A stretch of 63,669 bases of DNA, counting the filler, from Asterionella formosa (taxonomy: Eukaryota), in the NCBI GenBank assembly GCA_002256025.1. It is 26 parts of 26 records of this genome, joined end to end, with 100 filler letters (N's around TTAATTAATTAA, not from the genome) between each part and the next. Parts side by side here need not be neighbours in the genome. Positions count along the whole stretch, not along the records: positions 22,136 to 24,492 come from NKIB01015388.1; 25 more parts are not named here. One strand, given 5' to 3'. Both the position numbers and the translations under genes were made by a program. Shown here one piece after another: positions 1 to 63,669 of this stretch; within the stretch, counting starts at the first letter, position 1; each line of letters opens with the position of its first letter. The notes under the pieces are model-generated. The model was given only the letters and a program-made list of their open reading frames with translations. It ran no database searches and was not told where the DNA came from.

Positions 1-862
1 ATCTACAATGCAAGCGAATATTCATCAATTTATAGGAATACAAATAGAACTATTGATTTGTTCCGGTAACAACTAAAGCTATGACTACTAATTGGACTAC
101 AATGATACTATCATATGACATAAGGGCATGCAAAAGTGATGTGTGGGTAGAATTTGAATTATAAAAGCTATTAGTCCAATCGATTACAGTAGTGGTTTGT
201 CATGTTGTGTTGTGATGCTGATGTTGATTTTCAATCACAAGCAAGATAAATTATAGAATATTTTGGCGTGATGCTAGCGTGGTCTCAGTTATTTTATGAG
301 TGACAACGGACGTGATACACAGCAATCAACGGTTATATCACTGATACAGCATTGGTCAGGGGTCAAAAAACTGTATCAGTGATACATCCGTGATCAGACC
401 TAAAATCTTGTTGGTGATACAAAAAATATGAAACAAGCCGTCATTTTCGAAACAAAAACCAGAGATGATGAACCAATGATGGCCAATGATAAAATGATAA
501 GAACAACCATTGTCACTGATACAGCCATTGATCGCTGTGTATCACATCTATTGTCACTGATAAAATAATGGTAAACATGCCAACCTCACACTAAAAATTG
601 TGTGAACAAAAATTTATTGTGTTATGGTCGTTGACATTGCTTAACATCTGCCCAACATGAAAACCTTTCTGCAATTGATTTTCTCATGGCATATTTGATT
701 TGAATTTTACACTCACACTACTTTTGATTGCTCTCGTCATATCATGATAGCTACAGTTGTAGTCGTAGCAATGGTAATCATGGATTTGCTCGTTGCTTGA
801 ATAAATCAATACCTCGTCTATTTGCATTCCAATAAATTGCCTAACATTTTCTTTCATCATAG
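1..862. repeat. Degenerate long inverted repeat (foldback/MITE-like); arms ~1-345 and ~511-862
   Basis: ttattttatgagtgacaacggacgtgatacacagcaatcaacgg (~289-332) matches the reverse complement of ~526-569; caatttataggaatacaaatag near the start matches the reverse complement of ctatttgcattccaataaattg (~818-839). Confidence 0.75.
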
Positions 863-2361
863 AGCGAGTTGTAATTTTGTACGCAATTTAATGTTATATC
901 TATGATTATTTTCTATTGTATTGTTCATACTATGATATATTAGGTCTCAAAGGCACAACGACTTGTTGGCCATTTTGATGGAGAAATGTATTTGAGGTTA
1001 TCAACATCATGGTCAATGCATTGATGACATGATGTTTATGAGTCTCCCAGTAATAGCATGATGGCGCAGGTACATACTAGTACTTAAAGTCTCCCTTATT
1101 TTAATTGGAGAAATTAGTTATTACATTCCTGTTTCTATATTTTCACAGAAATTAAATAATCCCTGGTCCTGCCTCAGTCATCATTAACTACATCAATGTG
1201 GTCAGACAGCATACATAGCATGATAACTGCCAGTACTCTTACTACGTCGAAAATAATACCCGGATTTGTGTGGAAGCGGAGTATGAAACTTGCATACTTC
1301 TAATAAATCTGATGTCTTAGAATAAACCATTGGAAATAAGTTCTGGTTACGATGGCTGAAGGTAGGAAATATGTGTAGTGGCTACACGTATGAGTTAAGT
1401 AATGTTCGTGGTAGTGTTGTTTAGGTCGAGCCAAGTGTGCAACTAATATCCTTCTTATGGATGCTGAAGGCATAGTAATAGTAGCCCACGTAGACATGAG
1501 GGCTGTTTAGGAAGACAAATGGTGGAAAAATCCTGCACAATGAGGACTTGTAGTACTAAAGTGTGTGGTGCCTAAAATGTGGGTAAGTTAGTGTTCTGAA
1601 GGTGTTTGAGTCAAGATTTTGCTCTCTCTTTTTTGTTTGTTTGTGTGTTGAGGCTTATCGGATTGATTCCTGTGTTGCCAGTAATGTGATAATGTGTGCC
1701 AGAGACTGCGGTTGATTGTTGAAACCTTGGATTCAATCTGTGCTAGTGTGGTGCCTTATTGTGGCGAGTGGTTTGCCTGTATTCATTGAATTCGGCTAGT
1801 TGTGTTGACTCAACATCATAATGATGAGGTAGGACGAAACTGTGCTCTGACATGCTGTGGGAAGAGCCAGTGGCTCTTTTATTCCCTTTGTAGCTGAGTC
1901 TGTTACTGATACATTGCTGATTGATATCTTTTCAAATCAAGTGATACCCAATGCGAAATGATAAGAATGACCCTAGTGCATCATATGATATCATTCCATC
2001 AGACCCTGGTAAAAAAATTCTTACCGGTAAGTATAGACAGGCCATAAAATATACTAAGTAGACGGGATGGAATGTATTTATGGGAATTTTTACATTTGTG
2101 TACAGTACCCTGGTCCAGTACAGCCAAGAAAAATGCCGTCGAATATGGATAAATCCACAGACAGTTACCACCATTAGGTGCAAATAACGCACTCTCCACT
2201 CATACACAACTATTTGTGTTGTTTCTTGAGATAAAATCATTCTAGAAAATACATAGTTCCGATGGAGAACACCAGAAGTCTGCATCGTATCGATGAAAAA
2301 ATATTGTTGAATTTCGCTTGCAGGTGATATTGGAAATTCGATTGACTTACAAAAAGGTGAA

Positions 2362-2461
2362 NNNNNNNNNNNNNNNNNNNNNNNNNNNNNNNNNNNNNNN
2401 NNNNNTTAATTAATTAANNNNNNNNNNNNNNNNNNNNNNNNNNNNNNNNNNNNNNNNNNNN
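2362..2461. other. Artificial contig spacer N44-TTAATTAATTAA-N44 (first of 25; next at 4823, 7282, 9745, 12204 ... 58788, 61229)
   Basis: The same 100-nt N/TTAATTAATTAA/N block recurs every ~2.45 kb; TTAATTAATTAA gives stops in all six frames; content changes abruptly at each spacer. Confidence 0.99.
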
Positions 2462-4822
2462 CAAGATTGACCCTCGCTCATAACGTCACGCATGCTGTTA
2501 CCGCTGATAGAGTCAACGACCCTACTGTTCACTTCAGCTTCCGACGAGGACGTAACACCATCATGGCCGACATTAGGTGACCTTTCGTCGTAGTGTGAGG
2601 TATTTGAATGCTGTGCTTCGACAAAAGTGTTATCTGAACTAGAAATGATACCAGCAAAGTCCGAGCCACTCAATCTGTCTGGCAAAGAGGCAGCGTGAAG
2701 AGGCAAGGAATTGTTACCCTTGTAGCCATCAGACCATGAGCTTGCGGTTCCGTCGTCATTCGTATCATCTCTCAACATTATTGCGTTCCCTGTTGTCGAC
2801 TGTAGAGCCACCCCTTCTAAGATATCTGCAGTATCATGATCGAAGTCCCAAGATTGACCCTCGCTCATAACGTCACGCATGCTGTTACCGCTGACAGAGT
2901 CAACGACCCTACTGTTCACTTCAGCTTCCGACGAGGACGTAACACCATCATGGCCGACATTAGGTGACCTTTCGTCGTAGTGTGAGGTATTTGAATGCTG
3001 TGCTTCGACAAAAGTGTTATCTGAACTAGAAATGATACCAGCAAAGTCCGAGCCACTCAATCTGTCTGGCAAAGAGGCAGCGTGAAGAGGCAAGGAATTG
3101 TTACCCTTGTAGCCATCAGACCATGAGCTTGCGGTTCCGTCATCATTCGTATCATCTCCCAACATTATGGCGTTCCCTGTTGTCGACTGTAGAGCAACCC
3201 CTTCTAAGATATCTGCAGTATCTTGATCGAAGTCCCAAGATTGACCCTCGCTCATATCGATTCGCATGCTATTACCATTGACAGAGTCAACTACCCTACT
3301 TTTCAATTCAGCTTCTGCCGAGAACAAATTCACATCATGGCAAAGATCGGGTGACCTATCATGGTCGTTTGAAAAATCTAAATGTTGGGCACACCTGCTG
3401 CGGCTATAGGAATGATCGTCTGGGTCAACTGATCTCCTCGGTAACAATTCACCACGAGAGTCAAATGAGCGCGCATCGGATCGATGACTATGACCACTAT
3501 AAACCGAGCGATCACCGGTGGTGACCATGGGACTCCTTGACAATGGAGCACCATTGGAGTCGATCGAAATGTCGTCGGAACAATGGCTCCTCGAGCTGAC
3601 AATGGAGCGATCCGATGTGCCTTCTGGTCTCTTCTGATCTTGACCGATGAAGGAATCGGCAGAATTCTCGTTCTTGTCAGAGCGATAACTACCAATGGAG
3701 TATGCTGCATCGCTTGCAGCAGCCGCACTCCTCGGAAGTGGCTCGCTGTCCCTCTCGACAGAGTGATCGCAAGATTGATTACTTTCGTTATTCAATGAAT
3801 GATCTCTATCGAACGCACTATGACGAGAACCGGCATTACTTTCTGGCGATGACTCTTTGTTTGAAGAATATTTCGAGGATCTGACAGAACCTGTGGAGTC
3901 CCGGTCCTTTGCAACATCCGTCAAAGCTACGGAGGCGTCCAATACATTTGATCGATTTCCCCCACTATGGTCGGTCCGATAATCAGAGCGATTCTCAGAG
4001 TCTGATCGGAACGTCCGTGGTGAACCATTGGTATCCATAGTATGGTCGCCTGACAGGTAGCTCCTTGTATAGGAGGAATGATGACCGCTGTCGTCTCGTC
4101 TACTGAGCAATGATTGGTTGAAAGGATCCAAGGAGCGCTCATTTGATCGATAGCTGCTGCTGCGGCTATAGGAATGATCGTCTGGGTCAACTGATCTCCT
4201 CGGTAACAATTCACCACGAGAGTCAAATGAGCGCGCATCGGATCGATGACTATGACCACTATAAACCGAGCGATCACCGGTGGTGACCATGGGACTCCTT
4301 GACAATGGAGCACCATTGGAGTCGATCGAAATGTCGTCGGAACAATGGCTCCTCGAGCTGACAATGGAGCGATCCGATGTGCCTTCTGGTCTTTTCTGAT
4401 CTTGACCGATGAAGGAATCGGCAGAATTCTCGTTCTTGTCAGAGCGATAACTACCAATGGAGTATGCTGCATCGCTTGCAGCAGCCGCACTCCTCGGAAG
4501 TGGCTCGCTGTCCCTCTCGACAGAGTGATCGCAAGATTGATTACTTTCGTTATTCAATGAATGATCTCTATCGAACGCACTATGACGAGAACCGGCATTA
4601 CTTTCTGGCGATGACTCTTTGTTTGAAGAATATTTCGAGGATCTGACAGAACCTGTGGAGTCCCGGTCCTTTGCAACATCCGTCAAAACTGCGGAGGCGT
4701 CCAATACATTTGATCGATTTCCCCCACTATGGTCGGTCCGATAATCAGAGCGATTCTCAGAGTCTGATCGGAACGTCCGTGGTGAACCATTGGTATCCAT
4801 AGTATGGTCGCCTGACAGGTAG
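2462..4822 (-). CDS. Ser/Asp/Arg-rich low-complexity protein fragment built of near-identical 254-aa and 129-aa tandem repeats (open at both contig ends)
   Basis: One open frame across the whole contig; 762-bp repeat period (e.g. 3583 vs 4345) and 387-bp period (caagattgaccctcgctcata at 2462, 2849, 3236), both multiples of 3. Confidence 0.75.
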
Positions 4823-4922
4823 NNNNNNNNNNNNNNNNNNNNNNNNNNNNNNNNNNNNNNNNNNNNTTAATTAATTAANNNNNNNNNNNNNNNNNNNNNN
4901 NNNNNNNNNNNNNNNNNNNNNN

Positions 4923-5684
4923 TTAAAAATAGGATTTGTCATCCAAGCTTTGCTACTTGACTTGTACACAACTCCAAGGCGGATCAAATCAATGTTTCGA
5001 AAACAACGAGGCTTCTTGGATTTCCCAATTATGAGCGGTTGCAGCTTTTACCCAGCTGCACTGCATGTCAAGGCAAATGTAACTCGATCCTTAGCTAATT
5101 TTCCTCCTTTGCATGATTTTGATACTTGATTGAGAGTTGAATTTGGGAGAGCACAATAAAAGTATTCGGTCTCATCCATGTTGAAAATGTTGGCTGGAGA
5201 ATATCCATCACACAAACTAGCCAAGAAAGCTTTCCATTCTTCAGCCTTATCAATGTCTGCATTCCCAGACTCTCCACAAACAGCATAGGATTTGACATTG
5301 TGTCTCTTCTTCCATTTTTCAAGCCAGCCATTAGATGCCTCAAGATTACGATCTTTCTTAAATGCTTTGGCAATCGACAAAGCTTTGCTTTGTAGGATGT
5401 GTCCACTAATTGGATATCCAGTTGCGCAAGCAGCGCAAAACCATCTCCACAATACTGTGTTGATTTCTGTACCAGTATAAAGGCTAGCCATTTTCATGGA
5501 TCGCATCGATTTTCTTTCCATCAATAAGTCGTCCTGCTTTTTCTTTGCCTTTTTGAACAGTTCCAATGCTTATGCCAAGTTTAAAAGCAACTTCTCTAAC
5601 ACTATTCCCTTCACCAAGAAGCTTTATTGCCGCTAACTTTGTATCAATGGAAACACTTTTACGCTTTAACTTCATTTCCGACAT
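4923..5684 (-). pseudogene. Tigger/pogo transposase (CENP-B-type HTH + DDE_1), frameshifted, with an in-frame stop
   Basis: KRKSVSIDTKLAAIKLL HTH; LWRWF...PISG..LQSKA; ASNGWLEKWKKRH; IFNMDET; GGKLAKDRVT; stop at 5048-5050, then KLQPLIIGKSKKPRCF...KAWMT; frameshift near 5490. Confidence 0.9.
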
Positions 5685-6280
5685 GCTCGTCACAACTCCT
5701 TCAGTTCCCAATGGCGATGATGTCTGAGTCTTGGAGATTGTAATAAGTGAAAGAATTGAAGCAAATGGACAAGTAACAGTTAAGCTTCCTTTCAGTAAAG
5801 TATAACTAAAAATTATTATAAAAGGGTCATGAGCAAGTACTAATGTCACGAGTGGTGATACTACCACCAGATCATTGCCACCGGTACTAAGCAAGATGAT
5901 GCTGTGGTAGGTACTATTCTACTGACACTTCTATTGCTGTGCTTGCGTAAGCATGTATTTTTGTATGCATAAACATGTAAAATGATACTCCCAGTAGAAC
6001 TGAAGATTGTCAGTCCACAGCAGGGATTTGAGATGATCAAAACATGCAAAACAAGGAAAAAACTACTGGCGCAAACTGAGTGCAGACTGTCCGGTGCTCG
6101 TTTCTATCTTATACAGAGGTCAGAATAACCCAGTTTTTCAGCGAAAGTGTATCCAAGTGTATCTAATAGAGGGTGTATCTTATATAGAGGGTCCTTTGCA
6201 AGGATATCCAAATTGAGGGCGCTTCATTGAGAAAAGTGTATTCTTATATAGAGGGTGTATCCTATAGGGAGGTTTCACTG
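4923..6280 (-). mobile_element. pogo/Tigger DNA transposon, 5' part
   Basis: Minus-strand terminus TA|CAGTGAAACCTCCCTATAGGATACACCC (TA at 6281-6282), subterminal repeats of gagggtgtatc, followed by a transposase. Confidence 0.85.
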
Positions 6281-7381
6281 TATCACGCAAAACAGGTAAA
6301 GTAAAACGAAAAAATTCTGTATGTAGTAAAAACGGAGCAAACAAAAATCCACGGTTTGGGGGGGGGGGGGGGGAGGGATTACCACCCCACAAATTGAGNN
6401 NNNNNNNNCCCCCCCCCCCCCCCCCCCCCCCCCCCGCCGCTTTGCAACACCAATCTTGATGACTTCGAAAAAATTAGATCTTCATGGTTTAATTCACTGG
6501 TGAATCAAAAATGATTATTTATTCGTTGAGTAAAGTGCATTGTCTAACATGCACTTAAAACTTTTCGAGTTTAGAGAATATTAAGCAAAGTATGCAACTT
6601 TTGCTTACTATTGCGTACCTTGGTCATTGCCATTTACCTTTTTTATTCCATTGCCCACGCTTTTGACGTTTCCGCGTTTAGACGAATAAATTAAGGTTGC
6701 AGCTCCGCAGTTACACATTGCAAGGTCCGTATTTTCCAAACATTACGTACAACAAAATAAAATAAAAATTAGCTTTCACCAACAGTGCCACTTTGCTGCA
6801 TATGCTTAGATTCAGTCATTGCTCGACTTTGTGGTATGTTCTATATTCACATATGGTAAGGACCTCATTTCTGGAGAGAAGTGGCAATTATCTCTCTAGG
6901 AATCGTAAATATCCAAAAATAGTCAAAATAGGGGGCTACGAATCATTCTAAAAATCTATTAGAGATAACTGCCACTTCCCTCCAGAAGCAAACTCTTGAC
7001 GTTATAGGGATCACGGCTATATACTTTAATCTTCATGAAACCCAACAGATGGCTGTAGAGCAATCCTCCTCCAAAAAGTCGACCCAATCGGCTTTTTCAA
7101 AAGTCGCCAAAATATTGGACTCGGAAGCCAGGGCCGCAAGAACCTTGCTTGCCCAACGCACACAAAGAAACTAGCTACTGGAGTACATCACTCACTGCAT
7201 TGCCGTTAGTCATGATACAGACGATTTTCAAACAGTCGTGAATTGAAGATGTATGGTTACATTGTTACCATAAGGGATCTANNNNNNNNNNNNNNNNNNN
7301 NNNNNNNNNNNNNNNNNNNNNNNNNTTAATTAATTAANNNNNNNNNNNNNNNNNNNNNNNNNNNNNNNNNNNNNNNNNNNN

Positions 7382-9057
7382 TTGAGACTCTTCCAGACCT
7401 TGTAGTTCTAACATTTGGGTCTGAGTCATCCTGAGTGCTTGGATTGACTTCTAACATTGCCTCTTCATTTTCAGTTTCATTTGCTGGCTCTTCATCCTCA
7501 TCTTGGATTTCATCTGAATTCATTTCAATATTATTCTCATTGTTGCCCTCGTCAGGTTCAGGGTCATCCTCTTGAGTATTGTCATTTAATTCGAGCTGTT
7601 CTGCTTCATATATTTCATCCGGAGTCATTTCGTCATAGTCTTCTTCTCCAAGAATTTCATCATTGCTTTCGTTGTCACTAGCATCTTGATCTTCATAATC
7701 TTCATCTTGTGCATCTTCAAATGCTTCATTATCATAATCCACTCCTGCAATCCAAGCACTATCATAAAATAGTTGCCCCGTTCGATTTGCTATCTTGAGA
7801 CCATCTGGCATATTTTCCTGCACAGCAAGGGCGTGTACTTGATTCATGATTGCTGGGGTAAGTGGTAGAGGAGTAATTGTTCGTCTAGTGATCAATGAAT
7901 TTGTAGGTAGGTGTAACAATTCATGACCTCCTTGCACATTGTCATTGTAGCGTAGAAAAATGCAATCTAGGCTGCGAGGTGCATTTGTGTTTGAAAACAC
8001 AGGTTCTTCATGTGCTTGGACATAAGTGCCAAATGTATACTGGCAATGTCGAGCATAGTCCAGGTTTCGTTGATGTAAAATCATACGAGGACTGTAATAC
8101 GGGGATATCCCGTTCTTTGCCGGAAAGAAATTCAGTTTCCTTGCAGATTCTGTCACTAGAATCTTAATCATCAGTCGCGGCAAATGTTTGAAAGGTAATC
8201 GATGATAAGCTGCGCGCACGCGTTCTTTAATCACTCGATTATTTCGCTCCGCTTCGGGAACATGTTCTTGTGGGTTTGCGTAGTTCATAGTGACTTGAAA
8301 TTCATTGGAAATTTGTTCCATCAAAGGTCGAAACTCGTTGTCACAGTGGATTGTTGTAATTTTAAATCCTCCGGTATTATAAACACGGAATACTTGAATC
8401 AAAGCATCTCGATAGACTTCAGCTGTCTGATTCTTGACCCATTGCGCTGTCCTATACATAATGTTTCGAGAAATTGTTGTGAGAAATGATTGTCCATTGA
8501 CTTTCATTCCATCCATGCAAAGAGTCACTTCGCGTTGAGCTTGGATAAGCTCCTTAGGAATCTCGATGTAGTCGTTCACGACTGGCAGTGGCTTGCGACG
8601 AGTTGTCTTGCCTTTTAGTGTTCCGATGTCAGGTCCAAAAATTTTCTCTGCAATTTTGATATCATCGGTAGTCACTGGATTATTGTTGATCGTATTCATA
8701 CGAATTATTGCCTTGAAATCATTAATTGATGGTGTACCCAAGGCATGAAATAGATCACGAGCTCGCTTAGCTCTCTGAAATTGACGTTCAGTGTAAAATG
8801 TTTTGTTTTCTTCAAGTGTATTCAACATTTGAGCATTCTCCACTCTAATTCTTGTAGTTGGCTTGAAAACATATAAGTTCATCCCAATTCTTTCAAATCG
8901 AACTGTTTTGTCTGGAAAATGAACAATGAATGCATCTTCTTTCTCAGAGTTGTAGGTAATTCTGTACCTATCTGCCATTTCGGCATAACTGAAGATGTTT
9001 GTGATAGCCTTTTCATTAAACCATACTTCTCCCCATTCTGGAAGATCAGCCTTCATA
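7382..9057 (-). mobile_element. Ty1/copia (diatom CoDi-like) pol fragment: end of protease, pre-integrase, integrase core, acidic linker
   Basis: IFGPDIGTLKGKTTR; LCMDGMKV; IHCDNEF; EHVPEAERNNRVIKER (DDE); FGTYVQ. Cut at 9057 by an inserted repeat. Confidence 0.9.
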
Positions 9058-9460
9058 CATCTAAGACGCCGTTTACGGCACTTTTTCGAATTTATGTGTA
9101 AAGTGACGTATTTATGCTACTTTTTTAAAATATTATGTTACTTTTCTAAAATATTATGTTACTTTTTTGAAATATTATGCTACTTTTTCCCTAATTTATT
9201 CGGGTTAAACAAAAATTTATTTCACTTATCGAATAATTATGTGATCACACCAATAATTATGTGTGTTCGTGACAATATATGTTGACCAACTAGCCATCGC
9301 AACAGTTTAAAAGCGAAATTATGCTGCTCTGCCGCAATATTATGCTGCTTTCACCATATAATGAACGAAAGAGTCGCCAATTCCGATTCACTTATTATTT
9401 TTTCCGCTCCGACATATTTCTTTGATCTGAACTGGCTGGCGAAGAATAAGACATGCAAGA
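9058..9460 (+). mobile_element. Non-autonomous element end, family CATCTAAG-A, inserted into the Copia pol
   Basis: Begins CATCTAAGACGCCGTTTACGGCACTTTTTCGAATTTATG exactly where the Copia ORF is cut; subterminal tandem aaaatattatgttactttt; homologous to 12970-13348 (-). Confidence 0.7.
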
Positions 9461-9844
9461 GGAAGATTCACACTGTAGAATTCAGCACACGTAGTATTAG
9501 TTGATGTTGTAGACACATAATTAAGTCATTGTTGATTGTAGAGATTACAATAGCCTGCCAGATTGGAAATAAAGCACCGTTGGTACTTGTTGAGCATCGT
9601 TGATCATTGCATGTCTCCGTAGTGAATCGAAATTGAGATGTGCCACAATGGCCTTCTCCGTCTCGGAGCAGCTACAAATAGTCTACAGCGATAACTCTAG
9701 CAAGTACAATATAGAAAAAGAACCAGAGGATGAGTAGCTGACAANNNNNNNNNNNNNNNNNNNNNNNNNNNNNNNNNNNNNNNNNNNNTTAATTAATTAA
9801 NNNNNNNNNNNNNNNNNNNNNNNNNNNNNNNNNNNNNNNNNNNN

Positions 9845-10708
9845 GAACATCCCGGCATCCAGCCGACACACAGTGCTACTGCAACACAGTCCCAAATCAC
9901 TGCTGCCAACCGTCTCTTTGACACCTCCCTTGACGCATTCCGCCGTTACTCCCAAATCCGTGAAATTCTCCGACAACAAATTCTAACAGCCATTGACCCA
10001 ACCTACTACAACGTTCTGGAAGATGCTACATTTGGATATGCAGACATCACTGTTCTGACCTTACTTGCTCACTTAGAATCTACATATGCAACATTGAGTG
10101 CGGATGATTTGGAACTCAATCGCATGCACTTGGCCGATGCTTGGACACCAGAGGAACCTATTGAGCATTTATGGATCCGCATCAAACATCTTCGTGCCAT
10201 TGCTGCTGCTGGTGGGGAACCTTTCTCTGACAGTACTGTCATGCGATTGACTCTTTCTGCTTTAGAACAGGCTGGTGTATATTCTCATAGCATTCAAACT
10301 TGGCGTGATCGCGCTGAGCTGGACCGTACATGGGTTAATTTTTGCCCACATTTCATGCATGCTGATAAGGAACGATTGCGCCTTGCCACCGCCACCACTG
10401 CCGGTTATCATGGTGCCCATGCTGCCATTCAAACCAGTGGCCCTCCCCCATTGTCAGCTATTGCTGCCGCTGCTCGTGCTGTCCCTTCTGGATACACTTA
10501 CAACAATGTCCAATTAGGCTATTGTTGGACTCATGGTCTTACCAAAAACCCTGACCATACCAGTGCAACTTGCAATCATCCAGCTTCTGGCCATCAACTC
10601 AATGCCACCCTTGATCGACGTCTGGGTGGCAGCGTCCGTCTTTTCAGTGATGGTCCCCGTCCTACCCGGCCACCCCGTGTTTCACCGCCACCCTCACCAC
10701 TTGCTTGA
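9845..10708 (+). CDS. gag: Ty1/copia Gag (5'-truncated by contig edge), ending at TGA 10706-10708
   Basis: Open from contig edge; AIDPTYY...FGY; WTPEEPIEHLW; zinc knuckle YCWTHGLTKNPDHTSATC. Confidence 0.88.
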   Translation, partial: EHPGIQPTHSATATQSQITAANRLFDTSLDAFRRYSQIREILRQQILTAIDPTYYNVLEDATFGYADITVLTLLAHLESTYATLSADDLELNRMHLADAWTPEEPIEHLWIRIKHLRAIAAAGGEPFSDSTVMRLTLSALEQAGVYSHSIQTWRDRAELDRTWVNFCPHFMHADKERLRLATATTAGYHGAHAAIQTSGPPPLSAIAAAARAVPSGYTYNNVQLGYCWTHGLTKNPDHTSATCNHPASGHQLNATLDRRLGGSVRLFSDGPRPTRPPRVSPPPSPLA

Positions 10709-12203
10709 TGTGGAGGGGAGCAAGTTGCTGTCGATAATACTATTAACACAAACTTATCTCCCATCACTTGTCCCCCCGTCACACTCATTGCTGATTCTGG
10801 TAGTTCTGGAAATTACGCCACTGTTGATTTACCTGTCATCAACAAACGACCTACCACCAACCCTATCACCATTCAACTTCCTAACGGCAACCATGTTAAA
10901 TCTACACATGAGGCCGAATTATCTTTACCTATGCTCTTACCTGCTGCTCGTCATGTACACATTGTCCCTGGTCTACACAATTGCTCTTTATTGAGCATTG
11001 GACAACTATGTGATTCTGGCTACGAGGTACTCTTCACCAAACTACACATGTCTGTCTTATCCGATGGTCATTGCATCCTTCAGGGCCATCGCTCCACCAC
11101 CACTCGATTATGGCATGTCACCACCGCCACGATTGATCCACCATTGCCTACCCCTACCCACTACGCTGCTGCCGCCATTGGCAGTCCCAATGCACCAGCA
11201 CTTGTTGCTTTTGCCCATGCGGCCCTCTTTTCTCCTGTTCTCTCCACTTTGGAAAGCGCATTACTCCATGGGTATCTTGTCAATTTTCCAGGTCTAACCT
11301 TAGCTGCACTACGCAAACATCCCCCTCATTCCATCGCAACCATCAAAGGCCACCTCGATCAAACACGTCAAAACGTACGATCCACACGTGTACCCTCAGC
11401 TATCATTGAGCCTGAACTTGCATCCATTCCTACTACCGATGTGTTGGGTGATGCTGATTTCCACCCTGAGTGTCTTGCAACCCCTACCCACATGTGTTTT
11501 GCGTCCATTATTGCACCCACAGGCCAAATTTACACTGATCAAACCGGAAAATTCATACTCCCCTCCAGCACTGGAAACAACTACATTATGATTTTATATG
11601 ATTATGACAGCAACTACATTTTCGTTCAGCCCTTTCATAACCGAACCGCTTCCTGCCTCCTTGCAGCATATAAAGCATTACATCAACGTTTGTGCAAAGC
11701 TGGCCTACGTCCCAAACTTCAACGCCTTGACAATGAGTGTTCTACACTCCTCAAAGACTTCTTGGACGCCGAAGATATTGACTTTCAGTTGGTCCCGCCG
11801 GCTGTCCATCGTCGCAATGCCGCTGAACGTGCAATTCGCACCTTTCAAAATCATTTCATTGCCGGTCTATGCAGTGTCGACAAACACTTTCCTCTCCACT
11901 TGTGGGACCAACTACTAGTTCAAGCTGAACTTACTCTTAACCTCCTCCGTGGCTCACGCATCAACCCCAAACTGTCTGCTTGGGCACAGGTCAATGGAAC
12001 CTATGATTACAACCGTGTCCCCCTTGCTCCACCTGGCTGTCGGGTCCTTGTTCATGCCAAGCCCCAACACCGCACCACATGGGCTCCGCATGCTCTCGAT
12101 GGTTGGTATGTCGGCCCTGCTGTGGATTCCTATCGCTGCTACCGCATCTGGATGTGGGACACACGTTCAATCAGAATCTGCGATACTGTCTCGTGGTTTC
12201 CAA
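10709..12203 (+). CDS. pol: Ty1/copia Pol (protease + integrase), in frame with gag directly after the TGA
   Basis: Same frame as gag with no further stop: CGGEQVAV...LIADSGSSGNY (protease), LLSIGQLCDSG, IYTDQTGKF, RLDNECS, HRRNAAERAIRTFQNHF; protease-integrase order is the Copia order. Confidence 0.92.
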
Positions 12204-12307
12204 NNNNNNNNNNNNNNNNNNNNNNNNNNNNNNNNNNNNNNNNNNNNTTAATTAATTAANNNNNNNNNNNNNNNNNNNNNNNNNNNNNNNNNNNNNNNNN
12301 NNNTCTC

Positions 12308-12574
12308 GTATACATGTGTTCGAGGCTGGGAAGGCACTCGTAGGGTGACCTTCTTGCAGCGCCGGGGGCGCCACTCGTACGGTCAACCTACTCGCGCCAC
12401 CCAGCCTCGAACACATGTATACTCGCAGGCAAGAGACCACCTCGGGCGTGTATTGCCTTCAGCATCACATCACTACTGGTATATATGTATCACCTTGCAT
12501 CATGCCATCCCAGTCGAGTACACATGTATACTCGCAGGCAAGAGACCACCTCGGGCGTGTATTGCCTTCAGCAT
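12308..12574. repeat. GC-rich 23-bp perfect inverted repeat overlapping a 55-bp direct repeat
   Basis: gtatacatgtgttcgaggctggg (12308-12330) / cccagcctcgaacacatgtatac (12400-12422); direct repeat 12411-12465 = 12520-12574. Confidence 0.9.
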
Positions 12575-12969
12575 GTCGTTGAAGCCTTGACCAGCCAGGA
12601 CGAAAATAGCGGAAATCTCTACGAAAACTGAGAGCGACGCTTTCCTATTCGGAACATATGTCAATCGAAAAATAGACAATACAATCGTAAAAGAATAACT
12701 GTAATAACACTAAAATTGACGATGAAAATTAAAGTCGCCGATGGCGCCATTTCTATGTAGCTAATTTAGAAATGTACAATTGAAGATGACAATCTTTCTA
12801 AGGAATTCGACACTTTCACAGTAGCTGAAAAATGAATAATACTACGGCTATGACAATAGCATGATGAGTTGAAGCTAAAGATGTGAAAATCGATCTTTAT
12901 CAAGTGAGAATTGATTTATTGATTGTACCAGCAATATGTGTAGTCGTTGATTGCAGGTATCAGTGCCGA

Positions 12970-13348
12970 CAAAGCAATGTATTATTCTTTGGCAGTTGAT
13001 ACCAAAAAAATATTTGAAAGCAGAAAAAATAATAATTAAATCGATATTGGGGACTCTTAATTTATTTATTTGGTGAAACCAGCGTAATATTGCTGCAAAG
13101 TAGCATAATTTTGCCATCATACTGTAGCAACAGCTAGTTGGTCAGTGAATATTTTTGCAAACACACATAATTATTGGTTTGATCACATAATTATTCGATA
13201 AGTGAAATAAATTTTGTTTTAGATCGCATAAATTCTGGTTTGACCCGAATAAATTCCGGAAAAAGTAGTATAATATTTTAGAAAAGTAGCATAAATAAGT
13301 CACTTAAGCCATAAATTCGAAAAAGTGCCGTAAACAGCGTCTTAGATG
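12970..13348 (-). mobile_element. Second copy of the CATCTAAG-A element end
   Basis: Reverse complement reads CATCTAAGACGCTGTTTACGGCACTTTTTCGAATTTATG; homology to the 9058 copy stops exactly at the CATC terminus. Confidence 0.7.
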
Positions 13349-13849
13349 AAGTATTAGCTTTGTACACCGTACCTGCTATACTCTGAGTTAAACCAGTGCT
13401 CTTCCACCAGTTCACATACTCAGGAGTGTTTTTGAAGCACCCTGTCATCCATTAATGACCTGGTGTCCAGTGAGGCACCCCACCCCTTCACCTGGGTGAG
13501 GTAGTGTGAGACTTTCACTCACTAAAAACCTGTGTGCAGCCCCATTCTTGACCAGTACACGGCCTGCCATACCCATGAATTGGGGCGTTGGCCTGTGGAG
13601 GTGTGTGGGACCCCATCAAATGCCTCACTTGCATGAGGCCCCCAGGGGACCTGATTACTATGTTAGCCCAAAGTCTAACAACGCTCATCAGAAACCTAGC
13701 AAGGGTGGTGGCCCCTGATGGATTCCATTCCAACTGGCTACCGACCCCGTTGCATGATGAGCTTGCAACTAAAGAGTCACAGTGTTTCTGTGCTGTGACT
13801 TCGGTTGGTTCAACCACCATCCATCCATGTACCCAGCAGTTGTCATGAC

Positions 13850-14320
13850 TCCCTCCAAGGAGCCACACCAACTGTTGCTGGTCGAAACCAAGGGCGAAAT
13901 TTGGCCATAACTTCCAAACTTTCATGATCAATTCTGCCATGTGTGGTTCAGTGCGCAAACCACACCACTGACCACAAGTGAACACTTAGTGTTCCAGCAT
14001 TTCTGGTTTGTCCATACTACCACAAAATGGACACTTGTTCCTCAAATACTGTTGAGGCAATCCTACACCAAACTATCAAAGCCAGTCCTGCTTGGTCTTT
14101 GGGACTTCCCCCCCCCCCCACATGCGAACATGTGAGTGGATGCTTGTCAAATCCGGCTCCCTCATACCACACTGTGCATGCCCCCTACGGACGAGTCAAG
14201 AAGTTCCACTGGATCCCACTCTCTCTCTCCAAAATGCATGTTTTCACTACCTCAGCCAGTGCCTTTGGTTCCAGGCCCTGCCATCCAGCACCCAAGTGCC
14301 TCTCCACAATAGAAATCTTC
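13850..14320 (-). pseudogene. Degenerate 3' end of a non-LTR retrotransposon ORF2 (C-terminal CCHC finger)
   Basis: Stop-interrupted frame LPQQYLRNKCPFCGSMDKPEMLEH*VFTCGQWCGLR...LVWLLGG resembles the CxxC..E..EH....C..W...R knuckle of LINE ORF2. Confidence 0.5.
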
Positions 14321-14761
14321 AATGATTAGGAGTATGGGTTCTGACTAGCACTACATATGTATCTTCAAATCCGGGTTGTTTAACTAGTATCGGTAGGCGG
14401 CGGGCGGAGCGAGCTTGCTTAAATTTTAGGACCACGTTCCCGGAATCGGAACCCTGATACCAGTACTCCTATGCTTATGTTACTGGTACATGTTCATGGT
14501 TACTATTTTCTGAAATCTAGTCCGAGTACAGTTGATTATCGGGAGCATGGGCAACAGCATTGTGTTTGAAGCGGCTCCTGCGCCTGAAAATGGCGACGAA
14601 ACCACTGCTAGTACGGACACTTCCACGGAAAAACTGAAACAGGCATCAGAGAATACTGGAGNNNNNNNNNNNNNNNNNNNNNNNNNNNNNNNNNNNNNNN
14701 NNNNNTTAATTAATTAANNNNNNNNNNNNNNNNNNNNNNNNNNNNNNNNNNNNNNNNNNNN

Positions 14762-15948
14762 CTCGTCTGCACTCTGTGTGAAAGCCGCTCCATCCAGGAT
14801 ATCATCAAACTCGTCAGCCAAGTTTCGCATACTTATGAGTGTTTTGGTGGCAGGCATGTTTGATTTGGTCTCAACAACCACTGGTGGGGATTCCACCTTG
14901 GTTTTTCCAACCGTCGATACCGTCGTCGCAAACATGGCCTCCTTCGTGGGTTCTGCTACTGTAGTTTCGACCAGGGGAGCCACAGCAGGTGGCTCAACCT
15001 TTGGCTCTGCACCTGGTTCCATATGTGATTCAACCCGGGGTTCAACTGGAATCATTGACTCAACGTGTGGAGCCGCAGCGGATTCAGTGGAGGTATTCGT
15101 CGCTAAAGGTTCGGTACCAGACGGATTCACCATCATTGGTTCTACTTTGGTTGTGACAGCGGGTTGCATTGGAATGACCTCATAAACAATGGAGGACATT
15201 ATTGATGCCTTCATTCTGTTTGTATCCGGCGTCACCATAGCTGGATTATTATTTGGTTCCGCTGTTGGTGGCTCAATCGTGGGTTCAACTCGCATCTGGG
15301 TCTCTGTAATTAGGAGCTCGGGGGATTCATCCTTTGTCTGGGACGCTTCGGCTGTATGCGAAAACAATCAAAATGAGATTGGATTGACGAAAACGAGAAC
15401 AGAACAGTATCAATTCAAATTTCACATTGAATTTCCGTAGGCTTACCAAACATGGATGACTGTGTGACTTTGTTTGCCTTAAGAGCAGCCATATCAGCAG
15501 CAATGTCTGTCTTTGGAGGCTCCGTCGATCCGGGTGTTTGTGAAATGAGCTTGCCATCAGCCGCTGTTCAGTAAGAAGAAAGGAATAAGAATGAGGTATG
15601 GTCGACAGTGGCAATCAATAAAAAAGTTGGGAAACTTACTAAACAAGGAGGCTTTCACTTTCTTCGTCTGGGGAATCTTTGCCAAGTCGGCAGTTTCCTT
15701 TTCTTTCTGCCTGGTAGCATCGTCACTCTTTGGTGAAAACTGTGAAATGAGCTTTCCATCCGGAGCTTACAAAGCAGAAGGTACAGTATGAACGAGCAGT
15801 CCGATGTGAGCAAAAGCTGTTAGCGATTCGGTTTGGATACAAATTCCTGATATTTCGGATGGGCCATTCACTTACTGAACATCTTAGCCCTCTTGGCTTT
15901 TGCGTCCTTTAACGAGGCAAGCTCCGCATCTCTCTCTTCCCGGGACAT
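14762..15948 (-). CDS. Four-exon gene (exons 15948-15876, 15765-15640, 15563-15447, 15351-edge): three short repeat modules then a Pro/Glu/Thr-rich region; function unknown
   Basis: GT-AG introns 15766-15875, 15564-15639, 15352-15446, all phase 1 with GTAAG donors; internal exons 126 and 117 nt; the spliced frame is open into ORF 14714-15367. Confidence 0.75.
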
Positions 15949-16820
15949 GGTGTATTGCTGCTGTTGGAGATATGTCTACACCAAATCAAAACATGGAGGA
16001 GACTTGAAATTATAGCAGAAATTTTCAAGCGTTGAATCCGCTATTGGAAGGATACAAATGTGATTTGGAGTCCCATCAAGGATGCATTTTTGTGTGTCGT
16101 GGTACCTGGTACCAGGTACCGGTAGTTGTTTTCAATCACGCCAGTAATCATACATAAAGATAGTACCTGGTACGAAGTACCGGTACTCGTATTTAATCAT
16201 GGCTGGGTACCAGGTACCCTACATAATAGGTATGTTGAAATTTACTTAGGCGCTTCTTCCTACCGGTAGTGCGCTCCAGTGCTGCCCTGGAATGACCGGT
16301 CAAGATCTTTCTCGCGCCGCTCGTTTGCATGTTATTCTGCTATAATTCCACTCTTATCTACTAAAAAGCAAGACAAAGCTTTTGTACTTATCACAAAGCC
16401 AGATACAGTGACCAAGAACGACGAGCGAGGTTCACATGAAAAACTCAAAATACTTGGTACCTGGTGCTCCATCTGGATGAAAATGACTGCGGCGATTGTT
16501 AAAATTTCTCCGGCGCAATTTTCATTCCAACGATTTTCTCCGGCTCAATTGCCCTAATGTGCGCAATCGCATAAGCTACAGATCCATGCATGATTTCGAT
16601 CTAGTAAATTTAAAACTGGCAACTACGTATTAAAAAAAAAGTTTTAGGGCTTTTTCGATTTTCACTTGTGGCTATCTGGAGCAAAATGCAGATGCATGAG
16701 GACCCATTTTTCTTCGAACCATCTATTCTCAAGATACTTACGAAGTAGGATTTAAAAGTAGAACAACGGCAACCTGCGTTCCATTATGGAATGCGCAACA
16801 CCGAAAGTTGCAATGGTGGT

Positions 16821-17097
16821 AAGGCCGTTGCTAACCGTTGACCCAAACCAAAACCCAAAAACTTTTTTTTTGGATTGGTTTTGGTTTTGGTCAACTGACG
16901 AAAAAACGATGCTATCGGTTTTTGGGAAATCCTAAATGCTGTCAACCACCCATCTACTGTGACGTAGGATGACAAAACCATTATAAAAAAAGTAAAATAT
17001 TTCTATTAGACTAGTTATATAAATGAAATATTATGATTCCCATTTGGGAATTAGTTAGTTTTTCCCGCAATTTGAGCGATGTTGCTGTCTTGTCATT
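16821..17097 (+). repeat. Dispersed repeat/transposon end (AAGGCCGTTGCTAACCG); copy at 62594-62873 (-)
   Basis: High visual similarity over ~280 bp, mirrored by the near-identical spurious ORFs 16784-16981 and 62713-62967; sharp boundary at AAGGCC. Confidence 0.85.
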
Positions 17098-17377
17098 GAA
17101 CTACCTGGTACCTGGTACCNNNNNNNNNNNNNNNNNNNNNNNNNNNNNNNNNNNNNNNNNNNNTTAATTAATTAANNNNNNNNNNNNNNNNNNNNNNNNN
17201 NNNNNNNNNNNNNNNNNNNGGGGGGGGGCATCGCTTTGACTTTCACAGCCTCTCTAAAGAGCTGCGACAGAAAATAATAGGGATAAACATAGTACCACCA
17301 TAACCGTACATGGCAGCCTCTACAGAGCTGCGACAGAAAATAATAGGGAAAAACACAGTACCACCATAGCCGTACAT

Positions 17378-17424
17378 CGAGTTTTTAATCTTATTGGATA
17401 GTATCCAATAAGATTAAAAACTCG
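17378..17424. repeat. 47-bp palindrome (23-bp perfect arms, 1-nt centre)
   Basis: cgagtttttaatcttattggata-g-tatccaataagattaaaaactcg. Confidence 0.95.
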
Positions 17425-18086
17425 TCACGCACTTTGTAATTGTAATCACAAGACCGTCTATGGAAATTAGCACAATTGTATAAGTTTGTCAGATATCACT
17501 TGGCGAGGCTCATATATTAATTGTAACTCTGTAATAAAAGGAATTTTTAATATTCTATAAAGTCGGAAAACCCGTGCTCCTGGTGAAATATGCAATGTAC
17601 CATGGATAGTAGCTCAAGCTGCATATGATGCAGCTGCAAAACATGTAACCACAATATTTTGAACTTAAAATTCATTAATAGGAGGATGAGCCTATCATAT
17701 AACCTGTAGACTGTTACTGATATATTGATGAAAACATTAACAGATACTAGCATTGGCTTGAGGATTCTTGACTGTTAGTTGTAACAACTTAAATTCCATT
17801 CAACACTAACATATGCAAAAAGGAATATCATTAAATTCACCTCCATTGTCATGTATACAATGTTCTTGACGGGGATATCGGGCCAACTACTCAATTTCAA
17901 ACTTAATTGCAATATATTCTGATGATTTATTGTAGCCGGTTCGAAAAGGAGGAGTCAATTGCATTGTTCATTTTTTTCACACAAGGTCGATCTGGTCACC
18001 ATTCGTCTGGAAAAACCCGTTAGGCCTAACAGTTTTGCTGTAAGACCCACTGCCCCAAAAATTCTCAGTATGAACGTATCATTTTT

Positions 18087-18198
18087 TGATTGATCATACA
18101 AAAAAATGATTGATCATACAAAAATACTGATTGATCACACAGAAATATTGATTGATCATACAGAAATACTGATTGATCATACAAAAGACTGATTGATT
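18087..18198 (+). repeat. ~20-21-bp minisatellite (tgattgatcatacaaaaatac), about 5 copies
   Basis: Visible tandem copies in a GATC-rich non-coding region. Confidence 0.85.
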
Positions 18199-19333
18199 CA
18201 TTAATATTGTTGCATTGATCTTAAGTATCATTACCATAGATCATATACATATTATGTAATTTCTAATCGATTGCATTTGTAAAATTAATGACGAATCACA
18301 TTGAGTATACACTCATCATCTATAAATCAATTAGTTTCAAATCAATAGATCATACGATATGCTTATGATCAATGCAGCACTCTCACTCTTATTATCAACT
18401 AACGTTTTGGTGTTCGATCTAAAGATAGTAATCGTGAGATCAAATCAGTTATTGATTGGATCTAACCTTTGGAATGCTAATATCAAATAGAAATTTTAGC
18501 TTTCGATTTAACGTTCATTACTACCGATCTAACTAATTTCTCTCATTGATCAAACCTACTATCATGTTCGATCAATGATGCACACAAATCGGATTAAATG
18601 GATTGCTATTTAATACTCAAATATTCTACTTCTGGTCACCCATACTTTCCACTGTGCATCCTCTATCAGAATGAGCACACAGTGGTCTTCAATACCTTAA
18701 TTTTCACTTCCGGTAGCTATGTTTAGATCATTGCCTTTTCAAAATGAAATGAGAGAGTACACGAAATTGATGATGTTTAATTCGAACCTCTACCATTGCG
18801 AATGGTAGCAAGTCACATTCTCCAATGTTCTTGTACGACTTTCCTGTAAGAGATAATAACAACAATGTGATCAAAACTGTTGCATCAAGTAAGCAAGGCA
18901 TTTAAACGTAGATATGTGCAACGAAACGATCACATGATCAATCCATCACTCCTATATCTGTATGAGCAGGCAATGTGCATATTACTTACCTGTGCTCTCA
19001 TGGTTGATTGTTGCTTCCATTAACAATGGTAACAAGCCACATTCTCCAAGAAGCCACATTCTCCAAGGTTCCTGTATGATGTTAAGGAGATGATATCAAT
19101 GTTAGCAAAAGTGTTGCAACGATTAAAGCATCTCCCGCCACACATGTGCCACGAACTGATGACATAAACAATCTATATATCTTCACGTTCCAATCGACAT
19201 AACGAGCATCAAATGAGAGTATCATAGTAACTTACCTATGCTCTCACTGTTGATTGATGGGTGACAGGTAGTATTGTTAACCCTCACATCTGAATATATG
19301 GAAGGGAAAGATGTTATAAATGTCGAAATCCTA

Positions 19334-19577
19334 CATCTAAGCCGCGTATTACGAGAAGTGACCATCACGTAAATAAGCCTAGTTGATTTTGAATGGATCA
19401 CATGAATTAGTTGAATACATCAAAATGCGTACTTGAATATATCTATATATTATCTGAATACATCACGTTCATTATTTGATCAGAGTATCATGCATGCATT
19501 CCTGATCATCACTATATTACGTGATCACCTTCACATAATTATTTGAAATACTTCACATAATTATTTGAAATACTTCA
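19334..19577 (+). mobile_element. Element end, family CATCTAAG-B; copy at 48885-49010
   Basis: CATCTAAGCCGCGTATTACG(A/T)GAAGTGACCATCACG at both loci, with different upstream flanks; subterminal cttcacataattatttgaaata repeats. Confidence 0.7.
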
Positions 19578-19678
19578 NNNNNNNNNNNNNNNNNNNNNNN
19601 NNNNNNNNNNNNNNNNNNNNNTTAATTAATTAANNNNNNNNNNNNNNNNNNNNNNNNNNNNNNNNNNNNNNNNNNNNG

Positions 19679-21145
19679 TCGCCTCTCACTGGGAACAAGG
19701 GTGTGAAAGAGAGTGCAAAGTGGATGCACAGTTTTCAAGACCCTACTTTTGGCGTTTCCAACAGGTTTGACTCCAAGAGAATTGTTGATGTTCAGGTCCT
19801 ACCTTCACCACCTTTGACCAACATTAACAATGAGGGGCGTAAAAACATCGAGCAAGAAACCTTGATTTCTTCCAAGGAAAAGAACATTGTAAAGGCCAAA
19901 GAAGCTGTGGTCCCAACTCCACCAGCTTTGCTTAACAATATTTCTAGTCCAGTCAAAAATCCTGTCCACTTGAGATTTGACCGGAGCACCAAGAATTATG
20001 ATTCAAATACTAATGATTCAGTTCTTGAATCAGCAGCTCAATCAGAGAAAAATGCGCGTAAGGAAAACAGTGGCAATGCCACTGTGGTTTTTGTTCATCG
20101 ACCAGCACCTCCAGTATTGGACCCTGCCCTCAAACCTGTGGCCTCAACAAAGCACACCACCAAGGCTAATCGACAAGGCAAAGACGAAGAAGATATTTCC
20201 ATCGCCTCAGAGGATGCCTCAGATGCTGGTCCTTCGATGGAATTTCTCAAGTCTGTTGAAAAATCGAATATGAAGTTGCTTGGGATCAACGGCAAGGATC
20301 ATAAGCAGGTCGAGAAGGGTCCACATCTTACCCTCCAGCGAGATAGGAACACAGATGAAACTTTAGGTGAAACCTGGTCTATCATCAAGCTCCCACATTC
20401 TATCTCCCTCCAGCAGGATCATGTCCAACCTGGTCTGAAACCTGTGCCTCCATCCAAGCATATCACCAGAGTGATTCAGCATACCACCAGAGTGATTCCG
20501 CAAGGCAAAGACGACGAAGATAGTTCCATTCTCTCAGAGGATGTTCCTTCTTTGGAATTTCTCAAGTCTGTTCAGAAATCAAGTGTGAAGGAGGTGCCTG
20601 CGGTCGACAAGAAGGATGATGAGGTCACGAAGGGTAGACTTCGTCTTATTCTCCAGAAGAAGGATCATGTCCAACCGGTACCCAAACCTGTGCCTCCAAC
20701 AAAGCACACCAGCAAGCTGAATTCACAAAGCCAAGACGAAGATAGTTCGAATGTCTCCGAGGATGGTCCTTCTTTGGAATTTCTCAAATCTGTTGAAAAA
20801 TCTGTCAAAAAAATCCAACCTACTGTCCCACCTTTCTTTGCAAAGAATGAAGTTAATGTTGCTCGAAAAGAAAAAGGTAATACAATGCCCAAAAAAGGCC
20901 TTCAAAAATATTCTATTCTCTCTGAGAATGTTTCCATCCCAGGAAAAGTTCTCATCCATGTCCCTGCCGATGGCGAGAATCTTTTACGTTCTCCATCTAC
21001 AACCCCATCCTCCTCTAAAACCTCGTCTTCTGCTGTGTCCTCAACTAGTTGTGAAACCTCTACTGGTGGTGAAAAATCGGATTCCAAGTTAGATGAGGAG
21101 GACAAGTCCAAAGTGATTGATTCTGACTATGAATCTGCATTGTGA
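19679..21145 (+). CDS. Hypothetical low-complexity protein (3' part) with three KPV..KH...EDxPSLEFLKSVxKS repeats
   Basis: ~489-codon open frame from the contig edge; repeated modules near 20130, 20440 and 20680; convergent with a transposase-like ORF. Confidence 0.65.
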   Translation, partial: SPLTGNKGVKESAKWMHSFQDPTFGVSNRFDSKRIVDVQVLPSPPLTNINNEGRKNIEQETLISSKEKNIVKAKEAVVPTPPALLNNISSPVKNPVHLRFDRSTKNYDSNTNDSVLESAAQSEKNARKENSGNATVVFVHRPAPPVLDPALKPVASTKHTTKANRQGKDEEDISIASEDASDAGPSMEFLKSVEKSNMKLLGINGKDHKQVEKGPHLTLQRDRNTDETLGETWSIIKLPHSISLQQDHVQPGLKPVPPSKHITRVIQHTTRVIPQGKDDEDSSILSEDVPSLEFLKSVQKSSVKEVPAVDKKDDEVTKGRLRLILQKKDHVQPVPKPVPPTKHTSKLNSQSQDEDSSNVSEDGPSLEFLKSVEKSVKKIQPTVPPFFAKNEVNVARKEKGNTMPKKGLQKYSILSENVSIPGKVLIHVPADGENLLRSPSTTPSSSKTSSSAVSSTSCETSTGGEKSDSKLDEEDKSKVIDSDYESAL

Positions 21146-21359
21146 GTAAATGAGTGAATGTTTAGCATCTCCTACTACCTTACTAATGAATCAAGGAGAT
21201 TAATGACTTCTATAAAAATTGATAATTATATGTTACCTTAGCTACTTCCTTTTTTTGTTGGTTTTGTAGTAATATTAATCGTTTCCACATCTTCAACTAC
21301 AAATTTTTTCTTAACATTTCTTTCATAGATTGCTTTATGCAATCGCATCAACCAGCAAA

Positions 21360-22035
21360 TCAAAAATGGAACAGGGATGCCCAGGCAGACTGCGGCTTGA
21401 TTTGAATCACCTTACCTGGAGAGGCTCCTAAATTAGGAACAACAACAGCAGGAGAATGAATGCAATCCACGGGAACAAACAAAAGTCCTTTGTTTCCATG
21501 TCGATCCAATGTGAGATCAGCCCCTAACAGCAACCTTGAGTAGTTGTGCAAAGGTTCTGAGGCATATTTACAAGAGTGAATAATTGCAAAGACACCGGGG
21601 CTTTGATTTCTCAAGGATGATGGTAATCTTGGATCAGTGAAATTGATCGAAGACGGACCCAATCCCAATTCAATAAAACCGTAGATTTGGCCAAGCACAA
21701 TTGACTCAACTCCTGTTTCTCCATCTAACCAAGCAAACTCTGCCCAATCATACCAGGAATGACCACCACGGTAGCTTGGATGGGCATGAAATATTACGTT
21801 GTCACTACGAGTGTGGTCGCACATCACTTCAATTTCCATGGATAAAATGAAAGGAAGGAGTTGGTCGCCTAGAACTCGCACCAGATCTCGGTCAATCCCA
21901 GTTTTCCAGATGCTACTTGATGATGATGAAACCCTGGCAATCTCAAATTCACCATTTCCATCTTCTTCAATCAGAAGAGAATATCGAGTACCTCCTGTTT
22001 TGGATTTCACAATTCCAACGTCAACTGGGACAGCT
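21360..22035 (-). CDS. Probable Plavaka/CMC-type transposase C-terminal fragment
   Basis: FHAHPSYRGGHSWYDWA; GQIYGFIEL; GVFAIIHS; FVPVDCIHSPAVVVPN. Pattern recalled from such transposase C-termini; catalytic core not in the contig. Confidence 0.5.
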
Positions 22036-22156
22036 NNNNNNNNNNNNNNNNNNNNNNNNNNNNNNNNNNNNNNNNNNNNTTAATTAATTAANNNNNNNNN
22101 NNNNNNNNNNNNNNNNNNNNNNNNNNNNNNNNNNNTCACGGCTCTTCCTGGCCGGC

Positions 22157-22171
22157 TAATTCTATTAAAAC
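22157..22171 (-). promoter_or_regulatory. Putative self-priming PBS of LTR-B (GTTTTAATAGAATTA)
   Basis: Abuts the LTR end ...TTTCAACA; exact reverse complement of LTR segment 22294-22308. Confidence 0.75.
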
Positions 22172-22438
22172 TGTTGAAATTGCGTCCCGAAGCACTCTAT
22201 GCTTTCTTGTATCCTGTAAGGACACGTCAGGGACCAAATAGGCTGTAGATATAACAACGATGTCTCCGTGATCGATTGTAATCGTTCCTAAGAGTTTTAA
22301 TAGAATTATGGGTTTTTTACTGTTGGCGTAGATTGTTTTCGAATTCTCTGGTACCATATTCTTTCTTGATTCATTCGATTCAATATGTAGTAGGTAATTT
22401 ATACCGGGATTTTCTTTCCTAAAATATTTTCTCCAACA
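22172..22438 (-). mobile_element. LTR-B (267 bp, TGTTG...CAACA) nested in the protease region of the Copia copy
   Basis: Homology to the contig-5 Copia stops at ...catgtaca and TGTTGG starts at once (22438); 5-bp terminal inverted repeat. Confidence 0.75.
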
Positions 22439-23781
22439 TGTACATGACGAGCAGCAGGTAATAGCATAGGTAAAGATAATTCGGCCTCATGTGTAGATTT
22501 AACATCATGGTTGCTGTTAGGAAGTTGAATGGTGATAGGGTTGGTGGTAGGTCGTTTGTTGATGACAGGTAAATCAACAGTGGCGTAATTTCCAGAACTA
22601 CCAGAATCAGCAATGAGTGTGACGGGGGGACAAGTGATGGGAGATAAGTTTATGTTAATAGTATTATCGACAGCAAATTGCTCCCCTCCACATCAAGCAA
22701 GTGGTGAAGGTGGCGGTGAAACACAGGGTGGCCGGGTGGGACAGGTACTGTCACTGAAAATACAGACGCTGCCACCCAGATGTCGATCAAGGGTGGCATT
22801 GAGTTGATGGCCAGAAGCTGGATGATTGCAAGTTGCACTGGTACGGTCAGGGTTTTTGGTAAGACCATGAGTCCAGCAATAGCCTAATTGGACATTGTTG
22901 TAAGTGTATCCAGAAGGGACAGCATGAGCAGCTGCAGCAATACCTGGCAATGGGGGAGGGCCACTGGTTTGAATGGCAGCATGGGCACCATGATAACCGG
23001 CAGTGGTGGCGGTGGCAAGGCGCAATCATTCCTTATCAGCATGCATGAAATGCGGGCAAAAATTAACCCATGTACAGTCCATCTCAGCTCAATCACGCCA
23101 AGTTTGAATGCTATGAGAATATACACCAGCCTGATCTAAAGCAGAAAGAGTCAATCGCATGACAGTACTGTCAGAGAAAGGTTCCCCACCAGCATCGGCA
23201 ATGGCACGAAGATGTTTGATGCAGATCCATAAATATTCAATAGGTTCCTCTGGTGTCCAAGCATCGGCCAAGCGCATGTGATTGAGTTCTAAATAATCCA
23301 CACTCAATGTTGCATATGTAGATTCGAACTGAGCAAGCAAGGTCAGAACAGTGATGTCTGCATATCCAAATGTAGCATCTTCCAGAACGTTGTAGTAAGT
23401 TGGGTCAATGGCTGTTAGAATTTGTTGTCGGAGAATTTCACAGATTTGGGAGTAACAGCAGAATGCATCAAGGGAGGTGTCAAAGAGACGGTTGGCAGTA
23501 GTGATTTGGGACTGTGTTGCAGTAGCACTGTGAGGCGGCTGGGTGCCGGGATGTTCGGGTGGTAAAAAGGGTTCACCAGCACATAAAAGATAAGGAGCAG
23601 CAGCCATGACAATACCAAGGAAACCATTGCCACGACCACCACTGGTACAGTGGACAGAGCGAGCGTTGGCAAAGAGTTCCTTGCGAAGGCGGGTTACAGT
23701 GAAGGCTTTAGGTTTGCCCTCGATTGGCTTCAAGAGCAGATGAGGGAATGGGAAAACAGCGGAAACGATTGGAGTTGTCAT
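22439..23781 (-). pseudogene. gag: Decayed copy of the contig-5 Copia gag-protease
   Basis: Colinear with 9845-10958; ATG MTTPIV at 23781; premature stop at 23089; gag TGA retained at 22693-22695. Confidence 0.92.
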
Positions 23782-23888
23782 GGTGCTGGAAGAAGGCCTG
23801 AGAGACAGGGACAGCGAACTGGCAAGCGGTGCTGGACGGTTGATTGTTGAGACCAGTGTCACATGTGCGGACAAGAGAGAGAGAACAG

Positions 23889-23900
23889 ATATTGTAGTTC
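23889..23900 (-). promoter_or_regulatory. Putative self-priming PBS of LTR-A (GAACTACAATAT)
   Basis: Abuts the LTR end ...CTCAACA; exact reverse complement of LTR segment 23932-23943; no TGG-type tRNA PBS. Confidence 0.75.
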
Positions 23901-24067
23901 TGTTGAGGGGAACCTTGTCATGAATAAAGGTGAACTACAATATTATGACTATTCTTTTGCTGTTCCAAGTACAGCGTTGTTAGCACTCACGCATGTATCT
24001 AATCTGGTGGCTGCGCCGGTATGGTTCGTACGGCGCATGTATGGAGCATCATATGCAGATATTAACA
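23901..24067 (-). mobile_element. 5' LTR (LTR-A, 167 bp, TGTT...AACA) of the Copia
   Basis: TGTT/AACA termini, 120 bp upstream of the gag ATG; similar in size to the Copia LTR at 49963-50133. Confidence 0.75.
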
Positions 24068-24152
24068 TGTCTGTCTATATATTCACCCATCAGTTCCATT
24101 TCCTCGTGGATATGAGCGGCTTAATCGAACATTTCCTGTTCTTACATCAACC

Positions 24153-24492
24153 ATGCCAGCTCGCGATAACGACACATTGCTAGCAGCCAAGATTGAAGGC
24201 CTATTGCAGATTCCCAATCAAGAGGAAGTGTTGCTAGTGGTCGTTGTGCTTCTGACGAGATTGGAATCTGACGAATTGCTCCACGATATTTTCGATCGTC
24301 ATGATCACCTGTGTCACTTCATGTCCTTGTTAGTTGCATCCAAGCATGATGTGTTTGTGAGATTCGCCTGCTGTGTGGCCTCCAGATTCAAGCTCCAGAT
24401 GGATTGGAATCAATTGGGACAACAGCTGATGGAACTACTGGCACACCGCACACAAGCACCACTGGCTGACGTTGACATTTGGCTCCTTTCAG
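24153..24492 (+). CDS. Hypothetical protein, N-terminal fragment
   Basis: ATG in caaccATG context, open to the contig edge; no motif recognised. Confidence 0.35.
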
Positions 24493-25521
24493 NNNNNNNN
24501 NNNNNNNNNNNNNNNNNNNNNNNNNNNNNNNNNNNNTTAATTAATTAANNNNNNNNNNNNNNNNNNNNNNNNNNNNNNNNNNNNNNNNNNNNGGGATATG
24601 CTTTTATTGATCATCTTCATCAGGCCCTTGTTCATTCACTTGATTCCTTTCCACCCGTGCTCTGACAACTGCTGATTTCTTTCTCTTTTCTATCTCCATT
24701 CTTGATGAGATGGGGGGGGGGATGTTATAAATCACTAGTTTGTCCATCATGTATGTCTATATGTCAGACACTGATGGTTGCCTCTACCTGTGTTGCTGTT
24801 CTTCTATGTTCGCATCTAGTTACTTTTACTTTACTATAATCACTCTTTTTAACATACCCCTTACAAACTCCTATTGAGCTTGTCAGGTTCGTTAATTGAC
24901 TCACCCTACTCTCCTCCTCCTCCTCCTCCTTTGTCCTCGTCATTGTTTGCTATCCTATCCTCTTTCACAACAACTTGGACTTTGGTTGATTGCTGTGACA
25001 AGCGATCGTTGCTTCATACAATTGATCACAACCATAGCTAGCAATGAGAAAGGTGAGCCATGGCAAACTGTAGACCGATCATATGGTTTCGCAATATTTA
25101 ATGACAAGGACAACGAAAAGTTCATGCTGACAAGATTGTATAACACACCGGTACGTATGTACTGATATGTATGTATGCGCATCCATCAGGTCCCAGGTCC
25201 CATATGTACCGGTATTGGTACTAGTCTACCATTTATGAAACGCGTCTGAGAGTGACCATCATGTTGTCAGGTACCTGGTACCACCCTGTAAAATACCGGT
25301 AATAATATCCATATGTATCCATAATATCCATCCAACACGCACGTATCTACCAATACCAGTTTATCATTTTACACAGACACTGTACCGGTATATCATGTTC
25401 ATCTATTGGTACCTGGTACCTGGTACTAAATGGTACTCCTACTTTCTCATTTCACACATCAGGTGATGTACGTCTGAGGATTTAGGCCAGGTTTCAAAAT
25501 GCTGGCGAGAAATGAAACTTC

Positions 25522-26947
25522 ATGAAATCTGCTCACAATTTCTTAAGTTGCATAACCAGCATCTTAGGCCACTTGTCTGAAATGACAATTAACGACATCC
25601 TTCCTTTAAGCATTGCCGGAGCAGATGCTCCATGGCTCGACCACTGCCCTTGTCCGCATGACGAACAGCGATATCTCGCGACTGTTGCTCCAGCAAAGAC
25701 CACAGGCGAACTTTGGCAAATTCTAGTTGTATCGATCACGTTGTTCTTTATGTTTGCTATCCTTTTGTCCGACAGAATTGGAGCTGATTGGGTCATGATC
25801 GCCGGATTGACCATCTTTATGGCTTGCCAGATCATTACCATATCCGAAGGACTCGGTGGCTTCTCCAACGAAGGGATCTTGACCGTCCTTGTTTTGTTTG
25901 TTGTTGCGGAAGGCATTAGTCGCACAGGAGCTCTCGATTGGTACATGGGAAAAGTGCTTGGACACCCCAAGTCGATTGCTGGCGCTCAGATCCGACTCAT
26001 GGTTCCTATCGCCACCTTGTCTGCTTTTTTGAACAACACACCCATCGTAGCTGTCATGATTCCAATTACCCTTCGTTGGGCAAGAAATATCGGCGTTCCT
26101 CGGCAGCAGTTGATGATTCCGCTCTCCTTTGCTACTATTTTGGGAGGAACATGTACGTTGATTGGTACATCGACTAACCTTGTAGTGTCGGGTTTGTTAC
26201 TCAAGTATTATCCAAAGGAACCAAAAATCGGCCTATTTGATTTGGGAGTTTATGGTGTCCCTGTTGCGATTTTTGGTTTGGCGTACATTATGCTTGCTGC
26301 TCCATTCTCCCTGCCTGGGGGTCGGGCCTCCAAGAATCATGCATTGGATCCACTAACGGACGCCGATGAGCTCTTGTTGGGAGCAAGGTTGACACCATGG
26401 TCACCTGCGGCAGGACGAACTGTCAAGCGCTCTGGCTTGAGAGACTCTGGTGGCATCTATCTCGTCAGTGTACACCGTGCTTCGACAGGCAATGTCCATC
26501 ATGCCGTCAGTCCAGATTTTGTCCTGTCTGTTGGAGACATCGTGTACTTCACCGGGCTCATCGAAGAGTTTGGAGAATTCTGTGAGGAGCACGGTCTTGA
26601 AGTCGTGACGAATGAAGTGAAGGACGATCTACAGTTGCAATCTTCTGAAGTTGCTGACGATTTTCCTGTTGAAGTCGGTGTCACGAAAGAGTCAATGATT
26701 GAGTATGACGAATCAGAGCGTCAGAGAAGTATCAATAAGATTACCGACCAAATCAGGGAGCGCACTCCCTTGGCGGCTGGCGAGACAGGGACAAGTCCTT
26801 CTAAAATTGTTGTCGTTTCGGATAGTCACGATCGCGCATTCGTTGTTGGAGTTGATGCTCCAGATCGTCCAGGATTGCTCTTGGACATCTCGAAGGGCTT
26901 GCTTCGTCTCAATTTACAGGTGCGACACACTGAGGCAAAAGTTTTGG
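25522..26947 (+). CDS. SLC13-family Na+/sulfate (SLT-like) transporter with TrkA-C and ACT-like domains, 3'-truncated
   Basis: GFSNEG; SAFLNNTPIVA; LMIPLSFATILGGTCTLIGTSTNLVV; TrkA-C GRTVKRSGLR...LSVGDIVYFTG; ACT-like DRPGLLLDIS. True start may be the Met at 25582. Confidence 0.9.
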
Positions 26948-27047
26948 NNNNNNNNNNNNNNNNNNNNNNNNNNNNNNNNNNNNNNNNNNNNTTAATTAAT
27001 TAANNNNNNNNNNNNNNNNNNNNNNNNNNNNNNNNNNNNNNNNNNNN

Positions 27048-27816
27048 CTTTCCAAATATCAATAGGCCCTTGTGTTTCTTCCTTAGCCATTTGCACTTTT
27101 CCAAAATCACTAGGAAAAATTTGAACCTTCTTCACTGAACCCGGGGGAGTGAAACTCGACAAGATAGCAAAGAGGTCGACAGCTCTAACATGCGACCAGT
27201 CCATATTCATGACAGCCATATAAGGAGACTCCACCTCAGTAATCGAGATTTCGTCCTCCTCTTTGTTCGAGGGATCCAAAACTCCAGCGATTTCATCCAC
27301 GCCATCTCCTTCCATATCAGAATCTTGGTCAGACTCCATGACTAAGGATGCATCGTCCTCTGACGAGGACGAAACGTCCAGTTCACCACGAGACAAGGCC
27401 GTCAAGTAGGCGATGCGAGATGCTGGGTCGTCATGTTCGTCACCAAATATTTCGTCTTGATTTTCTTCATTCATCGATTCTTCTGTAGATGACTCGCCGT
27501 GTTCAGTGTGCTCGCCTTCCTTTAGTTCTTCGTTTGCAACCGTGTAAAAAGCAGTAAGTTCATTCGTTTGTTCAATGGGCCCTTGTCTCTTCTTTTTGAT
27601 GCCATATTTATCATTTTCTTGAAGTTGAAAGCGAGGATCAGTCAAAACTAAGGCAAACCTATCGTCTAGCACAACCTTATTCGTTTCCTCTTTCACTCTC
27701 GCAAACTGAGGCCGATTCAAGGCAGCTGCAAAACGCTCATCGAACCCTTGGGAATCATGTGGTTGAGGCTTCATAGCCCTTGGTTTCTTTTCTTTCGTTT
27801 TCTTCAAACCGGCCAT
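27048..27816 (-). CDS. ESF1: Pre-rRNA-processing protein ESF1, N-terminal part
   Basis: DERF..., DDRF...DKYG, acidic tract, AVMNMDWSHVRAVDL...SSF...VQIFPSDFGKVQMAKEETQGP. Confidence 0.92.
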
Positions 27817-28616
27817 GATGCATCACTTGTCGTCCTTTGCGGCGGTTGCTTCTAGGAAGCGAAAGGGATATTGAAAGGGGGCCGAGTAATCGTATGTCAC
27901 AAAGTTGTATTCGAGGCTACAGGAGGAGGAACTTAACTTTGTGTTGTCTCACTACCTGCATGATAATCATTACAGGAGATAAAATTTTAGTGGCTCCCAG
28001 CCGTGCAGGGATTCCACCCTGAAATTACGGCTATGCACAGATTGGCGCATGATCGTGCATATGTACGCAACACTATGCTGCATACCGGTAGTAGCTGTCA
28101 TAGCTAGACTACCTGTGCATACGTTACTACACCGTAACTAAACTAGCTGGTACCGGAACCAGTGCCAGTGTACCTGGTAACCTGGCACCAGTATGCTACC
28201 AGGTACCGCATCACCACAATTGCTGGCTGTGGTACCTAGTACGGTGCCCTGGTACTCATCATGTCGTACATAAGCCCCCTGCCGCTTTAGAAGGTCCGGC
28301 GATCGAGATATTTAGCTTCATCTTTGCCTAAGTTTAAAACGTATTTTACCGGACCTTTGTGGGAACATTTACCTGTACGTACATTGCATTTGCTTCGTTA
28401 GCCGTGTAGTTTGTTAGTATCCCAGAGTGGTGCGAGGTACCTGGTGACAATCAGATCTACCGGTATACCGGTAACAGGTACCAGGCACCTACCTGTATTC
28501 CGGTGCTAGCTAGGAGTAGCTATCATTGCTTTGATGTTCTGATTATTTTGTATGGCTGTGGTCCCATGATTTCTGCTGCTTGTTCGTTTCTTGAAGCCAA
28601 CAAGAAAGAGTTCTAA

Positions 28617-28830
28617 TTAAGGTTGCTGCATTTGAAAACCCTAGGCAAAAATTAGAATATTGCTTAGGGTTGCGAAAATTCCCTGGAATTAAGAATTTAA
28701 TTAGCTATTTTTGAATGACGTGATTCCATTTGAAATATTTGAATCAGTGGAAATTCGCGAATACGTACATAGATTCCTTGTCAAAATCGCTAAATATATA
28801 TATTGACACTCTGAGTCGCTGAATGTATAT
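28617..28830 (+). mobile_element. Dispersed element end starting TTAA|GG (Kolobok-like terminus); copy at 45975-46185
   Basis: Both copies begin TTAAGGTT(G/C)CTGCATTTGAA with unrelated upstream flanks. Confidence 0.55.
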
Positions 28831-28941
28831 ATATGCTAAAAATACGATCAACATGTATGCATGGACACTCTATACTCCGATTCACGATTTTAAATGCTAT
28901 GCATTGAATCCGTTCGACATATTCATAACATATGGTATCTT

Positions 28942-29401
28942 TTAGTTTTTAGTTTTATGATCATACGATCCTAAAACTATGATGATTTACTGTCCCACTG
29001 CAGTAGCAACAGTCCTGAACATATGGTGTTCTGTTGCTAGTTTACTACTCCGACTACCCCCAGTATATCACTTACTACCTGTTACTGGTGCTCTGTATAT
29101 ATATATGATATATTGTTATTGTCATATGATGTACCGGTACACATGAAGAGCTCCCAACCAAAAAAGGGGCTTAAACAATTTGCTACCAAAACCCTGCCGG
29201 CAATTGAATGGTCTAAATAATTAGTTTCAACGGACGTAGAAAATATCGATGCAAACAAATTTCAGAAACAATTCCGGTACACGTAGTCGTGGAAAACAAT
29301 GGACATATAGTGCATTGAGTATTTTCGAATTATGTATATGCGAGTATGATCATCTCAACCATATCAGATGTTCCATATCGAGAGCGCCTTTGAATTTTAT
29401 A
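28942..29401 (+). repeat. Dispersed repeat, copy at ~52503-52961
   Basis: Near-identical sequence, including the duplicated spurious ORF MQTNFR. Confidence 0.9.
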
Positions 29402-29609
29402 NNNNNNNNNNNNNNNNNNNNNNNNNNNNNNNNNNNNNNNNNNNNTTAATTAATTAANNNNNNNNNNNNNNNNNNNNNNNNNNNNNNNNNNNNNNNNNNN
29501 NGGACCCCCCCTATGGTTGCTGGACCCCCCTGTACATTTTTCTCGAGGTGGAACCAAACACCCAATAATTTTCTTGTCATAGACAAAGTAACGTGCTATA
29601 ATTCTTTTT

Positions 29610-29890
29610 GTCCTCGTAGGCACTAGTATGTAATAATTTAGCTACCATTTTGCGATTCTTTTGTACATACAAAACACAAGAGACGACAGGTAGTGGCTGT
29701 GAGCAGCTGGAGAATCCTTCATGATGTTGTCGCAACCTTGACCATGACGAAAATACGAATTATCTCCACGAAAATAGAGAACGACGCTTTGCTACTTGCT
29801 ACCTGTATTAAGAATAACATGGAAAATACAATCGTAAAAGAAGTAAAGTAATAACACTAATAATGACAACGAAAATTGAGATCGCCGATA
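29610..29890 (+). repeat. Old dispersed repeat; copies at ~12575-12750 (+) and ~35700-36010 (-)
   Basis: Shared aatacaatcgtaaaagaa...gtaataacactaa and cgacgcttt blocks. Confidence 0.75.
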
Positions 29891-30204
29891 ACAACATGAA
29901 GTCGCGTTTTTCTTGCGAGGTGAAGAACTCTCTCATTTTTGACAAGACGGAAATAATTGTCATATTAATACATCTTAGAAAAATGTGCGCTATCATGTAG
30001 AGCTAAAGAAACTTACTTAGGTCCATTATAAGGGAAATCTCTTCATTGTCCTGGGCCCCCCCCTTAAGTAAAATCAGTCAAATTCAGTCACGGCAGTGTA
30101 CATTGGGGGGTCCAGGACAATGAAGTATACGGGTTAGGTATTTTGATTCAGTGTATGTAGCCATGATGATGTAATTTTTTCAAATCATGAAGATTGTTGC
30201 CTAG

Positions 30205-30590
30205 TACCGGTACATACTTTTCTATTTGCACATGAATATATTTTTTCCACCCAAACCGCGATTATTTTTACTCCTCCGTTTATTCTTACTACAGAAGTTC
30301 TTTTCGTATTACTTTACCTCTTATGCGCGATACAGTAAGGTTTTTGCGCTTGCATCATCACCGAACCCTTCTGCCGTATGGGGTACCTATTCGAAAAAAA
30401 AGCACAATGACGCCGTACCCACATTAAATTATACTAAATTAATTCTATCAGAAGAATATTATTATTCTTGTACACTTATACCGGTACACGTTTAAAAAGG
30501 CGATGCTAGGACAATAGAGTAAACGAGAAAATACCAGAGTAGCATCAATTTTTCGAAATTTCGCGTTGACAGCAACCTTTGGGCCGTAAT
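30205..30590 (-). repeat. Dispersed repeat ending TATTACGGCCCAAAGGTTGC; copies at ~57186-57520 (+) and ~6281-6360 (+, Tigger insertion site)
   Basis: Shared ggtaaagt...aaacggag...cggtttgg block at three loci. Confidence 0.75.
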
Positions 30591-30639
30591 AGCTAGTAGT
30601 AAGATCTTAACAGAATTTTAAATTGTATATTGTTAGCAA

Positions 30640-31821
30640 TCACTCGGTAAGCATTTCAAAAAAGGTCCCTAGTGATTCGTCATTGAGCAAAGAGCTCAAT
30701 GCTTTATTGGAAGGCTTTGCGTCCACTGGCATCGTACAAAGTGCCGAGAGGATGGCATCGAATTCACCATCTGGATATCGTCTCGATGCCGCTGCTGGTA
30801 TTTGAGAAGGAACAATCTGATGTTGTAATTGTGAAATCAATGGCTGTTGCTGCTGCGGCTGCTGTTGAGTCGCTTGGTGCATGGCGATCTGTTGTCTTAT
30901 TGCATCGATTTGTGCTTGTTGTTGCTGGAGTAAGTTGGTCCAGTCAATCATGTTGGGCAAAGGAGGAAGTTGCTGCTGAACTTGCATCATTTGCGGAAGA
31001 GTGTAGACTTGAGTGAAGTCCTGGGACATGGATTGCTGCTGCTGCGGATAAACAAATGGTTGTGGTCCACGCGCCAAAGACATGCCATGAAGCTGTTGCT
31101 CCTGTTGCTCCTGCTGTTGATACAAGTTGCTCAGAGGAGTAGCATCGCTGCTCATGTTGGACCAGAGCGACGAGGGCGCCGAGACCGACGAGGAACGAAG
31201 CATCGTTTGCTCTTTGAATATTTCTTCCCCTCCCCCTTCCACCAAATCGATAGGAGGCATATCATAGAACTGCGGTTCCGTGTCCGGCGATGACGCCTTA
31301 CGGACACCCGTTCCTTTAATCTTGAGGCGTTGAATGCGATGACAAAGAAATTTCTTGCCCCTGAGGAAGAGCTCGTGGTAGTACCCGCCCTTGTCTTTCC
31401 CCGATGTCAATCTCGAAAACCCGTACAGATTCAGCTGACGCTGAAAGGAGGCGAATTTGGTTTGACGAAAATAGGCGGGCATGACATTCTCACTAAAGCG
31501 CTTGGGATCGTGAACGACAAAGCACCGCCCATGAGATTGCCAACTAATGACACTGGCGAGACCGTCTGTTTCAATCTGATCGAGCATTTCGTGGAGCTTC
31601 AACGGAAATGGTATTGTCACGCCGCACTTGACAGGAGTGTGACTGTCGAGGGACAAGAACTTGAGAGGGGGATTGCAGTACAACGCTGCGGCCACTTCCG
31701 TCGCATGATCGGTGTACTTGTGCTCGATTACGTTACTGTCCTGCTGCTGGATGTCAAGGGAGGCGTGCACGGTTGCTAAGGGCGAAATGGTGACGTTCTG
31801 TCCAAGGTTAAATGACATCAT
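30640..31821 (-). CDS. Heat shock factor (HSF) family transcription factor with Gln-rich C-terminus
   Basis: PFPLKLHEML; ISWQSHGRCFVVH; YFRQTKFASFQRQLNLYGFSR; YYHELFLRG. A 5' exon may be missing. Confidence 0.95.
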   Translation of the reverse strand: MMSFNLGQNVTISPLATVHASLDIQQQDSNVIEHKYTDHATEVAAALYCNPPLKFLSLDSHTPVKCGVTIPFPLKLHEMLDQIETDGLASVISWQSHGRCFVVHDPKRFSENVMPAYFRQTKFASFQRQLNLYGFSRLTSGKDKGGYYHELFLRGKKFLCHRIQRLKIKGTGVRKASSPDTEPQFYDMPPIDLVEGGGEEIFKEQTMLRSSSVSAPSSLWSNMSSDATPLSNLYQQQEQQEQQLHGMSLARGPQPFVYPQQQQSMSQDFTQVYTLPQMMQVQQQLPPLPNMIDWTNLLQQQQAQIDAIRQQIAMHQATQQQPQQQQPLISQLQHQIVPSQIPAAASRRYPDGEFDAILSALCTMPVDAKPSNKALSSLLNDESLGTFFEMLTE

Positions 31822-31955
31822 ATGGTCAAAAAGGGTAAGACAAGGAGGAACAAACNNNNNNNNNNNNNNNNNNNNNNNNNNNNNNNNNNNNNNNNNNNNT
31901 TAATTAATTAANNNNNNNNNNNNNNNNNNNNNNNNNNNNNNNNNNNNNNNNNNNN

Positions 31956-32311
31956 GACTAATCCCGGTAAGCTACCGTGGTATTCAATGGACGAATACAA
32001 GCAGATCAGTCGTCTCATCGTCAATATAGCCAAATCATTGTTGCAGAATAAACGAAAGTGAAATTCTACATATTTAATACCGTTGCACTATAATGCATGT
32101 AAAACTCTACTCTCTCACGTATTTGATTACTGGTAATCTAATTGGTGTAAACAAAGAAATCAAGGTATTCGTAAATTTTGAGATCAATGCACCCAAGATA
32201 TTGGTCTCATTAGGTTCCAATTGGCAGGTTGTGGAATGACACACATGTCATGGAAGGGTCCATTTTCCACAACATTTACAAGATTAGCACCACAATGATT
32301 CCCATGAAGAA
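31956..32311 (-). repeat. Duplicate of the last codons and 3' flank of the PT-repeat gene (33329-33681)
   Basis: ~350-bp close copy encoding FFMGIIVVLIL* versus FFMGSIVVLIL*. Confidence 0.9.
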
Positions 32312-32889
32312 TTAATGTGGCATCGAAGGGGATAGTGGTATATAGCTCTAGCCATCTGTGTTGTATTGGCCAAAGTGTGGAAAATGATCTTGGTTAATTG
32401 GAAACCTTGGTATGGTCTGAGGGCATCAATGTTTGGATTGACAATAGAAGTAATAAGGAGATCATGACCCATTTTGGTTGGTTTCTCAGGTGTGAGATTC
32501 GGGTTTAATACCAAGCCCATAGGGTTCTTGTATGTATTGTAGGTAGAGTCCAAAAGTACATATGGTGAGGTGCAGAATTTATCTTCTTCCATGTGGAAGA
32601 TGTTATGTACCTGGACTGAGATATCTTGCTGTAATGGCCCCAATGATAAGTTTGGCTCACTGTAGTGTGAGTTAGGATCCCAAGGGGAATCTGCTCTGAT
32701 ATCGATAGGTGTTAATGATGCTAGTTCTTTTTCTGTTGGTAACCAATGCCTGAATGTCATAAGACCTCCATTAATGATAAAAGGGATGTATACATAAGGA
32801 TTGGAAATGAAATAATGTCCTCCATTCCTGCCTGGTACACAATCGAAAAGTCGAGACAAGTGATGATGATGCCCATGATGGAGAATCAA
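32312..32889 (-). mobile_element. Degenerate Copia (CoDi-like) pre-integrase fragment
   Basis: PTEKELASL...DSPWDP; LRPYQGF...TLANTTQMA...PLRCH. Confidence 0.65.
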
Positions 32890-33644
32890 ACCGTGTGTGG
32901 AACATTTTGTCCTCCTGTTTCTGCAATCGAAAATCTACCACAGAGCCAGCGACAGTCAACTTGTATCGAAGTGGTCCACTTTCAACAGGTGATTCAGCGT
33001 TGGATGGTAGCTTCTTGTCCATTGAGGAATACCCACATTATTCTCAGACGAGCAAACACCGCCAAAAGCACGTTCAATAATATAATAACGCCGTGTCAAG
33101 TGCCTGCCTGCCTTGAAAAATACTCAGAAAATAGGAATCAACGCGAACTGATCTGCTTGAAAGGAAAGGATGAAACATGATCACTCTTCAGTATCAAAAA
33201 TTTCTGGATTACAACTTTGGTTGCACGTGCTAACATGGCACTTTACAGTTCTCTTTCATGTTGTCGAAGTGGTAGAGGAAACGCCACCGAAAACCGTGTC
33301 CATCAAAGATTGCACTCATGATGTTTCTGACTAGTCCAGGCACTCTCCCTTGGTATTCAATGCACTAATACAAGCAGATCAGTCGTCTCATCGTCAATAC
33401 AGCCAAATCATCGTTGCAGAATAAACGAAAGTGAAATTCTACATATTTAATACCGATGCACTATAAAACATGTAAAATTCTACTCTCTCACATTTTTGAT
33501 TGGTAATTTAATTGGTGCAAACAAAGAAATCAAGGTATTCGTAAATTTTGAAATCAATGCACCCAAGATATTGGTCTCATTAGGTTCCAATTGGCAGGTT
33601 ATGGAATTACACACACGTCATTGAAGGGTCCATTTCCACAACAT

Positions 33645-34308
33645 TTACAAGATTAGCACCACAATGCTTCCCATGAAGAATATATTGGCAAGCATCATGT
33701 TAAATGTAGAAGCATCACTGGTGGTAGGTGCTTTTGTTGGTGCCAAAGTAGGAGTACTAGTCGACCCAGTTGGTGCAAAAATAGGAGTCCTGGTCGACCC
33801 TGTTGGGACAAAAGCAGGAGTACTAGTCGACCCAGTTGGTGCCAAAATAGGAGTACTGGTCGACCCAGTTGGTGCCAAAGTAGGAGTACTAGTCGACCCA
33901 GTTGGTGCCAAAATAGGAGTACTGGTCGGCCCAGATGGTGCCAAAGTAGGAGACATTTCGGAAGCCATGGGAGTCCCCACCACTGAAGGTGCATTTGTGG
34001 CGACAGCAGCACTGGTAGGTGCTGCTACAGGTGACAAAGTAGGCGTTCCAATGGGAGAGGGGCTTGTTAAAACTTTGGAGCAGCAAGAAATATTGAACCC
34101 AGTTTGGAAATCAGAACAGGTAAAATTGAGTTTTCCATTATTGGCGGCAAACTCTAGGTCATCACATGATGTTGTCTTTGTGCTGTTTTCAAGCTGCAAA
34201 ACCCTTGCTGGTTCGGGCAGTAATTGATCACCGCAGATACGGCATGCACCCTGTGATACAATGGGATTGGAACATCCACAGTAAACCCCTCCTGTAGCCT
34301 GCATAGCG
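33645..34308 (-). CDS. Cys-domain + Pro/Thr-repeat cell-surface protein, 3' part, probable GPI signal
   Basis: CGCSNP...CRICG; six 11-aa LAPTGSTSTPx repeats (33 bp); TSDA followed by a hydrophobic tail. Confidence 0.8.
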
Positions 34309-34587
34309 NNNNNNNNNNNNNNNNNNNNNNNNNNNNNNNNNNNNNNNNNNNNTTAATTAATTAANNNNNNNNNNNNNNNNNNNNNNNNNNNNNNNNNNNN
34401 NNNNNNNNACGTGTTGATGTTGGTACCTAGGTTATAATCATCAGCGTTAAGGATATCATGGAACCTCTCGACGAGAAAGGTCCGGTAAAAGACGGTTTAC
34501 GATCGGAACAAATACTGGGGGCTACAGTACCTGGTACCAGGTACCATCCATATGTACCTTCGACTATTTTTCTTTCTGATATTACCT

Positions 34588-34859
34588 AGATTCTACATAT
34601 TGTTGGTATGTCAAAACTTCTTCTTCTCGGCTGATCAAATTTAACTGTAACAGTATGTATAGCTATTGCTATATAATCTGTGGAGTATTAATATAAATAC
34701 GAAAAAGCCACGTAATCATCAGCCATGATATCATCGATTGTAGGAAGGGTTTTTGAGTATTTATATTATATACATGTTAGCACTTATGTTGTTATGTAAA
34801 TGTACTTAAATTTGATCAGCCGAGAAGAAGTTTTGACATACTAACAGAATGCAGAATCT
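34588..34859. repeat. MITE-like inverted repeat, ~55-bp arms around a ~160-bp AT-rich core
   Basis: gtatgtcaaaacttc(ttc)ttctcggctgatcaaatttaa vs ttaaatttgatcagccgagaagaagttttgacatac. Confidence 0.8.
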
Positions 34860-36094
34860 CGCATTGTCAGGCGCAGAGAAAACCATCAGCCAGGTATAGC
34901 GAGGTATAGCGCGCCATGCACCGGAACGTACGTACCAGTACCAGGAAGTTGCGGTCATTTTGCTGAAATTGATAACGTGACGCAGGACAGGGGTTTTTGA
35001 ATACCAGTAGATAGAAAACGTCATGATCAATTCACTCTTTAAAATTGTCTGTGGTATGATCACCACTTAGTGACGTCATGGGTTTTATCCCGATTTTTTT
35101 TCAAAATTAACAGGGAGAAATGTCAAAACACAACAATGACCAGGGCAATGATAGAGGGTCGGCCCAAAGCAAAAGTACGCAATAGTGGCAAGTCTTGCTT
35201 ACTTTGCTTTATTCTTGCCAAACTCAAAATCATTCTCCATTTACAGCCAAGTTCTCCAAAGTGATGAAACCAACGTCTCTTAATGAATGGTTTCATAGTC
35301 GTTGGGATTGGAAATTTGTAACTACCAGTCTCAACAACCCGATATAACTATTATAAACTAGCATGTATGTACTGTTCATACTCATGTTATGTATACTATA
35401 CTACCAGGCTACGAGGTATATCAACTGTCGACTAATGAAGATGCTAATACAAATATTATATGAGGACTGAAACTCCTGGTAAGCAAACAATTTTAAAATC
35501 TCATCATCATCACATGTCCATCATTCCCATGTCACAATACAAGCAATCATATCTAAGCTAATAAATAACTTGTTTGAAATCTTTCGCTTTAATTAATCAT
35601 GTTATTGTTTTAGTCGTTTTACAGCCTACTGTGAAAGCGTCAAATCTCCTGATAACATCATCTCTTTGAATTGTGAATCTGTTAATTTCATTGAAAAATA
35701 CTCCATCGGCTATTTCAATTTTCGTTGTCAATATTGGTGTAATTACAACTATTCCTTTACGATCATATTTTCTATTTTGTGAGTAATTTAGGTACCTAAT
35801 AACAAAGCGTCGTTCTCATTTTTCATGGAGATATTTGTTATTTACATAATGGCGGTCAAGCCTGAGACGACATGATGCACAATTCATTCTCCAGCTACTC
35901 ACAATGACTATAGAGTGCTCCATAGTAGTGCTATACCAGTATATCATATATTGTATATACAAAAGAATTGAATAATCTAAGCTTAATAATTATCTACAAG
36001 CGCTTACGAGTGCTACCTCAGGTACTCTGAGCAGCATGATGAGTCTAGCCAGTATGCATATAATGGGGGTGTGGTGGTATAATAGTTATATCGG

Positions 36095-36761
36095 TTACCA
36101 TGATTTCAAAACCGGGGGAGGGATGGAGTTCCAGCTGGTGAACAAGAACATTCCCTCATGAAGCCTTTGACGCCAAGTATAAGGGAGATCGACGAGGCTT
36201 TGCTGATGGACACCAATTTGGCCAGCAGAATTGCGATAGACAAAGAGCCAATCCAAATCTGAGTCTAAGGTCAAGAGATCCATGGACAAAAGTGCCAGTA
36301 ATGGCCAGGGTGATCTTGGTGCCAACCACCATCCAAGTGGGAAGGAGGGGAGCAAGGGGGTCACCGTCCGGGTTGCTGTGGGGTAGATGAGAGAAGTCGG
36401 GGTTAAGTGCCTCATTGGGAGAGATGAGATCACCAAAAGCAGCAGTAACAGAGGCACAAGCAAATCAACGGTGTAGAAATGGTGGAGTTTTGTTGGTACG
36501 GAGTTGATCAGGCTTTCAGCAATATCCCCTTGGGGGTTGAGGCGCTAGAAGACAGCACTGCCTGGGGGATACTAGCTATGGCTCGGAAGCAGAGGATTCA
36601 GGATCGGTGTACAAGCGAAGATGAAGGCCGCCACGAGGGCACTGAGGGAAGCACCATCGGGCACAATATGGTCATAAACAAGACCAGAGCGACAATCCAC
36701 CATATCAGAAAAGTCAAGGATGGCGCAAAGGAAAGTCTCATTGACCCCATACCACAGACAG
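36095..36761 (-). mobile_element. Possible highly degenerate Copia pol remnant
   Basis: Contains RSGLVYDHIVPDGA, nearly the same as RSGLVYDRIVPDGA at 49120-49161; the rest is stop-ridden. Confidence 0.35.
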
Positions 36762-38362
36762 NNNNNNNNNNNNNNNNNNNNNNNNNNNNNNNNNNNNNNN
36801 NNNNNTTAATTAATTAANNNNNNNNNNNNNNNNNNNNNNNNNNNNNNNNNNNNNNNNNNNNATTTAGTTTATTTAGATTTCCTCCTCATTATTATTATGG
36901 CCAACAACCTGAGCAGCATTTGTTTGGAGTTAGACAGATATTTGCAATTCTTTCTTATATTTTATGTTAGCAAGATTGGGATAAAAAAATTATAGTATGA
37001 TGACTTGTTGGAGAAAATGAGTGTGTTGGGTCGATTACAGAGAAAGAAGAGACCCTGATGACGGTTGGAATGGCATCATAGGTATTCTGAATGTAAGGGG
37101 TACCAGGTAGTATACCATGGTTACATCCCACTATGGACAGTATATGCATGCTTTTGTTGTGAACAAATCACCCATCAATTATGTAATTGCTGTAAGTCTT
37201 GCTTCTCCTTACCCAGGTTGAAGTACTACCGGTACTTCTCCAGAAGTGCTACTACAGTCAAAATTGCCAGAAAAGACAAAAATCTTTGTTTCACAATTGT
37301 TTGATTGTGATTCATATACATGAATGCCCTCTGTCGAAATATCATTTGAAATGTAGTTTGATTGAAACATGTTAACTCCAACTTGTTTCAGAAACGAATT
37401 GTTCTTTATTCCTTGGAGGTGAAGTTCTTCTTTCTTCCTTTAGGAGGTGAAGTGAACTAGATTCCATCCACTTTACTATTTATATGCGAGTTAGCCTAGC
37501 CATCCAACTCAGTAGGTAGTTTCTATGACATTGAAATCTTTATTGAAGACTTCTTTCAGGTACATCCAATAGAAAACAACACATCTTCCTCGTAGGGTAC
37601 TTTTAGACAGCTCAACTGTTCAATCAATCTCAGTTTAAGGTAAGGTCAACCTTCTAGGTCGAACAACAACCTCCTATCAACACCATCTAAGGAGAGTTTT
37701 TACCACCAGTAGTAACACAACTCTCTTTCCTTCATGGATTTTAACCTTCAGAATTGTTCTTTACCAAATATCTGAAGGTTAACAAACTAAAAAGTGCTTT
37801 GTCATTGGTCCATCACAATGCTACTTGGGAAAATTACAATGCTCACACACTCATAACCTAATTAGGAATTAGGAATCTCTGGTGCAATGTCACACTTTAC
37901 CTGTATGTTGTACCCATCCACAGATGCTGACTCTCAGAGATATCATGAAGAAGGTAATCCTCCAGCCACCACATCACCATGACTTTGTTGAGACTGTCAT
38001 GGGACTGGCTGAGCATCTGGGTATATTGCAATGCTCATCCATTCCGACAAGACAATATCTGTGAGTCACCTTTTTTAGCTAGGAGAACAAGCAAGGAATC
38101 TGCTGGACTGAAGGTACATGTGTTAGCCATCATATCACAGTATTTACTGAAATCAATCAACAAGCTTCCACTCAGTGTTCATTGATCATATCTTCACTGA
38201 AAGATTCCAAACATCGACCTGGTAGGGATACTCAAAGAGGTCTGAATTGTGATGTTTAGTATGTTGTTGTTATCCTTTGTCAATGGGACCACTGGAACTT
38301 GAGAGGACAGTACAGTAACATGATTACCTATTAATTCTAATTGGACTCTTTTTGTTTCAAAG

Positions 38363-38555
38363 TGAAGTATTCTTTAACTAGAAGTAGTAGTATTTGTTGA
38401 ATATATGAGTTAATCCTTGTGTGCAACTCATTCTCTAAGTCAACACCAAACTATACAAATTAGGGGTTACCGGTAGTCAAGTTCTCTCATTATTGAGTTC
38501 TGAATGATATAACTCTAACCCTATACACATCTGTATTGATGCATGGGATTGCTCA
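38363..38555 (-). mobile_element. Isolated copy of the Gypsy LTR
   Basis: Homologous to 47716-47910; starts exactly at TGAGCAAT; no TSD recognised. Confidence 0.8.
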
Positions 38556-39447
38556 CCGTCTAACCGGTGTATCTAGCAGCTACAATATACCGATTTCCAG
38601 CATCATGGGAGTACTGGTACCAGCCAGGGTACTGCTAGTTAGGTGAAGGAGAATACCGGTATCATTGTTCGGTTCGTGCTGACTTCTTCTCACTGCCACC
38701 ATCAAATGCGGGTGCAGCTAAAATATTTTACATTCTCTCGCCATTGTACATATGTACCGGTATATGATGCATAATTATTGTATTGTCTTATTATAGCCAT
38801 CAATTGACTAACTAAAATTATCATCTTTTCAGGTACATCTTTATGTGTATTGCACTACCAGTAGACGCCATAAAATCTTTATTATGGAAATGATGCATGG
38901 TCTATGTCGTCCTCACACACATCAGCTCCATCCAATCTTCCTTTTCCTCTTGGCTGTTCGCTCACTTTTATTCGACGTCGTATGTTAATTATATTACTGC
39001 AACCATTCGCACATTGCCATTTCTTACAACCAACTCACCTCACCTCAACTCGAACACACACAACAATAAAGCAACAGCAACAGCAACAGCAACAACATGT
39101 ACTCGAGTCATGAAGGAAGAGCCACGCAAGTACTGTTAGTCATTATCCTTTCCAGTGTTCTGTGTCCTACGTTTTTACTCTTGCCCATGACTATCCAGGC
39201 CTTTGTTCCGTCGANNNNNNNNNNNNNNNNNNNNNNNNNNNNNNNNNNNNNNNNNNNNTTAATTAATTAANNNNNNNNNNNNNNNNNNNNNNNNNNNNNN
39301 NNNNNNNNNNNNNNCATTGATAAAATGGGCAATTGAAAGTCATCGTAAAAGGAATCCTAATTAGTCTTATGCTTTCTTAGCTAAATAAATTTTGTTTTCA
39401 TGATGCCGATCGACTGAAGCGAAATGAGGGGTCAATCGCTGCATTTC

Positions 39448-39541
39448 GATTTTCAACTTCATCATCTCTCAGCGAATGTTGACAGCATTCCAGACTTACA
39501 ATGCTGTCAACATTCGCTGAGAGATGAAGAAGTCGAAAATC
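39448..39541. repeat. Long hairpin: 42-bp stem (2 mismatches, inner 28 bp perfect), 10-nt loop
   Basis: tcatctctcagcgaatgttgacagcatt-ccagacttac-aatgctgtcaacattcgctgagagatga. Confidence 0.95.
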
Positions 39542-41764
39542 TCAAGGCGTGTCGATTTCATAATTTCGGAGATTCATCACTCGTATGTCTGTTCGTAAAA
39601 ACCGTCGTAGGATTTTTCCCCCTGTGATCACAATACCACGGTAAAGCTAGCACAGTTAACAATACAACTTCAACATAAATATCACATCTCCGGAATCGTG
39701 ATCAATGTCCTTCATTTGTCTTGATTGCTTCGTTTTTTCTCTTGCAGCACCTCACAGGTTGATTGTAGTGTTTAGGCGGTCGCCCGGAGGAGCTGAGGGA
39801 ATTGATTGTGCACAGTGTCCCCGATGTGACACTCAACCTGAGTAGTAACTTTCCAATAGTACCGGTAAGTGACAACAAGCAGACCGGATATTGAAACACA
39901 ACTTTGTCCACCAGAATATAACTCAAGTTTTCCTTTTTCGTATCTCCTCTTTCTTGCAGAGGAGCTATAACGAGAATACGAGAATGGGTTGGTTTGCAAG
40001 AAACTGGTGTAATGAAAATCTAAGAACGATCCTTCAAGGCGGACATTGGCAATCAAACAAGGAACCAATCGTTAACCATTTCAAGCAACGCTACAATCAA
40101 CTGAGCAGCAGGGACAGGGGAAGCAACAAATGAGTAGTTCAATAGACAGGCGTAGTGATGGAGGTGTGAAAAATTGCGATTCGCAGATGGATTCTTGTTC
40201 GGAGATCAATTTTTGAAATTCCATGGCATGCAAATCGCCTAGCAAATGGCTTACGGATCCGTCAGATTGTAAAGTGCCTCAAAACATATGATAGTATCTG
40301 GTTATTAGTTCTATTGTTTGTTATGATTATACATGTTCAATAGTTCACCAACGCAACCAAAAGCACCGCCATTGTCAGTCAGCTGGTTGATTTAACATTG
40401 CTAGTGGTTTTCTCGTGATATATTGTGCTCGAGGGGTATCTTAATGGCCGATTTTTCCAAAATAAGAAAGGAGTAACCTAAAGTAATATAGAATTTGTTG
40501 AGAGGCTCCACTAAAACTTCGGTGAAAGTCGAAAGAGAAGTATTAGCTATAGGGAAAACAGGCTAAAACAACCCGGAAAATACAGATGTTTGCCTACGGC
40601 GAAGGTTGCATGTGGATGTCAGGGTTGGCATGGAGAGATCATAATAGATCTACTCTCAGTTGCTGGAACTTGCTGTGTTTTCTTAAATTACAGTACCACA
40701 TCGAGACCCTCTGTGCAAGTGTGGCAATTGTCAGTCTTTGGTTGATTAATCTCTTCATGGCAACAGTGCAGCAATGTTCCCAGGTCCAGATATTCATGTT
40801 ATCTTTTGCAATTAGGAATGAAAGAGCTATGTATTGGCATTTTTGTTGGATGTTCCAGGCGTGATGATGGCTGCTGTCATCTTCTTGGTTAAGTGGGATT
40901 AGATTATGAATCCATGGGAGGTATCCAGAACTGGAGTTATTTGCTTGCCTGAGTATTTCTATTTATTTTGTGATTGAATTCAGGGTGGATTCCTTTGGTA
41001 GAGGGTTGATTAGTCTCTTGGCTTCAGGAGAGTCCCATTATCTTTTCCTGTTGCTAGATGTCGCTCGTTGTTGCTGCTGAGTTGAGTGGATGATTGTTAC
41101 AGGGGTGATGATGACTCAAATGATGAAACCTCTATCTGGATGATGTTGCTCAGTCCCAAGTCGAAAACTTAGGACAAAAAACAGTAGATAGTTCTGATGA
41201 AACATCAGCTCCCCCTCTAGCTTTCATTCCCTCCATAAAATCATATCTATGATAGCATGCAAATAGGATCAAGGGAATCATACGCTAAGTGGCACAGGAT
41301 TTTCATATATATGATAATTTCTGCATCAAAACTATGATCAAAGTATCCTGTAACAATAATGATTTATTAATATTTAAACAAGCTTGAAGTATTAAGATAA
41401 TAAGAACATTATCATCACACATTGTATATCAACTGATCAACAACATTTCTTATCAATATCATAAACCTTCTCATTTTATTTTCACTTCTTGTGATTGCCA
41501 AAAAAATTATCACTACAACGCATCCTAAAATCAGCTAAACTCCTATGCAGCTACAGTAACAATGAGAAGAATTGACTTGCTAGCTAGTCATGTTACACTG
41601 ACACAACATCACGCCATTCCATTGTATCCTCTTGCTTGTTTCACTTACCACAAATCAAAGCAACNNNNNNNNNNNNNNNNNNNNNNNNNNNNNNNNNNNN
41701 NNNNNNNNTTAATTAATTAANNNNNNNNNNNNNNNNNNNNNNNNNNNNNNNNNNNNNNNNNNNN

Positions 41765-44114
41765 GACAAGATAGACAGACCTGGTGTCATGAGGACACCC
41801 AGATACATATATCTGTCCACAACAGGGAGTGGAAGTCCCTCCAGTTCCAGTCCAGCCACATCTTGTCCAGGGACAAGCGGTTCGGTGGCCGAACCTGGGT
41901 CTGGCGGTAGGAATTCCATCAGCCCGCACTTCCCTATGCCCACACTCATCTCGTTAGCTGTAACCCAGTTGGTAACGTGCGTACAGAACCGTTTGGCCGC
42001 CTCCAGGGAGGGGCAGATTCCGGCCGCATCATCAGCAAAGAGGGTACACCCTACTGTCAGTGTGGAGTTCCGCCATGTGCGACTGTCCCCAGTTGGTACC
42101 AGGGCACCGCTCTCCTCCGTCCCCACTGCCAAGTCATCAATGAAGATGTTGAACAGTATAGGCGAAAGAGGGCAACCCTGCCGCACACCTTGCAGCAGTC
42201 TGCAGGGGTCCGAGTAAAGGGCAGTCAAGCCACCCTCCACTCGTACCCTGATTGTACTGCTGCGATAAAGGGCACGTAGAAAAGCGAGGCAACGTCCCCT
42301 GATCCCAAACCGGGATAGTTTCGCAAAGAGCGCCTCGTGGGGCACCGTATCATATGCCTTCTTGAGGTCTACGAATACCACGTAGGTCGGCTCTCCCACT
42401 ATCCTCCGGCGTTGTATGATTTCCATGACACAGGCCACCTGGGTTACACATTCCTCTCTCTGGCGAAAGCCCGCCTGGGCTCGGCTAAACAGCCCTCGAG
42501 ATTCCGCTTCCACATTTATCCTGGTACCAAGGATCACACACACCAACTTGAGGACAGTGGCCATGAGCGAAATCCCCCGATAGTTGTTCATATCAGCCAA
42601 GTCCCCTTTCTTAGGTATTGAGATGACCAGTGACTCAGCCCATGACTGGGCCACCAGTCCCCTCTCATACGCAAAGTTGAGTAGGGTTCCTAGTGAGTCC
42701 GTCATTGGAGCGGATGGTGGCGGGGTGGTCTCCTACGATGGCTCTTCATCTTCCTCAGGGCAGTCCAAATATCGGAGGTTGTGAAGGGTTCGTCCAGCGA
42801 ACGGATCCCCTCATTTGCCTGTGGGTGTGGGTCAAATTTCTCCCAATATTGGGCCTCCTGGCTATGACCGGTTTCATCTACTGCTAGAGAGGCATAGTGC
42901 GCTCCCCAGGCCTGATGAATATCAGTCAAAGCTGTCAGCAGGCGTCCATCTGGGCCAAGGACCGGTTGGACCCCTGCGATGCTGCTCTTCTGGCGCCATC
43001 CTGCAGTCGCTGAGGCCCACCGCCAATAATGGCGAGGTTTCTCGCGCATATTGACGTGAGCCTCCCTAATTTCCTTATACCATGCCCGCCTACCCGAGAG
43101 GCGGATCACCTTCCGCGCCCTCTCTTTGGCAGCCTTGTACATGTCCCCAAGCCGTGCTACATCTTCACGGTCTCCTCGCGACTCCGCCCTCCGGGTTTCC
43201 CGGAAGATCCTCCTTCGGGTCTCAATCGCCCGACGTACCTGTCCTGTCACTCTTGGTGGGTTTTGTCCCGCCACCCGTTGGTGGAGGTTCAGGTCCTCTG
43301 CCACCTGGTGACATGTTGTAGTGAACTTCTTGGCCATACCATCCAACCTTTCCTGGTGGTAACTGGTGGGGTTTTCAAGTGAATGTGAGCACTCGATTAC
43401 ATCCTCCAGGTCCTCTTCCAGCGAGTCAGCTAGTGGCTGCCAATAGTTACTACTAGCCACGGTTACTTTGAGTTCCTTCTCTTCCATCACAATCCGCCGG
43501 TACAGTGATTCCGGCCGTGGTGGGGCAATCCCCATATCTGGGATTCTGGTAAGCCCAGGTAGGTCCGCAACAACTGGGAAGTGGTCCGAAATATCCCATG
43601 TGTCGAGGACCCTGGCAGGGGGGACAGCCGCCACTGTGTCACCACAATATGTGATGAAATCAATGGCAGGTGTTGGCTGTCCCTCCCGCCGGCTTTGGCG
43701 AGTGGAGGCCCCCCCTCGGATGGGTAACACCCGAAAGGGAAGCCGCCACGGTCCCATCAGAATCTGCAACTCCGTCATCTTCATGTTGAAGTCTCCCATC
43801 ATCACAATGGGATCTTCTGGAAACTCCCGATGCAGAGCGTCCAAGGCTCGGGGCAGGGCCCTGAGCACTCGGATGCGATCCGCTCTGCATGGGACATAAA
43901 TTGTTCCCACGAGAATAGGCCTCAAGAGGGTGGCCCCATAGACTCTCGCAAAAGTCCAAAATGGTGTGGCCTTACCAACTGGGGTACAGTTGAATTTGGT
44001 CGACACCAGTATTGCCACACCTCGCTGCGACGCTGTCAGGTCCCCCATTGCTGTGAGGCAATGGTAACCTGGCAAACGAAGCTGCCAATCCGTTGATCGG
44101 AGCAGCGTCTCCTG
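41765..44114 (-). mobile_element. Non-LTR retrotransposon ORF2 (APE endonuclease + RT), frameshift/deletion near 42700-42740
   Basis: QET, RGVAILV, MGDFN, IDFI, SDHFPV (APE); IPKKGD..NYRGISL, QAGFR, DLKKAYD, GVRQGCPLSP, FADD, YLGV (RT); the expected KAPGxDG motif is missing at the break. Confidence 0.95.
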
Positions 44115-44221
44115 NNNNNNNNNNNNNNNNNNNNNNNNNNNNNNNNNNNNNNNNNNNNTTAATTAATTAANNNNNNNNNNNNNNNNNNNNNNNNNNNNNN
44201 NNNNNNNNNNNNNNCCCCCCG

Positions 44222-44268
<47 letters not shown>

Positions 44269-46663
44269 CTACCCCATCGTCAATGTGCATGTTCCGCCAG
44301 CGTAGCGTTTACACAATACACATGCCGGCATATATATAGCTATACCAAGGAAAAACGACACAACAATGAACGTGATGGCTGGTTGTTGAGGGATACTGGT
44401 ATGTGATATGCATCAATCCATATCACAAATCATATTATGGTGAGCGATGTACATATCAATGCATCCGTATACTTAGATCCTATCCACTGTATAATACTAT
44501 CAAATTTACTGTTGGCTCTTACTGCATACATTAAAAGTCGAATTTATATATTAAGTAACATACTTAATGATTGATTATTTTATTTTCTATGATGTATTGA
44601 TAACACTTGCATACATATTTTATCGTTTTTTATCATTGTATTATTATAACATGATCATATTTTGATCCAAATTATATCATAAACATTTTAAGAAATCATC
44701 ACAGTTCTATGATCAATAATCATAGCTATATGATATACTTTATTCAATATTATGTATCATACTTTGGTGATGTATGCATCGATGTAACCCTATTGTGATA
44801 TCACATTATCATCTTATCAATCATGATGAGATGATTGGGAACTGTAGTATTCTGCATCGTACTACGGAGTATGATATTATAACACGCACTTTAGTAGCTA
44901 AGTCACTCCTGTAATATACACAAGTCAACAGTGCACCTACACACATGCTAATCAGGTTTGAGGCAATTGACAGTGGTTCCAACGAGTGAATGACGATACC
45001 ACGGGTACCAACTTTTCCAGCAGCAAACCGCAATGATGAAGGACACTTGTCCCTATATTGATGAGGATGACACAGACACCGACTTTTCCAGGAGCAAACA
45101 ACAATGAAGAGACACACTTGTCGCTCTATTGATGGTAACAAAGATGCGTACAGGCTCAACAGTGAATACAAGAACATCATACCAATGTAAAAAAGTCGAC
45201 AGTGTGTGTATGCACACGCCAAGCAGGTTTGAGGCAACGGACAGTTCCAACAAGCAAATGACGATACAGATATCAAAATTTTCCTACGAGCAAACAACAA
45301 TGAAGCGAGCGACTTGCTTTCGCTCTCTTGATGATATCAAAGATGCGGACAAGTTCAATAGAAGATACAAGTACATCATGCCAAATGCGGAAACGAGCGA
45401 CATGAACAAGAAATTGTAATCAGAATCATTCTATAACTATAGCTATGTGGATAGTAGTCTGTTACATTTTCGTATCTCCTTTTATGCTGAATCTCAATAG
45501 TAGATGTAGTATAATGTAAGAATATTGAAAATGTCAACGAGAACAAGTAGAATGTGTTTGTTTAAGGGTTGATTGGCAAGATTTCAATGCTGGTGGTCGA
45601 CGAAACCGATTCACAACGTGCGCTGTGTGCGGAACCATTATGAGTTCGAATAATTTCTTCTCTGTAAACTCTTAATTGAATGATTATGAACAAAGGTTCA
45701 CTGCACATGATGATTACTCAAAGATATAATGATCACTTGATCAACAATTGAAGACGTTATCGCAAACAATCATTTCAATTGTCATCGCTAGTATTTCGTT
45801 GTTGTTGCAAAAATCGGAGTGATGAATGATGGAGATGATGATCCAAATTACATTACTTTAGCTGCTACATTACTATCCTACCAAGAAATTCGAATACAGA
45901 AATCTAATAGAAACAATACATATAATAATTAAATATATGTAGTCAAAAGGGTTACTATTTAAATTACAAGGGCATTAAGGTTCCTGCATTTGAACCCCTA
46001 GGCAAAAATTAAAATATTGCTTAGGGTTGCCGAAATTCCCTGGAACTAAGAATTTTATGTGCTAATTTGAATATCAATGATTCAGTTTGAAATATTCAAA
46101 TGAGTGGAAATTTGCGCGTACGTGTATAGATTCCATTTCAAATGCATTAAATATGTATAAATAGATTCTCCATCGCTGAATGTTTTATATTGCTTTTCTA
46201 CCAATAGTAACACCTACTCGTATCAACAAATATGTTTCACATTCACGACCCGGCGGCTCCGAAAAATATTTGAATGTGCATACTGACGGTAGTAACGTAC
46301 TGGTAAGCGTGCACTACCTCGTACTATGACCAATGATGATCAGCTACCTGGTACCAGGTACCGGTTGGTCTACCCGGTACTCGGTATTCCTACTCCGTAC
46401 GGATATGGTTTTCGGATAGGTCTACCCGGTATTTACTATTCCTACTCCGTACGGATACCGGTATACGGGTAGGATCGGCCAACACCCAAGAAAATTGCTT
46501 CATGTGTATCCAGTGTGGCCGGCGTTGGATTGCAAGACCTCGCAAACCGTGCCAATCGAACGGNNNNNNNNNNNNNNNNNNNNNNNNNNNNNNNNNNNNN
46601 NNNNNNNTTAATTAATTAANNNNNNNNNNNNNNNNNNNNNNNNNNNNNNNNNNNNNNNNNNNN

Positions 46664-47689
46664 GATACTTGGCGTATTGCTATTCCTACATCATTATTGG
46701 ATCCTATTATTAATTGGTATCATCAGATGTTAGCTCATGTGGGTATGACAAGATTAAATGCTACAATTGCTACACATTTTTATCACCCTATATTAAAAAC
46801 AAGAGTGGAACATATTGTAAGAGTATGTGAAGCATGTCAACGTACAAAATTACCTGGTACTGGTTTTGGTGAACTTCCACCCAGGAATGCATTATTATTA
46901 CCATGGTCAGAAGTCGCAGTAGATCTAATTGGTCCATGGAAGATAACAGTGGCTGCTCAAACGATTGAATTTCGTGCTCTAACTTGTATTGACACAGTCA
47001 CCAATTTAGCAGAAATTTCACGTATCATCAATAAAACATCAGAATATATTGCAATGAAATTTGAAAATGATTGGTTAGCCAGATATCCCCGTCCAGAACG
47101 TTGTATACATGACAATGGAGGTGAATTTACTGGTGCTCCTTTCTTACACATGTTAATATTGAATGGAATCAAAGATGTGACTACCACAGTAAAGAATCCA
47201 CAAGCAAATGCTATCTGTGAACGTTTCCATCAATCTATCAGCAATAGTCTACGAGTTATGTTAAAGGCTCATCCTCCAATCAATGAATTTCAAGCCCAAA
47301 ATATTGTGGATACATGTTTTGCAGCTGCGTCATATGCAGCTCGAGCTACTATTCATAGTATATTACGTATTTCACCAGGAGCATGGGTTTTCCAACGTGA
47401 TATGATATTAAATATTCCTTTGATTACAGATTTACAATTAATACATCAACGTCGACAGGTGATAATTGACGAACGTTTACGTCGTGCAAATTTCCGTCGT
47501 CGATCTTATGATTACAAAGTGGGTGACGAGATTTTAATATTATTGGATAATCCTACTACTTTGGATGATCGTGGACGAGGTCCTTATACTATTATTCAAG
47601 TACATGCCAATGGTACAGTTACTTTTCAACGCACTATGCATATTACCGAACGAATTAATATTCGTCGTATCAAACCTTTTCATAGGTAA
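46664..47689 (+). CDS. pol: Ty3/gypsy integrase (end of pol)
   Basis: HHCC (WYHQMLAH...CEACQ), AVDLIGPW, HDNGGEF, NPQANAICER, GPY motif; integrase is last in pol. Confidence 0.93.
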   Translation, partial: DTWRIAIPTSLLDPIINWYHQMLAHVGMTRLNATIATHFYHPILKTRVEHIVRVCEACQRTKLPGTGFGELPPRNALLLPWSEVAVDLIGPWKITVAAQTIEFRALTCIDTVTNLAEISRIINKTSEYIAMKFENDWLARYPRPERCIHDNGGEFTGAPFLHMLILNGIKDVTTTVKNPQANAICERFHQSISNSLRVMLKAHPPINEFQAQNIVDTCFAAASYAARATIHSILRISPGAWVFQRDMILNIPLITDLQLIHQRRQVIIDERLRRANFRRRSYDYKVGDEILILLDNPTTLDDRGRGPYTIIQVHANGTVTFQRTMHITERINIRRIKPFHR

Positions 47690-47715
47690 AAGGTTTTCCC
47701 TCAAGTGTGGGAGAG

Positions 47716-47910
47716 TGAGCAATCCTGCACATCGATACAGATATATATAGAGTTGGGGTTATGTCAAATATATCGGAATTCAATAATGAGAGAACTCGAC
47801 TAACACCCATTCTATACTTTGATGTCAGTTCAGGAAATGAGTTATACATAAGGATTAATTAATAAGCTCATATATTCAACAAATACTACTACTTCTAGTT
47901 AGATACTTCA
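47716..47910 (+). mobile_element. Gypsy 3' LTR (TGA...TCA, ~195 bp) after PPT GGGAGAG
   Basis: Purine tract then TGAGCAAT; two more copies in the window; right boundary uncertain by ~10 bp. Confidence 0.75.
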
Positions 47911-49110
47911 CCTGGTACCAGGGTACACTTGTTCATATAGCAAAGTATGTGTACCAGGTACGAGGGTACTAGGTACGGAGTACAAGGTAATCATGAGCTA
48001 TACATATCTTAGCTACCTGTACTCCTACCCAGGTAAAATGAATGCATTGTGCAATCATAGACATGTACCAGTGTGCAGCTGTAATGTGGTCGTGTAGAGA
48101 CCCTACCACCGGTAGTTAGAACCGCCGAATTCCAAAATTTTTGTGTGCGTTGCACATGTCATATCTGTACCACCAGTACTCCTCCTTCTAGGCGTAGAAT
48201 CATTCCAAAAATCAAGTATGATATTTCTCTGTGGCCTGATGGCGATATCCTTCTTTGCTCCAAGATCAGGTTTGCAAAACCCATACTGGTGGTACTCTTC
48301 CACTCCAAGATCATGTTTGTGGGCCACCTGATATTTCTTTTACCTTGTCTGTTCATCAACAATGTTCTGACTACATTGCTGATCAAACTTTGATTAAAAA
48401 TCATCAAAGACTTATGCAATATCTCAAGTGTGATATTTCCCAGTTGCATGATGGGGATACTTTTTTGCTCCAAAATCATGTTTGCAAAACCTCAATTTGC
48501 ATTTCATTTCTCCCACTCTCTAATTGTTCAGATCACACTGCTTCATTGTTCCCAGCTGCAAAAATCGCCTTTGACATGCTGATCACTGGGAATCATCTGG
48601 CTTCCACCAGCATTGCAGTTGCACCTATCTCTGCATCAATTTTGGATTTTGCAACAATTGCAATTCACATCCCTCGTCAATACCCTTGGTGTGCTTCTCT
48701 CACTATTCAAAGATCTATCCTATGATGTCACTCTTTTGGATATCATTGATGATGGTGTAGTAATCATGTTGATGCACATCATATTATGTTACAGACTTCC
48801 TTTTGCAGCATTTCATCAACATATTGCATGTGTTATTCAGGCCACCAGCAAAGAGGATCAGATAATAAATTGAAATACAAACAACATCTAAGCCGCGTAT
48901 TACGTGAAGTGACCATCACGTAAATAAGCCTAGTTGATTTTGAATGCATCACATGAATTAGTTGAATACATCAAAATACGTAGTTGAACATGTCTATATA
49001 TTATCTGAATNNNNNNNNNNNNNNNNNNNNNNNNNNNNNNNNNNNNNNNNNNNNTTAATTAATTAANNNNNNNNNNNNNNNNNNNNNNNNNNNNNNNNNN
49101 NNNNNNNNNN

Positions 49111-49956
49111 ACCCCTTATCGCTCTGGCCTGGTCTATGACCGCATTGTGCCTGATGGTGCTGAACTTTCCCCCAAAGCTCGCGCGGCCATTATTACACAA
49201 TACCAGTCACTCATTGGGGCTCTCAATTGGCTGGCTGTCAGCACACGTCCTGATGTCTCTGTGGCCCTCACTCTCCTGGCTCAGCACAACTCCTATGCCA
49301 CCCCTGCTCACCTTTTAGGTGCCAAGTATGTGTTACGATACCTGGCTGGCTCTGCCGATCATGGCATTGCCTTTACCTCGCAATTTGCTTCCTCATACCT
49401 CTCCACCACCTTTGGCTGGCCCAAGGACACTCCCACTCTCACCACTTACACCGATGCCAACTGGGGCCCCCAAGATGCTTCCAAACCCAACCCCACCGAC
49501 ATCATCTCTCTTGCCGAGTGTTGCTCCCTTCTTGGTTCCATCAGTACACGTACAGGTGGCCCCATTGCCTGGCATGTCATTCGTGAACCTCGTGTGCGCC
49601 GCAGTACCTGCGAATCTGAAATCAAATCTGCAGATGAGGGCACCAAGGTTACCCAATTCATCCGCCATATCCTTAGTGACCTCCACATGCCTGATGTAAC
49701 TCTCCCCACCCCTCTTTGGAATGACAACCGAGGTGCTGTGGACTGGTCCCACAACTGTGCTAACAAAAAGATGCGGCATATTAATATCCGCAACATGGCT
49801 GTGCGCGACGCTCACCGTTTTTCCGAAATCTTTGTCACCCACCTCCCAGGGGATACCAATGTTGCTGATCTGTTCACCAAAGAACATAAAGATGATGCCC
49901 ATTTTCTCCGCCTCCGCAATATTATTGTCCCGTCTCATGGGAATTTTCTCACTTGA
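49111..49956 (+). CDS. pol: Ty1/copia RT C-terminus + RNase H
   Basis: YQSLIGALNWLAVSTRPD; YTDANWG; STCESEI; DNRGA; MRHINIR; NVADLFTK. Confidence 0.93.
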   Translation, partial: TPYRSGLVYDRIVPDGAELSPKARAAIITQYQSLIGALNWLAVSTRPDVSVALTLLAQHNSYATPAHLLGAKYVLRYLAGSADHGIAFTSQFASSYLSTTFGWPKDTPTLTTYTDANWGPQDASKPNPTDIISLAECCSLLGSISTRTGGPIAWHVIREPRVRRSTCESEIKSADEGTKVTQFIRHILSDLHMPDVTLPTPLWNDNRGAVDWSHNCANKKMRHINIRNMAVRDAHRFSEIFVTHLPGDTNVADLFTKEHKDDAHFLRLRNIIVPSHGNFLT

Positions 49957-49962
49957 GGGGGG

Positions 49963-50133
49963 TGTTGGTACCATATACCGGTTACTCCGTATATCCTACC
50001 AAGATTCCTGTAAGTGCTTAATTCCCGTGAGTACTGGTCCCTCTACAGCTAGTTAAATACTACTTTAGAATCTCAGTTCCTTGTTAATGTAGCTGCCGCT
50101 GGCATCCGTTGCAAGCGTTTCTCCCTCTCAACA
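49963..50133 (+). mobile_element. Copia 3' LTR (171 bp, TGTTG...CAACA) after PPT GAGGGGGG
   Basis: PPT 49955-49962 overlaps the stop codon; 5-bp terminal inverted repeat. Confidence 0.85.
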
Positions 50134-50273
50134 CACACAATATCTACTGCTAATAGCTGTACCGGTAGTACTAGGGGTTCCGAGGACTCAGTCAATTATG
50201 AACATCAATTGAGAACAACAACAATCAACAATATACCTACTATGGAAGCGACCCACTGCCACATCAAAACATC

Positions 50274-51456
50274 ATGTCAGACAATGAAGAAATAGTTTGT
50301 GCATCTCAAGATAGATGCATGGTGAAGGAGCTTCCAAGGTCAACTGCACATAACTGCCCGGGATGTGGGTATAGCATTCATGCTCTTTGCGGCCATTTGC
50401 ATGAAGAAGCAGATATTCAGTTCAAAACAACATGCTTCCATTGCTATGAAAAGTTCGGTCGCGCCCTGATGGATCCAGATGATGCATCTGCATTGCAACA
50501 ACTCCAACAAGATGAAGAGAGGAGACATGATTCCAATCAAGGACAAGAGGAGGGCATGGTAGTACTTGCACATATCAATATATTGGATAGCATTTTACCA
50601 CCAGAGATTGACAAACAAGGCAGCACTAGTATTAGAGAACGTGATACACAAAAAGCGAAGAAGGAAGCAAATAAAATGAAGTCCTTACAGCTCATGAATT
50701 TAGCAAATATCAGAGGGAACACAAGAGCAAAATCAACAATGAGCCGGCACCAGTCTGAACATGAAGTCTTTCTGTTATATCTTTATAAACATGAGGACCA
50801 GCTACTAGGACCGGAGATGCTAGCGCAAATCAGATATATCACTGATGATATTGACAACATTCCCATTCATACGAAGAAAACAAGATCAGTGATACACAGT
50901 TTTCTTGAAAGGGAAGTCTGTACAGGATTGCATCCAATTAAATTTGAGGACTTAAAGCCTACAGACTTCGCAAAGTATCTTGGGACCCTCAGTAATCCAG
51001 TGACAGGCTGTCTACTTAGTCAGAAGATGTATAAAAACAAGAAAACATCACTTTACAACCTGTTTAAGAAGTATAAGATGAAGGTTACAGACGACTTTGA
51101 TGATGAGCTGAAAGATCTCATTGCTGGCGTCAAACGAATTGCAAGTAAGGCAAAACAAGATGGGATGGGTAGCCTTGAGGAAGGTAAACGTGAATTGACA
51201 ATCGACCTGTACCGAAAAATAAGCATATGGTTGATTGAAGATGGCTCTCCATCAGCTGTTTTTGCACGTGCATTTTTATGTCTAACTTGGAATTTGATTT
51301 GCCGTGTTGATAGTACTGATGGTGTCTGTATCAAGCATTTGGTTTGGAGTCAAGATGCTGTGGGGATTCGATTTTCTCATACAAAAAATGATCAAGATGG
51401 CTCCAAGAATTTCAAGCCCCGACACTGCTACACCAACCCTGAAGATTTTGCATTGT
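50274..51456 (+). CDS. Crypton (CryptonS-like) tyrosine recombinase with N-terminal Cys/His finger, 3'-truncated
   Basis: EEGKREL..DLY; FLCLTWNLICR (catalytic Arg box); HLVWSQD; HTKNDQDG; PRHCYTNP; pattern recalled from stramenopile Cryptons. Confidence 0.8.
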
Positions 51457-51556
51457 NNNNNNNNNNNNNNNNNNNNNNNNNNNNNNNNNNNNNNNNNNNN
51501 TTAATTAATTAANNNNNNNNNNNNNNNNNNNNNNNNNNNNNNNNNNNNNNNNNNNN

Positions 51557-51861
51557 GAGCATTTGCCTTCCAGTGGCATCGTAGGACTGAAGCGCATCCA
51601 GAAAGATACGCTCCTTTTCGGCTACTGTGAGACGAATGAGTTCCCCACTTTCCGGATCGACGACACAGTATTCCTCGTCAGGACTACTTTCGTTTTTGCT
51701 TGATTCCTATGGGGAAAGATGGAAGTAAGAATTTTTATTTACTCATAAATAGTTACTAACAAAATGGTTATTTGTTTTTAATCAAGTACAGCCATTTGCA
51801 AATAACCGGACGCTGGTGTCGTTTCTTTTGCTCCATCGACCGAGTCGGACAGAAGTGTCAT
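51557..51861 (-). CDS. PGRL1: PGR5-like protein 1 N-terminal fragment (exon 51557-51706; probable intron 51707-51789)
   Basis: YCVVDPESGELIRLTVAEKERIFLDALQSYDATGRQML resembles PGRL1 E..FL.ALQS.Y..G; not in the ORF track; 5' exon uncertain. Confidence 0.65.
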
Positions 51862-52317
51862 GTTTATGTCAGTTCTTGTCACATCTCTTCGTTCCAACTC
51901 CTCTTATTCGAAACCGTTTGATACGGCGGGATACAACCTTCCTCGCTGTTTCCCAAGTCCAATGGTACCACCAGAATGCAGCAAAGTTTTCTTCCCATTC
52001 ATGATCCTTGGGACTTCGTCATGTTGTGGCGTTCTACCCCCTGCTCCATAACCACAGCCACCCTGTCGCGGGCCGTTGCAACGCACGATAATGGGTGATG
52101 TACCAAATTTTTCCGGTATACCGGTAATAGAGGGGGGGCGGGGGACAGCGCTTTGACTTTCACAGCCTCTCTACAGAGCTGCGACAGAAAATAATAGGGA
52201 AAAACATAGTACCACCATAACTGTAGGTGCTACTTAAAGGTGCTGACAAAAGATGTAGACGTACTACCTGGTACCGGTAGTAACTCGTCAGCCTGGTCCT
52301 ACATATGGTGTTCTTTT

Positions 52318-52590
52318 GGTTTTTAGTTTTACGATCATACAATCCTAAAACTATGATATTTACTGTCCCACTGCAGTAGCAACAGTCCTGAATATATGGT
52401 GTTCTATTGGTTTTTAGTTTTACAATCGTACGATCCTAAAATTATGATGATTTACTGTCCCGCTGCAATAGCAGCAGTCATAGACATTTCGTGTTCTATT
52501 GGTTTTTAGTTTACGATCATACGATCCTAAAACTATCATGATTTACTGTCCCACTGCAGTAGCAACAGTCCTGAACATATGGTGTTCTGT
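52318..52590 (+). repeat. ~91-bp tandem repeat, 3 copies
   Basis: Units start ggtttt(t)tagttt near 52318, 52409 and 52501; single unit in the paralogue at ~28942. Confidence 0.9.
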
Positions 52591-54002
52591 TGCTAGTTTA
52601 CTACTCCGACTACCCCCAGTATATCAGTTACTACCTGCTACTGGTACCCTGTATATATATATGATACATTGTTATTGTCATATGATGTACCGGTACACAT
52701 GAAGAGCTCCCGCCCAAAAAAGGGTCTTAAACAATTTGCTACCAAAACCCTTGCGGCATTTGAACGGTCTAAATAATTAGTTTCAATGGACGTAGAAAAT
52801 ATCGATGCAAACAAATTTCAGAGATAATACCGGTACACGTACCGGTAGTCGTGGAAAACAATGGACATATAGTGCATTGAGTATTTTCGAATTATGTATA
52901 TGCGAGTATGATCATCTCAACCATATCAGATGTTCCAAATCGAGAGCGCCTTTGAATTTTATAAAATGTATAACGCTATATATATATATATATTTACAAA
53001 TTTTATTACTATATTCATGGCTAATATATTTTACAAATCGTTCTGTCATGTTAACAAACAATGCCTGCTGCTTCATGAAAAGATACGTTGTAGTAAAGCA
53101 CATGACAAGAAAAGAAAATTTTTGCAATACATAACGAAAAACATTCTGACTTCGACACATTGCGCCTTCGAAGGATGGAGAATGTTTAAGGTAATGAAGC
53201 CATCAATGTGCGTGGTACTTGGATAAAAATCGTCGGGAGGCAGGCAGCACAACAACAAATTGTTAACTAAACGCAGCCACATTTCCTTTTTTCTCAGTTG
53301 ATTCAACAGCTCGTTTCGCTTGTTGGGGAGCACCAATGTAAAACAGAACCAAATTGCGTAATTGCTCTTGTCACTCGTTGGACCTATTCACTTCTGTTGG
53401 AATAAAGCTGACAAAACGTTTACCTTCTCTCAAAGTTAAGATGACAAAAATGAACCGGTAAGTTTTATTCGACAACATTGGATACCCGAAACTTACTTAT
53501 TCAAGAATTTGGCTTACTGACAAGTTACTATAACAGACTTATGCATCAGTTGCATTGATTTGTGGTAAGTGAAGCAAGAGGATACGATGGAATTGCGTGT
53601 CGTTGTTTCAATGTAACATGACTACTAGCTAACAAATCATTCCTTCTCATTGTTTCTGTAACTGCATAGGACCATAAAACCAAACAACGGAATAGTCGGC
53701 GAAAAATGCTAGTATGGCTTGTCAGCTCACGCATTGTTGTTGACAACAGGCAGGGACAATGAGGTCCGGAATGGAAGTTGTTCTGGTAAGATTACTGCGC
53801 TATTTTGACGGCTATATGAGCAACGCTACTGATAACTCACACTGATCTTCCTCTACATTCAATTGACATTGCAGAAAACCCTTTCAATTCAGGAGCATTC
53901 NNNNNNNNNNNNNNNNNNNNNNNNNNNNNNNNNNNNNNNNNNNNTTAATTAATTAANNNNNNNNNNNNNNNNNNNNNNNNNNNNNNNNNNNNNNNNNNNN
54001 GT

Positions 54003-54233
54003 GCCGCAAATGTGTTTGGAGACAACGCAAGTGTGGTAAAGAATGTGACTAGGCCTGAGTCAACGTTAAATAAAAGGCATAATGCGATTGCTTATCACAA
54101 GTGTCATGAGGCTTGTGCATGCGGATCGGCGCGTGTTGCACATGAACCTGGTAAGGCTAACTGCTCTGATGGTCTAACGAAAATACTCACTGGGGTGCCG
54201 TTTTATCATTTTGCCAGGAGTGTTTTATATTAA
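54003..54233 (+). CDS. pol: Ty1/copia RNase H C-terminus
   Basis: FGDNASVV...STLNKRHNAIAYHK...NCSDGLTK. Confidence 0.88.
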   Translation, partial: AANVFGDNASVVKNVTRPESTLNKRHNAIAYHKCHEACACGSARVAHEPGKANCSDGLTKILTGVPFYHFARSVLY

Positions 54234-54274
54234 ATTGTTTCTGTTATATCTATTAGAACATTGCTTGAGAGCGA

Positions 54275-55068
54275 TATTAAGTGATGTTTGATACAGAACA
54301 AGGTTCAATGACTACTGTTCTTTTCCAAAACGGAATAGGAAGACAGTGGGTTGCGAATCGGAATACATGGTACAGCCCAAAATGGACTGAGTGATGAAGA
54401 TCACTGGCAGAACCGGTCGTTATTGTTGCAATGGAGGAGCGTTTTCACGGTGGCATCTGGCAGCCATGGTTACCACCGTGGGGGGACTGGTAAATTCTGG
54501 GTATATATGTCAGGGTGTCTCAGGCGTATGCTCAACGGGGAAACCGTTAGGTGTATTCCTGCGAGGTCTGTCTTGTGACATGCAGGCGCCTGGTACTAGC
54601 GGCCTGTATGACCAGCGTGCATTTTGGTCATCCTTGAGTGGGTAATCCTTGTCTGGAATATGTCGAGTTTTTCCCATCCAACAAGTTGTGTTGGATATTG
54701 CTTTGTGATTACTTCTTTTATGTGGTACCCTTCGATAGCGCTAATTGCAACATTAGGTTCAGTATTCTCCCCATCGCCTGTTTGATAGGAGAATTAGTCG
54801 ATGGGATGGGATGGGATGGGAATGATAAATACGGGAACGAGATTGCTCGGGTTCTCCGGGTAATTGGTGACTTCCTGCTTACTGCAACTGATGAATCAGA
54901 TATCCACAGTATTGATGGGTACTGGTACAACGTGGTTGTACCATCTACGTAGATACATACTAACCTAGTAAAAAGTACTGCTGGAACGGCCTCAAGTCAC
55001 AACTTGTTGGACCTACCATTACAGCAGGGCACTAACAGGCCAATTCGTCTTTAGATAGTATCTTATCA
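54275..55068 (+). mobile_element. Probable LTR (~794 bp, TATTAAG...CTTATCA) between a pol end and a gag start
   Basis: Preceded by purine-rich GAGAGCGA and followed by a PBS-like tract; left boundary approximate. Confidence 0.55.
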
Positions 55069-55082
55069 GATTATGAGACCGA
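55069..55082 (+). promoter_or_regulatory. PBS complementary to a tRNA-Met anticodon arm (GATTATGAGACCGA)
   Basis: Reverse complement UCGGUCUCAUAAUC = stem + CU-CAU-AA loop; same register as the half-tRNA PBS of Drosophila copia. Confidence 0.7.
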
Positions 55083-55121
55083 GTCTACTAGTTCCTGAGT
55101 CGACGAAGAGCTAGTAGAACC

Positions 55122-56344
55122 ATGGATCCGAAAGTTGTGGAATTGTCTGGAATGACTCAACATGAGTTGGAAACACTCGTAAACGCCGGTATGACAAATA
55201 CAGACAACCTTTCCGTCCTCGAAGAAGCGGACATCGTCCACTTACTTCCCAACTCTTCTATCCTGCTTAGGCGCAAGTTGGCAAGACTTGGGACATTTCT
55301 CGCAAGAGGACATGTCGTAAACGTCCAAACAACTATGCAGAATGTCATGGTGACACTAAGCATGCCCATGGCCACTACGGCACAAGCAGTGGTACCAGCA
55401 GTACCAGCCGTGCCTGTAGACCCTACGCGTGGGGCCCCGAAAATATATGTTGATGCACTCAAGGATTTTTCCGGGGATCCAATTGACTGGGAGGAATGGT
55501 ACATTGGTACAGGTGCAACACTTGGGCAGACGGCATATGCAACACTTTTGACAGATACAGGCAAGCCAGTACCAGCTGATACAGTAGGTATGGCACGTGA
55601 CCTTGAATTATACAACATGCTGAAGAAAGCATTGTATAAGGGGACTGCACATCATATAATTGATGCAACTGGGCTCCAGAGTGGTCATGATGCCTGGACT
55701 GGATTGAAGATGTGGTATGGAAAAGCAGAAATATCAAGGACCCTTATTGATCACTACAGGAATCAACTCAATGAGTTACGACTGTCCAATAAGGTGAAAG
55801 CTAACGAGTACATAAACACGTTCATTCTCTACAGTCGAAAGTTGGAAGATAAACATGAAGGCTACACTGAAGCAACAAAACGGACTAAATTCCTTGATCA
55901 AATTGAGGATAAAGACTATGATGTTTGCGTTCAGAACCTTCGTGGTGACACCAACAAGACTTTTGATGAGTGTGTTCAACGCATTCGGAGCAGAGAACAG
56001 GAATTGGAAAGATTCTCACAAGAGAGTTCCACCAAGGCAAGGCGTGCAACAACTTTTACAAGTAGAGGTGGAGCCACACCTAAATCATCTAAAGACAACC
56101 AAATTCCTTTCCTCCCCACACAACTACTCAATACAATTAAATCTAATTCTATCAAGAAAGATCTATTTAAGTGGAGAAGTGTCTGGAATAATGAAGGAAG
56201 GGCAATTCGTGTCGACGAGTTGACTGGCGCCAATGGAGATGCCAAGAAAGACGACAACTCAGTCGAATCTGACGAGGGATGCCACTCCAAGAACAAGCCA
56301 AAGACAAGAAAGCGCAAGAAGAAGGCTAGAAGGACAAAGACCTC
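55122..56344 (+). CDS. gag: Ty1/copia Gag (CoDi-like), 3'-truncated
   Basis: LKDFSGDPIDWEEW; LYNMLKKA..GTAHH; SGHDAW..L..WYG; YINTF; FLDQIED; 40 bp after the PBS. Confidence 0.8.
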
Positions 56345-57567
56345 NNNNNNNNNNNNNNNNNNNNNNNNNNNNNNNNNNNNNNNNNNNNTTAATTAATTAA
56401 NNNNNNNNNNNNNNNNNNNNNNNNNNNNNNNNNNNNNNNNNNNNGACTCTAAACGATATTGGCGTCGATTGCCTGCCATGTACAGGAGATCTAGAGCACG
56501 AAAGACTTGCTAGCAACAACAAGTAGAGCATCCTCAGATTTCCCATGGTCAATTCTCATTCGCCGCTCTTGATGAAAGTACTGATGCTAGCAGTTAGCTA
56601 AGTATCATCAGCTTTTGAACAAGCATGCTGGTTTTTAACTAATAAACTGATGAAATGATCGTTGACTTCAGAATAACAAGAATAAATTACAACGTACTCA
56701 ACCAACATACCGGTACACGACATGAACATACCATCCTCAACTGGACGGGAAAAAAAAGGACGATTTTCCCCACAGATTTAAAATGCTGGCCCCTACTGAT
56801 CGATCATTTGCATACCGGTATGCTGAAGAAATAACACATCATACGTGCTGTCCGCCCATGTATGTGCAAGTATCATCCTCATGTGTGACTACCGGTACCA
56901 GGTACCGGTACCGGTATGGCACCTACAATTCCAAGGCCGAGGTGCGTACACAGTAAGTACCCTGGTACCAGGTTTTATGTACCCTGGTACCACTTAAAAA
57001 CTGTAAAATAAGCCACCGCTATGACGACTTTTGAACTGTAAGCCACCGCTAAACGGAGTAAACGCACGGTTTGAACTTAGTTTGGAAGATACGTTAATTA
57101 TTGTCACGAAGGAGTTGTTCAGATTTATATATCGAGTAAATACGTACGTACTTGTATTGTTGCATTGTGTAAGTTGTTAACTACTTATTACGGCCCAAAG
57201 GTTGCTGTCGACGCGAAATTGCGAAAAATGGAAAATTTCATGTTTACTCTATTGAGCTGGCATCGTCTTTCTACACGTGCACATGTATTTGGAGAAATTC
57301 TTGCCATAGAATTAATTTAGCATTATTAAATGTGTGTACGACGTCATTGTGCTTTCGAATACATTATGCATCAGAAGAATTCGGTGATGATGCAAGCGTA
57401 TACTGCATCGCGCAAAAAAGGTAAAGTGATACGAAAATAGTTTCTGTAGTATAAACGGAGTAAAAATAATCACGGTTTGGGGGGAAAATATACTCATGTA
57501 TGTATAGAAAAATATGCACTGTAAGCCAGTAACTTCCTCAAATACTTGCAATAAAACGGGAACTTGA

Positions 57568-58277
57568 TCAGCATCTTCCAAATGTAGGGTCTCTTGGATT
57601 GAGTTCAGCCGTTTCTGTCATGGAGAGGAGACATTGGCTGCTGAGGATGGTCTCATGCTGAACTATCCAATGCTCGTGAAAATTGGTGCTTTGGAATGTT
57701 CCGGAGCTCTGCATTTTGTGGTAGATAGTATGTCTACATGGGATACCATCATATTTTGTGCTTAAGTTACAGTCGCAAATTGGGGTTTCAACATTCTTGG
57801 CAGCTTTAAATTCCACCAGCTAGTAGCCATGAACAAATCTAGTGCATGTTGCAACATTTTTCGAGTCAAAACAGCAATCGTTGGGTTAGAATGCCGGTGG
57901 GTTATCTGCATTGTCTCTTTCCCTATCAAAGCATTAATCTCAGTGACTTGGTTGTCAAGCATTGTGTCTATCTTTTGAATAGGCAAAAGCGAGTCCTTGG
58001 TGATTTCGTGATTGTGGTCTGGAACAGTTTCGCCTTTTAAAGTCCACAACTTTGTCTTCTTGCTGTATGTGTCTCTGGCCTTGAAAAGGCAATCTATCAG
58101 TTTTGAGCTGGTTTGTCTTTGCCGAGTTGCATCAGTCAGATCAAGGCGGTTATCATAGACTCCTCCATGATAGCATATGAAGAGAATTTGTCTACTGTTG
58201 CTGCCTCTGTACAATTCATTTTGGAAACACACCCATAAACTTATTGTACTTGGTAACAGTCGTTTCAATGCAGCCAT
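57568..58277 (-). pseudogene. MULE/FAR1-type transposase remnant with internal deletion
   Basis: FAR1-like C.HGG.Y...RQRQTSSKLIDCLF...W...HNH followed closely, in another frame, by SWIM CDC....GIPCRH; no room for the DDE core. Confidence 0.7.
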
Positions 58278-59645
58278 TTTTCTCGAGAATCAAATGTGAC
58301 TTGATTCATTAGATTTATGTGGGATAAATTTTCATCTCCCTCCTCTGTATTTTCCCCAATAGGTTCTGACAGCTTTTGTTGATACATCAGAGTCAATTCG
58401 AACACAATGTTTTGTGCATGCATTTGTTTAGTAGCAGCCATCTTGGCGGTGTTGTCAAGGCAACCAAGATTCGTGTGGCAAAAAATGTCGGTGGTTTATA
58501 CGAAGGCTAGGGTTTAAGGGTTTTATCAAAAAGAGGGGGACGAAATATCTTTTTCCTGTTAATAATCTAAACTAAATACATTTATAGCTACCAGTAATGT
58601 AATCACATACCAGCAATATAGACACAGCTTCCGTTCAGACCTCTGTACTTCAGTACCAGGGTACCAGTAGGCAGAAAGGCCAGTACGATGCCTGCATTTC
58701 CCGAGCGAGATCGAACGCTGTGTTGTTCATGTGCGTAAAAACACCTGTGTGTGACGCAACGGTATGTTTTCGATCAACATCGTGTCGNNNNNNNNNNNNN
58801 NNNNNNNNNNNNNNNNNNNNNNNNNNNNNNNTTAATTAATTAANNNNNNNNNNNNNNNNNNNNNNNNNNNNNNNNNNNNNNNNNNNNGCGAGCGGTCTTC
58901 ATTTCCCAGTGTGTTATTGGTACCAGCAGGTACTGGTACCAATCCCTCACATACATAGTTAGACAGAGGTGCTCGCTAGCCAAATACGAATTCGTATATG
59001 TACCGGTAAAAATGCTATGAAGTATGGTAAGTGTGACATGGCGACGATACAACTGCATAATTGTGTACATGTGTAAGAATTCAATTTCTATCTTTCGTGG
59101 TTGTTGCACATGTATTGCACCCTTGTTATTTATTGACGGGTACATGGGTTTTCCTTTGCTATCATGATATTCAGGCTGTCACACTAAATCTAAGTTGTTT
59201 ACACATACATCAAAATGTAGAGTTAACAAATATTCCAGGGCATATTTATACCGGCATATAGTATTGTGTCTGGACTGCAAAATATTTAATATAAACCATG
59301 CATCATATTTTTAAACCGGTAGACTACCGGTAGACTGCTGGTGCCGGAACCGGTACCAGGTACCGTAGTCTTGTTCAGCGAATAGATTTCCATATTACCA
59401 GGTACCTGGTACCGTAGGAACGGTATGTAGAACTCTCGCTGCGGCAGCTAACAGACTGTGCGTGTCCACGTGTACACTCCTTGGTAGGATTACTACATAG
59501 GGTGTACGCACATATCAACTTAGATTATGTGTGAGTAAACGCACTTGGTATGTACAAGGTGAAGTATCTTTTTAGAAGAGGAATATTGGAGCATGCCTCT
59601 GTATCATCATTCAATGGTGTACAGGCACAGTACCAGGGTACAAGG

Positions 59646-59937
59646 TGAAGTATCTAACTGGAAGTAGTAGTATTTGTTAAATATATGAGCTTATTAGTTA
59701 ATCCTTGTTTGCAACTCGTTCTCTAAGTCGACACCAAAGTATACAATAAGGGTTAGTCGAGTTCTCCCATTATTGAGTTCTGATATATATGATATAACAC
59801 TTACTACCCTATATACATCTGTATTGATGTGCAAGATTGCTCACTCTCCCCCACCCAGGGGAAACCTTTTACCAATGAAAAGGTTTGATGCAACAAATAT
59901 TAATTTGTTCCATAATATGCATAGTTCGTTGAAAAGC
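59646..59937 (-). mobile_element. Gypsy 3' end copy: integrase tail, PPT, LTR (59646-59843)
   Basis: Reverse complement of ~47620-47910. Confidence 0.85.
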
Positions 59938-62900
59938 AACCCATTCAAAGGTTAAAGATCAGGACCCACAAAATGAAATAACATTCATCTTATGTCACAT
60001 AGTATATACACAGCAGCCACCAATCCTGGGGTTCCGCCTTAGTTGTGAGACAGTGATTGATCAGAAGCATCATTATCCGTTGTTGTTTTATGTTCAACAA
60101 CTTCATAATAAGATTGCCCTATTGGAACACAACATTTCCCTGAATAACTCTTCTATCAGTGGATACAAAGATTCCAGCATTGCCACTACTGTTTATACAA
60201 GGCAAAGGGATATAGTTGCATTGATAACTTCCTCTCATGCAACCGAAGTAGTTGGTGAAATATTTCATACTAGAAAATTTTGTCCCACCCAGGTAAGTTC
60301 ATGTAAACATTTAAATCTCCTCGAATCACCTTGTTTTTGATACCGTTACCAACCATTTTTACTTTCATTGTCCTTACAGTCTTACAAACATCCTGCTGAA
60401 ACATGTGTGCCAAGTAGTATTGGAATATCAAGTCCAACAAGTCATTGGTTTGCAAGATTGTTCATTTCGTTCTTGTTGAAACATCATCCCAAAATCGCTC
60501 TTGCCGTTAAGGATGATTCTGAATTGGCGGATTGCATCTGGAATGGTGTTGAAGAAGTTTCTCATAGTAGAGGAACCGATTTCCTATCGGTAAGAAGTGC
60601 TAAGGAAAGAAAAGAGTACTTTGACTGTACGTTTGGAGGAATGTGCATTAAATGTATTCATTACTTCCAATTGACATTGAGGAACCATTTCATTCGTTCA
60701 GTTTTGAGTAAGTTTATTTGGATTCTTTATTGTGTTTTTTGATATATTTGTTTGGTGCGTATTCTCTTCTCTTTGCTAGTTGGTGTAACCGAAACCAACT
60801 TTAGGGAGCTTAATAAATCCGATTTTATTTTTGGATTACTTCTCTGTACCAGTTTGTTCACCTGGTGGACACTTGTGATTGTTCCTCCGAGTACTACTGG
60901 GCTTTCCTCTTATTATTAGCTCCTATCAGCTTCTTCCGAACAGGAATCAAGAGTCACGATCATTACTTACTGGGTACAGTAAGATCATTCAAGCACAGGC
61001 TCAGCAAGCAAGGAAAGTGATGTCTTCTTGATGTCCTCACTATGAACTGAGATGGTTGACTTTTAGGCGGCATGGCAGCCATCTCACATATTTTACAACT
61101 CGACCCCAGCCACTACGATTCGCTTGTCACAAATCACCCTTGCTCCTGTTTATATGGATAACTCTGCGCTTATCTTCCGGATAAATCAGTGGAGACATGG
61201 CGGCCCTTCCAGGACGCTGGCTGCTTCTNNNNNNNNNNNNNNNNNNNNNNNNNNNNNNNNNNNNNNNNNNNNTTAATTAATTAANNNNNNNNNNNNNNNN
61301 NNNNNNNNNNNNNNNNNNNNNNNNNNNNACAGCCATTCAAAGGGAGTGGACGAAGCCATTCTAGATATTATTTATTGCCTTTGTTTTGGTGGTTAACGAG
61401 TGATTATAAGGCTTTCATCAAATCCACGGCGACTCCTATTCATTCAGATCTGCCTGTACCGGTAGCATTGTTATTGTTATAGGAAAATAAAGGATGTACC
61501 GTAGGGACATTGCTGCCATCGCACTGGACTACCACTGGTATGCCCACCGGAAATGGTCGTTGCCTGATGCTGCTGCCGCACGCGGTACCTAGTGTGGTAC
61601 AGAATCCATAGTATCCACTTCTTCGATAGGTCTTCTCATCCTGATTGATATCCGCTGTGTATGGGATATATAAAAATATATACAAATACATATATATACT
61701 CCATTTGCAAATATACAGTACCTTCGCTTTTGTTCTTCCTGCCTCTTCAGCTGTACTTGCTCCTCCACGGAGTGGTCGTCAGAATACGTACCAGTATGTA
61801 TACCAGTAGTATGATAAGCAGTATTGTTACACAAGATAAGAGACACATGTCAATCACCGCAACGTTTCGATAACGTTCGTCAATTGCATTGTTGAGCGAT
61901 CGCTCGTCCACACAATTACCGTGTGGTACATCATACTACCGTATATTGTCACATGATTTCCGGAGTACATGTCCTCCACGTGTCGTGTAGATTGGGAATG
62001 TGGGTCCTCCTTTGTTGTTTGTTGAAACAAAAAAATTTAACCCCCCCCCCCATGCATGCAATTTTTTTCTGATATTGAGTGTGCTCAACATATTTGATGT
62101 ACCACTATAAACATCTTTGGAGGAAGGAAAAAAGAAAGGCAATTAGGCCTTTAAAATGCCAACCAAACAATGTTTTGGTTATGGCAACCCTAAAAAATGA
62201 TGCTATCGGGAGTGAAAAACGCAATGCAAACGCATTACATTTAGGGGATTCTGTGCCCATATCCCAACAAATTACCCAAATGCATTAGATTAAGGCATTT
62301 TTTTCCAAAGTTACCTAAATATAGGATTCCATATTGACTACTTTGAATGTAGTTAATAGAAACCCAATTATTATTGTCATAGAATCACTACGACATATAG
62401 GATGCTTCATATATATCATATGTATATAAATATGCAACAATAGCTATACGGTACTCTGGTACCTGGTACCACACTGGTGAGAACAACAACAACAGCAACA
62501 GCAACAACAACAAATAATTGCTGATTTCACCACAATCAACTTGTCGTCAAACCGACACAATAGCATATACCAGTGTGTAGTACCGGTAGTTGGATGACAA
62601 GACAGCAGCATCGATCAAATTGAGGGAAAAACTAACTGGCTGATTCCCAAATAGGAATCATAATATTTCATTTATAAAAGTAGTCTAATAGAAATAATTT
62701 ACATTTTTTATAATGGTTTTGTCATCCTACATCACAGTTGATGGGTGGTTGACAACATTTAGGATTTCCCAAAAACCGATAGTATCATTTTTACGTCAGT
62801 CTGACCAAAACCAAAACCAATCCAAAAATAAGTCTTTGGATTTTGTTTTGGGTCAACGGTTAGCAACGGCCTTGAATCTCGAATGCATTGCACTGCCTTG

Positions 62901-63669
62901 TTTGGTCTCCACTATTGGCCATACATGTTTTGGTATACTTGTTTCAAAGTACACAAAGGTAGACTAAAGCAATGAGGATAATTGTTCTCAACCACAAATG
63001 ATTCATAATGGTGTTACATAATTGAACTTACCAATCCTTTCCATTTACTAATGTATGTTATTAGTTATATTCTAGCATTAATATCTTCCTTAACAGTTTT
63101 GAGGTTCATCAAACTTGTCATGGTTCATTCCTTCTTCTCAGACCAAATGTCCAGTACATTTTGCTTTGTAATTTCAAGAAGTTTGCTGGTGCTTCCTTGA
63201 CAACCAATGTTAAAATCGCTCAAAACTATCTTGGCTGGAATGAGAGCCCTCGAGGAACCATCAACTCATTCTATAGTCCAAATGCTACAATTCTTGATCC
63301 AGCAGTGAACAAGCAATCCACAAGATCACAGTAAGGAACAATGATAGGAGAATGTTATTGATGGATGGACATTGCAATGGCCATGCATTGTGATGACCAA
63401 AAAAGCATTTTTGAGAGATAAATACTTAAATGGTGACCATTCAAGATTCTCAAGGTCTGCTTATACCAATTCAATGGTTATCTATCTGTCTAATTTTTGC
63501 ACTTTGAATGTATTAATGTCAATTCAATCCAGATTGTTGAAAATATTAATTGTTTCCAGGCCATCACCAAGACAGCAAGAGATTGGTCACTTTTAAAAAC
63601 AGGTTTTGGGGAGCCATGATGATAGCTTCTTGATCTTTTTGGATGGCAAGAATGCACTCTGCAGTAGTA

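Follow-up and report, generated by a model that had tools for sequence, protein, structure and literature searches.

A diatom Ty1/copia retrotransposon that probably primes reverse transcription with the 5′ end of its own RNA

A Ty1/copia retrotransposon of Asterionella formosa probably primes its own reverse transcription, in the manner of Tf1 and without a tRNA. The primer binding site (PBS) of this element is perfectly complementary to a segment inside its own long terminal repeat, here called LTR-B, and the same layout was found in 5/5 testable families (LTR-B, LTR-A, L011, L012 and L015), with pairings of 12-17 nt. The window, that is, the whole stretch of DNA analysed, is 63,669 bases long and consists of 26 contigs of about 2.35 kb, joined by spacers of the form N44-TTAATTAATTAA-N44. 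The inverted repeat of LTR-B lies at the left end of contig 22136-24492, whose start is 21 nt before position 22157, as a preliminary description of the sequence had noted.

Eukaryotic host genes are found elsewhere in the window, encoding an HSF-type DNA-binding protein, an ESF1 fragment and a CitMHS/TrkA-C transporter. The named relatives of the transporter are diatom proteins (Attheya 66%, Thalassiosira oceanica 54%, Phaeodactylum 50%), and a further relative with a CCRYP prefix (48%) is presumably from Cyclotella cryptica. These relatives fit a diatom host. A run of G, a gap of 10 N and a run of C at 6358-6435 look like a sequencing or scaffolding artefact.

Results

LTR-B is a repeated LTR

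The preliminary description had read 22172-22438 as a repeated LTR with TGTTG...CAACA ends, and this is confirmed. LTR-B, the 267-nt 5′ LTR of the element (22172-22438, minus strand), reads TGTTGG...TTTCAACA on its sense strand. Because the window holds no second copy of LTR-B, data from outside were used to establish its status. The stretch occurs, whole or in part, in 20 rows of public runs from 18 studies, with at least half of the sampled words present in 16 of the 20. Four public runs were compared with the contig for boundary mapping, and contigs from runs X17, X2 and X15 diverge from it exactly at 22171/22172 and 22438/22439, with heterogeneous flanks, so that loose ends pile up at both borders. 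X15 record 9 and X2 record 24 cover 22136-22438 with no mismatch and one gap, and both extend past the left end of the contig.

A metagenome scan with the 20-nt junction returned ten loci, four of which (L002, L003, L005 and L010) are true copies with 97-100% identity. They carry the same 267-nt unit with the same ends in other contexts and diverge upstream of the unit. The remaining six (L001, L004, L006-L009) have only the 20-mer in common with LTR-B and were rejected as chance matches. Independent assemblies agree on the sequence of the LTR-B region. The window contains only the 5′ LTR of the element, and paired LTRs were seen in the relatives L015 (494 nt, 97.8%) and L011. Summed DNA depth in run X1, which is not a copy number, reached 1.3-1.6 million on LTR-B versus 0.8-4.5 thousand on 24111-24492. 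LTR-B-like sequence is near-identical in freshwater, lake, estuary, marine and sediment metagenomes (18 studies), and the host diatom or the LTR-B element family seems to be widespread.

LTR-B is nested in a second, distant element

LTR-B is inserted in the interior of another element, element A, of which gag and the start of protease (22439-23900, minus strand) were recognised from open reading frames and from 95% identity to 9845-10964. The copy of element A at 9845-12203 (plus strand, gag-PR-INT, 95% identical) lacks the LTR-B insertion and runs uninterrupted across the insertion point, with the empty site between 10959 and 10960, which bears out the nesting proposed earlier. The empty site is also present in one DNA-run contig of X2, with a loose end at 22439. 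Of the two junctions of the insertion, the window includes the one at 22438/22439. LTR-A, the 167-nt 5′ LTR of element A (TGTTAA...TCAACA; 23901-24067, minus strand), ends on the outer side at 24067, where contigs of X1 and X15 have loose ends; its inner end was set from the TGTTG motif, with the PBS arm directly after it. Element A is copia-like. The sequence of LTR-B is unrelated to that of LTR-A, as had been stated, and the proteins of the two elements barely align (best BLASTP E 0.06).

The element is a Ty1/copia retrotransposon on the minus strand

The preliminary description had left the superfamily of the LTR-B element open and had asked for its internal sequence. The latter was obtained from L010, which reaches 5 kb past the end of the window contig. 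An open frame of 1435 aa on the window's minus strand starts about 120 nt after the PBS and holds, in this order, a CCHC gag knuckle, an integrase-like core and a reverse transcriptase (RT) that matches Pfam RVT_2 (E 5.9e-11, 42.9 bits against a cutoff of 31.6). Since the integrase precedes the RT, the LTR-B element is a Ty1/copia element with the order gag-PR-INT-RT, lying on the minus strand. In L010, the RNase H part (358-627) is out of frame with the rest of pol (705-5012, minus strand), owing to a frameshift or an assembly error near 700. Full-length relatives of the protein measure 1600-1650 aa, and its nearest named relatives are from diatoms (Fragilaria crotonensis 63-64%, Nitzschia inconspicua 61%). 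No relatives were found among viral contigs with either a single protein or an alignment as query.

In L002 and L005, the LTR is immediately preceded by the C-terminal end of the pol frame and a purine-rich tract; these two contigs are collapsed assemblies of polypurine tract (PPT), LTR and PBS. The PPT side before the LTR, together with the strand of the open frame, identifies 22438 down to 22172 as the 5′ LTR. With this orientation, 22171 down to 22157 falls exactly at the place of the primer binding site. The 5′ leader that follows is represented in the window by its first 21 nt (22136-22156, minus strand), cut by the contig end, and continues in L002, L003, L005 and L010, where it measures about 120 nt and runs into the gag ATG.

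In L002, L005, L011, L012, L015 and L017, CAGGAGTG closes the tract that precedes the 3′ LTR, and TGTTGG comes next. A further copia 3′ end in the window (54001-54683) carries CCAGGAGTG at 54212-54223 before an LTR ending in CCAACA, and the arrangement looks like a conserved polypurine tract/LTR junction of this copia group.

Another copy of the LTR-B family, comprising the PR-INT part of the interior (7383-9056, minus strand), was detected by tblastn with the L010 polyprotein, of which residues 481-1038 match at 98.6% identity. This copy is interrupted at 9056/9057 by a repeated non-LTR sequence that occurs at 9057-9434 and, on the opposite strand, at 12993-13348. The two occurrences are 80-91% alike, contain short AT-rich tandem motifs and start directly after an A with TCTAAGACGC at both sites. 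We take this A|TC start to be reminiscent of a Helitron 5′ end.

Several other repeats occur in the window. A piece of a LINE-type retrotransposon (41767-44114, minus strand) encodes an endonuclease/exonuclease/phosphatase domain followed by RVT_1, in a contig that is unusually G+C-rich at 42001-44000 (0.56). A Ty3/gypsy-type integrase (Integrase_H2C2) lies at 46664-47686 on the plus strand, with inverted copies at 17478-17932 and 59630-59940, and its family has several copies of 83-88% within the window. Tandem repeats were seen at 2462-3390, where three 387-nt units (76-99% alike) fall within a 786-aa open frame without a Pfam match, and at 33703-33966, where six 33-nt units fall within another long open frame.

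The PBS of LTR-B pairs with its own LTR

The stretch 22157-22171 is the exact reverse complement of 22294-22308. The perfect complementarity to the element's own LTR that had been described thus holds, but its length of 15 bp does not: the perfect pairing comprises 16 of 16 nt (22157-22172 with 22293-22308), and 18 of 19 if extended to 22175/22290. The PBS (22157-22172, minus strand) accordingly consists of the last LTR base and the next 15 nt, abuts the confirmed LTR end and is identical in 5/5 copies. Its perfect complement (22293-22308, minus strand) is the proposed 16-nt self-primer and would form the 5′ end of the transcript, at the start of R, with CCA before it. The part of the LTR upstream of this segment (22309-22438, minus strand) would then be U3, the promoter part.

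The duplex has an energy of -16.3 kcal/mol. When the 160-nt RNA from 22309 to 22150 was folded, its ends paired around a branched U5 at -44.3 kcal/mol (z -4.47), and 0 of 200 shuffles were as good. All primer bases are paired with the PBS in the minimum-energy fold in 5/5 families, partly by construction, each RNA having been trimmed to begin where the pairing begins.

Block-shuffles (30, all contigs) contain 0.07 inverted repeats of at least 15 nt within 400 nt per window. Since the real window holds about six others of this kind, it is the position of the pairing and not an enrichment of inverted repeats that carries the argument. These others include a 28-nt hairpin with a 10-nt loop (39462-39527), a 23-nt near-palindrome (17378-17424), overlapping arms of 19 and 25 nt about 160 nt apart (34606-34841) and a 23-nt pair at a contig start (12308-12422), which could be MITEs or hairpins. 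For copy L002, about 190 further 20-nt windows from the kilobase that follows the LTR were compared with the LTR, and none matches it by more than 9 nt. Copies within the LTR-B family agree at 97-100%, and both arms are invariant among them, which leaves only comparisons between families (n=5) to show covariation.

The same layout recurs in four other families

The preliminary description had attributed the same layout to LTR-A and LTR-B, and both PBS do pair with their own LTR, over 12 and 16 nt, respectively. The PBS of element A (23889-23900, minus strand) follows directly after CAACA and is complementary to an inner segment of LTR-A (23932-23943, minus strand). None of 191 control windows reaches this length (maximum 10 nt). 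With 12 nt, the LTR-A pairing is short, and so would be its R-U5, at 43 nt.

A profile built from 13 relatives led to eight loci in contaminated MAG contigs. Three of these are testable, as they include the 5′ LTR end, the PBS and a sufficient length of LTR, and the pairing is present in all three: 17 nt in L011, 14 nt in L012 and 16 nt in L015, whose proteins are 61%, 44% and 42% identical to that of the LTR-B element. The 3′ LTR copy of L011 breaks off 18 nt before the LTR end, and the full LTR used in its test was pieced together from two copies. Left out of the 5/5 count were L016, which has a PBS-like stretch after CCAACA and only 57 nt of LTR, L017, with a partial LTR and no PBS, and the internal pieces L013, L014 and L018. 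The genomes behind L011, L012 and L015-L017 yielded only the same elements and fragments, with no new testable family, and no clear 5-bp target duplication was readable at L015.

Control windows from the downstream kb (190-200 per family) never reach the observed lengths, with maxima of 8-10 nt versus 12-17 nt. The PBS starts at the last LTR base or at the next base in 5/5 families, and the 3′ end of the inner segment is placed at the U5/PBS border, where a primer would be extended, in each of them. The five PBS sequences are AT-rich and mutually different, and each matches its own LTR. None of them starts with TGG (0/5), nor does any other TGG... PBS-like sequence follow any of the five LTRs.

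Comparison of LTR-B with L011 revealed that 6 of 16 primer positions differ and that the six matching PBS positions differ too, leaving both duplexes perfect. Within the U5 helix between the arms, four pairs are kept through double changes in a three-way RNAalifold analysis. This alignment misplaced the L011 primer by one base, and its terminal-stem counts understate the pairing. An end-anchored comparison was therefore used for the pairing, and the five-way R-U5-PBS alignment was too poor for pair counts. The earlier suggestion of a lineage-wide system is strengthened by L011, L012 and L015 (3/3 testable), which have the same layout with different, co-varying sequences. With proteins that barely align, element A and the LTR-B element show that the trait is shared by distant lineages.

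Position of the transcript start

In 5/5 families, the pairing starts at a YCA trinucleotide or 0-3 nt after one. Noticed after the fact, this motif could be an initiator. The inner segments had been described as starting within CATAAT, which is correct for LTR-B and LTR-A and is not general, the motif being absent from the relatives L012 and L015. LTR-B also has a TATA-like motif, which is separated from the proposed start by about 95 nt and is too distant to argue from.

The RNA-run data are assembled contigs, which cannot show RNA ends. One such contig (22264-22405) spans the proposed start, as expected for the U3-R of a 3′ LTR or for DNA carry-over, and gives no support. Summed contig depth in X17, a polyA run, is 5.8-14.8 thousand over 22136-22293 versus 167-613 over 22294-22451, and 23953-24110, in the outer part of LTR-A, has no cover. 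This pattern would fit starts at the predicted places of both LTR-B and LTR-A, but contig depth in X17 cannot rank gene parts and uncovered parts prove nothing, so the pattern was not counted as evidence.

Proposed priming mechanism

Based on the geometry of these pairings, the LTR-B transcript would begin within the LTR, at about 22308-22309, with either the A of CCA or the base that follows it as its first nucleotide. The first 16 nt or so of the RNA would loop back across a structured R-U5 of some 120 nt to reach the PBS, which begins at the last LTR base; the pairing of the two is seen in the sequence and in the folds. By analogy with Tf1, the element's RNase H would cut the RNA after the paired stretch. 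The 3′ end thus freed would lie exactly at the U5/PBS border, and its extension through U5 and R would produce minus-strand strong-stop DNA; the geometry can be read from the sequence, while the chemistry is carried over from Tf1. A tRNA would not be needed, and at least four other diatom-type copia families, including the unrelated host element A, would use the same device.

Discussion

Alternative readings of the pairing

The pairing could be real and selected and serve packaging, dimerisation, translation control or strand transfer, with another primer in use, which we consider unlikely but worth keeping in mind. Other LTR elements and retroviruses also have long-range pairings near the PBS, and the evidence presented here consists of sequence and folds, not of priming chemistry. 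An extra stem-loop is mentioned for Rous sarcoma virus in the excerpted text of PMC5445492, where a conserved hairpin of unknown role at the place of the PBS is also described for the fungal GalEa copia elements. Such a role does not account well for an inner arm whose 3′ end falls exactly at the U5/PBS border in 5/5 families, for the pairing of the PBS itself rather than its flanks, or for the lack of another TGG... PBS-like sequence after the LTR in all five. Alternatively, a host tRNA fragment or another small RNA might prime at the PBS, the similarity to the LTR being incidental. Some Ty1/copia lineages do use internal halves of tRNA-Met or tRNA-Ile (PMC6317226, in excerpt), but the five families have five PBS, each matching its own LTR with compensated changes. 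A shared cellular primer is disfavoured because it would keep the PBS constant, yet the PBS varies with the LTR; with AT-rich sites that lack a TGG start, we hold a cellular primer to be very improbable. No Rfam match was found in contig 22136-24492, and neither the window nor the loci contain a tRNA gene, so there was no host tRNA to compare with the PBS.

It is scarcely credible that the inverted repeat represents the terminal inverted repeats (TIRs) of a small MITE (22157-22308) at the edge of the repeat, or a product of chance or assembly. TA is present at both outer ends (22157-58 and 22307-08) and could pass as a target duplication, and several other inverted repeats of at least 15 nt occur in the real window. 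The unit repeated in other samples is nevertheless 22172-22438 and not 22157-22308; the left arm belongs to a leader running into gag in L002, L003, L005 and L010, while the other arm lies within the LTR; and no copy without the supposed MITE was seen. The layout also recurs with other sequences in four more families, which speaks against chance as well, and independent assemblies give the identical sequence, which speaks against an artefact. The repeat boundaries, the continuation of the leader into gag and the recurrence in other families refute the MITE reading. The preliminary description had itself named the two findings that would count against its own reading, the absence of a repeated LTR and TIRs of a MITE; both were looked for, and neither holds up against the confirmed LTR borders and the leader continuing into gag. 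Self-priming from the 5′ end of the RNA is thus our preferred reading of the pairing.

Scope and implications

Self-priming may even be the general, perhaps ancestral, start of reverse transcription in diatom Ty1/copia elements, a tentative idea that we put forward with more doubt than confidence. It is based on two lineages with barely aligning proteins and on every testable relative down to 42% identity. An excerpt of PMC3601003 voices the idea that self-priming by a hairpin is older than priming by tRNA, an order that such a general role would support, provided that the oldest LTR retrotransposons are of the copia type. LTR finders and classifiers usually require a tRNA-type PBS, which self-priming diatom copia elements, if they are such, would fail to provide. 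Diatom copia elements make up much of diatom genomes, and a rule that compares the PBS with the element's own LTR would improve annotation and predict, with an error of a few bases, where transcription starts in each family. Self-priming would extend to a second superfamily and, after fungi/vertebrates and land plants, to a third major group of hosts, and its spread bears on the choice between an old origin and repeated origins. We found no published treatment of self-priming in diatom retrotransposons in the literature searched, part of which was available in excerpt. The mechanism itself is already known from Tf1 and predicted for plant copia elements, and the novelty is smaller than the preliminary description implied.

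Comparison with known systems

The closest functional parallel is offered by Tf1 and Tf2 of Schizosaccharomyces pombe and the Tf1/sushi group (Tj1, Tcn1, vertebrate sushi), which likewise have a PBS complementary to part of their own LTR. The pairing with the PBS involves the first 11 bases in Tf1, where RNase H cleaves the RNA between bases 11 and 12 (PMC7175516, in excerpt), and the self-priming layout of Tj1 is given in part of PMC4600332. As in this group, the LTR stretch is taken as the 5′ end of the mRNA, no tRNA-type PBS is present and a structured U5 lies between the arms. The LTR-B element shares with the Tf1 type a PBS complementary to the same LTR and a pairing kept by compensating changes in relatives. 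Tf1/sushi elements are, however, Ty3/gypsy elements with RT before INT, whereas the LTR-B element is Ty1/copia, with INT before RT and RVT_2. Membership of the Tf1/sushi clade was rejected on this order and on the presence of RVT_2 instead of an RVT_1-type domain, so that the likeness is functional only. The pairing is 11 nt in Tf1 and 12-17 nt here, in a diatom host and known from sequence alone.

The TG...CA direct terminal repeats, the INT-before-RT order and the copia-type RT are those of Ty1/copia elements. Assignment to the tRNA-primed LTR elements was rejected, given that 0/5 families have a PBS with a TGG start. The plant Ty1/copia TAR lineage (Houba, Osr-1) is similar in that self-priming has been predicted from complementarity between PBS and LTR, a comparison that draws on the published description in an excerpt of PMC6317226. 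TAR elements belong to land plants, whereas the nearest named relatives of LTR-B are diatom proteins. The CoDi copia elements of diatoms (Maumus et al. 2009, PMC2806351) are Ty1/copia elements that dominate in diatom genomes, and the LTR-B element probably belongs to the same broad group. The main text of that paper mentions neither tRNA nor priming, and "PBS" appears in it only as a wash buffer. The fungal GalEa copia elements, as described in the excerpted text of PMC5445492, also lack a tRNA-type PBS and carry a conserved self-complementary sequence in its place. This Conserved Hairpin Site is a local palindrome for which its authors detected no complementary sequence in LTR/U5; in the diatom families, by contrast, the partner of the PBS lies 43-150 nt upstream, inside the LTR.

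Follow-up and report, generated by a model that had tools for sequence, protein, structure and literature searches.

A Copia-type retrotransposon in DNA from the diatom Asterionella formosa carries a 12-bp hairpin at the junction of its 5' LTR and untranslated leader, with one arm inside the LTR and the other beginning on the first base after it, and in five other families a matching stem is found at the same place in different letters. We consider self-priming of reverse transcription in the manner of the Tf1 element to be the best reading of the focal lineage, and from comparison of the sequences we would put its probability at about 0.7.

The window, that is, the whole stretch of DNA that was analysed, is 63,669 bases long and contains 25 spacers (44 N + TTAATTAATTAA + 44 N) about 2,460 bases apart, for example at 9745-9844 and 22036-22135, as well as one additional run of 10 N at 6399-6408. 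It consists of about 26 small contigs of ~2.36 kb strung together and is not one genomic stretch. Because the pieces are joined by spacers, adjacent pieces are not neighbours in the genome, nor is it safe to read across a spacer. The focal LTR and leader sit on the contig at 22136-24492, part of which is present in 20 of the 24 listed sequencing runs, and the focal family is found in DNA and RNA runs from at least 16 studies. From the flank inwards, the features of this contig are:

24068..24492, no strand, low-copy flank of the focal insertion (X1 word depth ~8e2-5e3, compared with ~5e5 in the element)
23901..24067, minus strand, 5' LTR of 167 nt, TGTTAAT...CTCAACA, placed by loose contig ends, raised depth and the copies in L003
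23944..23948, minus strand, candidate initiator TCATA, immediately adjoining the primer arm on its 5' side (A of TCA = 23946)
23932..23943, minus strand, arm 1, ATATTGTAGTTC, putative self-primer inside the LTR, reverse complement of 23900-23889 and covarying with arm 2 in six families
23901..23931, minus strand, loop of 31 nt, putative remainder of R-U5
23889..23900, minus strand, arm 2, GAACTACAATAT, putative primer binding site (PBS) from LTR end +1
23782..23888, minus strand, remainder of the 5' untranslated leader, with the gag ATG at 23781
22696..23781, minus strand, decayed gag in two frames with premature stops (tblastn, 90.6% identity to L003 gag, residues 1-350)
22693..22695, minus strand, in-frame TGA between gag and pol, the same codon as at 10706-10708 in the sister copy and in L003
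22439..22692, minus strand, start of pol (protease, DSG motif), 94% identity to L003 pol residues 1-85
22136..22438, no strand, a different, even higher-copy repeat that adjoins the element and is not part of it, with X14 loose ends on both sides of 22438/22439

Features on other contigs of the window are:

9845..12203, plus strand, sister copy: gag from residue 76, in-frame TGA, protease, integrase
41716-44162, minus strand, LINE-like ORF (Exo_endo_phos + RVT_1) on a piece of 56% GC
46616-47686, plus strand, Gypsy-type integrase (Integrase_H2C2)
5051-5918, minus strand, Tc5-type transposase HTH
55092-56393, plus strand, weak Copia gag (Retrotran_gag_2)

The ends of the LTR were placed with evidence from outside the window. 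Contigs (not reads) from four runs were mapped to 22136-24492; such contigs cannot reveal RNA ends. Loose ends of varied sequence fall exactly at 24067 (33 reads in X1, agreement 0.56; one in X14) and exactly at 23901 (seven reads in X3, agreement 0.48; two in X14, agreement 0.67), and word depth over the LTR bins is 2-3x that of the internal part. In X1 the depth is ~4-7e5 inside the element, 1.1-1.4e6 over 23874-24031 and ~8e2-5e3 in the flank at 24111-24492. A metagenome scan with the gag alignment returned full-length copies of the same family (L001-L003, 98-99% gag identity), and in L003 the 5' LTR (at 122) and the 3' LTR (at 5540, start only) open on the same base of the same TGTTAAT, the 3' LTR being preceded by the polypurine-like tract GGTGAGGGTG. 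Given the outside loose ends, the depth and the L003 copies, we take the LTR to be 23901-24067, and arm 2 hence lies on the first base after it. The original prediction had set the LTR ends at these same positions, and the loose ends and full-length copies both agree with it. The window holds no second copy of the focal LTR, because it is a chain of ~2.36-kb contigs.

The LTR termini read TGTTAA...TCAACA in the focal family and TGTTGA...TCAATA in two of its relatives, L005 and L008. Directly before the LTR we found GGTGAGGGTG in L001, L002, L003, L005 and L008 and GTGAGGGTG in L009, and GTGAGGGTG, which resembles a polypurine tract (PPT), precedes the LTR start in L005, L008 and L009. Short inverted repeats at the LTR termini and a polypurine tract ahead of the 3' LTR are both features of the Copia type. 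We also noted contigs that run from the 3' end of pol through the PPT, one LTR and the PBS into gag (L001 435-5837, L002 1292-5809, L005 5367-8089, L009 20-6411). These four element-LTR-element contigs, from different assemblies, may represent a tandem array or a 1-LTR circle, or else an assembler may have circled the repeat.

On the minus strand the order of the junction is TCATA, ATATTGTAGTTC at 23943-23932, 31 nt ending in CCCCTCAACA at 23901, and GAACTACAATAT at 23900-23889. ATATTGTAGTTC is the exact reverse complement of GAACTACAATAT, and GAACTACAATAT begins at LTR end +1, just as had been claimed for two reverse-complementary 12-mers of which the second directly follows the LTR. The accompanying claim that the focal PBS lacks TGG also stands, there being none at or just past the LTR end. 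Allowing up to one mismatch, the two 12-mers are the sole matches in the whole window. RNA folding gives a small inner stem within the loop (ACCUU at 23931-23927 with AAGGU at 23916-23912); its letters are identical in L005, so that it is without covariation. An RNA contig from X15 (a poly(A) metatranscriptome) leaves the window at 23916 and passes into what appears to be a diverged loop and primer arm.

Taken alone, the focal hairpin is only moderately unusual. Hairpins of at least 11 nt with a loop of 15-60 nt occur 0.35 times per 63.7 kb in shuffles, compared with about nine distinct ones (21 listed rows) in the real window. Given that stems of such length are not rare in the window, it is the position of the focal hairpin that counts: no other local stem in the ~400 nt before gag is as long, and its 3' arm opens exactly at LTR end +1. 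Rfam gave no matches over 23700-24200 at E up to 1.

The class of the element is best read from its intact relative L003, whose pol is 1356 aa long and has the DSG protease motif near its start. Pfam models match it at residues 441-497 (SH3_retrovirus, the integrase C-terminus) and at residues 914-1030 (RVT_2, a weak match of 20.8 bits against a cut-off of 31.6), and the SH3 match is also found in the sister copy of the window. L003 pol has 1348 homologues at E <= 1e-10. Among the 120 listed (46-99% identity), many carry precomputed PF07727, their sources name a Ty1/copia-type reverse transcriptase, and the named ones come from the diatoms Cylindrotheca closterium, Fragilaria crotonensis and Fistulifera solaris; of the Atlas rows shown, 10/10 carry RVT_2. 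Because integrase (IN) precedes reverse transcriptase (RT) and RVT_2 relatives lie in diatom genomes, we assign the element to the Copia type; judged by domain order and homology, it is a diatom Ty1/Copia-type retrotransposon. The original prediction had called it Copia, and the position of SH3 before RVT_2 in L003 together with the relatives that carry PF07727 and are named from diatom genomes bears this out. We also considered membership in the Tf1/sushi group (Ty3/Gypsy chromoviruses) and rejected it, since IN precedes RT, the RT is RVT_2-like and L003 pol has no Chromo match. The gag protein has 21 homologues, and a Pfam search with the focal gag gave no match.

In the focal copy gag and pol are on the minus strand in the same frame with one TGA between them (22693-22695), and the same arrangement is seen on the plus strand of the sister copy (10706-10708), in L003 (1522-1524), in L008 (1372-1374) and in L006 (1223-1225). 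In the three intact families the frame after the TGA is open to the end of the contig, and GGAGGG or AGAGGG stands 3 nt after the TGA. This conserved layout suggests that gag-pol may be expressed by stop-codon read-through. The self-primed element Tj1 of Schizosaccharomyces japonicus likewise requires a stop at the end of gag (PMC7175516, PMC4600332), and in the diatom CoDi elements gag and pol are separated by one stop or frameshift or by none (PMC2806351).

The sister copy, which begins inside gag and is without LTR or PBS, is the only further member of the focal family in the window. It has 95% DNA identity to 23556-22439 and 98% identity to L003 gag and pol. Between the focal copy and the sister (22439-23781 and 9845-10959) there are 52 differences in 1118 aligned positions, and the focal copy has new stop codons. 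Transitions predominate among the copies in the runs (places in X1: A>G 26, T>C 16, G>A 15, C>T 12). A 31-nt stretch between PBS and gag in L001, L002 and L003 is missing from the focal leader (23859-23860), and several run joints skip parts of 23659-23882, so that the length of the leader varies between copies. The similarity of the focal copy to the sister ends at 22439, depth is raised over 22136-22451, and the repeat at 22136-22438 has no match in Pfam; the junction at 22438/22439 is either a nested insertion or a chimeric contig.

Relatives for comparison came from several scans. The metagenome scan with the gag alignment also gave L005 (46% gag identity) and L007 (44%). Among contigs of prokaryote genomes, the scan with the pol alignment gave seven loci on misbinned contigs of metagenome-assembled genomes (MAGs) and the scan with the gag alignment gave no relatives; L008, L009 and L012 (34-36% gag identity) are MAG contigs that hold an LTR-leader junction. 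Viral contigs scanned with the gag alignment, the pol alignment and both gave no relatives. The MAGs behind L008, L009, L010, L012 and L013 contain no further elements, and there is no second copy of the L012 LTR in its MAG. Diatom Copia elements thus turn up in bins labelled Gloeobacterales, Variovorax, Krumholzibacteriia (a 162-kb contig), Nitrospirae and others (L008-L014), and this placement in bacterial MAGs is eukaryote contamination of prokaryote bins. A protein from NCBI labelled Marinobacter shengliensis (P0105) is also among the diatom Copia homologues.

The junction hairpins of the six families with a recognisable LTR-leader junction are:

Focal family (window): arms ATATTGTAGTTC / GAACTACAATAT, stem 12 bp, loop 31 nt
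L005: arms ATTTACTAGCAC / GTGCTAGTAAAT, stem 12 bp, loop 30 nt
L007: arms TTTACGTAACTC / GAGTTACGTAAA, stem 12 bp, loop 28 nt
L009: arms CTTACTAGCAAA / TTTGCTAGTAAG, stem 12 bp, loop 31 nt
L012: stem 13 bp, loop 46 nt
L008: stem 9 bp contiguous, loop 40 nt

In 6/6 families arm 2 begins directly after the LTR terminus TCAAYA, the inverse of the LTR start TGTTGA. Pairs were counted by a script anchored on the LTR end (a MAFFT alignment of the leaders gapped arm 1 in the L007 register), and across 12 positions in six families 70 of the 72 cells are Watson-Crick in register, the exceptions being an A-C and a T-G, both in L008. At 11 of the 12 pairs there are at least two Watson-Crick pair types, and position 13 is unpaired in five of the six families. 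When arm 1 was slid by 1-4 nt as a control, only 15-25 of the 72 cells were Watson-Crick, and when it was set against the arm 2 of another family it made 1-9 of 12 pairs, compared with 10-12 of 12 against its own. The junction stem is the longest hairpin in each upstream window of ~250-400 nt and is present in the minimum-free-energy fold of all six leaders, with z-scores of -1.7 to -4.8 and 0-12 of 200 shuffles folding equally well. Compensatory change between the two 12-mers is what the original prediction had proposed looking for, and such changes keep the 12-bp pairing in the five other families. Based on this covariation across six families, we think it nearly certain that the sequences preserve a primer/PBS duplex that is selected or mechanistically maintained.

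The count of six leaves out L004, L006, L010, L011, L013 and L014, which have no recognisable LTR-leader junction. Upstream of gag, L006 offers only 145 nt and L010 only 171 nt, with neither terminus nor hairpin there, and with so short a stretch they are uninformative, not supportive. In the window, L001, L002 (twice) and L003 both arms are identical, and since these copies of one family are ~97% alike overall, identical arms there add little. Independent copies confirm the LTR end in the focal family only; in the five relatives it is the conserved TCAAYA terminus that places it. In L008 the LTR start is confirmed (1-141 = 5312-5452), and in L005 and L009 the start was set from the conserved GTGAGGGTG.

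The PBS arms are on average 38% alike between families in pairwise comparison, compared with 61% for the last 12 nt of the LTR. The arms start with GAA, GTG, GAG, TTT, GAC and GAT. A tRNA-primed element with a conserved TGG PBS was therefore rejected as a description of these families, with TGG at the start of 0/6 arms and identity between families at that 38%. ARAGORN found no tRNA genes in the window or in the ten loci scanned. Because none of the six opens with TGG, the arms differ between families and each matches its own LTR, a tRNA primer is unlikely.

A candidate for the start of transcription lies next to the primer arm. TCATA is found 0-1 nt 5' of arm 1 in five of the six families, within LTR sequence that otherwise differs, and L008 has TCACTTTA in its place. 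The pattern TCATAATN{10,13}CACC gave no matches; the real spacer is 9-10 nt. Published initiator forms are a general consensus, BBCA+1BW (PMC5287114), and an oomycete form, YCAYTYY (PMC3599244). TCATA fits the general initiator forms with the A as +1, and we treat it as a candidate start only. Depth in the RNA run is 396 over 23874-23952 compared with 75 over 23953-24031, values that derive from contigs and are no reliable guide to the start site. If the A of TCA is the start, the RNA would begin with AUA followed by arm 1, R-U5 would be ~46 nt and strong-stop DNA ~31 nt, and the primer arm would be nucleotides 4-15 of the RNA, compared with 1-12 in Tf1.

We propose that priming would proceed as follows. 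Transcription would begin in the LTR at or just before arm 1 (candidate 23946), and the 12 nt of arm 1 would fold back over the loop of ~30 nt and pair with the 12 nt after the LTR. The RNase H of the element would then cut after arm 1, as in Tf1, leaving a 3'-OH opposite the first base after the LTR, and extension would start by copying the last base of the LTR. Given that the 3' end of arm 1 lies opposite LTR end +1, such extension would be exactly what regeneration of the LTR end needs. Minus-strand strong-stop DNA would be only ~31 nt and would then transfer to the 3' LTR, and the PBS would be recopied from the primer in each cycle, as in elements primed by a tRNA. In Tf1, the PBS of new copies reportedly inherits the sequence of the RNA 5' end, as Levin is said to have described in 1995. 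Recopying of this kind would explain why the arms pair perfectly within families and drift freely between them.

Other explanations of the hairpin have to be weighed against this one. The duplex could be real and selected and still not be the primer, acting as a leader structure (in packaging, dimerisation, translation control or presentation of the PBS) with a host RNA priming at or near the site. Retroviral U5-IR and PBS stems are reportedly accessory structures, as Lin and Levin are said to have shown in 1998, and the RNA start of the focal element is itself a prediction; moreover, the Copia elements called GalEa in fungi have a conserved hairpin at the PBS position with a role that their description leaves unproven (PMC5445492). 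A host primer would, however, have to pair with 12-nt sites as different between families as those above, none of them with TGG, and Rfam recognised no known structure. The 3' end of arm 1 is exactly opposite LTR end +1 in 6/6 families, a placement that a primer must have and that a stem for packaging or dimerisation need not, and we regard a leader structure primed from outside as unlikely.

Similarly improbable, in our view, is self-priming by another route, in which arm 1 of a second co-packaged RNA pairs in trans, or the primer is an RNA 3' end just after arm 1 of the 3' LTR, with no cut of the duplex by RNase H. Since arm 1 is part of the LTR, a full-length transcript carries it at both ends, and pairing in cis and in trans fits alike; nevertheless, a loop that is short and varies fairly little (28-46 nt), together with favourable intramolecular folding, suggests fold-back in cis. 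A polyadenylated 3' end cannot prime. Tf1 is a worked precedent for the cis route (PMC7175516, PMC4600332). The remaining explanation, a chance inverted repeat or a misplaced LTR end with an ordinary tRNA or half-tRNA PBS elsewhere, might draw on the surplus of hairpins in the window over the shuffles and on the lack of a second LTR there, but it is close to refuted: the LTR ends are confirmed from outside the window, no TGG follows the LTR, and the in-register stem is found in different letters in 6/6 families with a recognisable junction. Gag identities of 34-46% argue against the related loci being copies of one family.

Fold-back self-priming as we read it in the focal lineage has published counterparts. 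Among Ty3/Gypsy elements these are Tf1 and Tf2 of Schizosaccharomyces pombe together with the Tf1/sushi group, to which Tj1 of S. japonicus belongs; the mechanism has been proven for Tf1, and the group has been proposed to use it (PMC7175516, PMC4600332). As in Tf1, the PBS right after the 5' LTR pairs with a short stretch near the start of the LTR-derived RNA (11 nt in Tf1, 12 here), making a fold-back duplex with no tRNA PBS (PMC7175516, PMC4600332). Unlike Tf1, the focal element has the Copia order with IN before RT and an RVT_2-type RT, and phylogenetically it is no relative of Tf1; in the diatom families the loop spans only 28-46 nt, implying a very short R-U5, and the focal primer arm may start 3 nt downstream of the transcription start, where that of Tf1 begins at +1. 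Cleavage and priming are proven for Tf1, whereas for the diatom element they are predicted from its sequence.

Within Copia, self-priming has been predicted for the plant Ty1/copia TAR lineage (Houba, Osr-1), where an element is taken to have a self-primer if at least 10 bp of its 5' LTR can pair with a site that starts 0-5 bp past the LTR (PMC6317226, Neumann et al. 2019). We found a complement of this length and position in the focal family, L005, L007, L009 and L012, and 9 contiguous bp in L008. The focal element thus resembles the plant TAR elements both in this property and in belonging to the Copia superfamily (PMC6317226); the hosts differ, being diatoms in one case and green plants in the other, and the likeness is to the published description, not to TAR sequences. 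The fungal GalEa elements have a Conserved Hairpin Site at the position of the PBS and no tRNA-complementary PBS, and they share a major Copia branch with diatom CoDi-like and Ty elements (PMC5445492). Both of their arms are described as lying downstream of the LTR, the first motif being a 9-bp palindrome that includes the last LTR base, and no U5 complement is reported there (PMC5445492). A GalEa-type Conserved Hairpin Site was rejected for the diatom families, whose arm 1 is inside the LTR, 28-46 nt from its end, and whose arm 2 is no palindrome. The CoDi elements of Maumus et al. (2009) have diatom hosts and the order PR-IN-RT-RH, as here, and the main text of that paper contains nothing on primer sites (PMC2806351).

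The novelty implied by the original prediction is smaller than it seemed, since self-priming had already been predicted in the plant Copia TAR lineage (PMC6317226). The mechanism itself is known and was already predicted in another Copia lineage. For diatoms we found no published self-priming claim; repeat-database notes and journal supplements may hold one.

A wider proposal, on which we are evenly balanced, is that a whole clade of diatom Copia elements does without host tRNA primers. Each family would have a private 12-nt self-primer, located 28-46 nt from the end of the LTR and beginning ~3 nt past a conserved TCATA initiator; R-U5 and strong-stop DNA (~30-45 nt) would be among the shortest known, and every cycle would write the PBS anew from the LTR. 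Self-priming would then have arisen here separately from the Tf1/sushi Gypsy elements and the plant TAR Copia elements, on a deep Copia branch shared with the PBS-less fungal GalEa, and would be combined with read-through of a TGA between gag and pol.

These predictions matter for how diatom genomes are annotated and understood. The pipeline used for Cyclotella cryptica, for example, filters LTR elements with LTRdigest for PPT and PBS (PMC7466962). Standard LTR pipelines discard elements that lack a tRNA-complementary PBS, and a diatom lineage that self-primes could therefore be under-annotated. The focal family is very abundant (X1 word depth ~5e5 compared with ~2e3 in the flank), and the replication mode of so abundant a family bears on the dynamics of diatom genomes. 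The six covarying primer/PBS pairs are a natural, ready-made mutational series, and the strong-stop DNA is predicted to be unusually short. If our reading is correct, priming of the Tf1 type would extend to a third, distant lineage, and it would add to the picture of a deep Copia branch (Ty, GalEa, CoDi-like) that uses unorthodox priming.
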